From contig CAZACC010000001.1 of the NCBI GenBank assembly GCA_964483545.1, forward strand, positions 5,883 through 69,882: DNA of 64,000 nucleotides, read 5' to 3'. Shown one piece after another: positions 1 to 64,000 of the stretch; the first letter of the stretch is position 1, and each line of letters opens with the position of its first letter. The notes below the pieces were generated by a model. That model did not search any database. It saw only the letters and a list, made by a program, of their open reading frames with translations, and was not told the origin of the DNA. The stretch is from an uncultured Lachnospiraceae bacterium (GTDB lineage Bacteria; Bacillota; Clostridia; Lachnospirales; Lachnospiraceae). The position numbers and the translations under genes were made by a program.

Positions 1-90
1 TCCGCAGAAGATACAGTATCTGATACTAAAACGGAATAGGTGGCAGGAACTGTATTGATAGAAGCCTGCAATGGAAATCAAGGTGATATA

Positions 91-1470
91 ATGAGTCGTG
101 CAGTATATCAGAACGACTATGAGAAAATGACAAAGATGCCAGTTCAGCAATTGATTCTGAGTCTGAGTGTACCGACAACGATCAGTATGCTAGTTACGAA
201 TATCTATAATGTTGCAGACACATACTTTGTCAGCAGCATCGGAACCAGTGCCACTGGCGCAACGGGAATTGTATTTGCATTAATGGCGATCATACAGGCT
301 TTTGGATTTATGCTGGGGCATGGTGCAGGAAGCAATATCAGCAGAAAATTAGGAGCAAAGCACATTGAGGAGGCAAGGATATATGCCTCCACCAGTTTTT
401 TTCTGTCGATAGTATGCGGACTTCTGATTATGGTTATTGGATTGACGTTTTTGGATCCCCTTATGAGATTGCTAGGAAGCACTGATACCATACTGCCGTA
501 TGCCAGAAGCTATGCAACGTTTATTTTGATTGCAGCACCAGCTATGGCAGCAGGATGTGTGATGAACAATATATTACGCTATGAGGGCAAAGCCTTTTAT
601 GCCATGATTGGTCTGACTTCAGGTGGAATCATCAATATTTTTGGCGATATGCTGCTGATTTTTGGGTGTGGTATGGGAATTGCGGGTGCTGGACTGGCAA
701 CAGCTATTTCTCAATATATCAGCGCAGCGATTTTGATCATCCCTTATCTGACAGGTAAGACACAAAGCAGATTTTCAATCGGGCAGGTTTCGCATGATTC
801 TGTGGTCTTAAAAAATATTTTCTTTGTGGGGTTTCCAAGCATGATGCGACAGGGACTTCAGAGTATTTCTGTGATGGTATTGAACTTGATGGCTGCTGCA
901 TATGGCGATGCAGCAATTGCAGCTATGAGTATTGCATCAAGGGTGATTAATTTCCTGTTTTGTGTTGGACTTGGAATCGGACAAGGATTTCAGCCAGTCT
1001 GTGCTTTTAATTATGGAGCTGGTATCTATACGCGAGTGAAGAAGGGCGTATTTTTTGCACTTGCTTTTGGCACGTGTTTACTTGGAGTGTTCGCAATCAT
1101 AGGGTTTTTTTATAGTGAACGGATTGTGACATGGTTCAGAAATGATCCAGAGGTTATTTCTATCGGAGCCTATGCTTTAAAAGCACAATGCCTGTCCTTG
1201 TTTGTAGTACCGCTTTCCGTTTGTGGGAATATGCTGTTTCAGAGTGTAGGTAAGGGTGGTAAAGCTACATTTCTGGCAAGTTTACGAGGTGGTATTTGTT
1301 TTATTCCGTTGTTGTTGATTTTGACACCGCTTTTCGGAATCAGAGGAATACAATTATCACAGCCAATCGCTGATGTGATGTCGGCATTGATTACGCTTCC
1401 GTTTATCTTATCCTTTATCAGAGCGCTTCCAACTGACCGGCCGATATCTTCGGATGCTGTAAGCGAGTAA
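91..1470 (+). CDS. MATE family efflux transporter
   Basis: ORF 40..1470 starts at GTG. I prefer the ATG at 91, just downstream of AGGTGA. It is a polytopic hydrophobic protein with a MATE-type N-terminus (PVQQLILSLSVPTTISMLVTNIYNVADTYFVS). Confidence 0.85.
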   Translation: MSRAVYQNDYEKMTKMPVQQLILSLSVPTTISMLVTNIYNVADTYFVSSIGTSATGATGIVFALMAIIQAFGFMLGHGAGSNISRKLGAKHIEEARIYASTSFFLSIVCGLLIMVIGLTFLDPLMRLLGSTDTILPYARSYATFILIAAPAMAAGCVMNNILRYEGKAFYAMIGLTSGGIINIFGDMLLIFGCGMGIAGAGLATAISQYISAAILIIPYLTGKTQSRFSIGQVSHDSVVLKNIFFVGFPSMMRQGLQSISVMVLNLMAAAYGDAAIAAMSIASRVINFLFCVGLGIGQGFQPVCAFNYGAGIYTRVKKGVFFALAFGTCLLGVFAIIGFFYSERIVTWFRNDPEVISIGAYALKAQCLSLFVVPLSVCGNMLFQSVGKGGKATFLASLRGGICFIPLLLILTPLFGIRGIQLSQPIADVMSALITLPFILSFIRALPTDRPISSDAVSE

Positions 1471-1522
1471 GGTGTGTTTGAAAATTTGGATGATTGACAG
1501 AAGGGATTGCTGGGGATAATCT

Positions 1523-2167
1523 ATGGGAATATGCTATATTGTAGGTGCCGCAAATACTACACTTATACTGAAACAGTCAATGATAAAAAATGACGATTGT
1601 GTCATCGCAGCAGATGGCGGATATCGATTATTACAGCAGTGGGCAATCAAGTCAGATCAGGTTGTTGGGGATTTTGATTCACTTGGATATGTGCCGTCAG
1701 AGGAACAAGTGTCACAATATCCATCCGAAAAGGATGACACCGATATGATGATTGCTGTTAAAACTGGTCTTAGTCAGGGATACCGACAGTTTGTAATATT
1801 AGGTGGACTGGGTGGTAGACTGGATCATACATTGGCAAATATCCATGCACTAGACTATCTTGTAGAACATGGTGCCAGGGGTTGTCTGATGGGTGATGAG
1901 GAAAATGTTCTATTGATTGATTCTGGTAGTCATATCGTATTTCGTGCAGAGGCCGTTGACAGGTTTTCCATATTTGCGTACGGAGGCAAAGCGGAGGGAG
2001 TAAATCTCACTGGTCTGAAGTATCCGTTAAAGGATGCAGTCTTGACAACTGATTTTCCAATTGGTGTCAGCAATGAATTTACAGGCAGAGAGGCAACGAT
2101 TTCTATCAGAAGAGGAAAACTGCTGGTGATATGGACTGGTTCCATTACATTGTGTGATTGGATTTAG
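1523..2167 (+). CDS. thiN: thiamine diphosphokinase
   Basis: GDFDSLG, EKDDTDMMIAV and GGLGGRLDHTLANI motifs are typical of thiamine pyrophosphokinase, and the length (214 aa) fits. Confidence 0.85.
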   Translation: MGICYIVGAANTTLILKQSMIKNDDCVIAADGGYRLLQQWAIKSDQVVGDFDSLGYVPSEEQVSQYPSEKDDTDMMIAVKTGLSQGYRQFVILGGLGGRLDHTLANIHALDYLVEHGARGCLMGDEENVLLIDSGSHIVFRAEAVDRFSIFAYGGKAEGVNLTGLKYPLKDAVLTTDFPIGVSNEFTGREATISIRRGKLLVIWTGSITLCDWI

Positions 2168-2281
2168 TATTTTGGTAGTGACCACCAACAGCGTTAAATT
2201 TGCCTATCCCTTGTTATTTTTGACACTTAAGTTTGAATATGATATGGTATCAAGTAAAAATAAAGAAGAGGACGTGATTTT

Positions 2282-3196
2282 ATGCCAATTAAGATTCAAG
2301 ATCAGTTACCTGCGTGTGCTACACTGGAGAGCGAGAATATATTTGTCATGACGGAGCGACGCGCCATGCATCAGGATATCAGACCACTGAAGATGCTGAT
2401 TTTGAACCTCATGCCGACTAAAATCGTGACGGAGACACAGCTGCTGCGTAAATTATCAAATACACCACTACAGGTGAATGTGAATCTGCTGCAGACAGCA
2501 AGCTATATTCCACAGCATATTGATTCAAACCATCTGGAGTCTTTTTACACAACTTTCGATCAGATTAAGGATCAAAAATTTGATGGTATGATTATTACTG
2601 GTGCACCACTTGATTATGTGAAGTTCGAGGATGTGAACTACTGGGATGAGCTTTGCACGATCATGGAATGGAGCAAGACCCATGTGCATTCGACCTTCCA
2701 TCTCTGCTGGGGAATGTATGCTGCCTTATACTATTTCTATGGGCTGCAGAGATTTGATATGGATGAGAAGCTTTCAGGCGTTTATGCACATAAGGTGCTT
2801 AAGAAGACGTCTCCACTGTTCCGTGGATTCGATGATGTTTTTTATGCACCGCAGTCCCGTGCTATGGGAATCTCAGAAGAAGAGATAGCAAAGGTCCCCG
2901 AGTTGGAGCTTATGGCAGCCTCGGATGAAGCAGGTGTCACCATTGTGAAGACAACCGATAGTCGACATTTCTTCGTGTCCTGTCATCCAGAATATGATGA
3001 GGATACACTGGCAACCGAATATTTTCGTGATGTAAATAAGGGATTGAATCCTCACGTTCCATACAACTATTTCCCCGATGATGATCCTACCAAGGAACCG
3101 ATTGTTAACTGGCGGTCTGCAGGTCAGCTTTTGTATTCTAATTGGCTGAATTATTATGTTTATCAGACAACACCGTATGATGTTATGGATATATAG
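2282..3196 (+). CDS. metA: homoserine O-acyltransferase (MetA family)
   Basis: The MetA N-terminus is characteristic (MPIKIQDQLPA..ENIFVM..RAMHQDIRPLKMLILNLMPTK), as is the HLCWG active-site context. Length is 304 aa. Confidence 0.9.
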   Translation: MPIKIQDQLPACATLESENIFVMTERRAMHQDIRPLKMLILNLMPTKIVTETQLLRKLSNTPLQVNVNLLQTASYIPQHIDSNHLESFYTTFDQIKDQKFDGMIITGAPLDYVKFEDVNYWDELCTIMEWSKTHVHSTFHLCWGMYAALYYFYGLQRFDMDEKLSGVYAHKVLKKTSPLFRGFDDVFYAPQSRAMGISEEEIAKVPELELMAASDEAGVTIVKTTDSRHFFVSCHPEYDEDTLATEYFRDVNKGLNPHVPYNYFPDDDPTKEPIVNWRSAGQLLYSNWLNYYVYQTTPYDVMDI

Positions 3197-3464
3197 GGTT
3201 TATGCGGATAGACGCTACAGATGAGGATTTGTGAATCTATCGTAAATTAGCGCAGCTTATCATGTTTTGATTAAAAAATGAGACACATCACGTAGTATGA
3301 CATAAAATAGAAGGAATTTCATTAACACTATATGTTTGGCAATATGTGTTGTTATATTGAGTTATTTGTGTTAGTATTTATCGTGTGTATAACACCAATG
3401 ACTGAAAAGTTGCCAAAAATAGATTATAACAGGAAGAATTGAATACAAAACAGAAGGTATTACC

Positions 3465-4491
3465 ATGCTCTTTACCGAACTTTCCTATTTCTTTTTTTAC
3501 CAGTTGTGTTTACTGCATATGGGTTGCTTCCTCATGAATTTCGCTGGGTTTTTCTATTGATTGCCAGCTATTATTTTTATATGAGTTGGAGTATAAAGTA
3601 TGTTTCCATTATACTGTTTATCACTGCCATTTCGTATGGAACTGCTCTTCTAATGTCCCGTTTTTCAAAACAGCATCAAAAAAAGCTCCTTCTGGTCATT
3701 GCTTTAATCATGTGTCTGGGTGTTCTGTTTGTTTTCAAATACATTTACTTCTTCAGTCAGTCTTTAGCGGCTCTGATCAGTCAATTTGTATTGCCTGTTG
3801 CTCTGGTAACACTTAAACTCATTTTGCCTGTTGGCATATCGTTTTATACCTTCCAGATGCTCAGCTATGTAATTGATGTATATCGGGGTGAGATTGAACT
3901 GGAAAAGCATTTCGGAAAATATGCTTTATTTGTATCTTTTTTCCACAGCTGGTGGCAGGCTCCATCGAAAGAAGCAAAAAATCTGCTTCCACAGTTTCGT
4001 CAGGAAAAGTTCTTTCAATATGATGTGGCTTCGTACGGAATGCGTCTGATTTTGTGGGGTGCTTTTAAGAAGATGGTCATTGCAGACAGCCTTGCTTATT
4101 ATGTTGATGCTGTATTCAACAGCCTTGTGACTTTCCAAGGGTGTTCTCTGTTGCTTGCGGTTTTCTTCTTTACAATACAAATCTATTACGATTTTCTGGC
4201 TATTCTGATATTGCCATCAGAAGTGCAAATCTGCTTGGTTTTCAGCTTATGACTAATTTTAAATGTCCCTACTTTTCGACATCAGTCAAGGAGTTCTGGA
4301 TCAGATGGCATATGATCAATGTTTTGATTACTTTTACCGTAAGTGGGTTGTGGCATGTGGCATGGTGCGAATTGGACTTTGCCGTTTGGGGCTTTTACAT
4401 GGTCTTGCAAATGTTTTTAATTCTTTTTCTTAAAGGGTTTTCTAGAAGCTTCAAAGCAGGAAACTTTTTTCTGCCGCAGCCTGTATATTGA
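3465..4491 (+). pseudogene. MBOAT-family O-acyltransferase (AlgI/DltB-like), disrupted
   Basis: MBOAT blocks are spread over three frames: MLFTELSYFFF / LPVVFTAYG.., ILPVGISFYTFQMLSYVIDVYRG, YDF/SGYSDIAI, FWIRWH. Frame changes sit at homopolymers: T-run 3492-3498, about 3941-3944 with A-run 3976-3981, and T-run 4192-4195. The segment between RWH and SGLWH is missing when compared with the intact paralog at 60213. Confidence 0.75.
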
Positions 4492-4751
4492 CTTTCCTAT
4501 TCTGTATGCGGGCAAGGACATTTTTTCGTGAATACATTGCTTTTCAGCAACAGTTAGAATCAAAACTGGATTGTCCTGTTATTTCTGATTTCACAGACTA
4601 TTTTATTGACTATCAGTACTTCTTTGATACTGCATTCCACTTAACTGATGAAGGAACCAGAATCAGAACACAGCTTTTAGCAGATGATCTGAGAAAATAC
4701 ATGGACTCTCACATGAGTGAGCAGCATTTAAGCCTGACACAATCTCATTGA
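4488..4751 (+). pseudogene. 3' remnant of an SGNH/DltD-like MBOAT partner gene
   Basis: Only a C-terminal-like piece is present (YFFDTAFHLTDEGTR, a DxxH-type block as at the C-termini of DltD/SGNH proteins). There is no N-terminal anchor or Ser block, and it abuts the truncated MBOAT. Confidence 0.35.
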
Positions 4752-4767
4752 CCGGGGAGAGAGACGA

Positions 4768-6855
4768 ATGATAGAAAAGTTGTTTTGTAATATAATACGT
4801 TTTCTGATGATGATTGTACTGGGTTATCTGACAATTGTCAGTGTGTGTTCCACCTGCTATATTTCCGAGTATGAACATGTATTTTTTGTAAAGGATCAGG
4901 CGGTATTGAATTGTTTATGGATTATACTTGCGATCACAGCAGCTGTATTGGCTAAGAAGTATGTACATATATCAGATGACATATTACGTAGGATAGAAAT
5001 AGCCTGCTTAATTACGCTGACCTTCATTTTGCTTTATTTTGTGTTTAGCTCTCAACTGAAACCGATTTATGATCAGAATAAAATATTCCAGATAGCCGGC
5101 AGAATGTATGAACATGATTACATTGATTTTGTTCCGAGCGGGTATGCACAGCGATGTGATAATCAGTGGGGAATTCTTCTATTCCTGCTGGGTATATTTA
5201 AGCTGTTTGGTAATCAAAATCTGCTGATTCTGCAGATAATCAATGTGATCTCGATTATTATTGCAATTGTATTCATTCCGAAAATCTGTGACAGGGCAGC
5301 GAATCAAAGAACCGGCAGTCTGATCGGTATCGTGTTATGCTTTTTTATTCCTTTGTGGGGTTATGCTACATTTATATATGGAACGCTGCCGTCCTATGCC
5401 TTAGCCATAACGGCATGTTATTTTCTGATTGTGTATATAGAAGAGCATAAGATCAAGGACGCAGTTCTGATGGGCTTATGCATTGGAGCTGCCATAACCC
5501 TAAAGACGAACTCCGTCATATTTTGGATTGCAATCATGTTATTTCTCTTATTACAGACGATACTGCAGAAGAGACCTCGCATATTGCTTTCCGTGCTGTG
5601 GCTTGTCATTGTGTATTTTGGCAGCGCATTTATTGTGAATCAAAGTATAGCATCTATAACAGAGCTTCCGCATGAGGGGCTTCCCCGTACAGCGCAAATG
5701 GCAATGTCCCTACAGGATAATTCAATGAAGACATCCGGTTGGTATAACGGATATATGGAGAGTGTATATGAAGAGAACGGGTATTTACACAATCAAACAA
5801 ATCAGGCGGCTGTGGAAAATATAAAGGCGTCGTTAGAAGGATTTATTGCGAATCCATCTTATGCAGCAGGCTTTTTTGTGAGAAAGATTGTATCTCAGTG
5901 GAATGAACCGACGTTTGAGAGCTTATTTATTCAGACAAGAAGAGAATCTCTGGTAGAACCTCCCGGTTATCTGGATCTGCTTCTGCATAACAATCAGGGG
6001 AATCCGTTTGTAACCGACATGATGGATGTCATGCAGACCTTGATTTTGTTTGGAGCATTTTTCTTTTTCCTGAATGATAGTAAGAACCGGAATGTAATGA
6101 AATATTTACCCGCAGTCATTATTTTAGGAGGGTTTTTCTTTCACATCATCTGGGAAGCCAATTCACAATACATTATTACTTATTTTATACTGTTGATACC
6201 ATATGCAGTACTCGGTTATCTGAATGGTTCTGATTGTGTCTGCGAAATGATAACGGTTCATAGTGCTAAGAATAGATTTTTTTATGAAATATGTATCTTC
6301 ATTGGACTTGTATTAGTAATTAATGTATTGCCCCAAAATGATTTAACCAGTGTACTGAAGCCTCATTGGAATGATGAGGAGTATGCAGAGTATCGCAGTG
6401 AGTATGAGGAAGCCTTTCGACCCATCTCTTATGGACGATATTTCATTTCTCCTTATGATGCAAATGATGAGATTATGGGTTTGCCAGAAGCGTCAGCAGA
6501 AGAGGGCACGAGTATAGAGTTATATACTCTGGATAGTCAAAGAGACGACAGGGTGCTGATCAGTCCGTGTGAAGGAGGATATCATCTCAGGCGGCAGGAA
6601 TCGCAGCTTGTATTTGATGTGGCGGGCGGAGTTGTTGAGCCGGGAGGTATGCTGCAGCAGTGGAGATATATTGGCGAGGATGGACAGGTGTTTCATTTTG
6701 CAGATGCCGGAGATGATGCATACTTTATTCTGTGCGGGGAACGGTGTGCGGTGACATATGATCAGGGGAGCAGGAAGGTAAAGCTCGAAGAATTTATAGG
6801 TAAAGAGAACCAAATGTGGAGAATCAGAAAGAATAGAGAAAAAACAGATGAATAA
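4768..6855 (+). CDS. polytopic GT-C-like membrane glycosyltransferase with C-terminal ricin-type (beta-trefoil) lectin domain
   Basis: About 480 aa of multi-TM sequence resemble ArnT/PMT_2/YfhO-type proteins. A soluble tail carries QxW repeats (MLQQWRYIG, ENQMWRIRK). A good RBS (GGGGAGAGAG) precedes the start. Confidence 0.5.
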   Translation: MIEKLFCNIIRFLMMIVLGYLTIVSVCSTCYISEYEHVFFVKDQAVLNCLWIILAITAAVLAKKYVHISDDILRRIEIACLITLTFILLYFVFSSQLKPIYDQNKIFQIAGRMYEHDYIDFVPSGYAQRCDNQWGILLFLLGIFKLFGNQNLLILQIINVISIIIAIVFIPKICDRAANQRTGSLIGIVLCFFIPLWGYATFIYGTLPSYALAITACYFLIVYIEEHKIKDAVLMGLCIGAAITLKTNSVIFWIAIMLFLLLQTILQKRPRILLSVLWLVIVYFGSAFIVNQSIASITELPHEGLPRTAQMAMSLQDNSMKTSGWYNGYMESVYEENGYLHNQTNQAAVENIKASLEGFIANPSYAAGFFVRKIVSQWNEPTFESLFIQTRRESLVEPPGYLDLLLHNNQGNPFVTDMMDVMQTLILFGAFFFFLNDSKNRNVMKYLPAVIILGGFFFHIIWEANSQYIITYFILLIPYAVLGYLNGSDCVCEMITVHSAKNRFFYEICIFIGLVLVINVLPQNDLTSVLKPHWNDEEYAEYRSEYEEAFRPISYGRYFISPYDANDEIMGLPEASAEEGTSIELYTLDSQRDDRVLISPCEGGYHLRRQESQLVFDVAGGVVEPGGMLQQWRYIGEDGQVFHFADAGDDAYFILCGERCAVTYDQGSRKVKLEEFIGKENQMWRIRKNREKTDE

Positions 6856-7552
6856 ATTAATGATTGTAATGCCTGCATACAATGAGGAAGAAAATATTGA
6901 GATGGTAGTTAAGGAGTGGTATCCGCTGTTGGAATTAGCTGATGAAGAGTCAAGAATGGTTATTGCAGACAGCGGGAGTAGTGACCGGACTCATGAAATC
7001 TTAGCAGCCTTAATGGAGAGTCATCCACGACTGGAGATCCTGAGTGATACTTTAAAGCAGCATGGTCCGAAATTGATTGCATTGTATCAGTATGCCATTG
7101 ATGGCGGAGCAGACTACATTTTTCAGACGGATTCAGATGGGCAGACCATTCCGGAGGAGTTTGCTGCGTTCTGGGAGCTGAGAGAACAGTATGATGGAGT
7201 ATTTGGATATCGAAGTGTCAGAGGAGACGGACAATCAAGAGCGTTTGTGGAACGGGTTGTATGTTTACTTTTAAGAATGTATTATGGGATAAAGGTTCCT
7301 GATGCAAATGCCCCTTTCCGGCTGATGAAAACAGAGTCTGTGAGAAAATATCTTTCGAGATTCACTGCAGATTATAATTTACCCAACATCATGTTAACTG
7401 CTTATTTCGTATATTATAAGGAAAAGGCAGCTTTCAGATCCATAACATTTCAACCTAGACAGGGAGGCGTTAACTCTATTAACATTCCTAAAATTGTGAA
7501 GATTGGCTGGAAGGCTTTAAAAGACTTTTCTGATTTCAGGAAGGGAATGTAA
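6848..7552 (+). CDS. family 2 glycosyltransferase (polyprenyl-phosphate sugar synthase-like)
   Basis: GT-A signatures are present: MIVMPAYNEEENIEMVV and QTDSDGQ. It overlaps the stop of the upstream GT-C-like gene by 8 nt. Confidence 0.8.
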   Translation: MNKLMIVMPAYNEEENIEMVVKEWYPLLELADEESRMVIADSGSSDRTHEILAALMESHPRLEILSDTLKQHGPKLIALYQYAIDGGADYIFQTDSDGQTIPEEFAAFWELREQYDGVFGYRSVRGDGQSRAFVERVVCLLLRMYYGIKVPDANAPFRLMKTESVRKYLSRFTADYNLPNIMLTAYFVYYKEKAAFRSITFQPRQGGVNSINIPKIVKIGWKALKDFSDFRKGM

Positions 7553-7635
7553 TGGGTGATAAAACATATCAGACTGGGTGGCTTTTGCTTTGCTTTAGAA
7601 TCTAAATATTGAAAGAATTACTTATATTAAAATAA

Positions 7636-7667
7636 TATCATAATAGTATCATAAGATGTATCATAAG
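7636..7667. repeat. three phased TATCATAA(G) direct repeats upstream of the UPF0371 gene
   Basis: Copies start at 7636, 7647 and 7659, a spacing of 11 and 12 nt. They lie about 95-125 nt upstream of the ATG at 7760. Confidence 0.4.
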
Positions 7668-7759
7668 ACAAAGTAACCATGGAACATTCAAAATATATAT
7701 GTTAAAATCAAATAATGGTTTTAACGACATTGAAATGATACATTGGAGGGGAATGCACA

Positions 7760-9235
7760 ATGAAATTGGGTTTTGATAACGAGAAATATGTAAAGATGCA
7801 GTCTGAGCATATCAAGGAGCGAATCAGCAAGTTTGGAGATAAGCTGTATCTGGAGTTTGGAGGTAAGTTGTTCGATGATTATCACGCATCACGTGTGCTG
7901 CCAGGTTTTCAGCCAGATTCCAAGATGAAGATGCTGCTGCAGCTGGCAGATGATGCAGAAATCGTTATTGTAATCAGTGCGACGGATATTGAAAAGAATA
8001 AAGTGCGAGGTGATCTGGGGATTACTTATGATGTAGATGTCCTTCGTCTGATGGATGAATTTGCAGAACGTGGGTTATATGTTGGCAGTGTTGTAATCAC
8101 ACACTATGCAGGACAAGCAGCAGCAGATCAGTTCAAAAAGAAACTGAGAAAAATGAAGAAGAAGGTATATCTGCACTATGCAATCGAGGGATATCCTTCT
8201 AATATACCTCTGATTGTCAGCGATGAGGGATACGGAAAAAATGAGTATATCGAAACGACCAGACCATTGGTAGTCGTAACGGCTCCAGGACCAGGCAGCG
8301 GAAAGATGGCGACATGTCTGTCACAATTATACCATGATAATAAACGCGGTATCAAAGCTGGTTATGCAAAGTATGAGACATTTCCGATTTGGAACATCCC
8401 ACTGAAGCATCCGATCAATCTGGCATATGAAGCAGCAACAGCAGATTTAAATGATGTCAATATGATTGACCCGTTTCATCTGGAGGCTTATGAAGAAACA
8501 ACTGTTAATTATAACAGAGATATAGAAATATTTCCGGTACTGAACGCAATATTTGATGGTATCTATGGGGAGAACCCATACAAATCACCAACTGACATGG
8601 GTGTCAATATGGCAGGCAACTGTATCATAGATGACGAGATCTGCTGTCAGGCATCTAAGATGGAAATCATCAGGCGATACTATGCGACTTTGGAGAAGCT
8701 GGTCAATGAAGATGCCGATGAAAATGAGATTTACAAGATTGAGCTTTTGATGAATCAGGCAAAAATCACAACAGATGACCGTAGGGTGACTGTTGCGGCA
8801 AAGGAAAGAGCAGCAAAGCTGGGCGTTCCGACAGCTGCGATAGAACTTCAGGATGGTCACATCATAACATCCAAGACGACTGATTTACTGGGAGCTTCTG
8901 CAGCGTTACTTTTAAATGCATTAAAATATCTGGGCAATGTCGAGCATGATACCCACCTAATACCGGCATCAGCCATAGAACCGATCCAGGAACTTAAAGT
9001 AAAGTATCTGGGAGGAAAAAATCCACGTCTGCATACAGATGAGGTATTGGTGGCACTGAGTATGTCTGGTCTGACAGACCAAAAGGCAAAGACGGCTCTG
9101 GAGCAGCTGCCGAAACTGCGAGGATGTCAGGTACACACCTCTGTTATGCTATCTGAGGTAGATATCAAGACATTTAAGAGACTCGGTGTAGATCTGACTA
9201 GTGAGCCAATTAAAAAACAAAAAAAACAATACTAA
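7760..9235 (+). CDS. UPF0371 (DUF1846) family protein
   Basis: Strong family signature: KLYLEFGGKLFDDYHASRVLPGF, VVTAPGPGSGKMATCLSQLYHD, GYAKYETFPIWNIPLKHPINLAYEAATADLNDVNMIDPFH. Confidence 0.85.
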   Translation: MKLGFDNEKYVKMQSEHIKERISKFGDKLYLEFGGKLFDDYHASRVLPGFQPDSKMKMLLQLADDAEIVIVISATDIEKNKVRGDLGITYDVDVLRLMDEFAERGLYVGSVVITHYAGQAAADQFKKKLRKMKKKVYLHYAIEGYPSNIPLIVSDEGYGKNEYIETTRPLVVVTAPGPGSGKMATCLSQLYHDNKRGIKAGYAKYETFPIWNIPLKHPINLAYEAATADLNDVNMIDPFHLEAYEETTVNYNRDIEIFPVLNAIFDGIYGENPYKSPTDMGVNMAGNCIIDDEICCQASKMEIIRRYYATLEKLVNEDADENEIYKIELLMNQAKITTDDRRVTVAAKERAAKLGVPTAAIELQDGHIITSKTTDLLGASAALLLNALKYLGNVEHDTHLIPASAIEPIQELKVKYLGGKNPRLHTDEVLVALSMSGLTDQKAKTALEQLPKLRGCQVHTSVMLSEVDIKTFKRLGVDLTSEPIKKQKKQY

Positions 9236-9256
9236 AAAATCAAAAGGTCGGAGCAT

Positions 9257-10327
9257 ATGTCAGTTACGATTTTTACAATGACTCATAAGAAATTTGATGA
9301 ACCAAAGGATAGGATCTATATTCCGTTACATGTCGGCAGAGCAAAGGCGATGGATTTCGGGTATGCGGGAGATGATACTGGAGACCAGATATCAGAGATG
9401 AATTGCTATTATGGGGAACTGACAGGAGTATATTGGATTTGGAAAAACTTTAAAACAGCAGGTGCTGTTGGGGTATGCCACTACAGACGTTATCTTGTTG
9501 ATGCTCATAATGTGATATTGACAGAGAAGGAATATGAGACGCTGCTGCAGCACTATGATATTATCACGACAAAGGTACTGCGTCTGAATTGTGCATATTA
9601 TGATGGTTATGCAGCTAACCATCACATCAAAGATCTGATAGAAACGGGAAATGTGATCAGGGAGAAGTATCCAGATTACTATGATGTTTATGAACGGATT
9701 GTACATTCTAATAAAACATTATTCGGAAATATCATGGTAATCTCTAAGAATTTGTTTGATGAGTATGCGGCATGGTTGTTTGATATTTTTTTTGAGGTAC
9801 AGAAGAGAATTGATATCGATTCTTATGATGATTATCATAAGAGAGTATTTGGGTTTATATCTGAGATTCTGCTGTTGGTGTGGATCACGCAGAGAGAGCT
9901 GAGCTTCTGTGAATGTAAAGTGGGTATGCTGGGTGAGAAAAAGGAAACAATTGATATGAAGCATCAGCTCGCAGCTTATTTTAATAATAAGGACATCGCA
10001 GGAGCCAAGGCATATTTTCTATCATCTCTTGAGAAGCGTCCGGATGTTCTGATGGAGGCTTCGGATATCTATGGAGAACTGAAGTTATCCATGCAGGTTA
10101 TTAGTACCTGTGATTTGGAGAAAAAGCAATATGGAAGCTGTGTACTGGACAGGACAACAGATTTTAGAGAATTGATGCGGTATTTTTCGCGTTTGAATGA
10201 AATAGCGGTGCGTGAACGGGATGGAGAGACCACCGAGGAGGACAGATGTTATTTAAGAGATGAGAATATCTCACAGATTGCTCTGCAGATTGCAGACCAG
10301 ATTGCACAGGCACTCAGTAATTCTTAG
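9257..10327 (+). CDS. DUF4422 domain protein (putative glycosyltransferase) with C-terminal helical extension
   Basis: IFTMTHKKFDEP..IYIPLHVGRA..YGELTGVYWIWKN..GVCHYRRYL matches the DUF4422 pattern. Confidence 0.75.
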   Translation: MSVTIFTMTHKKFDEPKDRIYIPLHVGRAKAMDFGYAGDDTGDQISEMNCYYGELTGVYWIWKNFKTAGAVGVCHYRRYLVDAHNVILTEKEYETLLQHYDIITTKVLRLNCAYYDGYAANHHIKDLIETGNVIREKYPDYYDVYERIVHSNKTLFGNIMVISKNLFDEYAAWLFDIFFEVQKRIDIDSYDDYHKRVFGFISEILLLVWITQRELSFCECKVGMLGEKKETIDMKHQLAAYFNNKDIAGAKAYFLSSLEKRPDVLMEASDIYGELKLSMQVISTCDLEKKQYGSCVLDRTTDFRELMRYFSRLNEIAVRERDGETTEEDRCYLRDENISQIALQIADQIAQALSNS

Positions 10328-10372
10328 TATGAAACAGGCATCGAAACACCGTATTAAATGTAATGAAATGCG

Positions 10373-10386
10373 GTGACAAATGTCAC
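10373..10386. promoter_or_regulatory. perfect palindrome GTGACA-AA-TGTCAC (CRP/FNR-like half sites)
   Basis: GGTGACAAATGTCACG resembles TGTGA-N6-TCACA. It lies about 110 nt upstream of the ATG at 10498. Confidence 0.25.
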
Positions 10387-10497
10387 GAAATGGGGCATAT
10401 TGATTGAAAGTTAAATAAAGACAGTGTATGATTTAGCAAATGAAGGATATTGTGGATGATTATTAAATGGAATTTCACTTATGGAAGGGAGAGAGAA

Positions 10498-11700
10498 ATG
10501 AAGAAAATGAGAAAGAGAAGTATATTATTACTGACAGTCATGATGATATCACTGCTGGCCGGAAGTGTTACAGTTTATGCTGATACATCTGCAGATTTGG
10601 CGGCAGATGTGGTTGATGAAAAGGATTCAGCAGGTAATGCAATCATCTGTAAGACATCAGTGTCTGGCGAGAAGTATGCGGAAGATGTGTATTGGGCCGG
10701 TAACGACATGAGCATGAATGATTCCAAGATCGCCAATGATTTGATAGCTGTAGGTTATACACTATCGGTGAATGGTACTGAAATAGCAGGCAGTGCCCGT
10801 TCAGCCGGCTACAGTATCAGTCTGCAGGATGTGGAGGTAGCACATAATATCACAGTAGCAGGTAATATACTGAATATTGATTCAAATACAAAGGCAAAGG
10901 CAGTATATGCTGCGGGAAATATGATTACCTTCAGCGGTGAATGTGAATCATTTAATGCATCAGGTAATACAGTCATATTGAATGGTGTTGTAAATGGTGA
11001 TGCAAAAATCGATGCAAATGAAGTGACGATCGGACCGAATGCAGTAGTTACCGGAAAGCTGACGGTATCTGCAGCAGATGAAGCTACGATTCCTGATTCA
11101 GTAAAGATAGGTGAGTATGAGTATCATGACAGCCCGAATGTACCTGATGAAGACACTGTTGAAGCAGTTTCTAAGGGCGCAAGATTTGTACATAAGATTT
11201 TAAATCGTGTATATTGGGTTCCGGCTATGATTATTGTAGCATTGTTCTTCTGTCTGGTGATTCCGGGAGCAGTTGATGGTTCAGGTAAGATGCTTTTAAA
11301 GAAGCCGGTAGCGATGCCAATCACAGGTCTTGTTGCATTGTGTGCAATTCCGGTAGCACTAATTATTCTATGCATTACATTTATTGGATTGCCGCTTGCA
11401 GGACTGATTGCATTATTAGTAACAATTGCAACGATCTTTGCAGTTCCGTTTGCAGGAGCTTCAGCAGGAAGAATTGTTTTACCGAAGATGAACATATGGC
11501 TTTCTTCCATTATTGGATCGGCTGTATTAACGCTTGCCCTTGCAGTTCCGTTTATAGGAGGACTGATCAAGTTCTTGAGTATTCTCTATGTGCTTGGGTA
11601 TTTTATTCAGAAATGTTATGAGCAGATAAAGACTATCGGAAAAAAACCTGAACAGGAAATGCCTCAAGCGGCAGAAGAAGTTCAGGTAAATAAACAGTAA
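10498..11700 (+). CDS. membrane protein: signal peptide, beta-helix-like (bactofilin-like) repeat domain and C-terminal multi-TM domain
   Basis: Start trimmed to MKKMRKRSILLLTVMMISLLAGSVTVYA, preceded by GGAAGGGAGAG. Repeated xAGNxIxx strands occur (YWAGNDMSM, TVAGNILNI, YAAGNMITF, NASGNTVIL), followed by about 5-6 hydrophobic helices. Confidence 0.45.
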   Translation: MKKMRKRSILLLTVMMISLLAGSVTVYADTSADLAADVVDEKDSAGNAIICKTSVSGEKYAEDVYWAGNDMSMNDSKIANDLIAVGYTLSVNGTEIAGSARSAGYSISLQDVEVAHNITVAGNILNIDSNTKAKAVYAAGNMITFSGECESFNASGNTVILNGVVNGDAKIDANEVTIGPNAVVTGKLTVSAADEATIPDSVKIGEYEYHDSPNVPDEDTVEAVSKGARFVHKILNRVYWVPAMIIVALFFCLVIPGAVDGSGKMLLKKPVAMPITGLVALCAIPVALIILCITFIGLPLAGLIALLVTIATIFAVPFAGASAGRIVLPKMNIWLSSIIGSAVLTLALAVPFIGGLIKFLSILYVLGYFIQKCYEQIKTIGKKPEQEMPQAAEEVQVNKQ

Positions 11701-11706
11701 TTATTA

Positions 11707-12288
11707 TCACAGAAATGCTGGAGAAAGCACAATGCCAACCAGAAACGGTAGAATAATTCCAGAGACGATTTGTGCGATTGTATGACGCTTTAGTTTATAG
11801 CTTGATAAAAATACACAGACCAGCACAGGGATTCCGATTAAAAAAATCCATTGATGAAACATAATCAACATGGCTACGGGACCGGCCGAGCCGACGGCGT
11901 GACCACTTAGTTTAAAATGAAATACTTTACTGCTGATTAATATTACGAAACCGCAAATAAAGTAGGTCAGATAGATGAAAATGAGTTGTGGAGATTGCTG
12001 CAAGAATATGCTTGTAGCGAGTCCACATATATATCCTACTACAGACAGGATTATGGCAAGGTTGCGCTGACCATCACGTCCAGGAAACCATTTTTTCAGC
12101 GGTATCTGCAGTACATATGCCAGAGAGGGAAAAATACTAATAAAAGATACAGCCATAATATAATCCGATACATGTATAAAAATACCAGGAACAAAGACAA
12201 ATAAATAAGTAAATACCAGCAATGCTAATATAGGTGGAACTGTCAGTATACGTATGATTTTTGAAAGCAGTTCTTTTTTCATGTTCAT
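11707..12288 (-). CDS. small polytopic membrane protein, PAP2-like
   Basis: Hydrophobic 193-aa ORF. It carries KLSGHAVG (PSGH-like) and KRHTIAQIVSG (R..H...D/Q-like) motifs that weakly resemble the PAP2 phosphatase signature. Confidence 0.4.
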   Translation of the reverse strand: MNMKKELLSKIIRILTVPPILALLVFTYLFVFVPGIFIHVSDYIMAVSFISIFPSLAYVLQIPLKKWFPGRDGQRNLAIILSVVGYICGLATSIFLQQSPQLIFIYLTYFICGFVILISSKVFHFKLSGHAVGSAGPVAMLIMFHQWIFLIGIPVLVCVFLSSYKLKRHTIAQIVSGIILPFLVGIVLSPAFL

Positions 12289-12484
12289 TACCTCGCTTCA
12301 TGTAAAAGTTTTGAATAATACATCATGTAGTTTTCAATACTATGTTAGCAGACATTGATATGATTGTCAATTCTTTATTTTTATAAATATTGTGTCCAAA
12401 TCTGCTGGTTTTATGCGTACTGGACTTATATTTTTTAAATGGTATACTAAACCTATCATAGTGATAGAAAAGGAGGGTATCGAC

Positions 12485-12988
12485 ATGTATGATAAGCTGA
12501 CTCGCAGTGACATTCAGAAAATGGAGGAAGAGATCGAGCACAGAAAGGTAGTCGTCCGCCATGAATTGCTTGAGCACGTTAAGGTTGCAAGAGCACAGGG
12601 TGATCTGAGCGAGAACTTTGAGTATCATGCTGCCAAGAAAGAAAAAAATCAGAATGAAGGCAGAATCAGATTTCTGGAGAGGATGATTAAAACGGCCATT
12701 ATCGTAGAAGAAGAATCTCGCACAGATGAGGTGGGGATCAATAATACGGTAGAAGTTCTATTTGAAGAGGATCAGACAACGGAGAAGTTTCGGATTGTAA
12801 CGACAATGAGGCAGAACTCACTAAAAAATCTGATCAGTGTGGAATCACCAATGGGAAAAGCGTTAATGAAGCATAAAGTCGGTGATAAAGTACATATCCA
12901 AGTGAATGACCAATACGGATATGATGTGACCATTCAGTCCATTGATCAATTAGATGATGGCTCAGATGATGAAATAAGAAGCTTCTAA
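12485..12988 (+). CDS. greA: transcription elongation factor GreA
   Basis: Start trimmed to the ATG after AAAAGGAGGG. GreA hallmarks are present: ARAQGDLSENFEYHAAK, plus the C-terminal domain SVESPMGKALMKHKVGD. Confidence 0.9.
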   Translation: MYDKLTRSDIQKMEEEIEHRKVVVRHELLEHVKVARAQGDLSENFEYHAAKKEKNQNEGRIRFLERMIKTAIIVEEESRTDEVGINNTVEVLFEEDQTTEKFRIVTTMRQNSLKNLISVESPMGKALMKHKVGDKVHIQVNDQYGYDVTIQSIDQLDDGSDDEIRSF

Positions 12989-13003
12989 TTATATTTTAAA
13001 TCA

Positions 13004-13040
13004 GAAATACCTTCAGACAGTTTGATTCTGAAGGTATTTC
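13004..13040. terminator. bidirectional intrinsic terminator between greA and pheA
   Basis: Perfect 14-bp stem GAAATACCTTCAGA / TCTGAAGGTATTTC with a 9-nt loop and T-rich flanks. Confidence 0.7.
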
Positions 13041-13058
13041 AATTTTTAAGAATAGATA

Positions 13059-14201
13059 TTACATGATTTCCAAATAACTGCCGAGGTAACTGAACTGTTC
13101 ACTCATTTCATCAAGCTCACAAATCAGTTGAGTAAATTTGGGTGAATATACCGAGGTTTCCAGATCGAAATAGAACATAAATTCAAAATCTCTGTCCGGA
13201 AGAGGGCGACTCTCCAGCTTGACAAGATTAATTCCGAGAGCATAGAACCTAGATAAAACTTTATACAAAGAGCCGGGTTTGTGTCCGATAGTCATCATAA
13301 TCGATGTTCTATCTGCACCTGCATAGATCTCAAGTTTCTTCGTAATACAGATAAAGCGTGTGTAATTATTATCTGTATTTTGAATGGATTCACCGATGGA
13401 CTGCAGACCATATAGAACTGCACATTCATGAGAGGCAATGGCAGCAATGTCATTTCGTTCGGACTCTGCCACGAGCTTGGCAGCTGCCGCAGTATTTTCA
13501 CAGGCGGTTACTTTTACATCCTTTAACTCTTTTAGATAATCCGAACATTGTCCAATAGCCTGTTCATGTGTATAGATTTCTCGAATATCCTCTAATCTTG
13601 TGCCAGGCTTTACAAGCAGGCTGTGGTTAACCTTCAGACGGACACTGCGGACAATGCTGAAATGATATTTCATCATCAGGTCATAGATTGCATTGACAGA
13701 GCCAGCTGTACTGTTTTCTACAGGAAGCACACCATATTTACAAAGCCCTTTATCAATGGCTGAGAATACGCCTTCGAAATTGTTGAAATACATAATGTTA
13801 GGAATTTCAAAAATCTTCTCACAGGCATGCTGAGAGAATGCGCCCTCGACACCCTGACATGCAACAATACCATATGGTGGGAATACTTTATCCGTATTTT
13901 CAATGGCATTTGTAATTTTGTTCATCAGTGCGGTTGACGGATGAATCAGACTTTCTTCATAGGAGCGGCTGATGTCGAACATAAAGGAGTACATCATATA
14001 GACATAGGACCGCATGGTCTCATCAGTGTTTTCCATAATATCCTTTAATTTCTCCTGCACGTAGCCTCCGTCATAGAGTGGCATACCGTTTTTCTGCTTG
14101 TAATCAGCAATTTCTCCACATTTTTTCATACGACTGCTGACTAATTTGATTAATTCGTTGTCAATCTTTCCGATTTCTTCTCTCATATCCTTCATATCCA
14201 T
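13059..14201 (-). CDS. pheA: bifunctional chorismate mutase / prephenate dehydratase
   Basis: An N-terminal chorismate mutase helix (REEIGKIDNELIKLVSSRMK) is followed by a prephenate dehydratase domain (ACQGVEGAFSQ..VENSTAGSV) and a C-terminal ACT-like domain. Confidence 0.85.
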   Translation of the reverse strand: MDMKDMREEIGKIDNELIKLVSSRMKKCGEIADYKQKNGMPLYDGGYVQEKLKDIMENTDETMRSYVYMMYSFMFDISRSYEESLIHPSTALMNKITNAIENTDKVFPPYGIVACQGVEGAFSQHACEKIFEIPNIMYFNNFEGVFSAIDKGLCKYGVLPVENSTAGSVNAIYDLMMKYHFSIVRSVRLKVNHSLLVKPGTRLEDIREIYTHEQAIGQCSDYLKELKDVKVTACENTAAAAKLVAESERNDIAAIASHECAVLYGLQSIGESIQNTDNNYTRFICITKKLEIYAGADRTSIMMTIGHKPGSLYKVLSRFYALGINLVKLESRPLPDRDFEFMFYFDLETSVYSPKFTQLICELDEMSEQFSYLGSYLEIM

Positions 14202-14244
14202 TGTATGATCCTCCTTAGGTTTATAATATGTTATTATGCAAGCA

Positions 14245-15249
14245 TTACGAAGCTAGGGCTTTTTGTATCTTACGAACCTTTTCAGCTACCTTTGCAAACT
14301 GAGATGGTGTCAGTGACTGGGCTCCATCACACAAAGCCTTTGCTGGATTATTGTGAACCTCTATCATCAGCCCGTCAGCACCTGCTGCTACAGCAGCAAG
14401 CGCCATAGGTTCAACCATCCTTGCGATTCCAGTCGCATGACTCGGATCGACGACAATAGGTAGATGTGTCAGTTCTCTAAGTGCAGGAATTGCAGATAAG
14501 TCAAGAGTATTTCTTGTGTAGGTTTCAAAGGTTCTAATACCGCGTTCACAGAGAATGACTTGTTCATTACCGCCTGCCATAATGTACTCCGCACTCATCA
14601 ATAGCTCCTTTAATGTGTTAGCAAGCCCTCGCTTTAACAGAATGGGCTTTTTGATTTTGCCTAATTCCTTCAGCATTTCATGATTTTGCATATTGCGGGC
14701 ACCAACTTGAATAATGTCTACATTTTCAAATTTTGGAAGGTGATTGATGTTCATGATTTCAGTAATAATAGGCATACCTGTCTCCTTTTTAGCACCGAGC
14801 AGAAGATCAAGTCCTTCCGAACGCAGTCCTTGGAAGTCATAGGGAGAGGTTCTGGGTTTGTACGCTCCGCCTCTTAGGATGGTAGCACCAGCTGCCCTGA
14901 CTGCTTCAGCGACCTCACAGATTTGCTCATGGGATTCTACAGAGCAGGGACCTGCAATCATCTGAAAATGGCCCTGTCCAAGCAGCAGATCTCCGACCTG
15001 AATAATGGTATCCTCTGGGTGGAACTTCCGGTTGGAACTTTTGAAAGGGTCACTGACTCTCTTGACGGATTCTACAATGTCCAGACTTTCAATCAGTTCC
15101 ATATCCATTTTACCAGTATCTCCAATTAATCCAAAGACGGAGCAGTATTCTCCTTCGGATTCATGGACGCTGATTCCTTGATTCTCAATCCATTCCTTTA
15201 AATGCGTTTTCTGTCCTTCATCAATTCCTTGTTTTATAACAATGATCAT
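14245..15249 (-). CDS. aroF: 3-deoxy-7-phosphoheptulonate (DAHP) synthase, type I-beta with N-terminal regulatory domain
   Basis: AGPCSVES, RGGAYKPRTSPYDFQG and DPSHATG motifs; 334 aa. Confidence 0.9.
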   Translation of the reverse strand: MIIVIKQGIDEGQKTHLKEWIENQGISVHESEGEYCSVFGLIGDTGKMDMELIESLDIVESVKRVSDPFKSSNRKFHPEDTIIQVGDLLLGQGHFQMIAGPCSVESHEQICEVAEAVRAAGATILRGGAYKPRTSPYDFQGLRSEGLDLLLGAKKETGMPIITEIMNINHLPKFENVDIIQVGARNMQNHEMLKELGKIKKPILLKRGLANTLKELLMSAEYIMAGGNEQVILCERGIRTFETYTRNTLDLSAIPALRELTHLPIVVDPSHATGIARMVEPMALAAVAAGADGLMIEVHNNPAKALCDGAQSLTPSQFAKVAEKVRKIQKALAS

Positions 15250-15306
15250 GTGTGTCTCCTCCTTTTGATTGTCTGCGGGGTTTTCATATCGACATCATTA
15301 TGATAC

Positions 15307-15340
15307 AAAAAAGGCCCCACAGTGATTTACACTGCGAGGC
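15307..15340 (-). terminator. intrinsic terminator (attenuator) in the aroF leader
   Basis: The minus-strand RNA is GCCUCGCAGUG-UAAAU-CACUGUGGGGC followed by C plus U6. The stem is 11 bp, including 2 G-U pairs. It lies 57 nt upstream of the aroF ATG. Confidence 0.6.
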
Positions 15341-15366
15341 TCCTATAAACAATGATTATTTCATTC

Positions 15367-15480
15367 CTATACGGACGCTCTATTTTCCACAGCACAAATC
15401 ACCTTTTCGTCAAAGCTACTAAAGCTAAAGCCGAAAAAGTAAAAGAAAAAGTATGCTGCTGAAAATAAGAATTCTCTCAT
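15367..15480 (-). CDS. Phe-rich leader peptide (37 aa) of the aroF-pheA operon
   Basis: GGAGG RBS followed by ATG. The peptide is MREFLFSAAYFFFYFFGFSFSSFDEKVICAVENRASV*, with 10 Phe and 2 Tyr within residues 4-23. The terminator follows about 25 nt after the stop. Confidence 0.55.
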   Translation of the reverse strand: MREFLFSAAYFFFYFFGFSFSSFDEKVICAVENRASV

Positions 15481-15506
15481 CGTTTTCCTCCAAGTACATT
15501 TTCGTC

Positions 15507-15535
15507 ATTCTAACACTGAAAATATTGAATGTCAA
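15507..15535 (-). promoter_or_regulatory. sigma-A-type promoter for the aroF leader transcript
   Basis: The minus strand reads TTGACA, a 17-nt spacer, then TAGAAT, with a TG at the extended -10 position. Confidence 0.5.
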
Positions 15536-15552
15536 TGTCAGATTATGGGTAT

Positions 15553-15581
15553 TTGATAAATGAGTTCGTTTTTGCTATACT
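15553..15581 (+). promoter_or_regulatory. sigma-A-type promoter for the ABC-F gene
   Basis: TTGATA, a 17-nt spacer, then TATACT, about 30 nt upstream of the ATG at 15612. Confidence 0.45.
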
Positions 15582-15611
15582 ACTAGGGACGAAGAAGATA
15601 GAGGTACAGAA

Positions 15612-17606
15612 ATGTTATATCAGATATGTAATGGGGCAGTACGCTTTGCGGCTGAGACCATTTTAGAAAATGTAAATTTTGAGATTAGAAATACAGAAAA
15701 GATTGCCGTAGTCGGCAGAAACGGCAGTGGAAAGACAACACTGCTTAAATTGATTTCGGGGGAAGTAGACCTGTCAAAAAGAGACTCGGATGAGGATATG
15801 TCTATCTCACGTGCAGGGAATCCCACAATTGGTTATTTGAAACAGCTGACATTCGAGGATGAGAATCTAACCTTGGATGCGGAGATTCGGAAGGCTTTTG
15901 CTCCGATTTTAAGCATGAAGGAGAGACTGGCTGAGCTGGTAGAAGAAATGGAAACAGATGCAACAGAGAAGAAAGTTGAGGAATATACAGCACTCGAAGA
16001 AAAATTCAAGGATCTTGGCGGTTATTATTATGAAAAAGAGTATGATACAATGCTTCGCAGCTTTCGGTTCGATCTGTCAGATAAAGAGAAGAAGCTAAGC
16101 GAGTTCTCGGGAGGACAGAGAACAAAACTGGCATTTATTAAGCTGCTGCTTAGCAAGCCAGATATTCTGCTTTTGGATGAGCCAACCAATCATTTAGATA
16201 TTTCTACGATAGAGTGGTTGGAAAAATATATGCAGAACTATAATCGTGCTGTTGTAATCGTATCTCATGATCGTATGTTTCTAGATAAGGTCGTAGATGT
16301 AGTATACGAAATTGAACATCAGAAGGTGAAACGATATGTGGGTAACTATTCTGCTTTCATGAAGCAGAAACGTCAGAATTATGATAAGCAAATGAAGGGT
16401 TATATCGCCCAGAAGAAGGAAATCGCAAGGCTAGAAGCAATTGTGGAGAAATTCAAGAATAAACCGACCAAGGTTGCCATGACACGCTCCAAACTCAAGC
16501 AGATTGAGCATATGGAAATCATAGAGGCGCCTGATCGTTATGATAATCAGACATTCCATGCGAGCTTTGAGCCAGGAAAAGAGACAGGCAAAGATGTCCT
16601 GCTGGTAACAGATCTGATCATCGGATATGATCAGCCGCTTGCTAAGGTATCATTGAACGTTAAACGGGGTCAGAAGCTAGGAATCATAGGCGGCAATGGA
16701 ATCGGAAAGTCAACACTGCTCAAGACACTGGTTGGTATGATAGAACCGCTGTCAGGCTCATATCACTACGGAGACCGTGTAGAGGTGGGTTATTTTTATC
16801 AGCAGATGGCTCAGTATTCCAGTGAGAAGACAGTGTTGGATGAATTTTGGGATGAATTTCCGACCCTGATGCAGACTGAGGTCAGAAACTGTCTTGGAGC
16901 ATTTTTGTTTAGTGGGGATGATGTGTTTAAGAAGGTTAGCATGCTTTCTGGCGGAGAACGAGTGCGTCTTGCATTGGCCAAGATCTTTAAAAGAAAACCA
17001 AATTTTTTGATACTGGATGAGCCGACGAACCATATGGATATTGTGGGGAAAGAGACGTTGGAGTCCATGCTAAAGGATTTTTTGGGAACAGTCATTTTTA
17101 TTTCTCATGACCGCTATTTCATCAAGCAGGTATCAGATATTCTGCTTGTGATGGATAAGAACAAGGATATACATGGAGAAATGCTTGGAGAATATAAGCT
17201 GTATCCATTTGGATATGAACAATACATAGAGGAGACAGAGGCAGCTACAGTGAAAGCAGAGGCATCCAGTCAAAATCAAGACGTTAAGATAGAGAAAAAG
17301 AGAATGGTCGGAATTTCTTTTGGTAAGTCGGAGACTGAGGTAGATACAGCGGAAGCAGATAGCAAATATTATAATCCAGGAAAAGTACAATCAAAACTAG
17401 AGCGGAAAATTAAAAGAAAAGAAGAACAGCTAGAGGAATGCGAGACAGAGTTACAGCAACTGAAGGAAGACCTCCAGAATCCAGAATTGGTTAGCGATTA
17501 TGTACGATTACAAGAGATTCAGAAGGAAATTGATGAGCGAGAGGAACAGTTGCTGGATTTGATGTCTGAATGGGATGAACTACAGTCATTGTTAGCAAAA
17601 TGCTAA
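15612..17606 (+). CDS. ABC-F family ATPase (translation-associated) with C-terminal coiled-coil extension
   Basis: Two ABC cassettes without TM domains: GRNGSGKTT/LSGGQRTKL and GGNGIGKST/LSGGERVRL. An inter-domain linker is present, and the tail is E/K/Q-rich. Confidence 0.9.
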   Translation: MLYQICNGAVRFAAETILENVNFEIRNTEKIAVVGRNGSGKTTLLKLISGEVDLSKRDSDEDMSISRAGNPTIGYLKQLTFEDENLTLDAEIRKAFAPILSMKERLAELVEEMETDATEKKVEEYTALEEKFKDLGGYYYEKEYDTMLRSFRFDLSDKEKKLSEFSGGQRTKLAFIKLLLSKPDILLLDEPTNHLDISTIEWLEKYMQNYNRAVVIVSHDRMFLDKVVDVVYEIEHQKVKRYVGNYSAFMKQKRQNYDKQMKGYIAQKKEIARLEAIVEKFKNKPTKVAMTRSKLKQIEHMEIIEAPDRYDNQTFHASFEPGKETGKDVLLVTDLIIGYDQPLAKVSLNVKRGQKLGIIGGNGIGKSTLLKTLVGMIEPLSGSYHYGDRVEVGYFYQQMAQYSSEKTVLDEFWDEFPTLMQTEVRNCLGAFLFSGDDVFKKVSMLSGGERVRLALAKIFKRKPNFLILDEPTNHMDIVGKETLESMLKDFLGTVIFISHDRYFIKQVSDILLVMDKNKDIHGEMLGEYKLYPFGYEQYIEETEAATVKAEASSQNQDVKIEKKRMVGISFGKSETEVDTAEADSKYYNPGKVQSKLERKIKRKEEQLEECETELQQLKEDLQNPELVSDYVRLQEIQKEIDEREEQLLDLMSEWDELQSLLAKC

Positions 17607-17615
17607 GGTGATGAA

Positions 17616-17637
17616 ACGGAAACAACACGGAAACAAC
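17616..17637. repeat. perfect 11-bp tandem duplication ACGGAAACAAC x2
   Basis: Copies at 17616-17626 and 17627-17637, immediately upstream of the degV promoter. Confidence 0.5.
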
Positions 17638-17663
17638 ATAGTAACAAAAACTACATTATAGGG

Positions 17664-17692
17664 TTGACAAAACGACCGATTATCTGTAAACT
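17664..17692 (+). promoter_or_regulatory. sigma-A-type promoter for degV
   Basis: TTGACA, a 17-nt spacer, then TAAACT. Confidence 0.5.
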
Positions 17693-17724
17693 GGACACAG
17701 AATACAGTAAGAGAGGGCATTATT

Positions 17725-18561
17725 ATGATACAGATTATCACAGACAGCTCCAGTGATATTTCACAGGAGAAGGCAAAAAAACTCAACTTGATTGTGATGC
17801 CGTTAACCGTACGTTTTGGAGAAGATGTATATAAAAGCGGAATCGACATTACCAATGAGGAGTATTATCAAAGACTTGTTACCGAGAAAAATCTTCCGTC
17901 TACGGCACAGGTCAATCCTTTTGAATTTGAAGAGAAATACAAGGAATTGCTTGACCGTGGAGATGAGATTATCAGTATCCATATTTCAAGTGAACTGAGC
18001 GGCACCTGTCAGTCGGCATCTATTGCAAAGGACAATCTGGATACGAATCAAATTACTGTGATTGATTCTCGCAATGTTTGTAGTGCTTTGGGACTGCTTG
18101 CGATCATTGCTGGTCAGATGAGAGATCGGGGAGCCACAGCGGCAGAGATTACAGAGGCTATTCAGTCATATATACCAAAATTACATTTGTTTGTTGCACT
18201 TGAGACTCTTGATTATGTTAAAAAAGGCGGCAGAATATCACCGACAGTTGCATTTGTAGGTAGTGCACTGGGTCTGCATCCGATTGTATCCCTGATTGAG
18301 GGAAAGATCGAGGTGGTAGATAAGGCGAAAGGAAAGAAATCTTCAGTAAAGTGGATGTCAAAGAAGATTGCTGAGCTTCCTAATAAAAAGGATCTTCCGT
18401 TACTGGTAGGACATGCGAATGCTTCGGATAAGGGCGAAGAATTGTGGAAACTGCTTGAGGAGCAAGGTATTACAGGAATTGAGGATAATGTATGTATGGG
18501 ACCTGTAGTCGGCACATACAGTGGCCCGGGTGCAGTAGGAATCTTTTATATAGAAGATTAA
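17725..18561 (+). CDS. DegV family fatty-acid-binding protein
   Basis: MIQIITDSSSDIS.., ..STAQVNPFEF.., SSELSGTCQSA and GPGAVGIFY are typical DegV blocks. Confidence 0.9.
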   Translation: MIQIITDSSSDISQEKAKKLNLIVMPLTVRFGEDVYKSGIDITNEEYYQRLVTEKNLPSTAQVNPFEFEEKYKELLDRGDEIISIHISSELSGTCQSASIAKDNLDTNQITVIDSRNVCSALGLLAIIAGQMRDRGATAAEITEAIQSYIPKLHLFVALETLDYVKKGGRISPTVAFVGSALGLHPIVSLIEGKIEVVDKAKGKKSSVKWMSKKIAELPNKKDLPLLVGHANASDKGEELWKLLEEQGITGIEDNVCMGPVVGTYSGPGAVGIFYIED

Positions 18562-18762
18562 ATCTGAATATAGATAACAGATGGGTAAACAAGAATCAGT
18601 ATGTCTTATTAATTTCATAGGACTTTCTGGTTCTTTGTTTTATATTATGCTAAGCTTTTTGAAAATCGTTGAATGTTTGTGGTAGAAATGCTACTATATT
18701 TAAGATAGTCTATTGTTGTTATTTATGGAACACAAATGAGTAGAAAAGGGGGAAAATGAACT

Positions 18763-19848
18763 ATGGATGTAGTAAATTATCAATGTCCAAATTGTGATGC
18801 TCCGCTGAAATTCAGCAGCAGTAGCCAGAAATGGGATTGTGAGTTCTGCGGAAGCAGTTTTGTGCTGGATGATTTAAAGGGACAGGAAGCTAAGGGAGAG
18901 GGAATTGTCACCGGCGGTGAATATGATGCAAAGGAAAACGAATGGAGAGAAGAAGAGCTACAGGGAATGAGGGTTTATTCCTGCGAGCAGTGCGGTGGAG
19001 AAATCATTGCAGATGATACTACATCAGCTTCATTTTGTCCTTACTGTGGGAATACAGCAATATTTTCAAAGCAGTTTGAAGATGCTTTCAGGCCGGAATC
19101 TGTCATTCCGTTCAAAATGGATAAAAAACAGGCAAAAGAATCCTTCAAGCAGTTCTGTAAGGGAAAATGGCTGATTCCAAAGGACTTTACTTCAGAGAAT
19201 AAGATCAATGAAATTACAGGCATTTATGTTCCGTTTTGGATGTATGACTGTGAGGCGGATGCAGATATATCCTTCCACGCAACAAAGGTGAACACATGGA
19301 AACAAGGAGATTATCAATATACTAAGACGGATTACTATTCGGTAAAACGTGCTGGAACCATGAACTTTAACCAGGTACCAACTGATGGATCTACAAAGAT
19401 GGATGATAATCTAATGAGTGCAATTGAGCCATTTGATTATCAGGAATTTGCTCCGTTTTCAACGGCATATTTATCGGGATATTTTGCAGAAAAATATGAT
19501 CAGAGCGCAGAGGATGTAAAGCCGCGTGTTGACTCCAGAATGAGAAATTCGGCAGTTAGGGTGATGCAGGATACAGTCAGCGGCTATTCTTCGGTCAGTG
19601 TTGCTCAGAATGTTACAAATCTGAATTATGGCAAGACACATTATGTATTGCTTCCAGTATGGATGTTAGCCAGCAAATATAAGGATAAGGATTATATGTT
19701 TGCTATGAATGGGCAAACGGGGAAAATGGTAGGCAACCTTCCAGTTTCTGTACCCAGAACCATTGCTACATTCTTTGGAATTATGGGTGGTACAGCATTT
19801 GTCATATATCTTATAAATGTAATCAGGTTCTTGGTAGGAGGTGTGTGA
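18763..19848 (+). CDS. double zinc-ribbon protein with C-terminal TM anchor, unknown function
   Basis: Two CxxC...CxxC ribbons (CPNCDAPL..CEFCGSSF and CEQCGGEI..CPYCGNTA) and a C-terminal hydrophobic helix (IATFFGIMGGTAFVIYLINVI). Confidence 0.5.
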   Translation: MDVVNYQCPNCDAPLKFSSSSQKWDCEFCGSSFVLDDLKGQEAKGEGIVTGGEYDAKENEWREEELQGMRVYSCEQCGGEIIADDTTSASFCPYCGNTAIFSKQFEDAFRPESVIPFKMDKKQAKESFKQFCKGKWLIPKDFTSENKINEITGIYVPFWMYDCEADADISFHATKVNTWKQGDYQYTKTDYYSVKRAGTMNFNQVPTDGSTKMDDNLMSAIEPFDYQEFAPFSTAYLSGYFAEKYDQSAEDVKPRVDSRMRNSAVRVMQDTVSGYSSVSVAQNVTNLNYGKTHYVLLPVWMLASKYKDKDYMFAMNGQTGKMVGNLPVSVPRTIATFFGIMGGTAFVIYLINVIRFLVGGV

Positions 19849-20645
19849 TGATGAAAAAGAGAATAACAGCATCTATATTGATGGTACTTATGACAGTCAT
19901 AATGACGGTTCCTGTCTTTGCATATGAAGAACGTGTGGATGACAGCGCAGGACTGCTCAGTGATGAAGAGATTACACAGATTAACGAAAATATTGATTAT
20001 ATCAGAAATGCATATAGCTGTGATGTTGTTATTGTGACAACAAATGATAGTGAAGGCAAGAGTGCTATGGATTATGCTGATGATTATTACGATTACAATG
20101 GTTTTGGAATGGGTGATGAACAGGACGGAATCATTTTAACTGTTAATATGGACATTCAGGAGTATTGGATTTCTACATGTGGACAGGCAATTTTGTGGTT
20201 TTCAGATAGTGAAGTAGAGGATATGAAGTCTACTGTTCAGCCCTATCTGTCTGAAGGAGATTACGGGAATGGATTTCTGGCATGGCTCAGTGATGTGGAA
20301 TATTATTTAGAAACGGATGATGGATCAGGATATATTATAGAAGAAACCAATCCGTTTGCTGCGGCTTTGACATATCTTCCGATGGGTTTGATATTAGGAT
20401 TGGTTCTGGCGGTGATTATCATTATGATTATGATTAGAAAGTGTCGCACAGCAGTGCAGCCGACGCTTGCAAATGACTATCTGGATAAAGAACATATAAC
20501 GCTTCGCAGACAAGAAGACTTATTCCTGAGATCTCATACGTCTTCAGTCAAAATACAAACCGAAAGTAAAAGTGGGAGCGGCGGAAGTACAGTACACAGC
20601 AGCAGTAGCGGCAGGTCACATGGTGGCGGAGGCGGCAAATTTTAG
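19845..20645 (+). CDS. TPM (YgcG-like) domain membrane protein
   Basis: Signal/anchor, a TPM-like core (VDDSAGLLSDEE..CDVVIVTTND..GIILTVNM), a TM helix, and a Ser/Gly-rich tail ending GGGGGKF. It overlaps the upstream gene by 4 nt. Confidence 0.7.
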   Translation: MMMKKRITASILMVLMTVIMTVPVFAYEERVDDSAGLLSDEEITQINENIDYIRNAYSCDVVIVTTNDSEGKSAMDYADDYYDYNGFGMGDEQDGIILTVNMDIQEYWISTCGQAILWFSDSEVEDMKSTVQPYLSEGDYGNGFLAWLSDVEYYLETDDGSGYIIEETNPFAAALTYLPMGLILGLVLAVIIIMIMIRKCRTAVQPTLANDYLDKEHITLRRQEDLFLRSHTSSVKIQTESKSGSGGSTVHSSSSGRSHGGGGGKF

Positions 20646-20691
20646 ATGTCATTTATGAAGGGAAAATGAAAGGTTAAATAAGGAGGAGAAG

Positions 20692-21828
20692 ATGGATTTT
20701 TTGTTATCAAATTTACTTGTAATTACGTGGCAGCAGTTAGTGATGTATGCGGTGGGTCTTATTTTGATATACCTTGCCGTGAAGAAAGAGTATGAGCCAT
20801 CTTTATTATTACCAATGGGATTCGGAGCAATACTTGTTAATTTACCGAATACAGGAGTCATCGATCAGACTCTGACAGGGATTGGTGAGACAAATGGAAT
20901 CATACAATGGTTGTTTGAAATCGGAATAGAGGCTTCAGAGGCTCTTCCAATTCTGCTATTTATCGGCATCGGTGCTATGATTGACTTTGGACCACTTCTT
21001 TCACAGCCGATTATGTTTTTATTTGGCGCAGCAGCTCAGTTCGGTATTTTTGCAGCAGTTGTATTTGCGGCAATGGTTGGATTTGATTTAAAGGATGCGG
21101 CATCCATCGGCATTATTGGAGCGGCAGATGGTCCGACATCTATTTTGGTATCACAGATGCTAAAGTCTAACTATGTAGGAGCCATTGCGGTAGCAGCGTA
21201 TTCCTATATGGCACTTGTTCCGATTATTCAGCCTTTTGCAATCAAGCTCGTTACGACGAAAAAGGAACGTCAGATTAAGATGCCGTATAACCCGAAGAAT
21301 GTATCTAAGGCAACTAGGATTATATTCCCAATCGCAGTCACTTTTGTAGCAGGTCTGGTAGCTCCTACATCAGTAGCGCTGGTAGGCTTTTTGATGTTTG
21401 GTAATCTGATTAGGGAGTGCGGTGTTCTGGCAACTCTTTCAGACTCGGCACAGAATCAGCTGACAAATCTTATTACGTTATTACTTGGTATTACCATTGC
21501 TTTCAGTATGCGTGCAGAGGAATTTGTCAATATCAATACTATGATGATCATGGGTATCGGACTTTTGGCATTTGTTTTTGATACCATCAGTGGTGTACTG
21601 TTTGCAAAGCTAATCAATTTATTTAGAAAAGAAAAGATTAATCCGATGATTGGTGCTGCAGGAATTTCTGCATTTCCGATGTCATCCCGTGTGGTACAGA
21701 AGATGGCACTGAAAGAGGATCCGACTAATATTTTGATTATGCATGCTGCTGGAGCGAACGTATCTGGACAGATTGCATCTGTTGTGGCTGGCGGTCTGTT
21801 AATGAGTTTGGTATCTAACTATTTATAG
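20692..21828 (+). CDS. oadB: sodium ion-translocating decarboxylase, beta subunit
   Basis: OadB/GcdB/MmdB family N-terminus (WQQLVMYAVGLILIYLAVKKEYEPSLLLPMGFGAILVNLP) and later blocks (IGIIGAADGPTS, GAAGISAFPMSSR). Confidence 0.85.
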   Translation: MDFLLSNLLVITWQQLVMYAVGLILIYLAVKKEYEPSLLLPMGFGAILVNLPNTGVIDQTLTGIGETNGIIQWLFEIGIEASEALPILLFIGIGAMIDFGPLLSQPIMFLFGAAAQFGIFAAVVFAAMVGFDLKDAASIGIIGAADGPTSILVSQMLKSNYVGAIAVAAYSYMALVPIIQPFAIKLVTTKKERQIKMPYNPKNVSKATRIIFPIAVTFVAGLVAPTSVALVGFLMFGNLIRECGVLATLSDSAQNQLTNLITLLLGITIAFSMRAEEFVNINTMMIMGIGLLAFVFDTISGVLFAKLINLFRKEKINPMIGAAGISAFPMSSRVVQKMALKEDPTNILIMHAAGANVSGQIASVVAGGLLMSLVSNYL

Positions 21829-21843
21829 AAGGAGAACATAAAT

Positions 21844-21993
21844 ATGAATATGACGAACGTAATCATAGCACTAAACATGATGTGGAAGGGTATGGCTGGT
21901 ATTTTTGTAGTAATCATTCTAGTGATGCTGATTGTTATGCTGCTGACAAAGGTAACAAAGGAAAAACCTGAAGCAGAGCAGAATCAGAAATAG
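21844..21993 (+). CDS. OadG-like small membrane subunit (49 aa)
   Basis: Not in the ORF track because it is short. The peptide is MNMTNVIIALNMMWKGMAGIFVVIILVMLIVMLLTKVTKEKPEAEQNQK, a single TM with the GMxxxFxV pattern seen in decarboxylase gamma subunits. It starts 15 nt after oadB, with a GGAGAA RBS. Confidence 0.45.
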   Translation: MNMTNVIIALNMMWKGMAGIFVVIILVMLIVMLLTKVTKEKPEAEQNQK

Positions 21994-22028
21994 GAAAAAG
22001 AAGTAAGCAGTGCACAGGAGGAAACGGT

Positions 22029-22508
22029 ATGTTGGAACAATCATACTATGATAAAACTGACGAAATCATACAAAGTCATGGGACCGAAGCCAGGTATCTT
22101 ATTCCGATCATGCAGGACATACAAAATGAGTATAGGTATTTGCCATCTGAACTTCTGATTTATGTCGCGAAGAAGCTGGACATTACTGAGGCAAAGGCTT
22201 ATAGTGTTGCGACCTTTTATGAGAACTTTTCTTTTGAAAAGAAAGGAAAGTACATTATTAAAGTATGTGATGGAACGGCTTGCCATGTGAGAAAATCTTT
22301 ACCGCTTTTGGAACGTTTGTATCAGGAATTAGGACTATCGTCCAATCAGCATACAACAGACGATATGCAGTTTACGGTAGAAACGGTTTCTTGTCTGGGC
22401 GCATGTGGTCTTGCGCCAGTATTGACGGTGAATGAAAAAGTACATCCCTCTATGACACCAGATAAGGTATCAGAACTTATAGAGAAGCTGAGAGGTGAGG
22501 ATGCATGA
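22029..22508 (+). CDS. hydC: [FeFe] hydrogenase NuoE-like [2Fe-2S] subunit
   Basis: Thioredoxin-like 2Fe-2S pattern: VCDGTACHV...SCLGACGLAPV. Confidence 0.85.
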   Translation: MLEQSYYDKTDEIIQSHGTEARYLIPIMQDIQNEYRYLPSELLIYVAKKLDITEAKAYSVATFYENFSFEKKGKYIIKVCDGTACHVRKSLPLLERLYQELGLSSNQHTTDDMQFTVETVSCLGACGLAPVLTVNEKVHPSMTPDKVSELIEKLRGEDA

Positions 22509-24394
22509 GAATACAATCAGGGGAAGCGTTGGATCAGAAGAGGGAAAAAACGCTATCCAGAATTAAGAGTGATGATGTGAGGATTTTGATCTGTGCGGGA
22601 ACAGGTTGTCTTGCAGGCGGCTCCGCATCCATCTATGAACGTCTCTGTGAACTGACCCAAAATGATGCAGGAACAAGTGTAGAATTCGGAGTAGAAATTG
22701 CCCACAGACTGGAAGATCATAAACAAGTCGGAATCAAGAAGAGCGGATGCCATGGTTTTTGTGAGATGGGACCGCTTGTCCGGATTGAGCCATATAATAT
22801 CCTCTATATTAAGGTTCAAGAAGAAGATTGTGAAGAAATCTATGAAAAGACGATTTTGAAGGGTGAACCGATTGAACGTCTTTTATATGAGTCAAATGGG
22901 GTAAAGTATCAGACTCAGGAGGATATCCCTTTTTATGCAAAGCAAACCCGTCTGGTATTAAAAAATTGCGGACATATTGATGCAGAACATATTGACGAAT
23001 CTATTGCCTTTGGTGGATATCAAGCCTTAAAGAAGGCTTTATTTGAGATGTCGCCTGAAGATGTCGTCAATGAGATTTTAGAATCTAATCTGCGTGGCAG
23101 AGGCGGCGGGGGATTTCAGACAGGTTATAAGTGGAAACAGGTTGCCAGACAAGCAGAGAAGATTCGTTATGTGGTCTGCAACGGTGATGAGGGAGATCCA
23201 GGTGCTTTCATGGACAGGAGTGTTATGGAAGGCGATCCTCATAAGATGATCGAAGGAATGATCATTGCTGGATACGCTGTAGGAGCGCAGGAAGGCTATA
23301 TCTACGTGCGTGCAGAATATCCGCTCGCTATCAGCCGTTTAAAGATTGCCATTGGACAGGCGGAGGAAGCAGGTCTTCTGGGCAATCGTATTATGGGTTC
23401 AGACTACAGTTTTACATTACAGATTAACCGTGGTGCAGGTGCTTTTGTGTGTGGTGAAGGCAGCGCATTGACTGCTTCTATTGAAGGAGAACGCGGAATG
23501 CCGAGAACCAAACCGCCGCGTACGGTAGAACAGGGTCTTTTTGGCAAGCCAACAGTTTTGAATAACGTAGAAACCTATGTCAATGTGCCAATGATTATCA
23601 CAAGAGGTGCAGCATGGTATCATACGATTGGAACAGAAAAGAGTCCAGGAACAAAAGCATTTGCTGTAACTGGAAGCATTAATAATACAGGATTAATTGA
23701 GGTTCCCATGGGGACGACATTGCAGAAAATTGTCTATGATATCGGTGGCGGAATCAAAAATGGAAAGAACTTTAAAGCGGTTCAGATAGGCGGACCATCT
23801 GGTGGATGTCTGATGGAGACACATTTAGATCTGCCGCTCGATTTTGATTCTCTGAAAAAGATGGGAGCAATGATCGGCTCTGGCGGACTGGTCATCATGG
23901 ATGAGGATACCTGCATGGTAGAGGTAGCCAGATTCTTTATGAATTTTACCCAGAATGAAAGCTGTGGCAAGTGTGTGCCATGTCGCGAGGGTACAAAACG
24001 AATGCTGGAGATTTTGGAGGATCTAGTTGCAGGAAGAGGAACTCTGGAACAATTGGATATCCTGCAAGAACTGGGAGAAGCCATCACGGATACAGCTCTA
24101 TGTGGTCTGGGCAAGAGTGCGGCACTTCCTGTACTATCAACCCTCAGGCTGTTTAGAGATGAATATGAAGAACATGTAACACAGAAAAAGTGCAGGACAG
24201 GAACCTGTCAAGCATTGCGTACATATAAGATTGATCCGAAGAAGTGTAAGGGCTGTTCCAAGTGTGCAAGGAGCTGTCCAGTTAGTGCTATCAGCGGTGA
24301 AATTAAGAACCCGTTCAGCATTGATATAAGCAAATGCATTAAGTGTGGAGCATGCGAAAGCTCATGTCCTTTTAAGGCAATATCAGCTTCATAG
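22505..24394 (+). CDS. hydB: [FeFe] hydrogenase NuoF-like flavoprotein subunit
   Basis: GRGGGGFQTG (FMN/NADH site), ESCGKCVPCREG, and a C-terminal 2x[4Fe-4S] ferredoxin domain (CKGCSKCARSCP, CIKCGACESSCP). Confidence 0.9.
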   Translation: MRIQSGEALDQKREKTLSRIKSDDVRILICAGTGCLAGGSASIYERLCELTQNDAGTSVEFGVEIAHRLEDHKQVGIKKSGCHGFCEMGPLVRIEPYNILYIKVQEEDCEEIYEKTILKGEPIERLLYESNGVKYQTQEDIPFYAKQTRLVLKNCGHIDAEHIDESIAFGGYQALKKALFEMSPEDVVNEILESNLRGRGGGGFQTGYKWKQVARQAEKIRYVVCNGDEGDPGAFMDRSVMEGDPHKMIEGMIIAGYAVGAQEGYIYVRAEYPLAISRLKIAIGQAEEAGLLGNRIMGSDYSFTLQINRGAGAFVCGEGSALTASIEGERGMPRTKPPRTVEQGLFGKPTVLNNVETYVNVPMIITRGAAWYHTIGTEKSPGTKAFAVTGSINNTGLIEVPMGTTLQKIVYDIGGGIKNGKNFKAVQIGGPSGGCLMETHLDLPLDFDSLKKMGAMIGSGGLVIMDEDTCMVEVARFFMNFTQNESCGKCVPCREGTKRMLEILEDLVAGRGTLEQLDILQELGEAITDTALCGLGKSAALPVLSTLRLFRDEYEEHVTQKKCRTGTCQALRTYKIDPKKCKGCSKCARSCPVSAISGEIKNPFSIDISKCIKCGACESSCPFKAISAS

Positions 24395-24412
24395 GATAGG
24401 GAGGAAAATACC

Positions 24413-26098
24413 ATGGATTATATGACAATAGATTCCTTAACGGTACCTATTGAAGGAGAAAAGAATATATTATCAGTTATCCGTAAAGCGGGTATAGATT
24501 TGCCTACATTTTGCTATCACTCTGAACTATCTATCTACGGTGCATGCCGTATGTGTGTGGTGGAGGATGACAAGGGACGCATTTTTGCGTCCTGTTCTGA
24601 GCAGCCGAGACCAGGCATGGTCATTCAGACGAATACGAAGAAGATTCAGCAGTACCGTAAACTGATCATAGAATTGCTGCTGTCGACACACTGTCGTGAC
24701 TGTACAGTATGCACCAAGAATGGAATGTGTGATCTGCAGAGTCTGGCCTATCGTGTAGGAGTTCATGCAGTCAGATTTCTGAATAACAGAAAAGAAAAGC
24801 CTCTTGATATGAGCTCTCCAAGTATTGTCAGAGACCCAAATAAATGCATTCTATGTGGGGATTGTGTACGTACATGTTCAGAAATTCAGGGAATTGGTGC
24901 ATTAGATTTTGCATATCGTGGATCTAAAATGGAGGTAACGCCTGCATTTGGCAAGACACTTGCCGAGACAGACTGTGTTGGCTGTGGTCAATGTCGATCA
25001 GTATGTCCTACAGCAGCGATATCTATTAGAACCAATGTAACTGAGGTATGGGATGCAATTGCGAATCCAAAGGTACGTGTGGTGGCTCAGATCGCACCAG
25101 CAGTACGCGTGGCGGTTGGAGATCGGTTTGGATTGCCGAAGGGCGAGAACAGTATGGGCAAGCTGGTATCTGCACTCCGTATGATGGGATTTGATGCGGT
25201 ATATGATACTAATTTTGGTGCAGATTTAACTGTTATGGAGGAGTCTAAAGAGTTTGCGGAGAGACTGGAAAAGAATGAAAAACTTCCGCTTTTTACTTCC
25301 TGCTGTCCTGCATGGGTGAAATATTGTGAGACGAAACATCCTGAATTTGCAGAGAATGTTTCCTCCTGCCGTTCGCCGCAGGGTATGTTTTCTGCGGTTG
25401 TAAAGGAGTATTTTAAGGAAAAGGATAAGGAAGAAGATAAAACGACTTATATTGTGTCTATTATGCCCTGTACGGCCAAGAAGGCAGAAATTCTTCGACC
25501 TGATAATCATACCAACGGTGTACAGGATACAGATATTGTTCTGACTACGGTTGAGATCGTTCGTATGATTCGTCAGGTTGGAATAAAGTTTGAGGAGTTA
25601 GACGGAGAGGCACCAGATATGCCGTTTGGCATGGCATCTGGAGGAGCAGCTATCTTTGGTGTGACAGGTGGCGTCACAGAGGCAGTGCTTCGTCATTTAT
25701 CTGAGAAACATATACATAGTGCGTTATCTGAGATTCAGTACAGTGGAATCAGAGGAACAGAGAACCTCAAGGAAGCAACGGTGATGCTAGGCGACCAGGA
25801 GGTTAAGATTGCTGTGATTCATGGACTTGCGAATGCAGGCAGGCTGCTGGACAGAATCAAAGCAGGAGAAGTATACTATGATTTTGTAGAAGTTATGGCA
25901 TGCCGACGAGGATGTATTCTGGGCGGAGGACAGCCTCTTCCGATGGGATCACGTACCCGTGCTGGACGTACAGAGGGTATCTATCGTGTAGATAAGCAGT
26001 CACAAATTCGGTTTACGGATGACAACCCCGTACTGTCACAGGTTTATGAGGAGATTATTTGTGGGAATGAACATAAACTTTTACATCGGGCGAATTAA
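24413..26098 (+). CDS. hydA: [FeFe] hydrogenase catalytic subunit
   Basis: N-terminal 2Fe-2S and 4Fe-4S domains plus the H-cluster motifs TSCCPAWV, MPCTAKK and VMACRRGCILGGGQP. Confidence 0.9.
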   Translation: MDYMTIDSLTVPIEGEKNILSVIRKAGIDLPTFCYHSELSIYGACRMCVVEDDKGRIFASCSEQPRPGMVIQTNTKKIQQYRKLIIELLLSTHCRDCTVCTKNGMCDLQSLAYRVGVHAVRFLNNRKEKPLDMSSPSIVRDPNKCILCGDCVRTCSEIQGIGALDFAYRGSKMEVTPAFGKTLAETDCVGCGQCRSVCPTAAISIRTNVTEVWDAIANPKVRVVAQIAPAVRVAVGDRFGLPKGENSMGKLVSALRMMGFDAVYDTNFGADLTVMEESKEFAERLEKNEKLPLFTSCCPAWVKYCETKHPEFAENVSSCRSPQGMFSAVVKEYFKEKDKEEDKTTYIVSIMPCTAKKAEILRPDNHTNGVQDTDIVLTTVEIVRMIRQVGIKFEELDGEAPDMPFGMASGGAAIFGVTGGVTEAVLRHLSEKHIHSALSEIQYSGIRGTENLKEATVMLGDQEVKIAVIHGLANAGRLLDRIKAGEVYYDFVEVMACRRGCILGGGQPLPMGSRTRAGRTEGIYRVDKQSQIRFTDDNPVLSQVYEEIICGNEHKLLHRAN

Positions 26099-26130
26099 TT
26101 CAGCATGCGGATGAAAATGGAGAAATCCTG

Positions 26131-27660
26131 ATGAAGGAATGGAATAAGCATCGATATAAATTTATTATGATGGCAGTTTTGTTTGTCACTGAAATAGTAT
26201 GTGGATTTTATGTATGCTATTTTCAGGGAAGGATATTGAATGATGCGTTCAGTCGTACTGCCAATGCTTTTTATGTAATTTTTGTAAAACCGTCCAGATA
26301 TGCCTCCATAGGTCTTGTCTGGAATCCACTACCAAGTACTCTCCAGCTTCCTTTTATTGCACTGGCTAAGATCTGGAGACCATTTGCATCCAGCGGAATT
26401 TGTGCGGTTGTTGTAACAGCAATCTTTGCGGCATTAGCTTCCTATATCATTCTGGATACATTTGAGAGATTAAGTATCGATAAAAAATATGCAATTACGA
26501 TCACTTTGCTTTATACGTTTAATCCGTTTATCTTTTTCTACGGCTGCAATGGTATGAGTGAATCCATTTTTTTTACTCTTGTAATTTACATTGTCTGCAA
26601 TTTATCTATATGGATGAAAATGGGTAAAAGTAAACATCTGGTTAAGATTGCGTTTGCGCTTGTTTTTCTGTTTTTCACGAGATATGAAGCAATTCCTTTT
26701 GCGGCTGCAGTTGGATTATGTGTGATTATACATATTCTGTTTAATAAGAAAGAGCGTATTTACTGGCTTAACAATTCTTTTCGGGAGCGTTACTTTTATG
26801 CAGAGGGGACAATGGTATTGCTGTATACCCCTATGGCTTATGGTGTTTTCTTGTGGATTATCTTTAATTGGGTGATTAACGGAAATCCTCTATATTTTCT
26901 TAATTCAGCTTATTCTAATGTATCACAGAGTATTTTCACACGGGATTTTGGATCACGGTGGGATATTTTGTTCTATGAGATTGAGAGACTGATTCCATTT
27001 ATCCCATTGTTTTTATTGATTATACTTATCTATTTTTACCGCAGACAAATTACTACGACGGATTTTATTGTAATCTTTATATTAAATATCACTCTTATGA
27101 TTTTTCATTTCTGGATGCTGACAAGCGGAAGTTCGTTTGGCTGGCTGAGGTTCTTTTCTTATACGCTGCCTGTCAGTATATCGTTTGTCCCATATATCTT
27201 ATCAGAATCAAAAAAGAAGTCTCTAAAGGTGGATAAGACAGCGATTGTGATTGTCCTGCTGATATCAGGAGGACTTTGCGCCTATGCATTACAGGATAAA
27301 GAATTGGCGAAGGAGGAACTTAATATTACGATTTCTAATGAAGTATATAAAATATCTGATTATATAAACGAAAATCTGTCAGATGAAATGGTATTGATGG
27401 ATGCTTTCTTGACGAATGGAGTCATTTTAAATATAGAAAATATAGATCACCTTGTAGTGAGCAGCAGTCTGAATTTCTATGATTGCGTTGCTGATCCTGT
27501 CGGGAAGGGAATTAACCATATTCTGGTTCCGGACACAAGCGGAGTCGGAAATCTAGATGCCATTAATCTGGCCTATCCAGATCTATATAGTGCAGGGGCA
27601 GATTGGTGTGAGCTAGAAGAAGAATTTGAAGGCTTTAAACTATTTAGGGTAACAGATTAA
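26131..27660 (+). CDS. polytopic membrane protein, GT-C-like, with C-terminal soluble domain
   Basis: At least 10 hydrophobic helices with an acidic first loop (ILNDAFSRT), then about 130 aa of soluble tail. It is the first gene of the MshEN-synthase cluster. Confidence 0.4.
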   Translation: MKEWNKHRYKFIMMAVLFVTEIVCGFYVCYFQGRILNDAFSRTANAFYVIFVKPSRYASIGLVWNPLPSTLQLPFIALAKIWRPFASSGICAVVVTAIFAALASYIILDTFERLSIDKKYAITITLLYTFNPFIFFYGCNGMSESIFFTLVIYIVCNLSIWMKMGKSKHLVKIAFALVFLFFTRYEAIPFAAAVGLCVIIHILFNKKERIYWLNNSFRERYFYAEGTMVLLYTPMAYGVFLWIIFNWVINGNPLYFLNSAYSNVSQSIFTRDFGSRWDILFYEIERLIPFIPLFLLIILIYFYRRQITTTDFIVIFILNITLMIFHFWMLTSGSSFGWLRFFSYTLPVSISFVPYILSESKKKSLKVDKTAIVIVLLISGGLCAYALQDKELAKEELNITISNEVYKISDYINENLSDEMVLMDAFLTNGVILNIENIDHLVVSSSLNFYDCVADPVGKGINHILVPDTSGVGNLDAINLAYPDLYSAGADWCELEEEFEGFKLFRVTD

Positions 27661-27683
27661 AGAAAGAAAAAGAGTCAAAGAAG

Positions 27684-29897
27684 ATGCAAAGAGCAGACAT
27701 GCTAGGTGAGAGACTGGTCAGATCCGGTTATATCAGCAGGGAACAGCTGGAATATGCAGTTTATCGTCAGAAGGAGCTGGGCGGTAAACTGGGTGATATT
27801 TTAGTTGCGGAAAGATATCTGACAGACAAAGAGTTATCTGATTTTATATTTGAAAGTAAAAGCACAAAAATAGGGGAACTTCTGCTGCAGGAGAGATATA
27901 TCACGGAGAGACAGCTGGCTCAGGCGTTGGACTATCAGAAACGTAATGGGGGTCGTATCGGAGATATCTGTGTAGCATTTGGATATGTAAGTGAAGAAAA
28001 GCTTAAAAGAATCATGAACAAACGAAAAAGAGCGCACAGTAAGCTTGGAGAGACACTTATTCAAAAAGAAATCATCAGCGAGGAACAGCTGGATGATGTA
28101 GTTGAGATGCAGCAACGAAGTGGCGGAAAACTTGGCGAGATCTTGTTATTCATGGGATATGTTACGGAAGAAGATCTATATCGTGAACTGGCAAATCAGT
28201 CAGAAATGGGTCGTACTGGAGAAGATAATGGATTGGGTGTTACGGAAAGGCTTCCTTTTGCGCTTGCGACAAAATATAATGCTGTAGTGATTAATAAAAG
28301 GGGTAGTGTCTGTGTAGTAGCTGTAGCCAGTCAATTACCTGAAGATGGGGTTAGAGAAATTGAAAAATTTCTTGGAAAGAAAACGGAGCAGGTATTGGCA
28401 ACCCAAGGTGAAATGAATCAATATTGGGATATCATATATAGAAGAAAGCAGAAACATCAAAGTATATTCGACCTGTACGATTCCCAGCCCGATAACTCAG
28501 CAATCGTTACATTCACATCAAAGCAGTTGGGAGTATTGATTGCAATCGGAGTGTTGCTTGTGTCAGGGTTAATCTTGAACTGGAGAGTAACGCTGTTTTC
28601 AATTAATATCTTTTTTCAGGTACTTTATGCGATCATGACTATATTGAAGCTTTGGATTGTATTAAAAGGAGAGAGAAAAAACACTCAGATTAAGTACAGT
28701 GCAAAGCGTCTTTCAGAGATAGATGAAACCAAGCTACCGATTTATACATTATTAATTCCGGTGTATAAAGAAACGGAGGTTCTGAAGCAGCTGATTTATA
28801 ATATAGAGCAATTAGATTACCCGAAGTATAAGCTTGATGTCAGAATTTTACTGGAAGAGGATGATCGGGAAACAATAGAGTTGGTAAGAACCATGAATCT
28901 ACCGAGCTGTTATAGTTCTATTGTAGTGCCGTCTTCCGCACCTCAGACAAAACCAAAAGCTTGTAACTATGGTCTGATACATGCAAAGGGCGAGTATGTG
29001 GTCATTTATGATGCAGAAGACAGACCTGAACCAGATCAGCTGAAAAAGGCATATTTGGCATTTCAGGAGCTACCGGAAGAATATGTATGCATTCAAGCAA
29101 AACTGAATTATTTTAACAGTAACCAAAACTTTTTAACTAAACTGTTTACCCAGGAGTATAGTATGTGGTTTGAACTGCTGCTGGTAGGAATCATGCAGAT
29201 GGATGTGCCAGTGCCCTTGGGTGAAACATCTAATCATTTCAAGATCAGTTTTCTGAAAGAGGTAGGAGGATGGGATCCCTTCAATGTTACAGAGGATGCG
29301 GATCTAGGAATCCGGCTGTTCAAGTTTGATTATAAAACAGCGATTCTTGATTCACGGACATGGGAAGAAGCTAATTCGAATGTAATTAACTGGATCAGAC
29401 AACGCTCCCGTTGGATAAAGGGGTATATGCAGACATGGCTGGTACATATGCGCCATCCAGTCACATTATACAAAACTCTTGGATTGAGAGGATTTGTCGG
29501 ATATCAGGCAATGATATTAGGCACACCGCTGCTTCCTTTAATCAATCCGATATTTTGGTTTATGATGGTTTTATGGTATACTACTGGAGCAGGATGGATA
29601 CAGGAATTATTTCCCGGCGTATTTTATTATCTGGCTGCCTTTCAATTGATATTTGGGAATTTCATGTTTACCTATATTAATATTATGGGTATGTATAGTG
29701 TAATCAGAGATTGTGCCTTGAAGAAAAAAAGTGTATTTTCATATAAACTGATCAAGTATGCACTATTTACGCCAATATATTGGTTATTAATGAGTATTGC
29801 TTCCTATAAAGCATTGTTTCAATTACTGTCGAACCCATTTTATTGGGAAAAGACGCACCATGGATTATCTGAAGAGGAGGGCGAAGGAGAAACATGA
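27684..29897 (+). CDS. processive family 2 glycosyltransferase (exopolysaccharide synthase) with three N-terminal MshEN/T2SSE_N-type modules
   Basis: Residues 6-172 carry six 24-residue xLGxxLLxxGyIxxxxLxxxLxxQ motifs, paired through 5-residue xxxGG spacers. The T2SSE_N alpha/beta part follows (LPFALATKYNAVVI). The TM/GT2 core has IYDAEDRP, VTEDADLG and RQRSRWIKG. Confidence 0.8.
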   Translation: MQRADMLGERLVRSGYISREQLEYAVYRQKELGGKLGDILVAERYLTDKELSDFIFESKSTKIGELLLQERYITERQLAQALDYQKRNGGRIGDICVAFGYVSEEKLKRIMNKRKRAHSKLGETLIQKEIISEEQLDDVVEMQQRSGGKLGEILLFMGYVTEEDLYRELANQSEMGRTGEDNGLGVTERLPFALATKYNAVVINKRGSVCVVAVASQLPEDGVREIEKFLGKKTEQVLATQGEMNQYWDIIYRRKQKHQSIFDLYDSQPDNSAIVTFTSKQLGVLIAIGVLLVSGLILNWRVTLFSINIFFQVLYAIMTILKLWIVLKGERKNTQIKYSAKRLSEIDETKLPIYTLLIPVYKETEVLKQLIYNIEQLDYPKYKLDVRILLEEDDRETIELVRTMNLPSCYSSIVVPSSAPQTKPKACNYGLIHAKGEYVVIYDAEDRPEPDQLKKAYLAFQELPEEYVCIQAKLNYFNSNQNFLTKLFTQEYSMWFELLLVGIMQMDVPVPLGETSNHFKISFLKEVGGWDPFNVTEDADLGIRLFKFDYKTAILDSRTWEEANSNVINWIRQRSRWIKGYMQTWLVHMRHPVTLYKTLGLRGFVGYQAMILGTPLLPLINPIFWFMMVLWYTTGAGWIQELFPGVFYYLAAFQLIFGNFMFTYINIMGMYSVIRDCALKKKSVFSYKLIKYALFTPIYWLLMSIASYKALFQLLSNPFYWEKTHHGLSEEEGEGET

Positions 29898-32167
29898 TCA
29901 ATAAAGTACAGCAGTGGCTTCTATATACAGTATGGGTGATCACAGTATTTTTAGTTTTATCGGTAATGAAGGAAACGGTATATGCAGCTGAAGTAGGCTA
30001 TGTAGATCTGCAATTGTTTGAGAAAACAAAAAAAATGGACATGCCTAAAAATACGGCTTCATATTGGTTCACTTTACCAGAAGGTACAATGGTAGATGAG
30101 AACAGCTATCTGATGCTGAATATGAAATTATCCAATACATTGATATATGAGCGTTCCAGCATTACACTGGAGATTAATGAGACAGCATTGGAGACTCAAT
30201 GGCTTCTTGATCTGCAGGAGGATACTGTACGTTCATGGAAGGTGGAGATACCTGTAGATGTGCTGAAAATAGGAGAATTAAATGAACTGAAAATTATTAC
30301 AACTCAACGATCGATAGAAGGAGACTGTGCAGATATAGATAATCCAAGTAACTGGATTAATATATTAAATACATCATATCTTCATATCGCAATAGATAAG
30401 TTTGCAGCACCCAGAATTAATAATCTATATACGTTTCTCTATGATGGTCTTGGGAATAAGGGAACTCTTGAGAACGAATATATATTACCAAAGACAGTGA
30501 CAGATGATCAGATAGAGGGAATGTTTCAGATCTCATCAGCAGTCGGTATGTACTATCCGTATAATGATAATTTGAGTTACTGTGTGTCAACGGGGGCACC
30601 ATCTTCTTCGGAGATCAAGAATAAATATTTTATTGGTTATGATAACAGCTACTCGGAAGATCAGGGAATTACATTTCCTTCTGCACCAATGTCGGAAAAT
30701 ATGGGGTATATTTCAGTTGCGGACAAAACTACGACAGCTCCCTATTATAAAACTCTGATCGTCGGGAAAGATGCCGTTGGATTACAAAAGGCTGTTCAAT
30801 TCTTCTGTGTTAAGGATTTCATGGAAGAAATAACAGGTACACAGATAACGGTCGTAAGTGATCTGGCAACACTACAAAATAAAAACATTCGTCAGGAAGC
30901 TGAAAAAAAAGAATCAGGATATTATAAGCTGGATGATTTCGGATATGATTCGGTCAATCTTGTAGGAGCCTTTCATCAGAGCACAAATTTCTCGTTCTTA
31001 CAGCCAGACGGAATACAAAGTGGAGATGATTCCTACATATTAGTCAGATTCCGACATTCAAAGGCGCTGGAATCAGATCATTCTCTCATGACGGTATATT
31101 TTGATGAGATTGCTGCGGGCAGTGTCAAGCTTTCAGCTTCCAATGCGGATTATGGAGAAATCAAAGTCACAATACCAGATGAATGCCTGAAAAAAAATAC
31201 GATTAATGTAAAGATAGACTGCTATAACTATCTTGGAAAAATTGATTGTTCGAAGGATTATTATGATACTGCATGGACTGTGATTGATAAAGCTACGGAA
31301 ATATACTTTGAACCAGGTGATACAGGTGTTATTCCGACCTTGGCCAATACACCATCTTTTTATTCAAATGGCAATCAGAACAGTATTGTGATGGGGTTAT
31401 CAAAACAACCCTCAGAACAGCAACTGGCAATGGCATGTGAGTTGGCAACTAGGGCAGGACAGAACAACAGAGAAGCTATTTCATGGTCTTTATGCAGGGA
31501 TTGTGGGAAACTTACCGAGGAAGAGACGAAGCAGGATATGATCTTCCTGCAGCAAAATGATGATATCAGCCTCCCAGCGGAAGTTCAGACGGAACTTGGA
31601 ATTGTTCCGCTTGGAGAATACAAGTATTCAATTGCGGGAGATGTTCCTGTAACAGCAGAGATGCTGGCCGGAAAGATTATTGTACAGGTAATCCGTTCTC
31701 CGTGGGACTTTGAGAAGAGAATTTATACCATTACATATAGTGAAGGGGCATCGGAAACATTAGATCAAGTACTTTCTGATAAAGCTATCATAGAAAAGCT
31801 GACAGGGCAGATTGCATTAATTGATCCGACGGGAAAGGTCACAAATTATGAACGTATAGATACCAATCAAAAGGAAGAAAAGGTGCCCGTCACATGGGAG
31901 AGAATAAAGTATCTGGTAGAAAAAAGAACTGGCGTTTCAATCTGGATCGTGATAGGCGCAGCAGCCTTGATTATCATAGCAATCATAGTTTTATTCCGAG
32001 TGATCGGAAACAGGAAGCGGTTTAAACAGGCGGCAAAAAACATGGAACGTGCAAATCAAAAAAGAGACACGACATCGGAGCAAAATGAAGATTTTCCGAT
32101 GGATGAAGAGGAAATCGTATATAAATTTCAGGAGTATGGAGATCATTATCCTGAGGATGAAGAATAA
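29894..32167 (+). CDS. BcsB-like extracytoplasmic synthase partner (N-terminal signal/anchor, C-terminal TM anchor)
   Basis: 4-nt overlap with the synthase gene. A large extracytoplasmic region is followed by one C-terminal TM (VSIWIVIGAAALIIIAIIVLF) and an acidic tail, which is BcsB-like topology. One segment (YLMLNMKLSNTLIYERSSITLEINETAL) resembles the BcsB repeat pattern. Confidence 0.45.
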   Translation: MINKVQQWLLYTVWVITVFLVLSVMKETVYAAEVGYVDLQLFEKTKKMDMPKNTASYWFTLPEGTMVDENSYLMLNMKLSNTLIYERSSITLEINETALETQWLLDLQEDTVRSWKVEIPVDVLKIGELNELKIITTQRSIEGDCADIDNPSNWINILNTSYLHIAIDKFAAPRINNLYTFLYDGLGNKGTLENEYILPKTVTDDQIEGMFQISSAVGMYYPYNDNLSYCVSTGAPSSSEIKNKYFIGYDNSYSEDQGITFPSAPMSENMGYISVADKTTTAPYYKTLIVGKDAVGLQKAVQFFCVKDFMEEITGTQITVVSDLATLQNKNIRQEAEKKESGYYKLDDFGYDSVNLVGAFHQSTNFSFLQPDGIQSGDDSYILVRFRHSKALESDHSLMTVYFDEIAAGSVKLSASNADYGEIKVTIPDECLKKNTINVKIDCYNYLGKIDCSKDYYDTAWTVIDKATEIYFEPGDTGVIPTLANTPSFYSNGNQNSIVMGLSKQPSEQQLAMACELATRAGQNNREAISWSLCRDCGKLTEEETKQDMIFLQQNDDISLPAEVQTELGIVPLGEYKYSIAGDVPVTAEMLAGKIIVQVIRSPWDFEKRIYTITYSEGASETLDQVLSDKAIIEKLTGQIALIDPTGKVTNYERIDTNQKEEKVPVTWERIKYLVEKRTGVSIWIVIGAAALIIIAIIVLFRVIGNRKRFKQAAKNMERANQKRDTTSEQNEDFPMDEEEIVYKFQEYGDHYPEDEE

Positions 32168-32182
32168 CAGAAGGAGTAAGAG

Positions 32183-33100
32183 ATGGATAAACCAGTTTTG
32201 GTCATTATGGCAGCAGGAATGGGGAGCCGATATGGAGGTTTGAAACAGATTGATCCTGTAGACAAGGAGGGGCACAAAATCATAGATTTTTCTATCTATG
32301 ATGCCGTAAGAGCAGGATTTCAAAAGGTAATCTTTATTATTAAGAAGGAAAATGAGGCAGACTTTCGAACCTGTATTGGGGATGTAGTCAAGGGACAGAT
32401 TGAGGTAGAGTATATTTATCAGGAACTGACAGATATTCCACAGGGCTGTACCATCCCAGAGGGGCGTGCAAAGCCTTGGGGCACGGCTCATGCGATTTTA
32501 AGCTGTAGAAATGTAATCAATGGATCTTTTGCAGTCATTAATGCAGATGATTATTATGGCAGAGAGGCTTTCCAGGCAATTTATGATTATATGGCGGTTA
32601 CAACGGATGATGAGAAATATCGTTATGCAATGGTAGGCTATGAGCTTGGAAAGACATTGACAGAGAATGGATATGTATCCAGAGGTGTCTGTGAGACCGA
32701 TGTAGATTCATATTTAACTGATCTTGTGGAACGTACACATATTGAAAAGACTGCTGAAGGTGCGATCTATACAGAGGATGACATACATTATACAGAGATA
32801 TCAACAGACAGTCTGGTATCCATGAATATGTGGGGTTTTTCTAAGAGCTTTATGAAGGAGGCAGAAATTGCGTTTGAGAAGTTCTTTCAGGAAGAAGTAT
32901 CAGAGAATCCCTTGAAGGCAGAGTGTTATCTGCCATCAGTCGTAGATAGTCTGCTCAAGGTGGGAAAGGCGACTGTTAAAGTGCTTTATTCTAAAGACCG
33001 CTGGTTTGGTGTAACGTACAAAGAAGATAAACCTTTTGTAATGGAGTCAATCGCGGCATTGAAGGCAAGCGGCGTCTATCCGCAGAAGCTGTGGGGTTAA
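32183..33100 (+). CDS. sugar-phosphate nucleotidyltransferase
   Basis: N-terminal pyrophosphorylase loop VIMAAGMGSRYGGLKQ and NADDYYG, in a GT-A-like nucleotidyltransferase fold pattern. Confidence 0.7.
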   Translation: MDKPVLVIMAAGMGSRYGGLKQIDPVDKEGHKIIDFSIYDAVRAGFQKVIFIIKKENEADFRTCIGDVVKGQIEVEYIYQELTDIPQGCTIPEGRAKPWGTAHAILSCRNVINGSFAVINADDYYGREAFQAIYDYMAVTTDDEKYRYAMVGYELGKTLTENGYVSRGVCETDVDSYLTDLVERTHIEKTAEGAIYTEDDIHYTEISTDSLVSMNMWGFSKSFMKEAEIAFEKFFQEEVSENPLKAECYLPSVVDSLLKVGKATVKVLYSKDRWFGVTYKEDKPFVMESIAALKASGVYPQKLWG

Positions 33101-34137
33101 TGAAAGATTGATTCGTAATCGTATTGCATTGCGTAATCATACATATGAATCAACGTATCATAATAGTTGTCTTTTGTCAGTTCATGCCTTCCGTCACGCA
33201 TATCTTCGTATAGCATATAGCTGATTTCCTGTGAAAAATGGGAATAGTCACGATAATGATTGAGATCGGTAATAATGTCTGTATCATCTTGAAAATAGAA
33301 GATACGGACATTTTCATATTCTAATAAAGATTCAAAGACATTGATCATTGCAGATACTTCAGCAGCAGCTTCACCACGTCTCGTGCTGTCATCCCAGAAT
33401 AAGATACTATAAGGAGGACAGTAAAAATAGAATTCTACATCAGGACGAGCTTCGATATAGGGCGTAATGGATGCAATAAAGTGATTGCTGTAGTCCATGT
33501 AGGTATCGTAATTTTTTTCGGGCAATATCTGCAGACTTCTCTGTGTATTATAGATACCGAGAACAGTCGACTGATTAAATTGATACTTATGTGCCCATGA
33601 ATAAGCATTGTCAGCGCTGTAATGTTCCCACTTATTATTGATGAGAAATTCGGGCAGATACTCAAATAGAACATCTTTATTCCAGATATAATATACATCA
33701 TTCAGATAATTATGATCGGATAGATAATATGGAATGGTAGTTGGATAATCTCCAGGAACATTTGTCAACAGGTAGGTGTCCATGGAAAAAAGTACATTTT
33801 TCACATGATCCTGCTGCAGTACTTCGTTGAACATGATATCATAATCATCGAAATGTGCACCCTGTAGGCAAAGCTTGACACACCTTTCTCCAAATACGCC
33901 GTCTTCGAACCAGGATTCCTTGAAGTTTTCACTCATGGAAGAACCAATCAGAGCAGTATCATAATCCATGTTGCGGGCGACACCAATCAGTGCATAACGC
34001 TCCTCAGTCTCTACTGCTGCTAATTTGCCAAGCGGTGCATGATAGTGAATAAAAGGGTCAACAATCACTACTGCAGCAGCAATCATGAGCAGTATTCCAG
34101 CAATCCATGCAATTGTAGTGAGTGCAAATTTTTTCAT
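33097..34137 (-). CDS. membrane-anchored DltD/SGNH-like protein (MBOAT partner)
   Basis: Start trimmed to MKKFALTT, preceded by AAGAGG. An N-terminal anchor, a Ser block (ALIGSSMSENF) and a C-terminal DxxH-like block (YRDYSHFS) are present. It lies directly downstream of an MBOAT gene. Confidence 0.45.
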   Translation of the reverse strand: MKKFALTTIAWIAGILLMIAAAVVIVDPFIHYHAPLGKLAAVETEERYALIGVARNMDYDTALIGSSMSENFKESWFEDGVFGERCVKLCLQGAHFDDYDIMFNEVLQQDHVKNVLFSMDTYLLTNVPGDYPTTIPYYLSDHNYLNDVYYIWNKDVLFEYLPEFLINNKWEHYSADNAYSWAHKYQFNQSTVLGIYNTQRSLQILPEKNYDTYMDYSNHFIASITPYIEARPDVEFYFYCPPYSILFWDDSTRRGEAAAEVSAMINVFESLLEYENVRIFYFQDDTDIITDLNHYRDYSHFSQEISYMLYEDMRDGRHELTKDNYYDTLIHMYDYAMQYDYESIFH

Positions 34138-34147
34138 AATAGCCTCT

Positions 34148-35617
34148 TTAAAAATTAACATACAGGAAGGTTCCTACCTCCGAGAAGGAAAGAACAGACC
34201 AGATGAACAGTAGAATCAAGGTGAACATGGTACGTTTATTTGGTTGGAAAGTGGCTGCCCTCTGTCGGATGTTTTTCATGCATGTTCCTGCAATCAAAGC
34301 AAATAGAAGAAAGGCGATTAACAGAACACTGCCCGTATAGTATACAGAGAGGGGTCTGTAGTGCAGCACAATTTTCTGAATCAGGTTGAATTCACTTGGC
34401 AGTACTGTGGCAACCATATCTGCAGAAATTGGCGTAAATCGAAAGGAAATCAGCTGTTGAAGCATCATGTTGGCATAGGTAATGTCTTCTGCTCTGAAGT
34501 AAACCCATGCGATATTTATAAACAGGAAAGTACCGAGCCACCTGAGAAAGGACGGAACCTTCTGCATAAAGCTTTTGCATAGTTTACTGAGACAGATACC
34601 AATTCCATGCAGGATGCCCCAGAGGATAAAAGTGAATGCAGCACCGTGCCATAAGCCGCTGAGCAGGAAAATCAGGAACATATTCAGATAAGTTCGAACC
34701 TTTCCTTTACGATTGCCACCAAGTGGAAAGTAAACATAAACCCGAAAAAAACGAGTCAGCGTGATATGCCAGCGTTTCCAGAATTCATCAATTGATTTTG
34801 CTTTATAGGGAGAATCGAAGTTATCTATCAAATCTATATTCAGTATCAGACAGATACCAGAGGCCATATCACAGTAGCCGCTGAAGTCAAAATAAATTTG
34901 CAGAGTATAGGATAAAATAACGATCAGAGAATTCAGCGTTCCAAGAGATGGAATATTGATGTAACCCCAGTCGACAATGGAACCAAGGTTATCAGCCAAC
35001 AACATTTTTTTTGCAAGACCAAAGGAAAAAGCCAGCATACCTTTGGAAATATTTTCATAATTCAAGGATTTTTTATTCACATCGTTAAACTGGGGGATTA
35101 GCTCATTGTGAAATACGATTGGACCTTGTGTAATTTTTGGGAAAAATGAAACAAATAATGCATAGTCCAGTATTCGATAGCGAATGGAGGAATCACGATA
35201 GCTGTCGACGATAAAAGCAATTTGCTGGAAAGTGAAAAAGCTGATGCCAAGCGGCAGGAGTAGATTACGAAGTAATAAAGAGGTTCCTAAATGCTGATTC
35301 AGAGTTATTGAGAAAAAATCCAGATACTTGAATATGAATAAAGCACCAAGATTGATGCAAATGCCTGCAATCAGAATGATTTTTTTCGGGACTGATTGGT
35401 GAACATGGTCAAATAGAAAAACAATAAAGTAATTTAATAGAATGCTGATTAGAATGACGGGAAGAAATGCGATATTGGTATATGCATAAAACCATAATGA
35501 CATGCCAAGCAGGAACAGCTTGGCAAAATCATAATGGTTTGTTTTGTTGATTGTATAGTAGCCAATTACCGATATTGGCAAAAAGACCAGTACAAACAGA
35601 AAAGAATTGAATATCAT
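34148..35617 (-). CDS. MBOAT family O-acyltransferase (AlgI/DltB-like)
   Basis: LPLGISFFTFQQIAFIVDSYR, FDFSGYCDMA, FWKRWHITLTRFFRVYVYFPLGGNR and SGLWHGA. Confidence 0.85.
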   Translation of the reverse strand: MIFNSFLFVLVFLPISVIGYYTINKTNHYDFAKLFLLGMSLWFYAYTNIAFLPVILISILLNYFIVFLFDHVHQSVPKKIILIAGICINLGALFIFKYLDFFSITLNQHLGTSLLLRNLLLPLGISFFTFQQIAFIVDSYRDSSIRYRILDYALFVSFFPKITQGPIVFHNELIPQFNDVNKKSLNYENISKGMLAFSFGLAKKMLLADNLGSIVDWGYINIPSLGTLNSLIVILSYTLQIYFDFSGYCDMASGICLILNIDLIDNFDSPYKAKSIDEFWKRWHITLTRFFRVYVYFPLGGNRKGKVRTYLNMFLIFLLSGLWHGAAFTFILWGILHGIGICLSKLCKSFMQKVPSFLRWLGTFLFINIAWVYFRAEDITYANMMLQQLISFRFTPISADMVATVLPSEFNLIQKIVLHYRPLSVYYTGSVLLIAFLLFALIAGTCMKNIRQRAATFQPNKRTMFTLILLFIWSVLSFSEVGTFLYVNF

Positions 35618-35805
35618 AGTTTTCTCCGTGGAAGTAACATGTATCTTATTTTATACAAACCTCCATAGATATTATAGTGAAGTGTATGCTAAAAATCCAG
35701 TCTTTTCGAAAACTTTAGAATTCCTTTACAAACTACTTATTGATTTATGAGGAAAGAGTACCTATAATGAAATAGATGTTGTATGAAAGAAAATGGAGAA
35801 TAAAC

Positions 35806-37830
35806 ATGGATAATAATCATCCCAATCCTTCGGGAAATCAAGATAATGGAAATAAAGGGAACAATAATAAGAACCAGCCTCCCAAAAATAAACAGACGCT
35901 GCTCGTACTGCTGATAGCATCTCTGGTTACGCTGCTCTTCCTTTCCTATTTTAGAACAGTTGTATCTAAGGCATCGGAGCAGGAAATATCTTACAATGAG
36001 TTTATCGCCATGGTAGAAGAAGGAAAGGTGGATAAAGTTGTTGTAGATTCCGATCAGATTACAATCATACCGAAACAGCAGGATAATCCCTTGATGCCTT
36101 TGACCTACTATACAGGCGTGGTTGATGATCCTGAACGTTCGGATCGTTTATTAAAGGCGGGCGTTACCTATTCACAGGAAATACCAGATTCTTCTGGAAC
36201 AATCACGTATATTTTGGTCAGCTATGTGCTGCCTCTGGTGCTTGTATGGGTTGCTCTCAGCTTTTTAATGAAGCATATGAACAAGGGCGGAGGCGTGATG
36301 GGCGTCGGTAAGAGCAACGCTAAGGTTTATGTGGAAAAGGAAACAGGTGTTACCTTCAAAGATGTTGCAGGACAGGATGAGGCGAAGGAGTCTTTGCAGG
36401 AAGTAGTGGACTTTTTGCATAATCCAGGTAAGTATGTCCAGATTGGTGCAAAACTGCCAAAGGGAGCGTTGCTGGTAGGACCGCCTGGAACAGGTAAGAC
36501 ATTATTAGCAAAGGCTGTAGCGGGGGAAGCGCATGTTCCGTTCTTTTCACTTGCTGGATCGGATTTTGTAGAGATGTATGTGGGTGTCGGGGCTTCAAGA
36601 GTACGTGATTTGTTCAAGGAAGCGCAGAAAAGTGCACCATGTATTATTTTTATAGACGAAATTGATGCTATCGGCAAGAGTCGTGACAGCAGATACGGCG
36701 GTGGAAATGATGAGCGGGAGCAGACCTTGAATCAGCTGCTTTCTGAGATGGATGGATTTGATACTTCAAAGGGGCTGCTGATTCTGGCAGCGACGAACAG
36801 ACCTGAGATACTGGATAAAGCCTTATTAAGACCAGGTCGTTTTGATAGAAGAATTATCGTAGATAAGCCTGATTTGAAGGGTAGACGGGATACATTGCGT
36901 GTACACTCCAAGGATGTATTGATGGATGATACTGTGGATTTGGAAGAAATCGCACTTGCAACAGCAGGAGCGGTGGGATCTGATCTGGCCAATATGATTA
37001 ATGAAGCGGCCATTAATGCAGTAAAATGTGGTAGAAAGGTTGTAACACAGGCAGATCTGTTTGAGGCGATAGAGCTTGTTATGATGGGGAAAGAAAAGAA
37101 AGACAGCATCATGACGAAAGAAGAAAGAAGAATTGTGTCCTTTCATGAAATCGGTCATGCACTGGCAAGTGCGTTGCAGAAAAATACGGAACCAGTGCAG
37201 AAGATTACGATTGTTCCACGTACGATGGGCGCTTTGGGTTATGTATTACAGGTGCCTGAGGAGGAAAAGCATCTACTGAATAAAAAGGAATTGGAAGAAC
37301 GGCTGGTTACTTTCCTAGCAGGACGTGCCGCAGAGGAATTGGTTTTTGATTCTGTTACGACAGGGGCATCTAATGATATCGAAAAGGCTACAGAAATTGC
37401 AAGATCCATGGTAACACAGTATGGTATGTCAGAGAGGTTCGGTCTGATCAAGCTGGAGTCAGTGGAAGATAAATACCTGAGTGGCAGAACTGTTATGGAA
37501 TGTTCCGATTCAACAGCAGCGCAGATTGATTCTGAAATTATGATGATGCTAGATGGCTCTTATAAAAAAGCGAAGGAACTGCTGCAGGAGAATCTGGAAC
37601 TGTTGCATAAGCTAGCAGATTATCTGATTGAGAAAGAGACGATTACAGGAAAAGAATTTATGCAGATCTTCCGCAAGGAGAAGGGGCTGCCTGAACCGAA
37701 AACCAAAGAATCTGAAGAGATAAAGTCAGAAGAGCCAAAACAGGAAGAGCCAAAACAGGAAGAGCTAAAACAGGAAGAGCTAAAACAGGAAGAGCCAAAA
37801 CAGGAAGAGCAGCTAAACGAAGAAGTATAG
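35806..37830 (+). CDS. ftsH: ATP-dependent zinc metalloprotease FtsH
   Basis: [13 protein letters not shown], the IIFIDEIDA Walker B and the HEIGHA zinc site. Start trimmed to MDNNHPNP after GGAGA. Confidence 0.95.
37729..37812 (+). repeat. 15-nt tandem repeat (about 5.6 copies) encoding ([10 protein letters not shown])n at the FtsH C-terminus
   Basis: GAAGAGCCAAAACAG and GAAGAGCTAAAACAG units start at 37729, 37744, 37759, 37774 and 37789, plus a partial copy. Confidence 0.9.
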
Positions 37831-37886
37831 AATCCAAGGGACAAATATTTAAACTTTGAAATCCCTTGCACATGATGTATAATAAA

Positions 37887-37919
37887 AAAGACTTGAGTTA
37901 TCTATATGCTCAAGTCTTT
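37887..37919 (+). terminator. putative ftsH terminator hairpin
   Basis: AAAGACTTGAG, an 11-nt loop, then CTCAAGTCTTT. The T-tract is weak. Confidence 0.45.
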
Positions 37920-37958
37920 CGTTCTGTACAGCAGCCATTTTACGGTATGAGGTATGCA

Positions 37959-39041
37959 ATGTCGATATTCAGCAAGATGAAATCCAGACTGACCATAGGT
38001 AACAAAGATAAGGCACTGACAGTGCTTTTGATTGTGATATCGGCAATTATGTTAATCATAACCGCCCTTAGTCTGGTATATTTCAGGGTGCAGGTAACCA
38101 ATCTGAATACAGTTGAAAACACAGAATACAGCGAATATGATCGTCATTATGCGTTGATTACCGATGACCTGGAGAAGTCTTTTTGGGACTCAGTGTATAC
38201 AGGAACCAAGGAAGAGGGAGACAGAAGCGGAGCATATGTGGAGCGACTTGGAAAAAATCTGGCAGTCTCCTATACGAAAAATGAATTAATGGACATTGCG
38301 ATTGATTCGCATGTAGATGGTATTATTCTGGAGGCTGATGAAAGTGATGAGACAACACAGCTGATCCAACGGGCTGCAGAAAACGATATACCAGTAATAA
38401 CCGTACTGAGTGACTGTTCCAATAGCGATAGGAAAAGCTATATTGGAGTCAGTAACTATAATTTGGGCGGAGAATACGGTAAACAGATTATGAAGCTGCT
38501 CAATGGAGAAAATCAGAAGGTACTGGTTCTGATGAATGTTAATACGGAAGATTCTTCCCAGAATATTATCTTTACGGCCATTCAGGAAACCTTGGAAAAA
38601 GCTGGTGTAGATATGAGTCATATTGATATTGATACAGCAGCAATTAGCGATGATGGCGCATTTAGCGCAGAGGAGTCAATACGTGATATTTTTATGGATT
38701 CAGAAAATCTGCCTGATATTATGATTTGCCTGAATGAGCTGAATACTACAAGTGCTTATCAGGCTGTAGTAGATTATAATAAAGTAGGTATCATCAATAT
38801 CATAGGATATTATAGTTCCGACACAATACTGAAAGCGATTGACAGAAATATCATTCAGGCGACTATATCCGTAGACACTGCTCAAATGGGAAGGTACTGT
38901 GTACAGGCATTGGATGAATATATAGCTACAGGGCATGTCAGCGAGTATTTTTCAGTAGACATATCTCAAATTACGATGGAAAATGTAAATCATTATCTGA
39001 CCGAAGAGGAAGCGGATGAAAGTAAAGATCAAGAAAACTAA
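37959..39041 (+). CDS. membrane-anchored periplasmic-binding-protein (type I, sugar-binding-like) sensor accessory protein
   Basis: The ORF opens at 37866, but that region contains the ftsH terminator, so I prefer the ATG at 37959 (start uncertain). One TM (ALTVLLIVISAIMLIITALSLVYF) is followed by a PBP-I-like fold. It overlaps the kinase gene. Confidence 0.55.
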   Translation: MSIFSKMKSRLTIGNKDKALTVLLIVISAIMLIITALSLVYFRVQVTNLNTVENTEYSEYDRHYALITDDLEKSFWDSVYTGTKEEGDRSGAYVERLGKNLAVSYTKNELMDIAIDSHVDGIILEADESDETTQLIQRAAENDIPVITVLSDCSNSDRKSYIGVSNYNLGGEYGKQIMKLLNGENQKVLVLMNVNTEDSSQNIIFTAIQETLEKAGVDMSHIDIDTAAISDDGAFSAEESIRDIFMDSENLPDIMICLNELNTTSAYQAVVDYNKVGIINIIGYYSSDTILKAIDRNIIQATISVDTAQMGRYCVQALDEYIATGHVSEYFSVDISQITMENVNHYLTEEEADESKDQEN

Positions 39042-40521
39042 CATCAGCCTCAAGCTGACCATACAGTCCAAGTTAATACTTGTCTTTATATTCACGTCTA
39101 TCATTATTTTTATCGTGAATCTGTTTGTGTATGTCAACCTGAATCGGATGATCAGCAAGATTGAGGAAATCTATGCAAGTAATGTGAATCTGAATGATTT
39201 GACAGAGGCGTTATCGGATGTTCAGATCAGCATGACAGACTATTTGAACACAAAGAGCTCTGATGCCATTGAACAGTATTACCGCAGTGAACAGGACTAT
39301 GCCAATCTTCTTAACGATCTGGATGTTACTACAACAAACAGTGATATGAAGCTTATGGAAAAGGGAATCAAGAATATGTCAGATACCTATCTGAAGATTA
39401 CAAATGAAACCGTCCAAAGCAAACGAGGTAGAAATGTCGAGAAATATAAGAATAGTTATGAGGAAGCCAGTACACTTTTTTCTTATATAAATACATATAT
39501 TTACAGTTTGAATAATGAACAATTCAAGTACAATTCGGGTAATTATGAGGTATTACTTTCATCAATGAAGTATTCGGAAGTGATCAGTCTGTCGATTCTG
39601 GTAGCGGTTGCATTTTGCAACACCATGATTATCATTTTTATGACACGCAGTATTACAAATCCATTAAAGGAGCTCGCAAAGATTGCAAATGAGGTAGCTA
39701 GTGGAAGACTGGATGTAGAGCTGCTGAAGATCAAATCAAATGACGAAGTCGGAGTTGTGGCAAAGGCATTTAATAAAATGATTCTCAGTATCAGAGAATA
39801 TATTGAACAGATACGGGTTCGTATGGAGATGGAAAGCGCCATGAAGGAAAAAGAGCTTATGATGGCGACACATCTAAAGGATGCACAGCTGAAATATCTG
39901 CAGGCACAGATCAATCCTCATTTTTTATTTAATACCTTGAATGCTGGAGCGCAGTTGGCTATGCTGGAGGATGCTGAGAGAACCAATGTCTATATTCAGA
40001 ACATGGCAGATTTTTTCAGGTATAATGTAAAAAAGAATAATGATAGTGTTACGCTCAGAGAAGAGGTCGAGCTGATTGACAGCTACATATACATTCTGAA
40101 TGTGAGGTTTTCTGGAGATATCCATTTTGAAAAGAAGATCAATCAGGAGCTGTTGGATATAAAGATGCCAAGTATGATTTTGCAGCCAATCGTGGAAAAC
40201 AGTGTCAATTACGGCATTCGTAATATTGACTGGGAGGGCTTAATCACGTTATCTGTTTATGAGGAGAAGGGCAAGGTTTGTGTCAGCATCAAGGATAATG
40301 GTGCAGGTATGACCGCAGAGAAGATACAGCAGATCATGGCAAAGGAAGTACAGCAGTCAGAAACAGCAGACCACTCCAATGGTGTAGGTCTGGAGAATGT
40401 AATCAATCGTCTGCAGATATTCTTTAATGATGAAGATATCTTCATCATTCAGAGTGAAGGTGAAAATAAAGGTTCAGAAGTCATCATCAGATTACCAAAG
40501 TCAAAGAAAGAGGTTTCGTAA
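39016..40521 (+). CDS. sensor histidine kinase, LytS/YesM type
   Basis: Two TM helices flank a sensor domain. A HAMP domain, the QINPHFLFNTLN histidine-kinase box, and the HATPase domain (SIKDNGAGM, GVGLENV) follow. Confidence 0.85.
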   Translation: MKVKIKKTNISLKLTIQSKLILVFIFTSIIIFIVNLFVYVNLNRMISKIEEIYASNVNLNDLTEALSDVQISMTDYLNTKSSDAIEQYYRSEQDYANLLNDLDVTTTNSDMKLMEKGIKNMSDTYLKITNETVQSKRGRNVEKYKNSYEEASTLFSYINTYIYSLNNEQFKYNSGNYEVLLSSMKYSEVISLSILVAVAFCNTMIIIFMTRSITNPLKELAKIANEVASGRLDVELLKIKSNDEVGVVAKAFNKMILSIREYIEQIRVRMEMESAMKEKELMMATHLKDAQLKYLQAQINPHFLFNTLNAGAQLAMLEDAERTNVYIQNMADFFRYNVKKNNDSVTLREEVELIDSYIYILNVRFSGDIHFEKKINQELLDIKMPSMILQPIVENSVNYGIRNIDWEGLITLSVYEEKGKVCVSIKDNGAGMTAEKIQQIMAKEVQQSETADHSNGVGLENVINRLQIFFNDEDIFIIQSEGENKGSEVIIRLPKSKKEVS

Positions 40522-42119
40522 TGTATAGAATTATGTTGGCAGATGACGAGGGAATTGTCATTGATTCCCTGAAGTTTATCATTGAGAAGCATTTTAAGGA
40601 AGATTGTATCATTGAATCAGCAAAGACAGGCAGAAGCGTCATAGAGCTCGCTGAACAATTTCGTCCAGATATTGCCTTTATGGATATTCAGATGCCTGGT
40701 ATTAATGGGATTGATGCCATGCGTGAAATCTGTAAGGTAGCCCCCTCTACCATATTTATAGTAATGTCAGCGTATGATAAATTTGACTATGCAAAGGAAG
40801 CTATTAATCTCGGTGTATTAGAATATCTGAACAAGCCTGTTGAACAGGCGAAGATTGTTGAAGTACTGAAACGTGCAATGAAGATGATCGATGATGATAG
40901 GGAGAAGCGAAGTGAGGATCTGCTGATTCGTGAGAAGATGGAAACTGTTGTGCCGATTATAGAAAATGGCTTGATCTATTCTGTATTGTTTCAGGAGCAT
41001 TTTGAAGAAGATATTGATAATTTTAAGAATCTGCTCAGAATGGAAGAGGACTATGGCTATATGGCAGTGCTTGTATGCGGAGAGTCGCAAGAGGGCAATT
41101 ATATGACCAATGCCGTAGGCAGCGGCATTAAGGCCCAGAATGAATACCATGAAGTACGTGAAATTATCCGAGAATTTTTCACATGTGTAATCAGTTCAGT
41201 CATGGCAAACAAAATTGCGGTGTATGTTCCCTGCAAAGGAGATCATGCATTGGATTATAACGAACGTATTGAAGTAATCGAAAAAGCACGTGAGATGTCA
41301 CGCAAGCTGAAAAAACGACTAGATATACATTTCAGAGTCGGTATTGGTTCTGTCAGGCGGCTGAATGAAGCGATGACATCCTACCAGGAGGCGTTGACTT
41401 CACTGGTCAGTACAACGGGTACGGTTGCACATGTTGATGATTTGCCGTTGGTATGTGATTACGAATCGGATTACCCTATCGATATAGAGAAAATCATCTT
41501 TGAACGGACGGAAAAGGGTGATGTAGAGGGTGCGACCATGTATGCAAATCAGTTCTTCGACTGGATGTTGGAAACCTACGGAGATTACATAACAGATATT
41601 AAGTTAAAATGTCTTGAGTTTGTATTATGGGCAGAGCATGTAGCTTATGAAACAGGCGGCATGACATATCATTTTCGTTCTCGCCAAGATTATTTGCCAT
41701 CACTGATGGCGTTTCAGAACTATGATGATTTGCGGATCTGGTTCGTTTCTAAGGTCAGTGAGGCAAGTCGGAATGTAACATCCAAAAAAGAGGAGCAGTC
41801 CAGTGGTGTCATTGCTCAGGCAAAGAACTATATTGATACACACTATAACAAAGATATCTCATTGGACGATGTGTCCAGAGAGGTTGAGATTAGCCCGTAC
41901 TATTTCAGCAAACTGTTTAAAGAAGAAACAGGAGAGAACTTTATAGAATATGTTACAAACATTCGCCTTGAAAGGGCGAGGGAACTGCTGGCAAAGACAG
42001 AATACAGCATGAAGGAGATCTGTGGTGAGATCGGATATGCAGATCCGAATTATTTCAGCAGAATATTCAAGAAGAATGTCGGTTTGACACCTACTGAGTA
42101 CAAGGAGGGGAGTAATTGA
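40521..42119 (+). CDS. response regulator with AraC-type DNA-binding domain (YesN-like)
   Basis: Receiver domain (MLADDEGIV..PDIAFMDIQMPGINGID) and a C-terminal AraC HTH (ICGEIGYADPNYFSRIFKKNVGLTPTEYK). Confidence 0.9.
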   Translation: MYRIMLADDEGIVIDSLKFIIEKHFKEDCIIESAKTGRSVIELAEQFRPDIAFMDIQMPGINGIDAMREICKVAPSTIFIVMSAYDKFDYAKEAINLGVLEYLNKPVEQAKIVEVLKRAMKMIDDDREKRSEDLLIREKMETVVPIIENGLIYSVLFQEHFEEDIDNFKNLLRMEEDYGYMAVLVCGESQEGNYMTNAVGSGIKAQNEYHEVREIIREFFTCVISSVMANKIAVYVPCKGDHALDYNERIEVIEKAREMSRKLKKRLDIHFRVGIGSVRRLNEAMTSYQEALTSLVSTTGTVAHVDDLPLVCDYESDYPIDIEKIIFERTEKGDVEGATMYANQFFDWMLETYGDYITDIKLKCLEFVLWAEHVAYETGGMTYHFRSRQDYLPSLMAFQNYDDLRIWFVSKVSEASRNVTSKKEEQSSGVIAQAKNYIDTHYNKDISLDDVSREVEISPYYFSKLFKEETGENFIEYVTNIRLERARELLAKTEYSMKEICGEIGYADPNYFSRIFKKNVGLTPTEYKEGSN

Positions 42120-43159
42120 TGAAAGCCAAACGTTGCATCAGCATTATTTGTGCATTGCTTTTGGTCGTTTCTCTGGCGGCTTGTGGCAAAAATGAAATGG
42201 CCAGAGAAGAAAAAATCGAAGAGGCTGAAGATAAACTTCAGATCGGAATGACGTTTGACTCTTTTGTCATTGAAAGATGGCAGAGAGACAGAGATGTCTT
42301 TGTGGCAGCGGCGAAAGAACTGGGTGCTGAGGTCAACGTTCAGAATGCAAATGGTGAGGTAGATGAACAGATTGCCCAGATAGAATATTTCATTGATCGT
42401 AATGTAGATGTCATTGTTGTTATTCCAATAGATGGAGAGAAGCTAGTTTCGTCGGTTGCAAAGGCAAAGAAAGCAGGAATTAAAGTGATTGCATATGACC
42501 GTCCGATTAAATATGCAGATTCAGATCTATATATTTCATTTGATAATGAGGCCGTAGGCAGAATCATGGGAGAGGTTTTGTGCAGCAAGCTTCCAGCAGG
42601 CAGTAAGATCATAATGATCAGCGGACCGATGGCTGACAGCAACGTACCGATGGTCAATGCGGGATTTGAGAACATTGTAAAGCGGAATAAAAATACAATC
42701 ATTGATATTACATATGCTGAGGGATGGAGAGCGGAAGAGGCATACAATTATATTAATGATCACGTAACTGCTGTTTCAGAGGCCGATGCCATCATGTGTG
42801 GTAATGACAATCTTGCTGGTCAGGCAATTAAGGCCTTGTCTGAACGTCGTCTGGCAGGAAAGGTATTGGTGGTCGGTCAGGATGCTGAACTAGAGGCGTG
42901 TCAGAGAATTGTAGAGGGGACACAGCTGATGACTGTCTTTAAGCCAGTGGAAAAGCTAGCCAGAGAAGCAGCTGAGTATGCAGTGAAACTGGCCAAAGGT
43001 GAAGATATCGGAGTGAAAGAGACATATATGGAAGGCGCTTATGAGATTCCATGTGTGACACTGGAGCCGATCAAGGTCACGGAAGACAATATGGATGAAG
43101 TAGTCATCAACAGCGGGTTCCATCTTCGTGAAGATGTTTATATGAATGTAATGGAGTAA
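42116..43159 (+). CDS. sugar-binding lipoprotein (PBP type I), probable sensor-associated binding protein
   Basis: Lipobox LAAC, IGMTFDSFVIERWQRD, VIAYDRPI. 4-nt overlap with the regulator gene. Confidence 0.8.
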   Translation: MMKAKRCISIICALLLVVSLAACGKNEMAREEKIEEAEDKLQIGMTFDSFVIERWQRDRDVFVAAAKELGAEVNVQNANGEVDEQIAQIEYFIDRNVDVIVVIPIDGEKLVSSVAKAKKAGIKVIAYDRPIKYADSDLYISFDNEAVGRIMGEVLCSKLPAGSKIIMISGPMADSNVPMVNAGFENIVKRNKNTIIDITYAEGWRAEEAYNYINDHVTAVSEADAIMCGNDNLAGQAIKALSERRLAGKVLVVGQDAELEACQRIVEGTQLMTVFKPVEKLAREAAEYAVKLAKGEDIGVKETYMEGAYEIPCVTLEPIKVTEDNMDEVVINSGFHLREDVYMNVME

Positions 43160-43168
43160 TCATCAGCT

Positions 43169-43190
43169 AGTTGCTTCATAGTTGCTTCAT
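43169..43190. promoter_or_regulatory. perfect 11-bp tandem direct repeat AGTTGCTTCAT x2 (candidate regulator site)
   Basis: Copies at 43169-43179 and 43180-43190. They sit between the sensing genes and the transporter operon, upstream of a TTGACA at 43273. Confidence 0.35.
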
Positions 43191-43355
43191 AATACAAAAA
43201 AATGCTAGTACAAAACACAAAAATGTGCTAGCTTTTTTATTCTTAAATTTTTATAAAATGAAAATATGAAGAAGTTGACAAATATGTACTATTGGAAGTG
43301 TGTTATAGTTTATACTGTAGCAAGTAACAAACCAATTCAAAGGGAGGATTTTGAA

Positions 43356-44504
43356 ATGAAGAAAAAATTACTTAGTGCCATCCTTAGTGTAGCTATGGTA
43401 GCTACATTACTCGTAGGATGCGGAAGCAAAGCAGAAGAAGCAGCACCGGCAGCAGATGCAGCAGCAGAAGAAGCAGCACCGGCAGCAGATGCAGCAGAAG
43501 AAGCAGCACCAGCAGCAGATGCAGCAGGCGGACTCGTTGGTGTAGCAATGCCTACAAAGGATTTACAGCGTTGGAATCAGGACGGCGAGAACATGAAGGC
43601 ACAGCTTGAAGCAGCTGGTTACACAGTTGATCTTCAGTACGCTAATAACGATGTAGCAACTCAGGTATCAGTTCTTGAGAACATGATTGCTAATGGATGT
43701 AAGTTACTGGTTGTAGCTTCTATCGATGGTAGTGCTCTTGGTACAGTTCTGGAGCAGGCTAAAGAAGCAGCTATCCCGGTTATCGCTTATGATCGTCTGA
43801 TCATGAACACAGATGCTTGCTCATATTATGCATCATTCGATAACTACAAGGTTGGTACTATGCAGGGTGAGTACGTTAGAGACGCTTTAAAGCTTGATAC
43901 AGAAGCAGGTCCTTTCAACGTAGAGTTCTTTGGTGGTGACCCTGGTGATAACAATGCACTTCTGTTCTTCGGTGGCGCTATGGACGTTTTAAAGCCATAC
44001 ATCGATGAGGGTAAAATCGTTGTTCAGTCAGGTCAGAAGGAATTCGCAGAATGCGCAACAGCTTCATGGTCAACAGAGAATGCACAGAGCAGAATGGAGA
44101 ACATCGTTTCTTCATACTACGCTGATGGAACTAAGATCGATGCAGTTTGCTGTTCAAACGATTCTACATCACTTGGTGTTCAGAACGCATTAGAGAGCTC
44201 ATACAATGGCGAGTGGCCAGTTATCACAGGTCAGGATTGTGATATCGCTAATATGCCTAACATCATTGCTGGAAAGCAGTCAATGTCAGTATTCAAGGAT
44301 ACTCGTGATCTGGCAGCTAAAACAGTCGAGATGGTTGACGCTATCATGAAGGGCGGAGAGGCTCCTGTTAACAACACTACAGATTATGACAACGGTGTTA
44401 TGGTAGTTCCTTCATACCTCTGCGATCCTAAGTTCGCTGATAAGGATAACTACAAAGAGCTGTTAGTTGATTCAGGTTACTATACAGAGGATCAGTTAAA
44501 ATAG
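43356..44504 (+). CDS. sugar ABC transporter substrate-binding lipoprotein (ChvE/multiple-sugar type)
   Basis: Start trimmed to the ATG after AGGGAGG. Lipobox LLVGCGS, an A/E/P-rich linker, then a PBP-I core (VGVAMPTKDLQRWNQDG, PVIAYDRLI). Confidence 0.85.
   Translation: MKKKLLSAILSVAMVATLLVGCGSKAEEAAPAADAAAEEAAPAADAAEEAAPAADAAGGLVGVAMPTKDLQRWNQDGENMKAQLEAAGYTVDLQYANNDVATQVSVLENMIANGCKLLVVASIDGSALGTVLEQAKEAAIPVIAYDRLIMNTDACSYYASFDNYKVGTMQGEYVRDALKLDTEAGPFNVEFFGGDPGDNNALLFFGGAMDVLKPYIDEGKIVVQSGQKEFAECATASWSTENAQSRMENIVSSYYADGTKIDAVCCSNDSTSLGVQNALESSYNGEWPVITGQDCDIANMPNIIAGKQSMSVFKDTRDLAAKTVEMVDAIMKGGEAPVNNTTDYDNGVMVVPSYLCDPKFADKDNYKELLVDSGYYTEDQLK
43434..43526 (+). repeat. 33/30/30-nt tandem repeat encoding EEAAPAADAA(A) x3 in the lipoprotein linker
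   Basis: Units span 43434-43466, 43467-43496 and 43497-43526. They are nearly identical, with one synonymous difference (ccg versus cca). Confidence 0.9.
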
Positions 44505-44543
44505 TCAGTTATAATCAGATAAGTGTCTGAAAGATTTGAATAG

Positions 44544-44567
44544 ACAGGCGGGTATTATCCCGCCTGT
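44544..44567 (+). terminator. hairpin after the binding-protein gene (partial terminator or mRNA stabiliser)
   Basis: ACAGGCGGG, a 6-nt loop, then CCCGCCTGT, followed by TGTATTCT. Confidence 0.5.
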
Positions 44568-44770
44568 TGTATTCTGAACAAGTATGATATACGGAGTTAA
44601 ATGCGCACATAGCATATATTATATATCCGATCTAGACATATGTTATATGCTGTTTGCACATTTGGAGCTCTGTGGAGGACAGAAGTTCTTGAACCTCCGT
44701 ACAAAATTTGTTACATTAGTAATAGGGTTATAATCGTATTTGGGCAAATTACAATTTGGGAGGGATACAA

Positions 44771-46309
44771 TTGGCTAGTATAATATTGGAAATGAAGAAT
44801 ATCACCAAGATCTTTCCAGGCGTTAAGGCACTGGATAACGTAAACTTTAAGGTAGAAGAGGGCGAGATACATGCTCTCGTAGGTGAAAACGGTGCAGGTA
44901 AGTCAACGCTGATGAACGTGCTCAGCGGTATCTATCCTCATGGCACCTATGAAGGAGATATCATATACAAAGGCGAAGTGTGCAACTTCCAGACGATTAA
45001 GGACAGCGAGAAAAAAGGAATCGTCATCATCCATCAGGAGCTGGCACTAGTACCATATCTGACAATCGGAGAGAACATGTTCCTCGGAAATGAAAGAGGA
45101 AAGAAATCATCGATTGACTGGGACGAGACCTATGGAAAGGCAAATGAGTATCTGAGGACAGTTGGATTGCATGAATCCTCCCGTACGCTGGTCAAAGATA
45201 TCGGAGTCGGCAAACAGCAGTTAGTAGAGATTGCGAAGGCACTGGCAAAGAAAGCCAAGCTGCTGATCTTAGATGAGCCGACATCATCACTGAATGAAGC
45301 AGATTCACAGGCATTACTGAATCTGTTGCTGCAGTTCAAGAAGGAGGGAATGACCTCCATCATCATATCCCACAAACTAAACGAAGTATCCTACGTAGCA
45401 GATAAGATCACAATCCTGAGAGATGGAGCCACGATCGAGACGCTGGATAAGGGTCAAGAAGCCATAGATGAGGAACGGATCATCAAGGGAATGGTAGGAC
45501 GAGAGCTGACGGATCGTTTTCCGGAGAGGGAGAATACGAATATCGGAGAGGTCAGCATGGAGGTTCGGAACTGGAGTGTGTACCATCCGCTGTATACAGA
45601 GAGAAAGATGGTAGACGATGTATCACTGAAAGTCCGAAAGGGCGAGGTGGTAGGAATCTCAGGACTGATGGGCGCAGGACGTACAGAGCTTGCGATGAGC
45701 GTATTTGGAAAGAGCTATGGAACCAATATCAGCGGAGAGTTGTATATCAATGGGGAGAAGGTAGAATTACATAATCCAAAGCAGGCAATCGAACATAAGT
45801 TAGCCTACGTCACAGAGGACAGAAAAGGAAATGGACTGATCCTATCGAATCCGATTAGAGTGAATACAACACTTGCGAATCTGGAAGCTGTTAGCAGCAA
45901 CTCTGTCATCGATAAGGATAAAGAGATCGCAGTAGCTGGAGAGTATAAAGAGAAGCTGAAGACAAAGTGTCCGACGATCGAGCAGAATGTAGGAAATCTA
46001 AGCGGAGGAAATCAGCAGAAGGTGCTGCTTGCGAAGTGGATGTTTGCAGATCCAGAAGTCCTAATCCTAGATGAGCCAACACGAGGAATCGATGTCGGAG
46101 CGAAATATGAGATCTACTGCATCATCAATCGTCTGGTGGCAGAAGGGAAGTCCGTAATCATGATTTCATCGGAGTTGCCTGAGATTCTCGGAATGTGTGA
46201 CCGGATCTATATCATGAATGAGGGAAAGATGGTCGGAGAGTTGGGCAGGCAAGAAGCGACGCAGGAAGTCATCATGTCCCATATATTGAAATCTAGTAAA
46301 GGAGCATAG
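44771..46309 (+). CDS. sugar ABC transporter ATP-binding protein (GguA/XylG-like, duplicated cassette)
   Basis: TTG start after GGGAGGG, chosen so that the conserved [18 protein letters not shown]-terminus is retained. GENGAGKST; LSGGNQQKV. Confidence 0.9.
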
Positions 46310-46312
46310 ACA

Positions 46313-47467
46313 ATGGATAAAGCAATAGGTGTATTAAAGAAAAACACAATGGTCATTGCGCTTATTGTGGTGTTGGTCTTCTTCACAGTAGCAACTGGAG
46401 GAAAGATGCTGTTACCACAGAACGTGAATAACCTGATTTCGCAGAATGCGTATGTATTTATTTTAGCAACTGGTATGCTGTTGTGTATTCTGACTGGTGG
46501 CAATATTGACCTTTCGGTTGGCTGTATAGTATGTATTTCAGGAGCAATCGGTGGCAGCTTGATGGTTCAAAAAGATGCCAGTCCGGCACTTGCTATTCCA
46601 GTCATGCTGCTGATGGGTATTGTGATTGGTATTTGGCAGGGTTTCTGGATTGCATATGTCAGGATTCCCCCCTTTATCGTAACGTTGGCTGGTATGTTGA
46701 TTTGGAGAGGTCTTTCCAATGTTATTTTGCAGGGACTTACATTGGCACCGCTTCCTGACAGCTACCTTGCACTATTTAATAATTATGTGCCTGATTTTCT
46801 TGGTGGAAGTACGATTAACTATACATGTATTCTAGTTGGAATTATCGCATGCATTATATATATAATGTCGCAGCTTCGTAGCCGCGTATCAAAAGCGAAG
46901 AAGGGATATGAAACAGAAAAAATATCTTCTATGATCTTGAAAATCGTAGTGATTTGTGTCGTGATTTTGTGGTTTACTTATAAGCTATCACAGTATAAGG
47001 GTATTCCATTTATGCTTCTTTGGATTGCTGCCATTGTATTTATCTATACATACATTACAAAAAAGACGGTGATTGGTCGTCACATTTACGCAGTCGGTGG
47101 TAATGAAAAGGCAACAAAGCTTTCTGGTATCAATACAAATCATATTTACTTCATTGTATACCTAAACATGGCATTTTTGGCAGCGGTGGCAGGGCTTGTA
47201 ACAGCTGCACGTTTAAATTCCGCAAATCCTACAGCTGGTACAAACTATGAAATGGATGCTATCGGGGCCTGCTTTATTGGTGGTGCCTCAGCGTATGGCG
47301 GTATCGGTTCTACAGGTGGGGTTGTAGTAGGAGCTCTGCTGATGGGTGTCATCAACCAAGGTATGATTATCATGGGTGTAGATGCAAACTGGCAGAAGGT
47401 TGTAAAAGGTGGCGTATTGCTACTAGCAGTTATTTTTGATGTTCTTTCTAAGAAGAACGATAAGTAA
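46313..47467 (+). CDS. sugar ABC transporter permease (GguB/XylH-like)
   Basis: Polytopic protein with GGNIDLSVG and NYEMDAIGACFIGGAS motifs of the ribose/xylose-type permease family. Confidence 0.9.
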   Translation: MDKAIGVLKKNTMVIALIVVLVFFTVATGGKMLLPQNVNNLISQNAYVFILATGMLLCILTGGNIDLSVGCIVCISGAIGGSLMVQKDASPALAIPVMLLMGIVIGIWQGFWIAYVRIPPFIVTLAGMLIWRGLSNVILQGLTLAPLPDSYLALFNNYVPDFLGGSTINYTCILVGIIACIIYIMSQLRSRVSKAKKGYETEKISSMILKIVVICVVILWFTYKLSQYKGIPFMLLWIAAIVFIYTYITKKTVIGRHIYAVGGNEKATKLSGINTNHIYFIVYLNMAFLAAVAGLVTAARLNSANPTAGTNYEMDAIGACFIGGASAYGGIGSTGGVVVGALLMGVINQGMIIMGVDANWQKVVKGGVLLLAVIFDVLSKKNDK

Positions 47468-47482
47468 TTCGAAAGAAAATAG

Positions 47483-47512
47483 AGAGACCCTGATTTTAGT
47501 TACAGGGTCTCT
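47483..47512 (+). terminator. intrinsic terminator of the sugar transporter operon
   Basis: AGAGACCCTG, a 10-nt loop, then CAGGGTCTCT, followed by TTTT. Confidence 0.65.
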
Positions 47513-47632
47513 TTTCTAGTGTTTTGATTTGTAATCAATCATGATATAATGAGCGCAAGAGAGCCATAGGGAGCTTGCTCACTTTTGGCGAACGGCGAAT
47601 GTCGATGATATGTAACGTAGGAGAGAAGATCT

Positions 47633-49543
47633 ATGTTTGATATAGAAGAAGAGTTAAAAAAGCTGCCGCATAAACCAGGTGTTTATATCATGCATGATCA
47701 GGATGATGCAATTATATATGTAGGAAAGGCCATCATCCTGCGAAATCGTGTTCGTTCATATTTCCGTGAGAGTACAAATAAAACTGCAAAAATTCAAAAA
47801 ATGGTATCGTTAATCAAACGTTTTGAGTATATTGTGACAGACTCTGAGCTGGAAGCGCTGGTACTGGAAAACAATCTGATTAAAGAATACCAGCCAAAGT
47901 ATAATACCATGCTCAAGGATGACAAAACGTATCCTTATATCAAGGTCACCACAGGTGAAGAGTATCCTAGAGTGTTGATTACAAGAGAGCAGAAAAAGGA
48001 TAACGCCAAGTATTATGGACCCTATTCTGCAGTGGGCGCTGTAAAGGATACAGTGGAATTGCTAAGAAGATTATATAAGCTTCGTACCTGTACCAGAAAC
48101 TTTTCTGCAGGAACTGACTCAGGAAAACCCTGTCTGTATTATCATATCAATCAATGCAGTGCGCCATGTATTGGTGCAGTTTCAAAGGAAGACTACAGAG
48201 CAGCGATTGATCAGGCGGTAGATTTTCTCGGAGGAAACTATAAGCCGGTTCTTCAAGAACTAGAAAGAAAGATGGAGAAGGCATCTGAGGAAATGGATTA
48301 TGAGAAGGCAAAAGAGTACCGGGATCTGCTCTATAGTGTAAAGGGAGTGGCACAAAAGCAGAAGATTACCAATCACACTGGAGATGATAGGGATATCATA
48401 GCACTGGCAACAAACGAAAGTGCAGGGGTGATCCAGATCTTTTTTGTACGTGATGGGAAACTGATTGGACGGGAACATTTTTATATGACCAATATCGATG
48501 AGAACGATAGAGGAAAGATTATACAGGGATTTATCCAACAGTTTTATGCTGGTACACCCTTTATTCCGCGAGAGATGATGATCCAGGAGACGATAGAGGA
48601 TACAGAATTGATTGAGCAGTGGCTTAGCGAGCTGCGAGGGAAAAAGGTCAGAATCGTAGTTCCGCAAAAAGGTCAGAAGGAAAAGCTGGTTGAACTTGCA
48701 GCGCAGAATGCAGCAATTATACTCAAACAGGATGAAGACAAGCTAAAACGTGAGGTCAGCAAGACATCTGGTGCACTGCAGGAGATTGCAGATTTGCTGG
48801 ATATCAGAAGTGTTCATCGTATAGAAGCGTTTGATATTTCAAATATTAGTGGATATGAATCTGTTGGCTCCATGGTGGTATATGAAGGCGGTAAACCTAA
48901 AAGAAGTGATTATAGAAAGTTCAAGATTAAGTCAGTTCAAGGACCGAATGACTATGCAAGTATGGAAGAGGTATTGGGTCGCAGATTTGCACACGGTCTG
49001 CACGAGCTGGAGGAAATCAAGGGAAATACAAGTCATTCCATGAGTTTTTCAGCGGAGTCCGAGGTGGCAGAAGCAGTGCGATATGGTAATTTTACAAAGT
49101 TTCCCGATTTGATTATGATGGATGGAGGAAAAGGACAGGTTCATGTGGCAACAAAGGTTCTGGGAGAATTGGGACTAGATATTCCTGTATGTGGTATGGT
49201 CAAGGATGATCATCATAGGACAAGAGGGCTTTACTTCAATGACATTGAACTTCCGATAGACAGAGGGTCGGAGGGCTTTAAACTAATTACGAGGGTTCAG
49301 GATGAGGCACACAGATTTGCCATTGAGTATCACCGTTCACTGCGAACAAAAGGACAGGTACATTCGATTCTGGATGATATCCAAGGAGTCGGTGAGAAGC
49401 GTCGCAGAGCATTGATGAAGCACTTTGAATCTATTGATGATCTAAAGGAAGCTTCGGTTGATGATATTATAAAAGTTCCAAGTTTGAACCGTCCGGCAGC
49501 AGAACAAATCTATGCATTCTTTCATGAAAAGGCAGTAAAATAG
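47633..49543 (+). CDS. uvrC: excinuclease ABC subunit C
   Basis: GIY-YIG N-terminus ([21 protein letters not shown]), the UVR domain ([11 protein letters not shown]), and a C-terminal endonuclease/HhH region. Confidence 0.95.
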
Positions 49544-49624
49544 AGAGGCAGGATGGTTGATGTTCAAAGTTTTGTATGTTATCATTAATAAAGTGGTCTA
49601 AAACAGACAAAGGAGAGATAGATT

Positions 49625-50572
49625 ATGGCAACAGTAGCGTTAACAAAGTTAATTGATAAGATGAAGCTTCAGAATCTGACACCAGATATTGATATTTCCA
49701 GTATCAAAATCACACAGCCGGATATTAATAGACCGGCATTGCAGTTAACTGGTTTTTTTGAGCATTTTGAGAGAGCTCGTGCTCAAATCATTGGTTTTGT
49801 CGAGTATACTTATATAGAAAAGATGGAAAATGATCGAAAACAGGAGATCTTTACGAAGATGATGGATGATGAGGTGGCGATTCCATGTTTCGTATTCTGT
49901 CGTGATTTGACACCAGATCCTTTGTTTTTAGATGTAGCAGTGAAACATGGTGTTCCTGTTTTAAGCACATCAAAGTCAACCTCTTCCTTTATGTCTGAGA
50001 TTATCAGATGGCTGAATGTAAAACTGGCACCTTGTATTTCAGTACATGGAGTATTGGTGGATGTATATGGCGAAGGTGTAATGATTACGGGCGAAAGTGG
50101 TATTGGTAAGAGCGAGGCTGCGCTGGAGTTGATCAAGAGAGGACATCGTTTGGTTACAGATGATGTGGTTGAGATCAGAAAGGTAAGCGATGATACACTG
50201 ATCGGGTCTGCACCAGATATTACACGGTATATGATCGAACTGAGAGGAATAGGAATCGTTGATGTAAAGACATTGTTTGGTGTCTCTTCCGTAAAGGATA
50301 CACAGGCTATTGATCTGGTTATCAAACTGGAGGAGTGGGATAAAGACAGGGAATACGATAGGATTGGTCTTGAAGAAGAGTATACAGAGTATCTGGGAAA
50401 TAAGATTGTATGTCATAGCATTCCAATCAGACCCGGACGTAATCTCGCGATTATCTGTGAATCAGCGGCCGTAAATTACAGACAGAAAAAGATGGGATAT
50501 AATGCTGCAAAAGAGCTATATACCCGTGTACAGAATTCTTTGAATAAAAGAAATGAAGAAGATGCAGAATAG
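49625..50572 (+). CDS. hprK: HPr kinase/phosphorylase
   Basis: HGVLVDVYGEGVMITGESGIGKSEAALELIKRGHRLVTDD and ELRGIGIVDV. Confidence 0.95.
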   Translation: MATVALTKLIDKMKLQNLTPDIDISSIKITQPDINRPALQLTGFFEHFERARAQIIGFVEYTYIEKMENDRKQEIFTKMMDDEVAIPCFVFCRDLTPDPLFLDVAVKHGVPVLSTSKSTSSFMSEIIRWLNVKLAPCISVHGVLVDVYGEGVMITGESGIGKSEAALELIKRGHRLVTDDVVEIRKVSDDTLIGSAPDITRYMIELRGIGIVDVKTLFGVSSVKDTQAIDLVIKLEEWDKDREYDRIGLEEEYTEYLGNKIVCHSIPIRPGRNLAIICESAAVNYRQKKMGYNAAKELYTRVQNSLNKRNEEDAE

Positions 50573-50580
50573 GAGAACGT

Positions 50581-51516
50581 ATGACGAGTCAGTATTGTTT
50601 TGGGATAGATGTGGGTGGAACGACAGTAAAAATGGGTCTTTTCAGCATCGAAGGAGAATTGCTGGATAACTGGGAGATTGTAACGAGAATAGAAAATGAG
50701 GGGGTTCATATTGTCCCAGATATTGCGGCTTCCATTTTGGCTAAGGTTGCAGAGAAGTCAATATCACGCGAGGAAATTGTTGGTGTTGGAATTGGGGTGC
50801 CGGGACCTGTAGATGACGATGGAATTGTTTATAAAACGGCAAACACAGGATGGGGAGTTTTTAATCTAAAAAAGGAACTGCAAGACCTTTTGAACATGAA
50901 TGTTAAGACAGGAAATGATGCAAATGTCGCAGCACTTGGAGAGATGTGGAAGGGTGGTGCACAGGGCTATCATAATGTTGTGCTTGTGACACTAGGTACT
51001 GGTGTTGGCGGAGGGATTATCATCAACGGAAAGATATTGACGGGTGCGACAGGAGCAGGCGGAGAGATTGGTCACATGCATATACAGGATGGTGAGCTGG
51101 AAAAATGCGGATGTGGTAATTATGGCTGCCTGGAGCAATATGCATCTGCAACAGGAGTTGTCAGATTGGCGAATAAAAAACTAGAGACCTGTGACAAACC
51201 ATCTGTTTTACGAAAAGGTGAGGTCAGCGCAAAGGCGATATTTGATGCTGTTAAAAGCGGTGACGCATTGGCAGCAGAGATTTTAGAGGAGTTTGGAGAG
51301 TATCTTGGAAAAGGTCTGGCTTTAGTTGGCGGAGTGTGTAACCCAGAGGTATTTGTACTGGGTGGAGGAGTCTCCAAGGCAGGTACAATGTTGATCGATT
51401 ATGTACAGAAGTATTATAAGAAGTATGTATTTAATGGTAGTAGTGAAGCAAAGTTTACTCTTGCAACACTGGGTAATAGTGCAGGTATCTATGGAGCAGC
51501 AAAGATGGTACTATAA
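50581..51516 (+). CDS. glcK: ROK family glucokinase
   Basis: GIDVGGTTVK, NDANVAALGE and the zinc motif GHMHI..CGCGNYGCLEQYAS. Confidence 0.85.
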   Translation: MTSQYCFGIDVGGTTVKMGLFSIEGELLDNWEIVTRIENEGVHIVPDIAASILAKVAEKSISREEIVGVGIGVPGPVDDDGIVYKTANTGWGVFNLKKELQDLLNMNVKTGNDANVAALGEMWKGGAQGYHNVVLVTLGTGVGGGIIINGKILTGATGAGGEIGHMHIQDGELEKCGCGNYGCLEQYASATGVVRLANKKLETCDKPSVLRKGEVSAKAIFDAVKSGDALAAEILEEFGEYLGKGLALVGGVCNPEVFVLGGGVSKAGTMLIDYVQKYYKKYVFNGSSEAKFTLATLGNSAGIYGAAKMVL

Positions 51517-51538
51517 AAAAGAAATCAGGAGAGCAGAT

Positions 51539-52453
51539 TTGAGACAGGAATCATTAGAGCTGATACGTCAGATCTTACAACCATCAGATTTATTATTAGA
51601 TGAACCGATGAAAAATCATACGACCTTTCGGGCAGGCGGAAATGCTGCTGTGTTTTTGACACCAGAAAACGAGGAACAGCTGTCAAAGGTACTGCAGATT
51701 CTTCGAGAGAAAAATGAGGATTATTATATTCTCGGCAAGGGTAGTAATTTGCTAGTTAGTGACAGAGGATATGCAGGTACCGTAATACAAATTAATGAAA
51801 ATATGAGCTTTATACGGTTTACGGATACCGTTATGGAGGTATCGGCAGGAGTGCTTTTATCACAGGCAGCGTCTGCGGCATGTGAACATGAGCTGACTGG
51901 CATGGAATTTGCATCTGGTATTCCAGGCACTCTGGGCGGTGCTGTCGTTATGAATGCAGGGGCATACGGCGAAGAAATGAAACAGATTGTGAAGTCTGTG
52001 AGAGTGTTACAGGATAATGGACAGATTATGACCCTCGGCTGTGAGGATATGGAATTTGGTTATAGAACCAGTCTGATTAAAAAAAGACCCTATATCGTGC
52101 TGAGTGCAGAACTGCAGCTGATTCTCGGTGAACAGAATCAAATCAGAGAAAGAATGAATGAGTTGAAAACAAAGCGTATAGAGAAGCAGCCGCTGGAATA
52201 TCCGAGTGCTGGAAGCACTTTTAAAAGACCAGAGGGATATTTCGCAGGCAAACTGATTATGGATGCAGGACTTCAAGGACATCAGATAGGGGGAGCACAG
52301 GTGTCAGAGAAGCATTGTGGCTTTATTATCAATCGCAAGGATGCCACAGCTTCGGAGATTATAATGTTGATTCGCTATGTAGTACAGGAGGTGAACAGGC
52401 AGTTCGGAGTGACGCTGGAGCCGGAGGTCTGTATGTTGGGAGAGTTTGACTAA
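51539..52453 (+). CDS. murB: UDP-N-acetylenolpyruvoylglucosamine reductase
   Basis: The ORF opens at 51401 inside glcK. I prefer the in-frame TTG at 51539 after AGGAGA. HTTFRAGG, GKGSNLL, GSTFKRP. Confidence 0.85.
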   Translation: MRQESLELIRQILQPSDLLLDEPMKNHTTFRAGGNAAVFLTPENEEQLSKVLQILREKNEDYYILGKGSNLLVSDRGYAGTVIQINENMSFIRFTDTVMEVSAGVLLSQAASAACEHELTGMEFASGIPGTLGGAVVMNAGAYGEEMKQIVKSVRVLQDNGQIMTLGCEDMEFGYRTSLIKKRPYIVLSAELQLILGEQNQIRERMNELKTKRIEKQPLEYPSAGSTFKRPEGYFAGKLIMDAGLQGHQIGGAQVSEKHCGFIINRKDATASEIIMLIRYVVQEVNRQFGVTLEPEVCMLGEFD

Positions 52454-52465
52454 GGAGCTGCAAAT

Positions 52466-53338
52466 ATGAGATTTGTGATTGTAACAGGGATGTCAGGAGC
52501 GGGAAAGAGCACGGCGTTAAAGATGCTGGAGGATGTAGGATACTACTGTGTGGATAATCTGCCAGTACCCTTGATTGAGAAATTCTCAGAATTGGTTTCC
52601 ATGCCAAACAGTGAGACGGAAAAGGTCGCATTGGGCGTCGATGTACGTACGGGACAGGCATTTGAAGAATTAGCAAAGGTATTGGACAGCATGAAGACGG
52701 CGGGATTTCCGTACGAAGTGCTGTTTTTTGAGTCCTCTGACGAGGTGCTGATGAAGAGATATAAGGAGACAAGACGCAGTCACCCGCTGGCGGCAGGAGG
52801 ACGGATTGATCAGGGAATCAAAAGAGAAAGAGCCAAGCTGAGTGATATTAAAAAGCGGGCTGACTATATACTGGATACCAGCCAACTGCTGACACGCGAA
52901 TTAAAAGCAGAGCTGGAACGGATATTTGTGTGCAATCAGAATTATAACAGTTTGTACATCACGATTTTATCTTTTGGATTTAAGTATGGGATTCCAACAG
53001 ATTCCGATCTGGTGTTTGATGTGAGATTTTTGCCGAATCCTTATTATTTTGATGAAATGAAACATAAAACAGGAAATGATGAGATTGTAAGAAATTATGT
53101 CATGAATTTTAAAGAGGCAGGTATTTTTCTAGAAAAACTGGAAGATATGCTGCAGTTTTTAATACCAAACTATATTCTAGAGGGGAAGAACCAGCTGATC
53201 ATATCCATAGGATGTACTGGTGGTAAACACAGAAGTGTAACACTGGCAAATGAGTTATACCAGCGGATTAAGGACAAAGGTGACTATGGACTGAGAGTCG
53301 AGCATAAAGATATTATGAAGGACGCATTGAGAAAATAA
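52466..53338 (+). CDS. rapZ: RNase adapter protein RapZ (YvcJ family)
   Basis: VTGMSGAGKSTALK Walker A, RFLPNPY, GCTGGKHRSV. Confidence 0.9.
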   Translation: MRFVIVTGMSGAGKSTALKMLEDVGYYCVDNLPVPLIEKFSELVSMPNSETEKVALGVDVRTGQAFEELAKVLDSMKTAGFPYEVLFFESSDEVLMKRYKETRRSHPLAAGGRIDQGIKRERAKLSDIKKRADYILDTSQLLTRELKAELERIFVCNQNYNSLYITILSFGFKYGIPTDSDLVFDVRFLPNPYYFDEMKHKTGNDEIVRNYVMNFKEAGIFLEKLEDMLQFLIPNYILEGKNQLIISIGCTGGKHRSVTLANELYQRIKDKGDYGLRVEHKDIMKDALRK

Positions 53339-53354
53339 CAAGAGAGGTGACACG

Positions 53355-54404
53355 ATGTCCTTTTCAGGTACTGTCAAGGAAGAACTCTCAAAACAGATAG
53401 GGACTTCGAGACATTGTATGATCGCTGAAACCGCTGCAATGATTATGTGTTGCGGAAAAATCAGTGAGGAGTCAACAGGTGGTTATTGCATTAGAATGCA
53501 AACAGAGAAAATACTCGTTGCTAGAAAAGTCTTTACATTACTTCGAAAAACATATAATATATATACGAATGTTTGCGTGAGAACACATGCAAGAGTCGGC
53601 AAGAGTCCTGTATATGAGGTATCTGTCAATGAACCAGAGGATGTAAAGAAGGTTCTGATGGCAATCAAGTATATGGATGAGCAAGGAAGACTGCTGACAG
53701 CGGACAGGTGTATCAATTCGATGATTATTCAGCAGACATGTTGCAGACGCGCATTTATACGAGGTTGTTTTTTGTCAGCTGGTTCGATTAGCAATCCAGA
53801 AAAATCCTATCACTTTGAGATTGTATGTGAAACACAGGAGATGGCAGAGCAGATCAGAGATGTAATTAATACCTTTTCACTGGATGCCAAAACGGTTCAG
53901 AGAAAGAGATACTATGTTGTATATCTTAAAGAAGGTGCACAGATTGTTGAAGTTTTGAATATTATGGGGGCGCATATTGCACTGATGGATCTGGAAAATA
54001 TGCGTATTGTGAAGGAAGTAAGGAATTCGGTCAACAGACGGGTGAACTGTGAGACTGCAAATATTGGAAAGACGGTATCTGCTGCGGTCAAACAGATGGA
54101 GGATATACAATATCTGATGGATATGTCTGAGTTTGGAAATCTTCCGTTGGGTCTGCGTGAGATAGCACAGGCAAGAATGGACGATCCGAATGCAACACTT
54201 GCAGAACTGGGGGAATCATTAACTCCTGCTATTGGTAAGTCAGGAGTCAACCATAGATTGAGGAAATTAAGTGAACTAGCGGACAGACTGAGAGGTCAAA
54301 AGGAGGAGCATTATTATGATTCAGAAGCCAATATCAATTCAATTAGAGAACGGACTGGAGGCAAGACCAGTGGCAGTATTGGTACAGGTAGCAAGCCAGT
54401 ATGA
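53355..54404 (+). CDS. whiA: DNA-binding protein WhiA
   Basis: MSFSGTVKEEL N-terminus, RRAFIRGCFLSAGSISNPEKSYHFE, and a C-terminal HTH (KSGVNHRLRKL). Its last about 30 codons overlap the next gene. Confidence 0.9.
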   Translation: MSFSGTVKEELSKQIGTSRHCMIAETAAMIMCCGKISEESTGGYCIRMQTEKILVARKVFTLLRKTYNIYTNVCVRTHARVGKSPVYEVSVNEPEDVKKVLMAIKYMDEQGRLLTADRCINSMIIQQTCCRRAFIRGCFLSAGSISNPEKSYHFEIVCETQEMAEQIRDVINTFSLDAKTVQRKRYYVVYLKEGAQIVEVLNIMGAHIALMDLENMRIVKEVRNSVNRRVNCETANIGKTVSAAVKQMEDIQYLMDMSEFGNLPLGLREIAQARMDDPNATLAELGESLTPAIGKSGVNHRLRKLSELADRLRGQKEEHYYDSEANINSIRERTGGKTSGSIGTGSKPV

Positions 54405-54570
54405 TAGCGTAATCTATATTGAGGCTGAAGGGAAAAGAGTGAATGCAAAAAGCATTATGGGAATGATGTCACTCGGAATGGCAAATGGTGAGATCCTGAA
54501 TGTATCGGCAGATGGGGCAGATGAACAGGCCGCCATGGAGGGAATTGAGGATTATCTGAGCGGAAAGTAA
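54316..54570 (+). CDS. crh: HPr-family protein lacking His15 (Crh-like)
   Basis: AGGAGG RBS. The protein is MIQKPISIQLENGLEARPVAVLVQ..VNAKSIMGMMSLG. The Ser46 region is conserved, and the His15 position is Glu. Confidence 0.8.
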   Translation: MIQKPISIQLENGLEARPVAVLVQVASQYDSVIYIEAEGKRVNAKSIMGMMSLGMANGEILNVSADGADEQAAMEGIEDYLSGK

Positions 54571-54577
54571 TAGGAAT

Positions 54578-55495
54578 ATGAAAAATCGAAAACTGTTTTT
54601 TATTTATAATCCACGTGCGGGAAAAGGTCAGATTAAAAATCATATAGTTCGTATACTTGATATTTTTGCGAAAGAAGGTTATGAGATCACAATATATCCT
54701 ACTAAATATCCTGGAGATGCTATTACTGCAGTGCAGAATGTGACAGAGGGTTATGATTTATGCGTATGCAGCGGCGGTGACGGGACATTGGATGAAGTAG
54801 TGACAGGCATGATGAAACGGGACAATAAATTGCCGATAGGATATATTCCAGCAGGGAGTACGAATGACTTTGCAAATAGCTTGAAAATACCTAAAACAAT
54901 GGAAAAGGCAGCGGAAGTAGTAGTGCGGGGTTATCGTTTCCCATGTGACATAGGATCTTTTAATGACGATGTATTTGCCTATATTGCAGCATTTGGTCTG
55001 TTTACAGATGTTTCTTACGGTACGCCTCAGGAAATCAAGAATCTTCTAGGACATATGGCTTATCTGTTGGAAGGCATGAGAAGACTGCCTGCTGTGAATA
55101 GTGCCTGTCGCTTAAGAGTGGAGAGTAATGGAAAACAGATTGAAGAGGATTTTATTTTTGGTATGGTCACAAATTCCTATTCAGTGGGAGGTTTTAAAAG
55201 TATTACAGGTAAATATGTGAAACTCAACGACGGACTATTTGAAGTCACCTTGATCAAACGTCCCCAGAATCCACTGGAAATGCAGGGAATCATGACCGCT
55301 CTGCTGGCACAGGAAACAGATGAAAGGTATATGTATAGTTTTAAAACAAAGGAAATTATCATAGAGGCACAGAAGAAGATTCCATGGACTTTAGATGGTG
55401 AGTTTGGTGGTGAGCATAAGAAAGTTCAAATCAGAAATAACAGAGAAACACTAGAATTCATCGTTCCAGAAAGAAAAATGAAAATACTCCCATAA
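54578..55495 (+). CDS. diacylglycerol kinase family lipid kinase (YegS/DagK-like)
   Basis: NPRAGKG and CSGGDGTLDEVV motifs. Confidence 0.85.
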   Translation: MKNRKLFFIYNPRAGKGQIKNHIVRILDIFAKEGYEITIYPTKYPGDAITAVQNVTEGYDLCVCSGGDGTLDEVVTGMMKRDNKLPIGYIPAGSTNDFANSLKIPKTMEKAAEVVVRGYRFPCDIGSFNDDVFAYIAAFGLFTDVSYGTPQEIKNLLGHMAYLLEGMRRLPAVNSACRLRVESNGKQIEEDFIFGMVTNSYSVGGFKSITGKYVKLNDGLFEVTLIKRPQNPLEMQGIMTALLAQETDERYMYSFKTKEIIIEAQKKIPWTLDGEFGGEHKKVQIRNNRETLEFIVPERKMKILP

Positions 55496-55503
55496 AAGGG
55501 AGG

Positions 55504-55530
55504 ATGCCAAGCGACCGGGTCACTTGGCAT
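55504..55530 (+). terminator. terminator after the lipid kinase gene
   Basis: ATGCCAAGCGAC, a 3-nt loop, then GTCACTTGGCAT (one mismatch), followed by TTATT. Confidence 0.55.
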
Positions 55531-55688
55531 TTATTATGAAAAAGTATTAAAATAGTAATGTTACTATGAGTTTGGCTTTTTGATTTCGTTCTTATTTGTT
55601 TATGTACTTAGTATAGTTCACATAAATGGATAAACAATGTTATGTAAATGAACTTTATTAAAATGATTTATGAATAATTTATGAACAA

Positions 55689-55723
55689 GTCAGGGGTTTC
55701 TCACGCAGTGAGAAACCCCTGAC
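55689..55723 (-). terminator. terminator after the cyclophilin gene
   Basis: Perfect 16-bp stem GTCAGGGGTTTCTCAC / GTGAGAAACCCCTGAC with a 3-nt loop, 18 nt past the stop. Confidence 0.65.
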
Positions 55724-55740
55724 AGATGAGGAGAGAGTTC

Positions 55741-56265
55741 TCACGCCTTTGTTGGCTCTGGGTATTCTACTCCAAAGGTTTCAATGGTCATAGATTTAAC
55801 TTTCTGTTCTTGAACGGGTTTGTCAGAATAGTCTACCTGTACGGACGCGATTTTATCTACGATATCCAATCCCTCTGTAACCTTGCCAAATGCAGCATAG
55901 GCTCCATCCAGATGTGGAGAGGTCTTGTGCATCAAGAAAAACTGTGATCCTGCTGAATCAGGATGTGCACTTCTTGCCATAGATAATACTCCGGGATCAT
56001 GTGCGAGATCGTTTTGAAAGCCATTTTGTGAGAACTCGCCTGGAATGTTGTATCCTGGACCGTCATATCCTGTGCCTGAGGGACAACCTCCTTGAATCAT
56101 GAAGCCATTGATGACTCTGTGAAAAATGAGACCATCATAGAATCCTTTTGAAACAAGACTGATAAAATTATTGACTGTGTTGGGAGCGATATCAGGATAA
56201 AGCTCCGCTTTCATCATATCTCCGTTTTCCATTGTAATCGTAACGATTGGGTTTTGTGAAATCAT
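55741..56265 (-). CDS. peptidylprolyl isomerase, cyclophilin type
   Basis: Start trimmed to MISQNPIV after GGAGGAA. FHRVINGFMIQGG and SMARSAHPDSAGSQFF. Confidence 0.9.
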   Translation of the reverse strand: MISQNPIVTITMENGDMMKAELYPDIAPNTVNNFISLVSKGFYDGLIFHRVINGFMIQGGCPSGTGYDGPGYNIPGEFSQNGFQNDLAHDPGVLSMARSAHPDSAGSQFFLMHKTSPHLDGAYAAFGKVTEGLDIVDKIASVQVDYSDKPVQEQKVKSMTIETFGVEYPEPTKA

Positions 56266-56439
56266 TGTAATTCCTCCATATAATTGATTTAAAATAAAAA
56301 GTGCTTTGTTTATTGTAACGAAATGTGGTAAGATAGTAAAGAAAAATTCCTCCGATTTAGGGATAAATGAAGGAAATTTTATATAATGAATGTAAATGTA
56401 TAAGTTGAGCCAAAGAGCTGGATACAGAAAGAGGCATTT

Positions 56440-57003
56440 ATGGGACATATGATATTTCAACTGCCGACAATTCATAAGGAGAATTATTTTACTACAGAGG
56501 TGATTGTTTTTGCAATTTCTGTGCTTGTACTAATTATCGGAATTCTTCTATGTCTATGGGGATATAAGTATTTTCAAACATTAGCTGTTATTATACTGGG
56601 ATGCCTATCAGGCTATGTAGGAATCAAATTAACAGATCATCTGACCAATAGTCCTATTATTAAGATGTTTATCTTTACAATTTTTACATTTTTAGGATGT
56701 TGTCTCTTTTATTTTCTATCTATTCTGATTGATGGCTTTCTGAAGATGATTCATTTGAAGAAGGGAATTGCTGGAAAGATGTATATATTGTCAAGTTTAT
56801 TAGGGGCCGCACTGATTGCTTTCATAGTATACCGTATGGTATACGACGGCTGGATAATTTGTGTGATTATTTTTGTTCTCTTTGCAGTTATGGGGATGAT
56901 TTATCAGAAGATTAAAAAGGCATCAAGACCTGAGTTCCACTGTTATGAAGATATCTTCAAGATGAAACCGTTACCAAAAGAGGAGAATAAACAGAATGCT
57001 TGA
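56440..57003 (+). CDS. polytopic membrane protein of unknown function (first gene of the VTC/CotH operon)
   Basis: About 5 hydrophobic helices and an AAGAGG RBS. It overlaps the VTC gene by 8 nt. Confidence 0.5.
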   Translation: MGHMIFQLPTIHKENYFTTEVIVFAISVLVLIIGILLCLWGYKYFQTLAVIILGCLSGYVGIKLTDHLTNSPIIKMFIFTIFTFLGCCLFYFLSILIDGFLKMIHLKKGIAGKMYILSSLLGAALIAFIVYRMVYDGWIICVIIFVLFAVMGMIYQKIKKASRPEFHCYEDIFKMKPLPKEENKQNA

Positions 57004-57691
57004 CGTATATAGAAAAGAGCTGAAATATCTGATTGATCCGATGGAAATGGTGAGAATGAAATCTGTTCTAGACAAGATTATGAGCAGCGATAGTCATAAC
57101 GGAGTGAATGGATACCGTGTTCGCTCATTATATTTTGATACATTGTTGGATTCGGATTTTGAGGAAAAACTAGCAGGTTATGATTCCAGACAGAAAATCA
57201 GAATTCGTGTTTATGATGGAAACAGTCAGGTATATAAGCTGGAATTGAAGGCAAAAGAAAAAGATATGCAGAGAAAAATATCGCTTCTCTTATCAAGGGA
57301 GGAGACAGAATCCATGATGCGGGCAGACTATTCCTTTCTGCTGGATCGACCTGAAAAACCTGCATCGTCTCTTTATATAAAACTGATTATGCACAGCTAT
57401 CGACCCAAATGTATTGTTGAATATGATCGATATGCATATATAAGAAATACAAACAACATTAGGATCACATTTGACATGAACCTGAGGGCGACAGAAAGCA
57501 ATCTGAACCTGCTGGACGAGAATCTGATTTTATATCCAGTGTGCAGACCAGGTGAGATTACAATGGAAGTAAAGTATGACAAGTTTCTATTTTCTTTTAT
57601 CAAAAATGCAATCAAACAGATTGATCGAACACAAATTTCTAACAGTAAATACTGCAAGGCCAGAAAAATTTCCAAGAAGGGAAGAATTTAA
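56996..57691 (+). CDS. VTC-domain protein (triphosphate-tunnel / polyphosphate-polymerase-like)
   Basis: Alternating charged beta-strand motifs of the tunnel fold are present: RKELKYLI, YRVRSLYFDT, KIRIRVY, YKLELKAKE, ITMEVKYD. The size (231 aa) is typical of bacterial VTC-domain proteins. Confidence 0.65.
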   Translation: MLDVYRKELKYLIDPMEMVRMKSVLDKIMSSDSHNGVNGYRVRSLYFDTLLDSDFEEKLAGYDSRQKIRIRVYDGNSQVYKLELKAKEKDMQRKISLLLSREETESMMRADYSFLLDRPEKPASSLYIKLIMHSYRPKCIVEYDRYAYIRNTNNIRITFDMNLRATESNLNLLDENLILYPVCRPGEITMEVKYDKFLFSFIKNAIKQIDRTQISNSKYCKARKISKKGRI

Positions 57692-57694
57692 CTT

Positions 57695-58381
57695 ATGAAA
57701 GAATACTTGTATGAAGGACTATTGAACAGTTCGGGTTCTTTAACACTTAGGGATGTCATTATCAATTTTGCTGCGGCATGTATTATCAGCCTCCTAATCT
57801 TTATCTCCTATCGATTGACACATTCGGGAGTGGTATACAGCAAGAAATTTAATGTATCGCTGGTTATGCTTACCTTGATTACAACACTTGTAATGAACGT
57901 CATTGGGAATAACATAGCACTTTCTCTTGGTATGGTAGGAGCACTTTCCATTGTTAGATTTCGAACGGCAATTAAGGATTCCAGAGATACAGCCTATATT
58001 TTCTGGGCAATTGCTGTCGGTATCTGCTGTGGAGTATCAGATTATTTAGTTGCTGGTATTGGAACGTTTGTTATTTTTTTAGTTCTAGTCCTGTTCGGAG
58101 TGGTAAAGGATAATGAACGAATCATGATTATTATAAAAACGGATTCAGAAATGATTAAGATGGTTGATGTAAGTGTGACCTCTCTTTTTGATGGTAAGGC
58201 AGTGTTGCGTGTTCAAAACAACTCGGTAGAATCCGGTGTAGCAGAGATGATATATGAAGCATCTGATAGCATTCTCATAAAAACGGAAAAAAAGAATGGC
58301 TCTGTTATTAGAAAATTGTCAGAAATTGACGGGGTGTATACTGTCAGCATCGTACAGCAGGATGATGAAATCAGCCAGTAG
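57695..58381 (+). CDS. DUF4956-like membrane protein
   Basis: About 4 TM helices with the conserved-looking GALSIVRFRTAIKDSRDTAYIFWAIAVG block, plus a C-terminal soluble domain of about 90 aa. Confidence 0.55.
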   Translation: MKEYLYEGLLNSSGSLTLRDVIINFAAACIISLLIFISYRLTHSGVVYSKKFNVSLVMLTLITTLVMNVIGNNIALSLGMVGALSIVRFRTAIKDSRDTAYIFWAIAVGICCGVSDYLVAGIGTFVIFLVLVLFGVVKDNERIMIIIKTDSEMIKMVDVSVTSLFDGKAVLRVQNNSVESGVAEMIYEASDSILIKTEKKNGSVIRKLSEIDGVYTVSIVQQDDEISQ

Positions 58382-58392
58382 GGGGATAATTC

Positions 58393-60009
58393 ATGTTTTA
58401 TAACAAACGAGTGGTCTGGATCCTGACTGTCGGAATGATAGGAATACTGTCTCTGCTTGTGCTGAGCCTGATTCGGGTGGAATTTGATCATATAGAAAAT
58501 GGGAATGATGGCAGCTATCATAGACTAGCAAAAGATACATCTGCAGAAGATCCGCTAAAGTATATACAAGAGGACTTTTTAGTTACGGAGGGCTTTCATA
58601 CGAATCTTCCTATTGTCATACTGTCCATTGATGGAGAAATCCCAGATTATAAGAACTTTGAGAATAGTCAGGAAGTTGTTTTTGATGGTGTAGACCCTTA
58701 TATAACAGGAAATATGGCAGTGATTGACCGAGGAAAAAATGACAATTTCCTGACGGATACACCTTCTTATTTTGGACAGATTAAGCTTAAGAAGAGGGGC
58801 CACACTTCGTATTCTTATGATAAACTACAGTATCTTGTGAAAACAGTAAAAGCAGATGGCACAGATGACAGTCCAAATCTGTTAGGTATGGGTGAGGGTG
58901 ACAGTTGGATCTTAAACGGAAGCATGGCAGATAAGAGTATGATTCGTAATTATCTTCCTTACCGTATTGCATCTGAGATTGGTGGCAATCGGATGGCTCC
59001 GGATAGTCAGTTTTGTGAGGTATTGCTGAAAAAGGATCAAGGTTATGAGTATCAAGGTGTTTTTCTTTTGATGGAGACGGTATCAAGAGGGAGTTCGAGA
59101 GTCAATATTGATCAATACAGAGAGAAAAATATTTATTCCAGCTATATAGTGCGTCGTGACAGGTTTACTAATTTTGATGTGATGTTGGATACTTACGGTC
59201 GTCTCAATGGCTTTTCTGAGCAGTGGATTGGTATGAAATATCCGTCAGCAGCAAAATTGTCCGATCAGACGAAACAGTTTATTGAAAAGGATTTTTCTAA
59301 GACGGAGCAGATTCTGTATGCTGAAGACGAAGCAACTTTTAAGATTTATGATAAATATATCAATATTAATTCATTTGTTGATTATTTCTTAATCAATGAG
59401 TATTTTGGCAACTACGATGCAGGGGAACATTCAACTTATATGTATAAGAATTCTGGGGATCTTTTGAACATCGGTCCAGTGTGGGATTTTGACCAGGCAA
59501 TGAATAATTACTTTTTGGAAGAGATGAATGCAGAGACGCTTGCATTTCAGACAAAGCCTCTCTTTATTCAGTTAATGAATGATAAACGATTTATAGAAGC
59601 GTTGAAAGATCGGTACAGTAAACTCCGCAACAAGGCATTATCAGAGGAGCATGTTTTTTCCGTTATAGATGAGACAATTGAATACTTGAAATCTGCAAGG
59701 GTGAGAGAGTGGTATCGTTGGGCGGCAGATTATGAAGAAGGTTCCTTTGCTAATAACCATAATTATTACCTACAGGATTACGTTGTAGATAATGTAACTA
59801 TTAGTCGATTTAATGATAACTACAATCAGGAAATCTATAATATCAAGAATTATTTACATCAGCACGGACAGGTTATCCAGACCGAGTTGTCTAAGATGAG
59901 TAAGTCGGCAGAGTTTAATTCTTCGCTGAATAATGAGAATGAATTGTTGCTTTTGATTATCATGGTTCTGTTTTTGATTCCGTCATTTTTTATTAACAGA
60001 GAGGGTTAG
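58393..60009 (+). CDS. CotH-family kinase-like protein anchored by N- and C-terminal TM helices
   Basis: CotH-like blocks: LNGSMADKSMIRNYLPYRIASEIG, YQGVFLLMETV, INEYFGNYDAGEHSTYMYK, GPVWDFDQAM. Hydrophobic helices sit at residues about 8-27 and at the extreme C-terminus. Confidence 0.7.
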   Translation: MFYNKRVVWILTVGMIGILSLLVLSLIRVEFDHIENGNDGSYHRLAKDTSAEDPLKYIQEDFLVTEGFHTNLPIVILSIDGEIPDYKNFENSQEVVFDGVDPYITGNMAVIDRGKNDNFLTDTPSYFGQIKLKKRGHTSYSYDKLQYLVKTVKADGTDDSPNLLGMGEGDSWILNGSMADKSMIRNYLPYRIASEIGGNRMAPDSQFCEVLLKKDQGYEYQGVFLLMETVSRGSSRVNIDQYREKNIYSSYIVRRDRFTNFDVMLDTYGRLNGFSEQWIGMKYPSAAKLSDQTKQFIEKDFSKTEQILYAEDEATFKIYDKYININSFVDYFLINEYFGNYDAGEHSTYMYKNSGDLLNIGPVWDFDQAMNNYFLEEMNAETLAFQTKPLFIQLMNDKRFIEALKDRYSKLRNKALSEEHVFSVIDETIEYLKSARVREWYRWAADYEEGSFANNHNYYLQDYVVDNVTISRFNDNYNQEIYNIKNYLHQHGQVIQTELSKMSKSAEFNSSLNNENELLLLIIMVLFLIPSFFINREG

Positions 60010-60017
60010 GGATACAT

Positions 60018-60209
60018 ATGTGTTACAGCTGTAATTTGTTGCTTGCTTCCATAGTGGATTCTGAACAGGTAAAACCAAGAAGATTCTTTTTGATGGATTT
60101 TCAGGATCCGTATATCGTCTGGACATTTCGTATTGCAGCAATGCTGATTTTAGTAATTGCTTTGATCATATATGTAGTTAAAAGAAAGAATCAAAAGAAC
60201 GGAGAATGA
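60018..60209 (+). CDS. small single-TM protein
   Basis: 63-aa ORF with one helix (FRIAAMLILVIALIIYVV) and a basic tail. It fits tightly between CotH and MBOAT, with gaps of 8 and 3 nt. Confidence 0.35.
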   Translation: MCYSCNLLLASIVDSEQVKPRRFFLMDFQDPYIVWTFRIAAMLILVIALIIYVVKRKNQKNGE

Positions 60210-60212
60210 TCA

Positions 60213-61646
60213 ATGCTATTTTCCAGTATTGTATTTCTGTTTTATTTTCTGCCGATTGTATTTATACTTTATTATTTGCTAGCATTTTCCAGAATGCTTC
60301 AGAATATTCTGTTGCTCATAGCGAGCTTGATTTTCTATGCTTGGGGTGAGCCGGTTTATGTTTTTTTGATGCTAGCTTCGATTATCTTCAACTCGATCAT
60401 GGGGTATTTAGTAGAGAGACCGAAAAAAGCATCTGGAAAAAAAATAGCTTTGGTAGTTGATATCGTAGTAAATCTATTAGTGCTATTTGTATTTAAGTAT
60501 CTTGGATTTGTACTGAAATCAATTGGATTGGCTGCGAATCTTGATTTCTCAGAGTTTCAATTGTCATTACCGATTGGTATTTCTTTTTTTACATTTCAGG
60601 CACTATCCTATGTGATTGATGTATACCGTGGCACCACAAAAGCTGAGAATCCGTTCTATGTAGGACTATATATAGCATTTTTTCCGCAGTTGATTGCCGG
60701 ACCGATTGTGCAGTACAATACGGTTGCTGATCAGATCCGGAATAGAAAATCCAGTTTTGATAAAATCTCAGTCGGGCTAAGCCGGTTTACAGTAGGATTG
60801 GGGAAGAAAGTGCTCTTATCAAACTGTTTTGCAGCAATTGCAGATCATGTATTTGAGTGGTCGGCAATAGGAACAGACAGACTTCAGGTTCCAGTGATGC
60901 TGGCGTGGTTGGGAAGTATCTCATATACACTGCAGATTTATTTTGATTTCTCTGCTTATTCAGATATGGCAATCGGGTTGGGACTTTGCTTTGGTTTTAA
61001 ATTTGGAGAGAACTTTAATTATCCGTACATCGCAGATTCTGTTACGAACTTTTGGAAGCGGTGGCATATTTCATTGACTGACTGGTTTCATGATTATGTA
61101 TATTTTCCACTGGGTGGGAGTCGGGTTAATAATCAGGACTACATGGTGCGCAACATATTTATTGTATGGCTGCTGACTGGTATCTGGCACGGTGCCAACT
61201 GGACATTTATTTTCTGGGGATTGATGTATTTTGTATTTCAACTGGCTGAACGTTTTTTTGAGTATCCTAAGAAATTGAAGAGTAAGTTTGCAAAGCACTT
61301 ATATACATTGATGGTGGTCAATGCTGCGTGGGTCATATTCAGGGCTGATGATCTCTACCAGGCAGGAAGGTTTTTTATGAACATGCTTGGTGTCAACCGA
61401 AATGGGTTTTACAGTGAGACAGCAATGATGCTAATTCGTGAGAATTGGGTATTTCTTCTTTTGGGAGTTATTTTCTCCATGCCGGTTGCAAGAAATATGA
61501 ATGAGATCCTTTATAAGGATCCTAAATCCTGGATTAATAAATTGTATACGATTGTATATCCAATCGGATTGATGTTGATATTGGTCTTGTGTGTTTGTTA
61601 TTTGGCGAGCGGAACATATAATCCGTTTATTTATTTCAACTTCTAG
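60213..61646 (+). CDS. MBOAT family O-acyltransferase (AlgI/PatA/WssH-like)
   Basis: LPIGISFFTFQALSYVIDVYRG, FFPQLIAGPIVQY, YFDFSAYSDMAIG, FWKRWHISLTDWFHDYVYFPLGGSR, TGIWHGA. Confidence 0.9.
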   Translation: MLFSSIVFLFYFLPIVFILYYLLAFSRMLQNILLLIASLIFYAWGEPVYVFLMLASIIFNSIMGYLVERPKKASGKKIALVVDIVVNLLVLFVFKYLGFVLKSIGLAANLDFSEFQLSLPIGISFFTFQALSYVIDVYRGTTKAENPFYVGLYIAFFPQLIAGPIVQYNTVADQIRNRKSSFDKISVGLSRFTVGLGKKVLLSNCFAAIADHVFEWSAIGTDRLQVPVMLAWLGSISYTLQIYFDFSAYSDMAIGLGLCFGFKFGENFNYPYIADSVTNFWKRWHISLTDWFHDYVYFPLGGSRVNNQDYMVRNIFIVWLLTGIWHGANWTFIFWGLMYFVFQLAERFFEYPKKLKSKFAKHLYTLMVVNAAWVIFRADDLYQAGRFFMNMLGVNRNGFYSETAMMLIRENWVFLLLGVIFSMPVARNMNEILYKDPKSWINKLYTIVYPIGLMLILVLCVCYLASGTYNPFIYFNF

Positions 61647-61665
61647 GTGTGAGGCGACTGATACT

Positions 61666-62871
61666 ATGAAAAGTTATTTGCTGAAAAAAAGAATATTTGC
61701 TATTATATTTATGCTGACGGTCTTCGGATACTCTGCATTGAATATACAGCACACATACGAACCATTAATGACTTTACTGAAATCTTTGAAAACCATAGAT
61801 GTTGCAGAGATTGAGAACGAGATTTCAAGCAACTTGTACGAGAGAATTAAATTCATTGAAACATATGCATATATTCAGGTTCTGTTGGATAAGAGAGAAT
61901 GTAATAACTTTACTATGATCAGGGATGAGCAGAATTATCTGCACTATGCTTCTTTTTTTCGAGAGGGGGACACGCAGCTGTTTGAGTATGCAATGCGTGT
62001 AAAACGGCTGCAGGATTATGTCGAAGCAAACGGGACTAAGGTACTTTTCGTAGTAGCTCCGTCTAAATACTCTTCCAAGTATTCCGAGCTACGAGCTGGA
62101 ACACCCATCAATAATCCAGAGAGTACGGTAACAGAGCTTCTGTTTTATTTGAATCGTTTGGGAATAGAAACATTGAATCTAGGAGAGACAATGCCAAATG
62201 AGGATCTCTCTTATAAGGAGACTTTTTTTAAATCAGATCATCACTGGACAATCCCGGCAGCGTTCTATGCCACACAGAAGGTGACGGAACAGCTGCATGA
62301 AAGATTTGGATTGGATCTGGATCCGGAGCATTACTATATGAATCCGGACAGTTATCAACAGGTAACATATTATGGGGGAATGCTTGGCTCCATGGGAAGA
62401 AAAACCGGCGCTTGCTTTTCGGGGGTGGATGATTTTACGGCTTTTTGGCCGACTTTTGAAGGGGACTTTCATCGAGAGTCGATGACAAATGACGGTGCCA
62501 TCGTTAAGTCAAAGGGTTCCTTTGTGAAAGCATTTATGAATTTAGATGCACTGACGGATAAAGAGGATCTGTATTCTGGATCACAGTATTCTTTGTACCT
62601 GAACGAACTTCGTATTTATGAAAAAATCACAAATGATGAAAAACCGGACGGATGCAAAATGTTTATGATTAGAGACTCCTATTTTTCGCCGGTTATTGCC
62701 TTTATGATGCCAATGTGTGGTGAAATTGATGCCATTTGGTCCTTAGAGGAGTCTGATTATGTGGACATTGAGACTTATGTCAGAAACAATCAATTTGATT
62801 ATATCATTATTGAAGTTTATCCATATAACATCAATAGTGAAGCATTTAATTATTTCAAAGAAAAGGAGTGA
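61666..62871 (+). CDS. DHHW family protein (AlgJ/AlgX-like O-acetyltransferase partner)
   Basis: Start trimmed to MKSYLLKKRIFAIIFML (N-terminal anchor). The eponymous FFKSDHHWT motif is present. Confidence 0.7.
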   Translation: MKSYLLKKRIFAIIFMLTVFGYSALNIQHTYEPLMTLLKSLKTIDVAEIENEISSNLYERIKFIETYAYIQVLLDKRECNNFTMIRDEQNYLHYASFFREGDTQLFEYAMRVKRLQDYVEANGTKVLFVVAPSKYSSKYSELRAGTPINNPESTVTELLFYLNRLGIETLNLGETMPNEDLSYKETFFKSDHHWTIPAAFYATQKVTEQLHERFGLDLDPEHYYMNPDSYQQVTYYGGMLGSMGRKTGACFSGVDDFTAFWPTFEGDFHRESMTNDGAIVKSKGSFVKAFMNLDALTDKEDLYSGSQYSLYLNELRIYEKITNDEKPDGCKMFMIRDSYFSPVIAFMMPMCGEIDAIWSLEESDYVDIETYVRNNQFDYIIIEVYPYNINSEAFNYFKEKE

Positions 62872-62879
62872 GAAGAGAG

Positions 62880-64000
62880 ATGGCTAAATTCAATACAAGA
62901 CTACATAATGCAAAAGGAAAAGCATGGTTTCTGATAAATATGTTTTTTACGATTGTATATTTAATCTGGAGAATCTTCTTTACTATACCTTTAGAATATG
63001 GATGGGTGTCCATTGTTGCGGGTATTGCATTACTGATCGTAGAGGTGTTGGGAATGGTGGAAGCATTTATTCATTATGCCAATATGTATAACGTTGAGAA
63101 CTATCCTCTGCCAGTGGTTCCGATTGAACGTTACCCAGATGTCGATGTTTTTATTGCAACCTACAGCGAAGAAACAAGGCTTCTTTATAAAACGATTAAT
63201 GGATGCCGATACATGGATTATCCGGATAAGAGCAAGGTACATATTTATCTGTGTGATGACAACAGACGCCCTGAAATGAAAGAACTTGCAGAGAAGATGG
63301 GTATTAATTATTTGGACAGACCCGATAATGAAGGAGCGAAGGCAGGCAATTTGAATCATGCAATGGCACATAGTCAATCGCCGCTTGTTGTAACGCTTGA
63401 TGCAGATATGATTCCAAAACGGGATTTTCTGATGAAGACCGTTCCGTATTTTGTGGACAATGAAATCAAAAATGAGGGAAGAAAGGATGAGGATAAGATT
63501 AAAATTGGCTTTGTTCAGACGCCTCAGTGCTTCTATAATCCGGACTTGTTTCAGTTCAATCTGTTCTCTGAAGGACGTATTCCGAACGAACAGGATTATT
63601 TTTATAAGGACATACAGGTTGCAAGAACGCGTAGCAACAGTGTAATCTATGGTGGATCCAACACAGTTCTGCGGAGAGAGGCAATTAACGATGTTGGTGG
63701 ATTCTATACCGATGCTATAACAGAGGATTTTGCTACTGGAATCTTGATGGAAAAGAAGGGCTATGTCTCTTTGGGGATTGGGGAACCTTTGGCATCTGGG
63801 ATGTCACCGACTGATTTGCAGGGCTTGATCCAGCAGCGTACCCGTTGGGCAAGAGGTGTGATTGCTACCGGAAGAAAAATGCACATTTATACATCTTCGG
63901 ACTTGTCCTTTTCACAAAAGATGAATTACTGGGCATCCATATGGTATTGGTATGCACCGCTTAAGAGATTAATTTATATAATGTCACCAATTCTGTTTGC
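62880..64000 (+). CDS. bcsA: cellulose synthase-like catalytic subunit (BcsA-type GT2), 3' end outside the window
   Basis: My own translation from the ATG at 62880; the ORF is absent from the track because no stop occurs in the window. DVFIATYSEE, LCDDNRRPE, KAGNLNHA, TLDADMIP, VQTPQCFYNPD, ITEDFATG, QQRTRWARG. Confidence 0.85.
   Translation, partial: MAKFNTRLHNAKGKAWFLINMFFTIVYLIWRIFFTIPLEYGWVSIVAGIALLIVEVLGMVEAFIHYANMYNVENYPLPVVPIERYPDVDVFIATYSEETRLLYKTINGCRYMDYPDKSKVHIYLCDDNRRPEMKELAEKMGINYLDRPDNEGAKAGNLNHAMAHSQSPLVVTLDADMIPKRDFLMKTVPYFVDNEIKNEGRKDEDKIKIGFVQTPQCFYNPDLFQFNLFSEGRIPNEQDYFYKDIQVARTRSNSVIYGGSNTVLRREAINDVGGFYTDAITEDFATGILMEKKGYVSLGIGEPLASGMSPTDLQGLIQQRTRWARGVIATGRKMHIYTSSDLSFSQKMNYWASIWYWYAPLKRLIYIMSPILF

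Follow-up and report, generated by a model that had tools for sequence, protein, structure and literature searches.

Aromatic amino acid genes of Firmicutes are frequently controlled by RNA-binding factors, e.g. T-boxes and TRAP, and leader-peptide attenuation has long been regarded as a proteobacterial and actinobacterial mode of regulation. The DNA stretch analysed here (64 kb, hereafter the window; G+C content 40%) derives from an uncultured Lachnospiraceae bacterium, a host known solely via metagenome assemblies. It carries on its minus strand an aroF-pheA operon preceded by a short, Phe-rich open reading frame and a terminator. The question raised by this locus is whether transcription of aroF-pheA is governed by the ribosome that translates this leader, as a preliminary description of the DNA had proposed.

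The aroF-pheA leader and its relatives

The elements of the leader and the operon are as follows.

15507-15535, minus strand: sigma-70-type promoter, with TTGACA at 15535-15530, a 17-nt spacer with TG extension, and TAGAAT at 15512-15507
15487-15491, minus strand: Shine-Dalgarno sequence GGAGG, 6 nt 5' of the leader ATG
15367-15480, minus strand: leader ORF MREFLFSAAYFFFYFFGFSFSSFDEKVICAVENRASV, 37 codons plus UAG stop (ATG at 15480, stop at 15369-15367)
15433-15453, minus strand: regulatory codons 10-16, Y-F-F-F-Y-F-F, the putative ribosome stall site
15307-15340, minus strand: intrinsic terminator, 11-bp stem (15340-15330 with 15324-15314), 5-nt loop, and C plus U6 at 15313-15307
14245-15249, minus strand: aroF, DAHP synthase (PF00793, 3e-78) with an N-terminal ferredoxin-like regulatory (FXD) domain (PF18152, 2e-19)
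13059-14201, minus strand: pheA, bifunctional chorismate mutase and prephenate dehydratase (CM-PDT; PF00800 and PF01817) with an ACT domain

The promoter matches 11 of 12 consensus positions in addition to its TG extension, and transcription probably starts near 15500. The leader peptide MREFLFSAAYFFFYFFGFSFSSFDEKVICAVENRASV contains 10 Phe residues (at positions 4, 6, 11, 12, 13, 15, 16, 18, 20 and 23) and 2 Tyr residues (at positions 10 and 14). When all six frames of the window were searched for stretches of eight residues with at least six Phe or Tyr, such stretches were found within the leader ORF only. The promoter, the Shine-Dalgarno sequence and the 37-codon ORF with its 10 Phe and 2 Tyr had been reported in the preliminary description, and all of them were retrieved from the minus-strand sequence. 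The leader folds more stably than shuffled sequences (z = -4.8).

The terminator, GCCUCGCAGUG-UAAAU-CACUGUGGGGC (15340-15314), has 7 G-C pairs among its 11 bp and a hairpin energy of about -19.8 kcal/mol. It begins 26 nt past the leader stop, in line with the stem and C-U6 tail described earlier at about 25 nt past the ORF. An aroF RBS (approximately 15262-15258) does follow, ahead of the aroF ATG at 15249; its spacing from the terminator is roughly 45-52 nt and not the 57 nt given before, a trivial correction. The first gene of the operon that would be regulated is aroF, and pheA is the second and last; in the metagenome contig layout a convergent greA lies after pheA.

Searching the whole window against Rfam 15 at gathering thresholds returned no family, T-box (RF00230), enterobacterial Phe_leader (RF01859) and Lactococcus leu/phe leader (RF01743) included. 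A permissive scan of positions 14000-17000 (E <= 10) gave a single weak match on the leader, the six others, outside it, being at chance level. The trpB motif (RF04312; Narunsky et al. 2024) was rejected as a candidate, its score of 22.7 bits (E = 4.8) lying below the threshold of 59 and covering mostly the terminator hairpin. The T-box could be ruled out, no covariance-model match being obtained in either scan, which agrees with the lack of a T-box core noted previously.

A mini-ORF with Shine-Dalgarno sequence, ATG and Phe/Tyr run, followed by a terminator within the same RNA architecture, was found in about 65 of 80 aroF loci of other Clostridia, although aroF identity in the compared loci is only 62-77%. 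The check among relatives that had been suggested for the Phe-rich mini-ORF and terminator upstream of aroF was thereby answered positively. Covariance model R1, built from the leaders of these relatives, matches the window once, at 96.5 bits (E = 1.5e-18); among the relatives, about 65 of 80 loci have an R1 match directly before aroF in the same orientation. A gapped DNA pattern scan (at least 120 matches) gave a further set of 80 loci among the matches listed, of which only 12 were confirmed by R1, all of them from Clostridia; the R1-confirmed loci among the matches listed belong to Clostridia MAGs and to one named Pseudoflavonifractor isolate. The narrower search by leader-peptide alignment recovered Ca. 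Fimenecus-like relatives only, and within Ca. Fimenecus a 28-aa peptide is identical across 11 species-level genomes.

The signals for translation of the leader are conserved. Of 68 homologous leaders, 66 have ATG plus Shine-Dalgarno sequence in the Phe/Tyr frame; the other two frames have them in only 2 leaders each. Phe accounts for 19% and Tyr for 15% of the residues in the homologous leaders, together 34%, and Trp is nearly absent. The peptides are 16-47 aa long with freely variable C-termini. A strong hairpin with U tract is present in 66 of the 68 leaders. On alignment A1 the terminator is 88.7% paired, with 79 cells of double (compensatory) change, a number reached by 0 of 500 shuffles.

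Alternative pairings of the leader RNA

Further features are needed to describe how the leader transcript may fold.

15432-15468, minus strand: region 1, 5' arm of the 1:2 hairpin (anti-antiterminator), UUAUUUUC-AGCAGCAUA ... UUACUUUUUCG, from the MFE fold; overlaps the Phe/Tyr codons
15380-15409, minus strand: region 2, 3' arm of the 1:2 hairpin, CGAAAAGGUGA..UGUGCUGU.GGAAAAUAG, within the 3' portion of the leader ORF
15388-15403, minus strand: antiterminator 5' strand GGUGAUUUGUGCUGUG, within region 2
15321-15336, minus strand: antiterminator 3' strand CGCAGUGUAAAUCACU, pairing with 15403-15388 over a continuous 16 bp
15381-15373 with 15343-15337, minus strand: lower extension of the antiterminator, 7 bp, AGAGCGUCC with GGAGCCU, pairing the outer 4 nt of the terminator 5' arm
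15345-15371, minus strand: spacer hairpin between region 2 and the terminator, holding the leader stop codon and enclosed by the antiterminator

The 1:2 hairpin architecture is common to 14 relatives. The Phe/Tyr codons are enclosed by an outer helix, UUUGCAGC:GCUGCAAA, which is 68.9% paired on alignment A1 compared to 32-56% in slid controls, and the mean energy of the 1:2 duplex is -24.7 kcal/mol for cognate and -17.8 kcal/mol for non-cognate arms. The conserved peptide tail 'KVKV..AAxN' is attributable to this RNA pairing, since the same segment is untranslated in relatives with a short ORF. The spacer hairpin segment (15345-15371) is variable among relatives.

The competing 2:3 helix involves more of the terminator than its 5' arm. 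Strand CGCAGUGUAAAUCACU takes in 7 nt from the inner end of the terminator 5' arm, the loop, and the 4 nt with which the 3' arm opens. It had been suggested that the segment CUGUGG could act as antiterminator, in a helix described as short and containing wobble pairs. This segment (15392-15387) is indeed included and 6 of the 16 core pairs are G-U, but the helix is far longer than anticipated, a continuous 16 bp plus the 7-bp extension, with a duplex energy of -17.7 kcal/mol for the core and -23.4 kcal/mol with the extension. The median duplex energy in the homologous leaders is -18.2 kcal/mol (z = -2.8 compared to shuffled region 2), with p <= 0.05 in 47 of 66 leaders.

Covariation on the alignment is modest for both the antiterminator and the outer 1:2 helix, in part because the repetitive GCAGCAGC and UACUUU segments can be aligned in more than one register. 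RNAalifold applied to a MAFFT alignment recovered the terminator only. On alignment A1, which was not fitted to the helix, the antiterminator is nevertheless 72.9% paired versus 32-53% in slid registers, and its covariation score of 0.204, versus 0.159 for shuffled data, was reached by 0 of 500 shuffles. Because of the register shifts in these segments, per-sequence duplex energies of cognate and non-cognate combinations were used instead. The antiterminator averages -18.2 kcal/mol for cognate and -13.4 kcal/mol for non-cognate pairs (Wilcoxon p = 7e-12, or about 1e-11, this and the other p-values being optimistic as related loci are phylogenetically non-independent). A competing structure, named earlier as a test of the attenuator reading, exists in the family. 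Region 2 follows the terminator loop of its own locus, with GUGAAUU:AAUUCAC in relative L014, GUUUCACUG:CAGUGAAAC in relative L048 and GUGAUUU:AAAUCAC in the window. The antiterminator complementarity is locus-specific.

Folding of the leader under ribosome masks, a check proposed in the preliminary description, proved informative in part. Equilibrium folding predicts the terminator for the full-length leader whatever the mask, so that the simple thermodynamic test does not discriminate; truncated transcripts were folded instead, and these distinguish the stalled from the other states. The predicted energies of the terminator and antiterminator states are -31.3 and -27.5 kcal/mol, respectively. 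The terminator state being favoured at equilibrium, read-through would hinge on a kinetic advantage. With a ribosome at codons 12-16 and the transcript truncated 7 nt short of the 3' arm end, the terminator 5' arm is predicted to pair upstream over its full 11 nt, at -27.3 to -30.1 kcal/mol. With a ribosome at the stop codon the predicted upstream pairing ahead of 3' arm completion is weak (-2.7 kcal/mol), and without a ribosome region 2 is predicted to remain paired to region 1; in both cases the full-length transcript folds into the terminator. Averaged over 66 leaders, the share of the terminator 5' arm that is sequestered in these models is 0.72 for the stalled ribosome, 0.34 for the ribosome at the stop and 0.51 without ribosome, and under the stalled mask at least 70% of the 5' arm is sequestered in just about 58% of the leaders by MFE modelling.

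Probable attenuation by leader translation and rival explanations

Features typical of leader-peptide attenuators are found together at this locus, namely a mini-ORF with Shine-Dalgarno sequence and ATG, a cluster of cognate codons, and a terminator that separates the leader ORF from the first gene. Computation and comparison add a 2:3 pairing that is exclusive with the codon-overlapping 1:2 pairing, and a stop codon placed to block region 2. This placement holds for 66 of 66 leaders, the stop lying inside region 2, past it, or at most 15 nt short of it; with the stop of the leader in the window a ribosome would translate through region 2. The element is therefore very probably a ribosome-mediated (leader-peptide) transcription attenuator of aroF-pheA, sensing the charging of Phe-tRNA (and perhaps Tyr-tRNA). 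Conservation, the competing structure and its locus-specificity all lend support to this reading, which had been put forward for a Firmicute in the preliminary description.

In the mechanism that we infer, with its stalling, kinetic competition and physiological response, the Phe/Tyr codons and the preceding 'FSAA' codons would form the 5' arm of 1:2, with the terminator (3:4) downstream. With well-charged Phe-tRNA (and perhaps Tyr-tRNA) the ribosome would read across region 2 to the UAG stop; when the leader is untranslated, 1:2 would remain closed. Either way region 2 would be unavailable, the terminator would fold and transcription would end in the U6 tract, short of aroF. Under Phe scarcity the ribosome is expected to stall within Y-F-F-F-Y-F-F and to occupy region 1, and the freed region 2 strand GGUGAUUUGUGCUGUG could pair with the terminator 5' arm and loop as these emerge from the polymerase. 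As the antiterminator would fold ahead of completion of the 3' arm, RNA polymerase would continue into aroF-pheA.

The amino acid composition of the leaders was compared with the content of the operons. The relatives comprise 55 operons of the order aroF-tyrA-aroB-aroA and 8 of the order aroF-aroB. In none of them is pheA found downstream of aroF, in two loci it lies upstream, and the Phe:Tyr balance was therefore compared across tyrA and aroB contexts. F/(F+Y) is 0.53 in aroF-tyrA operons and 0.72 in aroF-aroB operons (Mann-Whitney p = 8e-5), and 0.83 in the aroF-pheA operon of the window. It may be speculated that the attenuator scaffold, with an antiterminator running through the terminator loop into the 3' arm, has been re-programmed in evolution for different aromatic amino acids, a reading that we put forward tentatively and at somewhat less than even confidence. 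The Phe:Tyr ratio would then track the operon product, from about 1:1 in aroF-tyrA through Phe-rich in aroF-aroB to 10:2 in aroF-pheA, and every Phe-to-Tyr swap (UUY to UAY) would require a compensating change in region 2. Neither the re-programming of the Phe:Tyr ratio nor a loop-spanning antiterminator was found in the accessible part of the published uORF-13 description (PMC6429828; see below).

Alternatively, the switch might be set by a trans-acting factor (an RNA-binding protein, a ligand or uncharged tRNA) that acts on the 1:2 hairpin, the mini-ORF being incidental. Such a factor would account for the long, stable and conserved 1:2 hairpin, it would suit the prevalence of RNA-binding factors such as T-boxes and TRAP at aromatic genes of Firmicutes, and the sub-threshold likeness to the trpB motif (22.7 bits against a gathering threshold of 59, mostly over the terminator) could be taken as a faint hint of it. 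It would not, however, explain why the start codon and Shine-Dalgarno sequence are retained in the Phe/Tyr frame and hardly ever in the other two, why the stop codon is always placed to cover region 2, or why the F/Y ratio tracks the operon end product. Neither T-box nor any other Rfam family was matched, and the leader is without a conserved unpaired block typical of a ligand pocket, codons and pairing being sufficient to explain its conservation. We regard control by such a factor as very unlikely.

The element could also sense general translation speed or ribosome availability (antibiotic, stringent stress) and not Phe- and Tyr-tRNA specifically. Any stall on region 1 would release region 2, and leaders of the erm and ABC-F type act in this manner. 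That Phe and Tyr make up 34% of the leader residues, in a run that is unique in the window, argues for a specific signal, as does the synthesis of exactly Phe and Tyr by the downstream genes; moreover, the F/Y ratio differs between operons with tyrA and the operon with pheA. A general sensor is accordingly judged improbable, to much the same degree as a trans-acting factor.

A functional small hydrophobic protein, or a terminated leader that serves as an independent sRNA with an ordinary terminator, is extremely unlikely. The strong promoter, Shine-Dalgarno sequence and terminator of its own, together with the identical 28-aa peptide of the 11 species-level Ca. Fimenecus genomes, are what such a product would display, but peptide length and C-termini vary freely among relatives and the C-terminal 'motif' survives as untranslated RNA in short-ORF members. 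Furthermore, the element is always directly upstream of aroF in the same orientation, and the helix that competes with the terminator is locus-specific. Finally, a chance U-rich ORF beside an ordinary hairpin in an AT-rich intergenic region, conceivable given the 40% G+C of the window and the fact that simple promoter and terminator scans overall yield as many sites as in shuffled sequence, is effectively refuted by conservation of the element in about 65 of 80 loci despite the divergence of aroF, and is at odds with the unique Phe/Tyr run, the fold z-score and the E-value of the covariance model match.

Relation to known attenuators

Attenuation by leader translation, the reading preferred here, has precedents of several kinds. 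The enterobacterial leaders of pheA (pheL), pheST (pheM) and trp likewise combine an ORF with cognate codons, 1:2, 2:3 and 3:4 pairings and a terminator before the first gene, and pheA (CM-PDT), a regulated gene in enterobacteria, would be one at the present locus too. No sequence or structure homology to the enterobacterial leaders was detected in the Rfam scan (E <= 10). Unlike in those leaders, the first gene here encodes the common-pathway DAHP synthase and Phe and Tyr codons are mixed; in addition, the regulatory codons make up most of the 5' arm of 1:2, and the antiterminator extends its pairing to the terminator loop and the beginning of the 3' arm.

Closer to the present family are the F/Y-rich "aromatic amino acid attenuators" uORF-12 and uORF-13, which were predicted in Firmicutes upstream of aroF and tyrA (Stav et al. 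2019, BMC Microbiol 19:66, PMC6429828). They occur in Firmicutes, Clostridiales among them, as well as in environmental sequences; about half lie before aroF (3-deoxy-7-phosphoheptulonate synthase), with tyrA as the following gene of the operon (PMC6429828). They consist of a short ORF with RBS, a conserved F-Y-F in the loop of stem P1 and a subsequent terminator stem; the uORF-13 seed is from C. novyi (NC_008593.1, 2309418-2308872), and attenuation like that of trp was proposed for the class as a prediction only (PMC6429828). By the published verbal description, the present family shares the context upstream of aroF in Clostridia and has its Phe/Tyr codons inside the outer GCAGC:GCUGC helix with the terminator following. 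It differs in that the operon in the window is aroF-pheA and not aroF-tyrA, and that the leader is unusually rich in Phe (10 F, 2 Y). An antiterminator extending into the terminator loop is not mentioned in the accessible text on uORF-12/13 (PMC6429828). Rfam 15 gave no match of the uORF-12/13 type, the published class being absent from that release, and the uORF motif names yielded nothing in main texts of the literature. The premise of novelty for Firmicutes in the preliminary description was overstated, as F/Y-rich uORF attenuators before aroF had already been reported (PMC6429828); elements of this kind had been predicted before aroF in Firmicutes in 2019, and the novelty of the present element is limited.

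For Corynebacterium glutamicum, the aroR leader peptide with its Phe-Tyr-Phe sequence upstream of the DAHP synthase aroF operon has been described as a case of ribosome-mediated attenuation, in which Phe limitation raises transcription and the availability of Tyr is without effect (Neshat et al. 2014, summarised in PMC11802643). By analogy, aroR is experimental support for the logic of a Phe leader upstream of aroF. It belongs to Actinobacteria and has a single F-Y-F triplet, in contrast to the run of 7-12 aromatic codons in the present family, and Stav et al. (PMC6429828) consider it structurally and phylogenetically distinct from uORF-12/13. Another element, uORFC-13-1, has a Phe-codon uORF beside an intrinsic terminator and occurs exclusively upstream of aroF; its 24 representatives, limited to Acholeplasma and environmental sequences, are described as having a run of U that encodes one Phe or more (Brewer et al. 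2021, PMC8632094). By description only, it resembles the present element in its Phe-codon uORF and terminator before aroF. Premature termination has also been reported in the aroF 5' UTR of C. difficile.

The findings on the aroF-pheA leader do not overturn current understanding. The locus would be a clear instance of leader-peptide attenuation in Clostridia, with about 65 related aroF loci sharing the element. For a class that has so far been only a supplementary-text prediction, it provides a model in which the 1:2, 2:3 and 3:4 pairings are spelled out. It also draws attention to a small ORF that gene callers overlook in gut-microbiome assemblies. The start codon, the Phe/Tyr codons and the helix of 15403-15388 with 15336-15321 offer sites at which the model can be tested by mutation. 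If it holds, entry into the shikimate pathway would be tied to the charging of tRNA-Phe and tRNA-Tyr in abundant gut anaerobes.

The leader and the aroF-pheA operon

In the window, a short open reading frame rich in Phe codons precedes an operon of two aromatic amino acid genes. Its features are listed below.

Features of the leader and operon
15535-15507, minus strand: promoter TTGACA-17-TAGAAT, 11 of 12 consensus positions, with a TG extension
15491-15487, minus strand: Shine-Dalgarno sequence GGAGG, 6 nt 5' of the leader ATG
15480 (ATG) to 15369-15367 (stop), minus strand: leader ORF of 37 codons, MREFLFSAAYFFFYFFGFSFSSFDEKVICAVENRASV
15340-15314 (stem), minus strand: terminator, 11-bp stem GCCUCGCAGUG/CACUGUGGGGC followed by C and U6, 26 nt past the leader stop
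15249-14245, minus strand: aroF, DAHP synthase with a ferredoxin-like regulatory domain
14201-13059, minus strand: pheA, chorismate mutase/prephenate dehydratase

Residues 4-23 of the leader peptide include 10 Phe and 2 Tyr. Promoter, ribosome binding site, ORF and stem with its C-U6 tail were all present as noted in the preliminary description; the sole small discrepancy was the distance from terminator to aroF ribosome binding site, which had been put at 57 nt and was found to be ~45-52 nt. The F/Y-rich leader is not a chance feature, because stretches of 8 residues with at least 6 F/Y occur only inside this ORF (six frames, 64-kb window) and the leader folds with z = -4.8 relative to shuffled sequences. 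No Rfam family (riboswitch, T-box, tRNA-like or rRNA) matched the 64-kb window at gathering score, in agreement with the earlier remark that a T-box is lacking.

The operon end is bounded by a convergent greA. Three ORFs adjoining the operon, 10450-11700 (plus strand, 416 aa), 11707-12288 (minus strand, 193 aa) and 12323-12628 (minus strand, 101 aa), had no Pfam match at E <= 1e-3. A promoter-like TTGATA-17-TATACT with a TG extension (15553-15581, plus strand) stands back-to-back with that of the leader and points toward a divergent gene for a 664-aa ABC-F-type ATPase (15612-17606, plus strand; ABC_tran twice, ABC_tran_Xtn, ABC_tran_CTD). Two divergent promoters thus probably share the 362-bp intergenic region.

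Conservation of the leader and its RNA structure

The exact AroF protein was found only on metagenome-assembled contigs, on which the leader ORF is not called as a gene; 5 of 6 such contigs have an identical 362-bp intergenic region. One strain variant from a metagenome carries three changes relative to the window leader (at the equivalents of 15418, 15417 and 15411): AGU>AGC (synonymous), AGC>GGC (Ser>Gly) and GAC>AAC (Asp>Asn). All are apical in the hairpin formed by regions 1 and 2 described below, and the switching helices are unaffected.

Scanning one genome per species yielded 80 aroF loci with 62-77% protein identity, nearly all from Clostridia (e.g. Oscillospiraceae, Acutalibacteraceae, Lachnospiraceae and 'Clostridiales' MAGs). 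Directly 5' of aroF, 67 of them carry a short ORF with an F/Y run, which makes 68 sequences with the window; a strong hairpin and U tract precede aroF in 66 of these 68. The combination of mini-ORF and terminator, for which conservation was at issue in the preliminary description, is thus kept in relatives. ATG and an SD-like motif occur in the F/Y frame in 66/68 leaders, and in 2 in each other frame. The peptide consensus is M-K-N-x-x-F-A-A-E-Y-F-Y-F-Y-F; F makes up 19% and Y 15% of leader residues, and Trp is nearly absent. A covariance model trained on 32 leaders had a single match in the window (15306-15469, minus strand; 96.5 bits, E = 1.5e-18) and matched ~65 of the 80 loci, always immediately 5' of aroF.

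Folding revealed one common RNA plan in the window leader and 14 relatives. Region 1, the 5' arm of a long hairpin, consists of the 'F-A-A-x-Y' codons and F/Y codons (UUUGCAGCNGNAUAC UUU UAC UUU ...), and region 2 (AAAGUAAAAGUGAUUUNUGCUGCAAA) is its 3' arm. Peptide tails 'KVKV..AAxN' look conserved because region 2 pairs as RNA; in relatives whose ORF ends in the hairpin loop, this RNA is kept yet untranslated. The 1:2 duplex has a mean energy of -24.7 kcal/mol for cognate versus -17.8 kcal/mol for non-cognate arms, and its outer helix is 68.9% paired in the alignment. The terminator is 88.7% paired with 79 double-change cells, a value reached in 0/500 shuffles, and these compensatory changes strongly support the stem. 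Separately, 11 species-level genomes from Ca. Fimenecus and related Clostridia MAGs share one 28-aa leader peptide, MKTLNFAAEYFYFSFYFTKSKACFTAEK, at 100% identity (positions 2501-2584 of each of the relative loci L081-L091), which is unusually strict conservation for such a peptide.

Antiterminator pairing and switching

The preliminary description had proposed the segment CUGUGG as antiterminator. An alternative helix with the terminator 5' arm does exist, but the real helix is much larger. Its core pairs GGUGAUUUGUGCUGUG (15403-15388) with CGCAGUGUAAAUCACU (15336-15321) over 16 continuous bp, 6 of them G-U, spanning the complete loop together with the inner terminator 5' arm on one side and 4 nt of the 3' arm on the other; below it, 7 further bp (15381-15373 with 15343-15337) form an extension around a spacer hairpin. 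Duplex energies are -17.7 (core) and -23.4 kcal/mol (extended), and about -27 to -30 kcal/mol for the whole structure. Among relatives, this kind of helix has a median energy of -18.2 kcal/mol (z = -2.8 versus shuffled region 2; p <= 0.05 in 47/66). The pairing is specific to each locus: the duplex of region 2 with its own terminator is ~4.8 kcal/mol stabler than duplexes with terminators of other loci (Wilcoxon p ~1e-11, both directions), and region 2 matches the local loop as GUGAAUU:AAUUCAC in L014, GUUUCACUG:CAGUGAAAC in L048 and GGCAUUUUUGC:GCAAAGAUGCC in L057 (three of the relatives' loci). In a MAFFT alignment not fitted to the helix, the antiterminator is 72.9% paired versus 32-53% in slid registers, and its covariation score exceeds all 500 shuffles.

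Refolding with leader codons masked, as suggested earlier, did not discriminate for the complete leader, in which the terminator forms at equilibrium under every footprint mask (-31.3 versus -27.5 kcal/mol for the antiterminator state). Such behaviour is usual for attenuators, since they are under kinetic control; the E. coli trp leader, too, has its terminator as the stabler hairpin. The informative test used a transcript ending 7 nt short of the complete 3' arm. With a ribosome stalled at codons 12-16, 11/11 nt of the terminator 5' arm are predicted to pair with region 2. For a ribosome at the stop codon, the upstream pairing predicted is only weak (-2.7 kcal/mol), and with no ribosome region 2 is predicted to remain paired to region 1. 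In the full-length transcript, with the ribosome at the stop or absent, the terminator is predicted to form. Across 66 leaders the mean 5'-arm fraction sequestered upstream is 0.72 (stalled), 0.34 (at stop) and 0.51 (no ribosome). The stop codon is located 3' of region 2 in 27 leaders, within it in 12, and ahead of it by no more than 15 nt in the remaining 27; therefore, a terminating ribosome would always block the antiterminator.

The element very probably acts by ribosome-mediated transcription attenuation, so that the leader-peptide mechanism suggested earlier was right in outline. Low charging of Phe-tRNA, and perhaps of Tyr-tRNA, would stall the ribosome on region 1, leaving region 2 free to capture the nascent terminator 5' arm and loop, and RNA polymerase would continue into aroF-pheA. 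If charged tRNA is ample, translation would pass through region 2 to the stop and the terminator would form; without translation the 1:2 hairpin would stay closed and the terminator would again form. The analysis demonstrates the elements themselves, how they are conserved and how they can pair in alternative ways; that the ribosome stalls, the kinetics of the contest and the response in vivo are inferred.

Operon content, alternatives and related elements

In relatives, aroF is found in the operons aroF-tyrA-aroB-aroA (55 loci) and aroF-aroB-aroA (8 loci), as judged from the genes 3' of aroF (e.g. L002, 4002-6984; L054, 4017-6334); the aroF-pheA arrangement occurs in none of the 80. Leader F/(F+Y) is 0.53 with tyrA, 0.72 without tyrA and 0.83 in the window (tyrA versus no-tyrA groups, Mann-Whitney p = 8e-5, a statistic that ignores phylogeny). 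This trend agrees with a sensor in which the mix of codons is adjusted to the operon product, and argues against a factor- or ligand-controlled switch in which the ORF is incidental as well as against a general, non-specific sensor of translation stress. Both are disfavoured, the reading frame and stop-codon evidence also counting against them. The same three lines of evidence disfavour chance, and also a small protein or sRNA with a function of its own. In L024 (7-336) and L038 (2083-2931) a pheA-like gene lies directly 5' of aroF with no leader between; any attenuator there would have to precede pheA, beyond the sequence examined.

Mechanistically the element is of the same type as trpL and pheL, and according to the Rfam scan it belongs to no curated family. 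The closest description is that of uORF-13, reported with its relative uORF-12 as 'aromatic amino acid attenuator' (Stav et al. 2019; PMC6429828). In that paper uORF-13 counts 336 unique representatives, from metagenomes and from Firmicutes (Clostridiales, Thermoanaerobacterales, Negativicutes, Bacillales); about half of them precede aroF in operons where tyrA follows, and the motif consists of a short ORF with F-Y-F inside the P1 loop, followed by a terminator (PMC6429828). The present family agrees at every point with this definition as worded in the paper. The names uORF-12 and uORF-13 appear in no other searchable paper. In a pattern-seeded sample the covariance model confirmed, among the matches listed, 12 of 80 pattern-matched loci, only in Clostridia (11 MAGs and a Pseudoflavonifractor isolate). 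A Phe uORF with terminator 5' of aroF was described in Acholeplasma (Brewer et al. 2021; PMC8632094), and the section on aroR of C. glutamicum in PMC11802643 gives a Phe-Tyr-Phe leader 5' of aroF, Phe-responsive by experiment. Premature termination was found in the C. difficile aroF 5' UTR, with no riboregulator assigned (Fuchs et al. 2021).

The finding is real; it adds an instance to a kind of element that had been predicted before, and does not define a new kind. Added here are an explicit antiterminator with evidence for locus specificity, a rule for the position of the stop codon, the relation of the F:Y ratio to operon content, and a covariance model. To a specialist the element would come as no surprise, but the class is so far a predicted one, and the locus yields a clean set of testable mutations.

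What the first reader, a model, noticed from the sequence alone, without database searches (positions are those of the whole stretch)
26131..35617. Non-canonical exopolysaccharide locus: GT-C-like protein, MshEN-synthase, BcsB-like partner and nucleotidyltransferase, with a convergent MBOAT/DltD-like pair
Seen: four co-directional genes have tiny gaps or overlaps (26131, 27684, 29894 overlapping by 4 nt, 32183). Two convergent genes (34148-35617 MBOAT and 33097-34137 SGNH/DltD-like) end in a shared TTAA. The opposing stop codons overlap at 33097-33100, with no room for a terminator.
Inference: the set would cover precursor activation, c-di-GMP-gated polymerisation and export, an extracytoplasmic partner with a single C-terminal anchor (BcsB-like topology), and polymer O-acylation. 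The extra GT-C-like membrane protein has no counterpart in classical bcs or pga operons. The sugar specificity of the synthase cannot be read from the sequence.
Basis: partly seen in the sequence, partly recalled or inferred. Interest (0 to 1): 0.65.

Follow-up and report, generated by a model that had tools for sequence, protein, structure and literature searches.

The report
Two gene units, not one locus
The six genes are real and correctly named, but they form two independent units: a widespread, apparently undescribed three-gene sugar-polymer export machine that probably senses c-di-GMP and always carries an extra lipid-sugar-using transferase, and an older neighbouring unit that acylates some cell-surface polymer.

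Summary
All six ORFs, their gaps and overlaps and the TTAA stop overlap are confirmed. All six fold or family calls hold.
- The 509-aa protein has a GT-C fold.
- The 737-aa protein is a processive GT2 with three N-terminal MshEN-type modules.
- The 757-aa protein is a BcsB homologue.
- The 305-aa protein is a nucleotidyltransferase.
- The 346-aa protein is DltD-like.
- The 489-aa protein is an MBOAT.

The single-locus reading fails.
- In 82 loci with the DltD-like gene, none carries the GT-C, synthase or BcsB genes.
- MBOAT is adjacent in 69 of those loci. The nucleotidyltransferase is adjacent in 39, usually convergent with touching stops.
- In 80 GT-C loci, the synthase is present in 74 and BcsB in only 33.
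- The nucleotidyltransferase, DltD-like and MBOAT genes appear only in the window's closest relatives.

The GT-C is the synthase's most constant partner. In relatives it travels with polyprenyl-phosphate sugar synthase (44/80), GDP-mannose pyrophosphorylase (44/80) and GtrA flippase genes. It is sometimes fused to them.

Best model: a synthase-dependent exopolysaccharide, probably c-di-GMP-gated, is glycosylated outside the membrane from a lipid-linked sugar, probably mannose. The polymer is unknown. I found no published description. This is a new variant of a known kind.

The parts
26131..27660 (+). Unit A, gene 1: GT-C-fold membrane glycosyltransferase (509 aa). Candidate catalytic Asp38 is encoded at 26242-26244.
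   Evidence: AF2 model: pLDDT 91.6, pTM 0.92. The top 37 Foldseek PDB hits are all GT-C enzymes: DPY19, STT3/PglB, ArnT (TMq 0.57), AftA, ALG9 and Pmt4. D38 and R42, just after TM1, are invariant in 45 homologues. There is no Pfam hit. A few homologues hit PMT or PMT_2.
27684..29897 (+). Unit A, gene 2: processive GT2 synthase (737 aa) with an N-terminal c-di-GMP-sensor-like region.
   Evidence: Pfam Glyco_trans_2_3 1.2e-20 and MshEN 2.2e-6. NCBIfam NF053729 1.5e-51, three stretches. The motifs PVYKE, KPKACNYG, DAED, TED, QRSRW and a C-terminal WEKTxHG are at least 90-98% conserved in 120 homologues. The GT domain is 25% identical to E. coli BcsA (E about 1e-13), and weaker to PgaC and NfrB.
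27699..28199 (+). Three tandem 53-residue MshEN_N-type modules (residues 6-58, 62-114, 120-172).
   Evidence: Module HMM. 112 of 122 proteins scanned (120 database homologues, the window protein and E. coli NfrB) have three modules. Only half-motif 149-172 fits the published relaxed motif exactly (motif from PMC5013675).
29894..32167 (+). Unit A, gene 3: BcsB-family extracytoplasmic partner (757 aa). It has an N-terminal signal or anchor, a C-terminal TM helix (residues 683-701) and an acidic cytoplasmic tail.
   Evidence: Pfam BcsB 1.2e-31, 110 bits against a cut-off of 21. hhalign against E. coli BcsB: 94%, E 1.4e-7, 595 columns including the TM anchor. Hydropathy.
32183..33100 (+). Unit B: 305-aa sugar-phosphate nucleotidyltransferase-like protein. 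Specificity is unknown.
   Evidence: Pfam NTP_transferase 9.8e-11. PDB 3pnn, an uncharacterised protein, 9.5e-83. It lies next to the DltD-like gene in 39 of 82 loci, none of which carries the synthase module.
33097..34137 (-). Unit B: membrane-anchored DltD-like SGNH acyltransferase (346 aa). An alternative start at 34161 gives 354 aa.
   Evidence: Invariant GSSMSEN (Ser67) and DYSH (Asp297, His300). AF2 pLDDT 88.9. The top 10 Foldseek hits are DltD structures.
34148..35617 (-). Unit B: MBOAT acyltransferase (489 aa) with a fused C-terminal acyl-shuttle motif, FLYVNF.
   Evidence: Pfam MBOAT 1.9e-31. PDB DltB 6.9e-22. FxYxxF occupies the last six residues. The motif is defined in bioRxiv 10.1101/2024.09.17.613324.
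6848..7552 (+). Candidate only: a small GT2 (234 aa) that might supply a polyprenyl-phosphate sugar donor. It overlaps a second GT-C gene (4768-6855).
   Evidence: Weak PgfS (2e-11) and ArnC (3e-9) similarity. A 51%-identical homologue sits directly upstream of a paralogous GT-C of this family in L049. A link to unit A is not shown.

Best explanation
The region holds two independent units.

Unit A (26131-32167) is a three-gene module: a GT-C glycosyltransferase, a MshEN-GT2 synthase and a BcsB homologue. It is a synthase-dependent exopolysaccharide machine.
- The GT2 polymerises a nucleotide sugar and threads the chain through its own membrane channel. This is inferred from the D, D, D, QxxRW motifs, a BcsA-like gating-loop motif and the BcsB partner.
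- Activity is probably switched on when c-di-GMP binds the three N-terminal MshEN-type modules. This is inferred and untested.
- BcsB receives the chain outside the membrane.
- The GT-C then transfers a sugar from a polyprenyl-phosphate donor onto the emerging polymer. The sugar is mannose in most relatives. This step rests on gene neighbourhood and gene fusions.
- The backbone sugar is unknown.
- In this genome the donor-making genes are not in the module and must lie elsewhere.

Unit B (32183-35617) is an older Lachnospiraceae block: a nucleotidyltransferase convergent with a DltD-like SGNH protein and a PatA/AlgI-type MBOAT.
- It most likely O-acylates a cell-envelope glycopolymer, with an acyl-CoA donor.
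- It is not dedicated to unit A.
- Unit A sits where relatives have a DUF1846 gene.
For: Two units.
- Among 82 loci with the DltD-like gene, none has GT-C, synthase or BcsB. MBOAT is adjacent in 69, the nucleotidyltransferase in 39, and DUF1846 follows it in 27.
- The tight convergent stops are conserved in these loci.
- Among 80 GT-C loci, the three unit B genes occur only in L005 and L006, and also in L003 and L004.

Module A is real.
- The synthase is present in 74 of 80 GT-C loci. In 67 it lies on the same strand within 2.6 kb.
- All seven synthase-centred loci examined have the GT-C: the window, L001-L004, L170 and L171.

The GT-C uses a lipid-linked sugar.
- It has a GT-C fold with an invariant Asp after TM1.
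- A GtrB-like GT2 is in 44 of 80 loci, ManC in 44 and a separate GtrA in 19.
- The Paenibacillus locus L057 reads ManC/PMI, synthase, GT-C, GtrB-like (PgfS 1.8e-68, ArnC 1.5e-42), GtrA.
- Natural fusions exist: GT2+GT-C (P0366) and GT2+GtrA_DPMS_TM+GT-C (P0380).

c-di-GMP.
- The MshE-related domain model scores 171.9 bits against a cut-off of 38.
- The triple module is conserved.

BcsB.

Unit B chemistry: SGNH triad and DltD fold, and the FLYVNF acyl-shuttle motif.
Against: - No polymer, binding or activity data exist.
- Five of the six 24-residue half-motifs deviate at one position from the published relaxed motif. Three of them deviate at position 10.
- The window's own module has no ManC, GtrB or GtrA. 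None was found by tblastn in the 64 kb except a weak 234-aa GT2 about 19 kb away.
- 21 of 80 loci likewise lack all three donor genes.
- The GT-C acceptor could be a protein or lipid rather than the polymer.
- ManC could feed the synthase itself.
- In the window lineage and in a 71%-identical relative (L003), all six genes stay adjacent although both flanks differ. Some functional coupling of unit B to unit A in this clade is therefore not excluded.
- The nucleotidyltransferase is now only 15 nt downstream of bcsB and is probably co-transcribed with it.
Confidence: 0.6

Rival explanations
1. Single six-gene locus. The nucleotidyltransferase activates the precursor for the synthase, and the MBOAT/DltD-like pair O-acylates the same polymer.
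For: The genes are adjacent. There is a 15-nt gap between bcsB and the nucleotidyltransferase gene. All six genes remain together in L003 and L004 (71% identity) despite different flanks. Acetylated synthase-dependent polymers are known from Wss and Ccs (PMC7710045). NfrB loci with BcsB plus O-acetyltransferases are also reported (PMC8669472).
Against: None of 82 loci with the DltD-like gene carries the synthase module. 76 of 80 GT-C loci lack the three genes. The ancestral order hydrogenase, DUF1846, nucleotidyltransferase, then DltD-like and MBOAT, then FtsH exists without the module.
Confidence: 0.15
2. Unit A is simply a Gram-positive cellulose synthase, BcsAB, making beta-1,4-glucan. The GT-C plays an accessory or unrelated role.
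For: BcsA is the best characterised match to the GT domain: 25% identity over 255 aa, E about 1e-13. A BcsB homologue is present. A gating-loop-like WEKTxHG motif is present.
Against: There is no PilZ domain. KPKACNYG replaces the BcsA-type KAGNLN motif, whereas the window's other GT2, at about 62880, has EGAKAGNLN. The NCBIfam CelA score is 55 bits against a cut-off of 699. There is no glucanase gene in the locus. ManC, GtrB and GtrA are strongly linked in relatives. BcsB is dispensable in 41 of the 74 loci that have the synthase.
Confidence: 0.12
3. The GT-C is a protein or lipid mannosyltransferase, PMT-like or lipomannan-like. Its acceptor is BcsB, another secreted protein or a glycolipid, not the synthase product.
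For: Several homologues weakly hit PMT or PMT_2, and some are annotated GT39. The ManC plus DPMS-like plus GT-C set is the same kit used for actinobacterial protein O-mannosylation (my knowledge of Ppm1/Pmt).
Against: The constant neighbour is the synthase (74 of 80), not BcsB (33 of 80). Compact Paenibacillus operons contain only ManC, synthase, GT-C, GtrB and GtrA.
Confidence: 0.13

Closest known systems
BcsA-BcsB bacterial cellulose synthase
   Same: A processive membrane GT2 with D, D, D, QxxRW motifs and a gating-loop-like motif. A BcsB partner with a C-terminal TM anchor. A link to c-di-GMP control.
   Different: The sensor is three N-terminal MshEN-type modules, not a C-terminal PilZ. 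The protein ends right after the gating-loop motif. The GT domain is only 25% identical. There is no BcsC, BcsZ or BcsQ. A GT-C partner is present. BcsB is missing in over half of the family's loci.
NfrB (E. coli c-di-GMP-activated ManNAc-polymer synthase; PMC8669469, PMC8669472)
   Same: A GT2 fused to an MshEN-type c-di-GMP sensor. Some NfrB loci carry BcsB and O-acetyltransferase genes.
   Different: NfrB has its MshEN region at the C-terminus, with two module matches (residues 490-538 and 692-716). Its GT domain is barely similar (E 0.002). Its partners are NfrA and YbcH. There is no GT-C.
Listeria PssC/PssD/PssE (PMC4125290)
   Same: A Firmicute GT2 synthase paired with a BcsB homologue, under c-di-GMP control. 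The Listeria polymer has a side-chain sugar, galactose on a ManNAc backbone.
   Different: The receptor is a separate degenerate-GGDEF protein. A GH8 hydrolase belongs to the system. How the side chain is added, and whether a GT-C is involved, could not be checked here.
Three-component extracytoplasmic glycosylation systems (GtrA/GtrB/GtrC, CsbB/GtcA/YfhO, PgfS/PgfM, ArnC/ArnT)
   Same: A GT-C enzyme is linked to a polyprenyl-phosphate GT2 and a GtrA flippase in relatives, including fusions.
   Different: These systems decorate O-antigen, teichoic acids, proteins or lipid A. Coupling to a synthase-dependent polymer was not found in the literature searched.
MBOAT-SGNH acyltransferase pairs (PatA/PatB, AlgI/AlgJ/AlgX, WssH/WssI, CcsH/CcsI, DltB/DltD)
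   Same: Unit B has an MBOAT with a C-terminal FxYxxF motif and a membrane-anchored SGNH partner with a Ser-Asp-His triad.
   Different: The SGNH partner has the DltD fold, but no DltA, DltC or DltX was found. The partner is not AlgX/DHHW type, unlike the window's second pair at 60213-62871. The target polymer is unknown.

Membership tests
BcsA-BcsB cellulose synthase | Processive GT2 with D, D, D, QxxRW motifs | tested here: met
   DAED, TED and QRSRW are conserved in at least 90-98% of 120 homologues.
BcsA-BcsB cellulose synthase | C-terminal PilZ c-di-GMP domain on the catalytic subunit | tested here: not met
   There is no PilZ hit in Pfam or NCBIfam. The protein ends 8 residues after the gating-loop-like motif.
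BcsA-BcsB cellulose synthase | BcsB partner with a C-terminal TM anchor | tested here: met
   Pfam BcsB 1.2e-31. hhalign against E. coli BcsB 94%, E 1.4e-7. TM at residues 683-701.
BcsA-BcsB cellulose synthase | Equivalog-level similarity to CelA/BcsA, and a beta-1,4-glucan product | tested here: not met
   TIGR03030 scores 55 bits against a cut-off of 699. Identity to E. coli BcsA is 25%. The product itself is not testable here.
NfrB-type MshEN glycosyltransferase | GT2 followed by a C-terminal MshEN, at NfrB equivalog level | tested here: not met
   PRK11234 scores 64.8 bits against a cut-off of 1170. The domain order is reversed and the module is tripled. The GT domain matches at E 0.002.
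MshEN c-di-GMP receptor domain | 53-residue module of two 24-residue motifs | tested here: met
   NF053729 scores 171.9 bits against a cut-off of 38, in three stretches. Caveat: only one of the six half-motifs fits the relaxed published motif exactly.
MshEN c-di-GMP receptor domain | Actual c-di-GMP binding | not testable with these tools
   Needs ITC or DRaCALA.
GT-C glycosyltransferase superfamily | Multi-TM GT-C fold with a conserved acidic residue in the first extracytoplasmic loop | tested here: met
   The Foldseek top 37 hits are all GT-C. D38 is invariant.
GT-C glycosyltransferase superfamily | Membership of a curated GT-C family (GT39/PMT, ArnT and others) | tested here: not met
   There is no Pfam hit for the window protein. 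NF047440 scores 38.5 bits against a cut-off of 200. There is no PDB sequence hit.
Gtr-type three-component glycosylation system | GtrB-like polyprenyl-phosphate GT2 and GtrA flippase encoded with the GT-C | tested here: inconclusive
   Absent from the window's module and from the 64 kb, except for a weak 234-aa GT2. GtrB-like genes are present in 44 of 80 related loci, and separate GtrA genes in 19. Fused forms exist in P0366 and P0380.
Clostridial cellulose synthase (Ccs) | CcsA with PilZ, a non-BcsB CcsB, a GH5 CcsZ, and an MBOAT plus DHHW pair | tested here: not met
   There is no PilZ. A true BcsB is present. There is no GH5. The SGNH partner has the DltD fold, not DHHW.
Dlt D-alanylation system | DltA, DltC and DltX alongside DltB and DltD | tested here: not met
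   TIGR04091 scores 141 bits against a cut-off of 375. No AMP-binding or carrier-protein gene was found among the window ORFs scanned. The MBOAT carries the fused FxYxxF motif typical of non-Dlt MBOATs.
MBOAT-SGNH acyltransferase pair | MBOAT with a C-terminal FxYxxF motif, plus an SGNH partner with a Ser-Asp-His triad | tested here: met
   FLYVNF lies at residues 484-489. GSSMSEN and DYSH are invariant. The fold is DltD-like.

The most novel reading that the evidence does not exclude
Unit A represents an undescribed hybrid route of polysaccharide assembly. The backbone is made and exported by a c-di-GMP-gated synthase. A dedicated GT-C enzyme branches it outside the membrane from a polyprenyl-phosphate sugar. 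The GT-C, not BcsB, is the synthase's obligate extracytoplasmic partner across Bacillota, Chloroflexota and other phyla. A triple MshEN array gives a new way of gating a synthase.
Probability: 0.4. Interest if true: 0.75.

Novelty: new variant of a known kind. Interest (0 to 1): 0.58.

Why it matters
Synthase-dependent exopolysaccharides (cellulose, PNAG, alginate, Pel, the Nfr polymer) are usually treated as linear chains modified only by acylation, deacetylation, epimerisation or pEtN addition.

A conserved pairing of such a synthase with a GT-C enzyme and lipid-linked mannose genes would mean that branching sugars can be added outside the cell. That would join two pathways usually considered separate.

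The module is widespread. The GT-C family has 615 clusters at E of 1e-30 or better. It occurs in solventogenic and acetogenic Clostridium, Desulfitobacterium, Paenibacillus, gut Lachnospiraceae and Dehalococcoidales.

It would give c-di-GMP a concrete exopolysaccharide target in the anaerobic and spore-forming groups that carry the module.

It also shows that adjacency and tiny gaps can mislead. Half of the apparent operon belongs to an older neighbouring unit.

Tried and rejected
- c-di-GMP riboswitch or other RNA: Rfam found nothing in the window.
- Promoter and terminator scan: counts equal those of shuffled controls, so it is uninformative.
- PDB sequence searches with profiles of the GT-C, the DltD-like protein and BcsB gave no hits. 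Fold search and hhalign were needed instead.
- NfrB-like ManNAc synthase: rejected for the catalytic domain. The similarity lies almost entirely in the MshEN region.
- Ccs identity: rejected. A Ccs-like locus does appear at the window's end.
- Romboutsia mixed-linkage glucan synthase: it has a PilZ and no BcsB, so it is not comparable.
- Diguanylate cyclase genes as neighbours: 7 of 80 GT-C loci against 1 of 82 control loci. This is too weak to use.
- Literature searches found no description of a GT-C joined to an MshEN synthase.
- Whether Listeria PssA/PssB or B. subtilis YdaL is a GT-C could not be checked.
- GC content does not mark the module as foreign.
Full report
**1. Observation**

- 26131-27660: 509 aa, + strand.
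- 27684-29897: 737 aa, + strand.
- 29894-32167: 757 aa, + strand.
- 32183-33100: 305 aa, + strand.
- 33097-34161: 354 aa, - strand, or 346 aa from the ATG at 34137.
- 34148-35617: 489 aa, - strand.

The gaps are 23 nt, then -4 nt (ATGA), then 15 nt. The sequence GGTTAATG at 33095-33102 shows both TAA stops sharing TTAA at 33097-33100.

One correction is needed. The two - strand genes are co-directional. The convergent pair is the nucleotidyltransferase gene and the DltD-like gene.

The GT-C gene begins only 32 nt after an [FeFe]-hydrogenase gene. No Rfam family matches anywhere in the window. Promoter-like and terminator-like sites are at background frequency.

The closest genomes are Lachnospiraceae MAGs, at 91-95% protein identity.

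**2. What each gene encodes**

*The 509-aa protein.*
- It has no Pfam hit.
- With a 45-sequence alignment it folds confidently, at pLDDT 91.6.
- Its 37 best PDB matches are all GT-C glycosyltransferases: DPY19, STT3/PglB, ArnT, AftA, ALG9, Pmt4 and Emb.
- Asp38 and Arg42, just after the first TM helix, are invariant. GT-C enzymes carry their catalytic acid at that position; this is my knowledge of ArnT, PglB and Pmt.

*The 737-aa protein.*
- It has a GT2 domain (Pfam 1.2e-20) and an MshEN hit.
- NCBIfam's MshE-related c-di-GMP-binding model matches three times, at 171.9 bits against a cut-off of 38.
- The three 53-residue modules lie at residues 6-58, 62-114 and 120-172. Three modules are present in 112 of the 122 proteins scanned.
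- Only one of the six 24-residue half-motifs fits the published relaxed motif exactly (motif from PMC5013675).
- The catalytic motifs are almost invariant. These are DAED, TED, QRSRW and a C-terminal WEKTxHG that resembles the BcsA FxVTxK gating loop.
- The GT domain is 25% identical to E. coli BcsA (E about 1e-13). It is weaker to PgaC (about 1e-6) and NfrB (0.002). The NfrB similarity lies in the MshEN region.

*The 757-aa protein.*
- It is a BcsB homologue: Pfam 1.2e-31.
- Profile comparison with E. coli BcsB gives 94% probability over 595 columns, including the C-terminal TM anchor.

*The 305-aa protein.*
- It is a nucleotidyltransferase. It is closely related (9.5e-83) to an uncharacterised solved structure, 3pnn.

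*The 346-aa protein.*
- It has invariant GSSMSEN and DYSH motifs.
- Its model matches DltD structures best.

*The 489-aa protein.*
- It is an MBOAT, closest to DltB.
- It ends in FLYVNF. This is the FxYxxF acyl-shuttle motif that non-Dlt MBOATs carry fused to the protein (bioRxiv 10.1101/2024.09.17.613324).

**3. The six genes are two units**

I collected 82 loci that encode relatives of the DltD-like protein.
- None contains a GT-C, synthase or BcsB gene.
- MBOAT is adjacent in 69. Absences fall at or near contig ends.
- The nucleotidyltransferase is adjacent in 39. All of these are in the clade with at least 46% identity.
- DUF1846 follows the nucleotidyltransferase gene in 27, and ftsH lies beyond the MBOAT in many.
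- In L089, L095 and L098 the order is hydrogenase, DUF1846, nucleotidyltransferase, then DltD-like and MBOAT, then FtsH. This is the window's backbone without unit A.
- The convergent arrangement holds in 36 of 43 complete pairs. In 25 the gap is 24 nt or less, and in 12 the stops overlap. The TTAA overlap is therefore an old feature of unit B.

I also collected 80 GT-C loci from named genomes. The three unit B genes occur only in the window's nearest relatives.

One caveat remains. In L003 and L004, at 71% identity, all six genes are still adjacent although both flanks differ.

**4. Unit A across genomes**

In the 80 GT-C loci:
- the synthase is present in 74, and in 67 it lies on the same strand within 2.6 kb;
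- BcsB is present in 33;
- a GtrB-like polyprenyl-phosphate GT2 is present in 44;
- a ManC-type GDP-mannose pyrophosphorylase is present in 44;
- a separate GtrA is present in 19;
- 59 loci have at least one of these three donor-pathway genes.

The taxa include Clostridium, Acetobacterium, Desulfosporosinus, Syntrophomonas, Oscillospiraceae, Lachnospiraceae, Paenibacillus, Cohnella, Sporolactobacillus, Dehalococcoidales, Flexilinea and a Planctomycetota MAG.

Paenibacillus apiarius (L057) has a compact operon. It reads ManC/PMI, synthase, GT-C, GtrB-like (PgfS 1.8e-68, ArnC 1.5e-42) and GtrA, with no BcsB.

Synthase-centred look-ups always showed the GT-C next to the synthase.

A search of 1.84 billion representative proteins found 615 GT-C family clusters at E of 1e-30 or better. 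Two of them are fusions: GT2+GT-C, and GT2+GtrA_DPMS_TM+GT-C.

**5. Mechanism**

*Shown.*
- The folds, motifs, gene linkage and fusions described above.

*Inferred.*
- c-di-GMP binds the N-terminal array and activates the GT2.
- The GT2 polymerises and exports a chain.
- BcsB guides the chain outside the membrane.
- The GT-C adds a sugar from a polyprenyl-phosphate donor. That sugar is mannose where ManC is present.

*Open.*
- The backbone sugar is unknown.
- The window's module lacks donor genes. The only candidate in the 64 kb is a 234-aa GT2 at 6848-7552, beside a second GT-C.

Unit B most likely transfers an acyl group from acyl-CoA onto a cell-envelope glycopolymer. The route would run through the MBOAT tyrosine shuttle to the DltD-like serine. 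In L088 the same genes sit beside a UDP-galactopyranose mutase gene.

**6. Comparison and novelty**

The module shares parts with four kinds of known system.
- BcsAB.
- NfrB (PMC8669469, PMC8669472).
- Listeria Pss (PMC4125290).
- Gtr-type glycosylation systems.

It fails defining features of each; the membership table gives the details. It is not the Ccs system (PMC7710045). Five literature searches found no description of it. I rate it a new variant of a known kind.

Noticed in passing
window 60213-64000: A second synthase-dependent locus. An MBOAT (ending FIYFNF) and an AlgX/DHHW SGNH protein are followed by a BcsA/CcsA-like GT2 with EGAKAGNLN, DADMIP, TEDFATG and QRTRWARG motifs. The GT2 runs off the window end. 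It resembles a Ccs-type acetylated-cellulose locus.
   Followed up: partly
window 4768-7552: A second GT-C (695 aa, PMT_2 plus a ricin-B lectin domain) overlaps a 234-aa GT2 with weak PgfS/ArnC similarity. This is a possible polyprenyl-phosphate sugar synthase and GT-C pair. A 51%-identical GT2 sits beside a paralogous GT-C in L049.
   Followed up: partly
window 7760-10327 and 22029-26098: DUF1846 (UPF0371-type, NF010184 4e-244) lies upstream of the nucleotidyltransferase gene in relatives. Here it sits about 23 kb away, followed by a DUF4422 gene. Unit A occupies its usual place after the hydrogenase operon.
   Followed up: partly
window 26098-26131: Only 32 nt separate the [FeFe]-hydrogenase gene stop from the GT-C start, with no terminator-like hairpin. 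Unit A may be read through from the hydrogenase operon.
   Followed up: no
L170 3697-5370 and 15185-16102: In one relative the module lies beside a serine recombinase gene and about 5 kb from a response-regulator-GGDEF gene. This hints at mobility and local c-di-GMP supply.
   Followed up: no
P0362, P0404, P0408, P0493 (GT-C family representatives): Some family members carry long extra regions. One has a 1000-residue Thr/Pro/Ala-rich tail. Others have C-terminal repeats. One actinobacterial-looking member has an N-terminal Ser/Thr kinase domain.
   Followed up: partly
L033 and L049 (Oscillospiraceae HV4-5-C5C); P0208 and P0222 (Clostridium sp. W14A): Two paralogous GT-C genes of this family occur on the same contig. 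In L049 the second copy has no synthase nearby.
   Followed up: no
window 56996-60009: VTC-domain, DUF4956 and CotH kinase-like genes lie in a row. This looks like a polyphosphate or spore-coat-related cluster unrelated to the finding.
   Followed up: no

Follow-up and report, generated by a model that had tools for sequence, protein, structure and literature searches.

The control of exopolysaccharide synthesis by c-di-GMP is well described in Proteobacteria, where it operates through PilZ domains, PgaCD, PelD and NfrB, but it is sketchy in Gram-positive anaerobes. [quoted passage not shown] Its single MshEN domain is C-terminal, and its partners are NfrA and YbcH, with export across the outer membrane. 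In the 'MshEN - Glyco_trans_2_3' proteins (Rhodobacter sphaeroides Rsph17029_0522), listed for Actinobacteria, Firmicutes and Proteobacteria (Wang et al. 2016, Suppl. Table 4), a single published MshEN domain precedes the GT2 domain. Apparently no member of this type has been characterized biochemically in the searchable literature; its homologues are labelled 'glycosyltransferase XagB' by JGI. Three consecutive N-terminal MshEN-type modules are found in the (MshEN)3-T2SSE ATPases, i.e. Thermus thermophilus PilF and Deinococcus PilB. In PilF these are complete N+C domains of ~140 aa each, borne by a pilus ATPase, and only two ligands are bound, with no extensive cooperativity among the three domains. 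The BcsA-BcsB system, in turn, has a processive GT2 fold with a transmembrane channel.

In the present study, we analysed a gene located within a 64-kb stretch of DNA (referred to below as the window). Its product is a membrane synthase of a secreted sugar polymer, equipped with three modules of a known c-di-GMP-sensor type, and represents an uncharacterized variant of the above systems. The 737-aa protein has the architecture (MshEN_N)2-MshEN-TM hairpin-GT2-TM (Table 1). An AF2 model of the whole synthase (pLDDT 78, pTM 0.72) was matched by Foldseek to BcsA, hyaluronan synthase, MshE and PilF GSPII-B with c-di-GMP.

Table 1. Features of the synthase gene and of the adjacent genes, with positions in the window.
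Feature	Position	Strand	Description	Basis
GT-C-fold membrane glycosyltransferase	26131..27660	+	509 aa; ends 23 nt before the synthase gene	
Synthase gene	27684..29897	+	737 aa; (MshEN_N)2-MshEN-TM-GT2-TM	ORF, Pfam, NCBIfam, AF2, Foldseek
MshEN_N unit 1	27699..27857	+	aa 6-58; half-motifs 6-29 and 35-58; spacer KELGG	
MshEN_N unit 2	27867..28025	+	aa 62-114; half-motifs 62-85 and 91-114; spacer KRNGG	
MshEN_N unit 3	28041..28199	+	aa 120-172; half-motifs 120-143 and 149-172; spacer QRSGG	
MshEN_C subdomain	28209..28484	+	aa ~176-267; alpha/beta; ends as a long membrane-directed helix	
N-terminal transmembrane region	28518..28676	+	aa ~279-331	hydropathy, AF2
GT2 catalytic domain, then C-terminal TM helices	28743..29642	+	D443AED, T536ED, Q573RSRW	
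BcsB-like partner	29894..32167	+	757 aa; N-terminal signal/TM, C-terminal TM anchor	PF03170, hydropathy
Sugar-1-phosphate nucleotidyltransferase-like	32183..33100	+	305 aa; begins 15 nt after the BcsB-like gene	

An earlier sequence-only reading had claimed six copies of a 24-residue half-motif at residues 6-172 of the 737-aa ORF (27699..28199), arranged in three pairs with 5-residue spacers ending in GG. The ORF as quoted, the copies and the spacers were all confirmed, and each unit comprises 53 residues (two 24-residue half-motifs plus the 5-residue spacer). The consensus of Wang et al. (2016), RLGxx(L/V/I)(L/V/I)xxG(L/V/I)(L/V/I)xxxxLxxxLxxQ, occurring twice around a 5-residue spacer, has 11 specified positions. 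With a relaxed version of this motif each of the six half-motifs satisfied 10-11 positions, and with the strict version only 6-9, the strict consensus being fully satisfied by none of them. Unit 3 is the most canonical of the three. Where the second half-motif should end in Gln, unit 1 has Ser and unit 2 has Arg.

The NCBIfam model NF053729 ('c-di-GMP_motif, MshE-related'; 53 residues, cut-off 38 bits) matched the protein three times (whole-protein E 1.5e-51), and the units scanned singly scored 60.6 (unit 1), 67.4 (unit 2) and 68.8 bits (unit 3). Only a single match (aa 187-254, 28 bits versus a cut-off of 23.1) was obtained with the 90-position Pfam model PF05157 (MshEN). Counting hits of this model, as proposed in the earlier reading, gives one copy instead of three because it covers MshEN_C only, without the c-di-GMP motif. 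It was therefore rejected as a copy counter, and units were counted with NF053729 and our own unit HMMs. MshEN_C trails unit 3 only, units 1 and 2 being MshEN_N-only; therefore, only the third module constitutes a complete MshEN domain. In a PDB sequence search, the N-terminus of PilB (5zfr) aligned with aa 118-254 (E 1.5e-11), and the best match of the N-terminal part of the protein was PilF (6f8l), with three aligned stretches.

The AF2 model points in the same direction. Four helices were predicted in each unit (pLDDT 84-90), at residues 7-13, 19-32, 36-42 and 48-57 in unit 1 and 63-69, 75-88, 92-98 and 104-113 in unit 2, and the strands and helices of MshEN_C are also present. In the Foldseek comparison, the N-terminal region reached a TMt of 0.70 with MshE (5htl) and 0.76 with PilF GSPII-B (9gl5), both in complex with c-di-GMP. 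Superposition on 5htl, 8pdk and 9gl5 spans ~140 residues, which we assign to unit 3 together with MshEN_C. The assignment of three MshEN_N-type modules is thus borne out by three NF053729 matches and by predicted four-helix units which, around unit 3, superpose on MshE and PilF GSPII-B.

The remainder of the protein had been described as a multi-TM processive GT2 lacking PilZ, and both statements held. The motifs DAED (443), TED (536) and QRSRW (573; a canonical QxxRW) were invariant in a 60-sequence alignment, and Pfam identified PF13641 at 354-580 and PF13632 at 438-653. The fold is BcsA/HAS-like: BcsA (4hg6/5ej1) was matched both by sequence and by fold (Foldseek, 5ej1, E 6e-8 over 461 columns), as was hyaluronan synthase 8smn by fold, AF2 confidence being low at aa 509-540. 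Transmembrane helices are located on both sides of the GT2 domain, as judged from hydropathy and AF2. The N-terminal transmembrane region shows two hydropathy peaks (282-300 and 309-327) and is read as a hairpin on that basis, although AF2 models a single helix (279-331). No PilZ domain was detected by Pfam in the 737-aa protein at E <= 0.01. Assignment as a BcsA/CelA cellulose synthase was rejected, given scores of 55.4 bits against 699.1 for TIGR03030 and 43.6 against 992 for NF008558, and a protein without PilZ.

Comparison with the described systems places the synthase between several of them. Like NfrB, it combines a membrane GT2 (DxD, TED, QxxRW) with an MshEN-type receptor in place of PilZ; however, the NfrB model NF008411 aligned only with the receptor region (aa 113-260), and its score of 64.8 bits (cut-off 1170) excluded an NfrB equivalog. 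The domain order is also reversed with respect to NfrB, and the locus, of Gram-positive type, encodes BcsB-like and GT-C proteins rather than the partners of NfrB. The 'MshEN - Glyco_trans_2_3' proteins share the N-terminal receptor and C-terminal GT2, but in our protein two further MshEN_N units stand in front of the single MshEN. Three consecutive N-terminal modules are shared with PilF, whereas here two of them consist of the 53-residue MshEN_N unit alone, and the carrier is a glycosyltransferase. The GT2 fold and the BcsB-family gene immediately 3' recall BcsA-BcsB, from which the protein differs in its non-PilZ receptor and in a TIGR03030 (CelA) score far under the cut-off. Identity with the clostridial CcsA (C. 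difficile) was rejected, since CcsA has PilZ and a partner non-homologous to BcsB.

The number of MshEN copies was then surveyed in homologous synthases. In a set made up of the query and its 120 closest homologues, 112 proteins had three units with fixed spacing, and all named ones originate from Clostridia. Among the clostridial carriers of the family are two acetogens, C. carboxidivorans and C. drakei, as well as members of Acetobacterium and Desulfitobacterium. The unit start-to-start spacing was 56/58 residues in 107 of the 112 three-unit proteins. The triple array is a trait of the family. The survey proposed in the earlier reading returned three copies as the typical number, with relatives carrying one (Actinobacteria, Chloroflexota), two (Paenibacillus/Paenibacillaceae) or, in a few cases, four. 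Such a series, as far as sequences tell, fits stepwise N-terminal accretion. Single-unit relatives in Actinobacteria and Chloroflexota align with the query from about residue 115 on, and 34 of 46 single-unit relatives are most like unit 3.

Among the 112 three-unit proteins, the ligand-contacting Gly (motif position 3) was invariant in all six half-motifs, positions 2, 17 and 21 were nearly always hydrophobic, and the central Gly (position 10) was variable. In the second half-motif, the terminal Gln was kept only in unit 3 (102/112), the corresponding site being S/D/N in unit 1 and R/N/H in unit 2. It had been suggested that some copies may be degenerate in view of changes in the first Arg and the central Gly. 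Changes at these two positions are tolerated (with Lys and Leu at position 1, PilF GSPII-B still binds c-di-GMP at 6 nM), and the suspicion of degeneracy finds a more telling basis in the loss of the terminal Gln from units 1 and 2.

The synthase gene is closely flanked by genes on the same strand (Table 1). At the synthase stop, the synthase and BcsB-like genes share 4 nt, and a BcsB-like gene lies directly 3' of the synthase in 6/7 three-unit loci (L001-L006). The partner (PF03170, E 1.2e-31; hydrophobic segments at aa 7-25 and 683-701) scored far under the BcsB equivalog cut-offs and hence is referred to as BcsB-like. For the 509-aa protein encoded upstream, the AF2 model (pLDDT 91.6) was matched by Foldseek to DPY19, STT3, PglB and ArnT; its homologues carry the names GT39 or Dol-P-Man protein mannosyltransferase, and the GT-C gene neighbours the synthase gene in many of 80 loci, across phyla. 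Neither the 509-aa nor the 354-aa neighbour had a match in a PDB sequence search, and the former was assignable only through structure prediction and Foldseek. The 305-aa protein contains PF00483 (E 9.8e-11) and shows weak matches to GlmU, RmlA and GalU; in L003 and L006, too, the cluster is bordered by NTP_transferase genes. Within the 64-kb window we found neither a c-di-GMP riboswitch nor any other Rfam family, and no GGDEF, EAL, PilZ or diguanylate cyclase ORFs. Scanning for promoters and terminators around the cluster was uninformative, the site numbers being not above those in shuffled sequence.

On the basis of these data and by analogy with NfrB, we consider it likely that polymer synthesis is activated by c-di-GMP through the array. 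The architecture, motifs, predicted folds, conservation within the family and gene neighbourhood are what we show; ligand binding, its stoichiometry, activation rather than inhibition and the nature of the polymer are what we infer. The protein is an inner-membrane, synthase-type (BcsA/NfrB-like) GT2 for an exopolysaccharide, and its cytoplasmic N-terminus consists of three 53-residue MshEN_N four-helix modules, which are putative c-di-GMP binders. The long helix connects unit 3, completed by MshEN_C, with the first transmembrane region, and c-di-GMP on the array would allosterically trigger the onset of polymerization and translocation. Up to three ligands per chain could be accommodated, with unit 3 as the most secure site. 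The co-translated BcsB-like partner would assist translocation, the GT-C neighbour probably acts on the polymer on the outer side of the membrane, by modification or transfer, and the nucleotidyltransferase is a probable precursor supplier. Gating by c-di-GMP is favoured because of the NfrB precedent and the 100% conservation of Gly3. In MshE, the backbone amides at this position touch guanine, and the G11L/G40I variants bind c-di-GMP poorly if at all. What counts against the mechanism is that every half-motif falls short of the strict consensus, with the terminal Gln lost from units 1 and 2, and that neither a diguanylate cyclase gene nor a c-di-GMP riboswitch is present in the window; the non-binding PilF domain and the cGAMP binding of MshEN, both taken up below, also weigh against it.

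The alternative that survives best, although we regard it as rather unlikely, is that unit 3 is the sole working c-di-GMP site, units 1 and 2 being degenerate and serving as a spacer, an oligomerization surface or a docking site. The conservation of the terminal Gln in unit 3 alone is in line with this, as is the resemblance of most single-unit relatives to unit 3, which is compatible with unit 3 as the ancestral core. Binding by all units is also questioned by PilF of T. thermophilus, in which one of three MshEN-type domains, the first (GSPII-A), is a non-binder, and docking has a precedent in NfrB, which directly contacts DgcJ, a dedicated diguanylate cyclase (PMC8669469). However, in each half of units 1 and 2 Gly3 is invariant and positions 2, 17 and 21 are nearly always hydrophobic, and exactly those residues are lost in the non-binder XpsE (G11V, G40L, L54H, L58C). 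Moreover, the NF053729 scores of units 1 and 2 are on a par with that of unit 3, and MshEN_N without MshEN_C binds c-di-GMP well in isolation (0.35 uM).

It is very improbable that the array senses another cyclic dinucleotide (e.g. cGAMP), or is only a protein-protein module, with synthesis proceeding without c-di-GMP control. Wang et al. report binding of cGAMP by MshEN, which counts against c-di-GMP exclusivity, and the absence of GGDEF, EAL and PilZ genes from the window fits this explanation; a 64-kb window is, however, too small for judging the diguanylate cyclase content of a genome. The binders MshE, PA14_29490, PilF GSPII-B/-C, NfrB and Bd2402 all take c-di-GMP, binding to NfrB was competed away by c-di-GMP only (PMC8669469), and the guanine-stacking motif residues are retained. 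That the repeats are a chance or low-complexity helical feature unrelated to MshEN is hardly conceivable: the shortfall of each half-motif from the strict consensus is all that speaks for it, against the curated-model E of 1.5e-51, 61-69 bits for each unit alone, the fold match to MshE and PilF, and register and spacing kept in >100 homologues.

Returning to c-di-GMP gating through the array, a speculative and doubtful extension is that all three units function at differing affinities and form a multi-threshold or ultrasensitive c-di-GMP 'counter' setting the onset and rate of synthesis. In PilF, the affinities likewise differ (6 nM against 460 nM). Were such a counter real, lineage-specific accretion of units would provide an evolutionary dial on the dose-response of the synthase.

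The novelty implied in the earlier reading was overstated, as MshEN-Glyco_trans_2_3 proteins of Firmicutes, (MshEN_N)2 and (MshEN)2-4 were already tabulated by Wang et al. (2016). Arrays with up to about nine matched stretches are common. With the fusion type and arrays already catalogued, the novelty of a triple-sensor synthase is modest; literature searches found no publication on the clostridial triple-array synthase family. In databases, the triple-array proteins are labelled only 'glycosyltransferase family 2'. A lesson for annotation is that the Pfam MshEN model overlooks the ligand-binding units entirely. Relatives with one, two, three and four units amount to a natural experiment on the effect of extra MshEN_N modules, and the family, widespread in Clostridia, is a ready candidate for the missing receptor-synthase link in these bacteria.

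Translation of the window revealed the 737-aa synthase ORF on the forward strand at 27684..29897, and the translation quoted in the sequence-only reading matched it exactly. Within residues 6-172 (window positions 27699..28199) we recovered the six 24-residue copies which that reading had described, i.e. three pairs (units 1, 2 and 3), each joined by a five-residue spacer ending in GG (see the table). The relaxed MshEN motif, scored as used by Wang et al. 2016 (11 specified positions), was matched at 10-11 positions by each of the six half-motifs, and the strict motif at 6-9 of 11. The three 53-residue units share 36-42% identity as proteins and approximately 50% as DNA, which marks the triplication as old rather than a recent repeat. 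NCBIfam model NF053729 ('cyclic di-GMP-binding domain, MshE-related'; 53 positions) gave three matches in the synthase (E 1.5e-51), and the units scanned singly scored 60.6 (unit 1), 67.4 (unit 2) and 68.8 bits (unit 3), each above the cut-off of 38 bits. The profile HMM thus bore out the claim of three MshEN-type modules, and the six-fold repeat is confirmed as real rather than a chance pattern.

The Pfam MshEN model (PF05157) matched the synthase only at aa 187-254. In an unrelated (MshEN)4-ATPase the motif unit occupies residues 8-60 and the PF05157 match (61-147) begins directly after it, so this model represents the MshEN_C subdomain and is blind to the ligand-binding units. The N-terminus of PilB (5zfr) aligned with aa 118-254 (E 1.5e-11), and the top PDB sequence match was Thermus thermophilus PilF, with three aligned stretches. 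The architecture of the synthase is (MshEN_N)2 - MshEN (N plus C) - TM region - GT2 - C-terminal TM helices. The GT2 motifs named in the sequence-only reading were found, and a Pfam scan of the synthase detected no PilZ domain, in agreement with the absence noted there.

Features of the synthase (amino acid positions) and of the surrounding genes (window positions)
Feature	Position	Strand	Remarks
Half-motifs (24 residues each)	aa 6-29, 35-58, 62-85, 91-114, 120-143, 149-172	+	motif register
Five-residue spacers		+	unit 1 KELGG, unit 2 KRNGG, unit 3 QRSGG; motif register
N-terminal TM region	aa ~279-331	+	one long helix in the model; hairpin reading from hydropathy peaks
GT2 catalytic motifs	D443AED, T536ED, Q573RSRW	+	motif search in the synthase
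Three hydrogenase-like genes (2Fe-2S thioredoxin-like, Nuo51-like, hydrogenase large subunit)	22029-26098	+	end 33 nt before the GT-C gene
509-aa membrane protein (GT-C)	26131..27660	+	23-nt gap to the synthase
BcsB-like gene	29894..32167	+	PF03170, E 1.2e-31; 4-nt overlap with the synthase stop
Sugar-1-phosphate nucleotidyltransferase-like gene	32183..33100	+	follows the BcsB-like gene
MBOAT/DltB-like O-acyltransferase gene (489 aa) and overlapping 354-aa gene	33097-35617	-	convergent to the cluster

The AF2 model of the synthase, built on 60 homologues (mean pLDDT 78, pTM 0.72), predicted four helices per MshEN_N unit (pLDDT 84-90) and an alpha/beta MshEN_C, followed by a long helix (241-267) running toward the membrane. 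In Foldseek searches against the PDB, BcsA (5ej1, E 6e-8) and hyaluronan synthases matched the C-terminal part; c-di-GMP-bound structures of MshE (5htl; TMt 0.70, rmsd 3.5 Å) and of PilF GSPII-B (9gl5; TMt 0.76) matched the N-terminal part. The interpretation as an MshEN-array GT2 synthase is supported at both the sequence and the fold level.

The best 120 homologues (55-95% identity, nearly all of ~735-755 aa) carry no annotation beyond 'glycosyltransferase family 2' or 'XagB', and those that are named belong to Clostridia (Clostridium carboxidivorans, C. scatologenes, Desulfitobacterium hafniense, Desulforamulus, Desulfosporosinus, Acetobacterium, Caproicibacter and Lachnospiraceae). The database entry for the window's synthase itself comes from an uncultured-bacterium MAG. 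Together with the query (n=121), 112 carry three units, 8 two and 1 four, and in 107 of the 112 three-unit proteins the unit starts are spaced by 56 and 58 residues. The triple array is a family trait, not a one-off. All six half-motifs of these 112 proteins have Gly at motif position 3 without exception, and hydrophobic residues almost always fill positions 2, 17 and 21. At the position-3 Gly of MshE, backbone amides hydrogen-bond to guanine; when this Gly is mutated, binding is lost or severely reduced.

The suspicion that deviating motif positions mark degenerate copies stood only in part. The 'central Gly' (position 10) is free to vary across the family and position 1 is frequently Lys, Leu or Pro; Lys and Leu also occupy it in PilF GSPII-B, which nevertheless binds at 6 nM. 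The sole systematic loss concerns the Gln that ends the second half-motif: unit 3 retains it in 102 of the 112 proteins, whereas unit 1 has S/D/N and unit 2 R/N/H there. Among the predicted c-di-GMP sites, unit 3 is the most secure. Units 1 and 2 probably also bind, because the residues lost in the non-binder XpsE are strictly kept there and because MshEN_N binds c-di-GMP in isolation, without MshEN_C. These points speak against the view that units 1 and 2 are degenerate copies; this view nevertheless stays alive, with a precedent in PilF, whose three domains bind two ligands without extensive cooperativity.

Activation by c-di-GMP is the best-supported mechanism: the ligand would bind the cytoplasmic array and allosterically activate polymerisation and translocation. 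Such activation is proposed as in NfrB, which needs c-di-GMP binding (Kd 1 µM) as well as GT activity (PMC8669469), and MshEN gating would be analogous to the PilZ gating of BcsA. That the synthase binds the ligand, how many molecules it takes up, whether binding stimulates or inhibits, and which polymer results are all matters of inference.

The synthase lies within a tight same-strand gene cluster. The 509-aa multi-TM protein encoded upstream had no Pfam match in its window copy, but AF2 (pLDDT 91.6) and Foldseek revealed a GT-C fold (DPY19, STT3, PglB, ArnT), and its homologues carry the name GT39. A one-genome-per-species scan yielded 591 relatives, from which 80 loci (L001-L080) were retained; the GT-C gene adjoins the MshEN-GT2 synthase in many of them, from Clostridia to Actinobacteria and Chloroflexota, whereas a BcsB-like gene lies directly 3' of the synthase only in the clostridial three-unit loci L001-L006. 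The GT-C protein may therefore be the more widespread partner. In C. carboxidivorans P7 (L003 5160-13507) the order is ManC-like NTP_transferase, GT-C, GT2+GtrA/DPMS-TM, MshEN3-GT2 and BcsB-like; the GT2+GtrA/DPMS-TM protein resembles a polyprenyl-phosphate-sugar synthase. With the ManC-like and GT2-GtrA/DPMS genes alongside, the GT-C enzyme may use a lipid-linked sugar to decorate the polymer, or to transfer it, outside the membrane. L006 (5936-14141) has a VanZ-like gene after the BcsB-like one. A BcsB-like gene with xagBCD-like genes has been noted previously in stalk-forming iron oxidisers.

The MBOAT/DltB-like and 354-aa pair recalls gene pairs for polysaccharide O-acetylation, e.g. CcsH/CcsI or WssH/WssI; it does not recur beside the synthase in the loci inspected, and the 354-aa gene had no match in family or structure searches. 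Immediately upstream of the cluster are the three genes that resemble those of an electron-bifurcating HydABC-type [FeFe]-hydrogenase; they may be co-transcribed with the GT-C gene; no convincing terminator was found between them. GC skew was positive in 31 of 32 2-kb blocks of the window, its cumulative curve rising almost uninterrupted, and the majority of long ORFs from 14 to 46 kb are on the forward strand. The window would fit leading-strand DNA from a Firmicute-type chromosome with a GC content of about 40%. Nowhere in the 64 kb did an Rfam family reach its gathering score.

Units per locus were counted with the clostridial family HMM. Three were found in L001-L006 (Clostridia) and L007 (a MAG labelled Planctomycetota), two in Paenibacillus, Cohnella and Sporolactobacillus (L008-L019 except L018), four in one Clostridiaceae MAG (L018), one in Actinobacteria, Chloroflexota, Thermotogota and others, and 0-1 in Mucilaginibacter, whose diverged motifs this HMM probably under-detects. 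Unit number follows lineage across the 80 loci. With HMMs specific for each unit (classes U1, U2 and U3), single units were unit 3-like in 34 of 46 cases, two-unit proteins were U2+U3 and both four-unit proteins U1+U1+U2+U3. This pattern fits N-terminal growth of the array one unit at a time (U3, U2+U3, U1+U2+U3, U1+U1+U2+U3).

A profile of the three units, searched against 1.84 billion representative proteins, retrieved 15,612 proteins at E <= 1e-3, and the best-ranked of them abounded in proteins with 3-9 matched stretches. Among 20 scanned with Pfam there were stand-alone arrays (e.g. 7 units in 397 aa) and arrays joined to Hpt, REC, HDOD, T2SSE ATPase or Ig/fn3; P0340, P0269 and P0256 are GT2 synthases whose C-terminal arrays hold 3 or 5 units, P0256 and P0340 being NfrB-like. 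Up to 9 matched stretches occur in the set P0252, P0254, P0259, P0264, P0256 and P0340, which also included ~1160-1180-aa array proteins with Hpt and TSP3, some with dockerin. MshEN_N units were recurrently matched by FumaraseC_C (PF10415), DUF4388 (PF14332) and DUF2949 (PF11165), below cut-off in the window synthase and with summed scores above it in multi-unit proteins. These matches, together with the blindness of PF05157, constitute an annotation pitfall for the MshEN_N motif.

The table of Wang et al. 2016 already lists (MshEN)2-4-T2SSE, (MshEN_N)2, Glyco_trans_2_3-MshEN (NfrB) and, in 'Actinobacteria, Firmicutes, Proteobacteria', MshEN-Glyco_trans_2_3; neither the MshEN-GT2 fusion nor unit multiplicity is new in kind. 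A literature search found no paper describing the clostridial (MshEN_N)2-MshEN-GT2 family. Rather than a new principle, this family is a lineage-wide, uncharacterised form of MshEN-regulated GT2 synthases.
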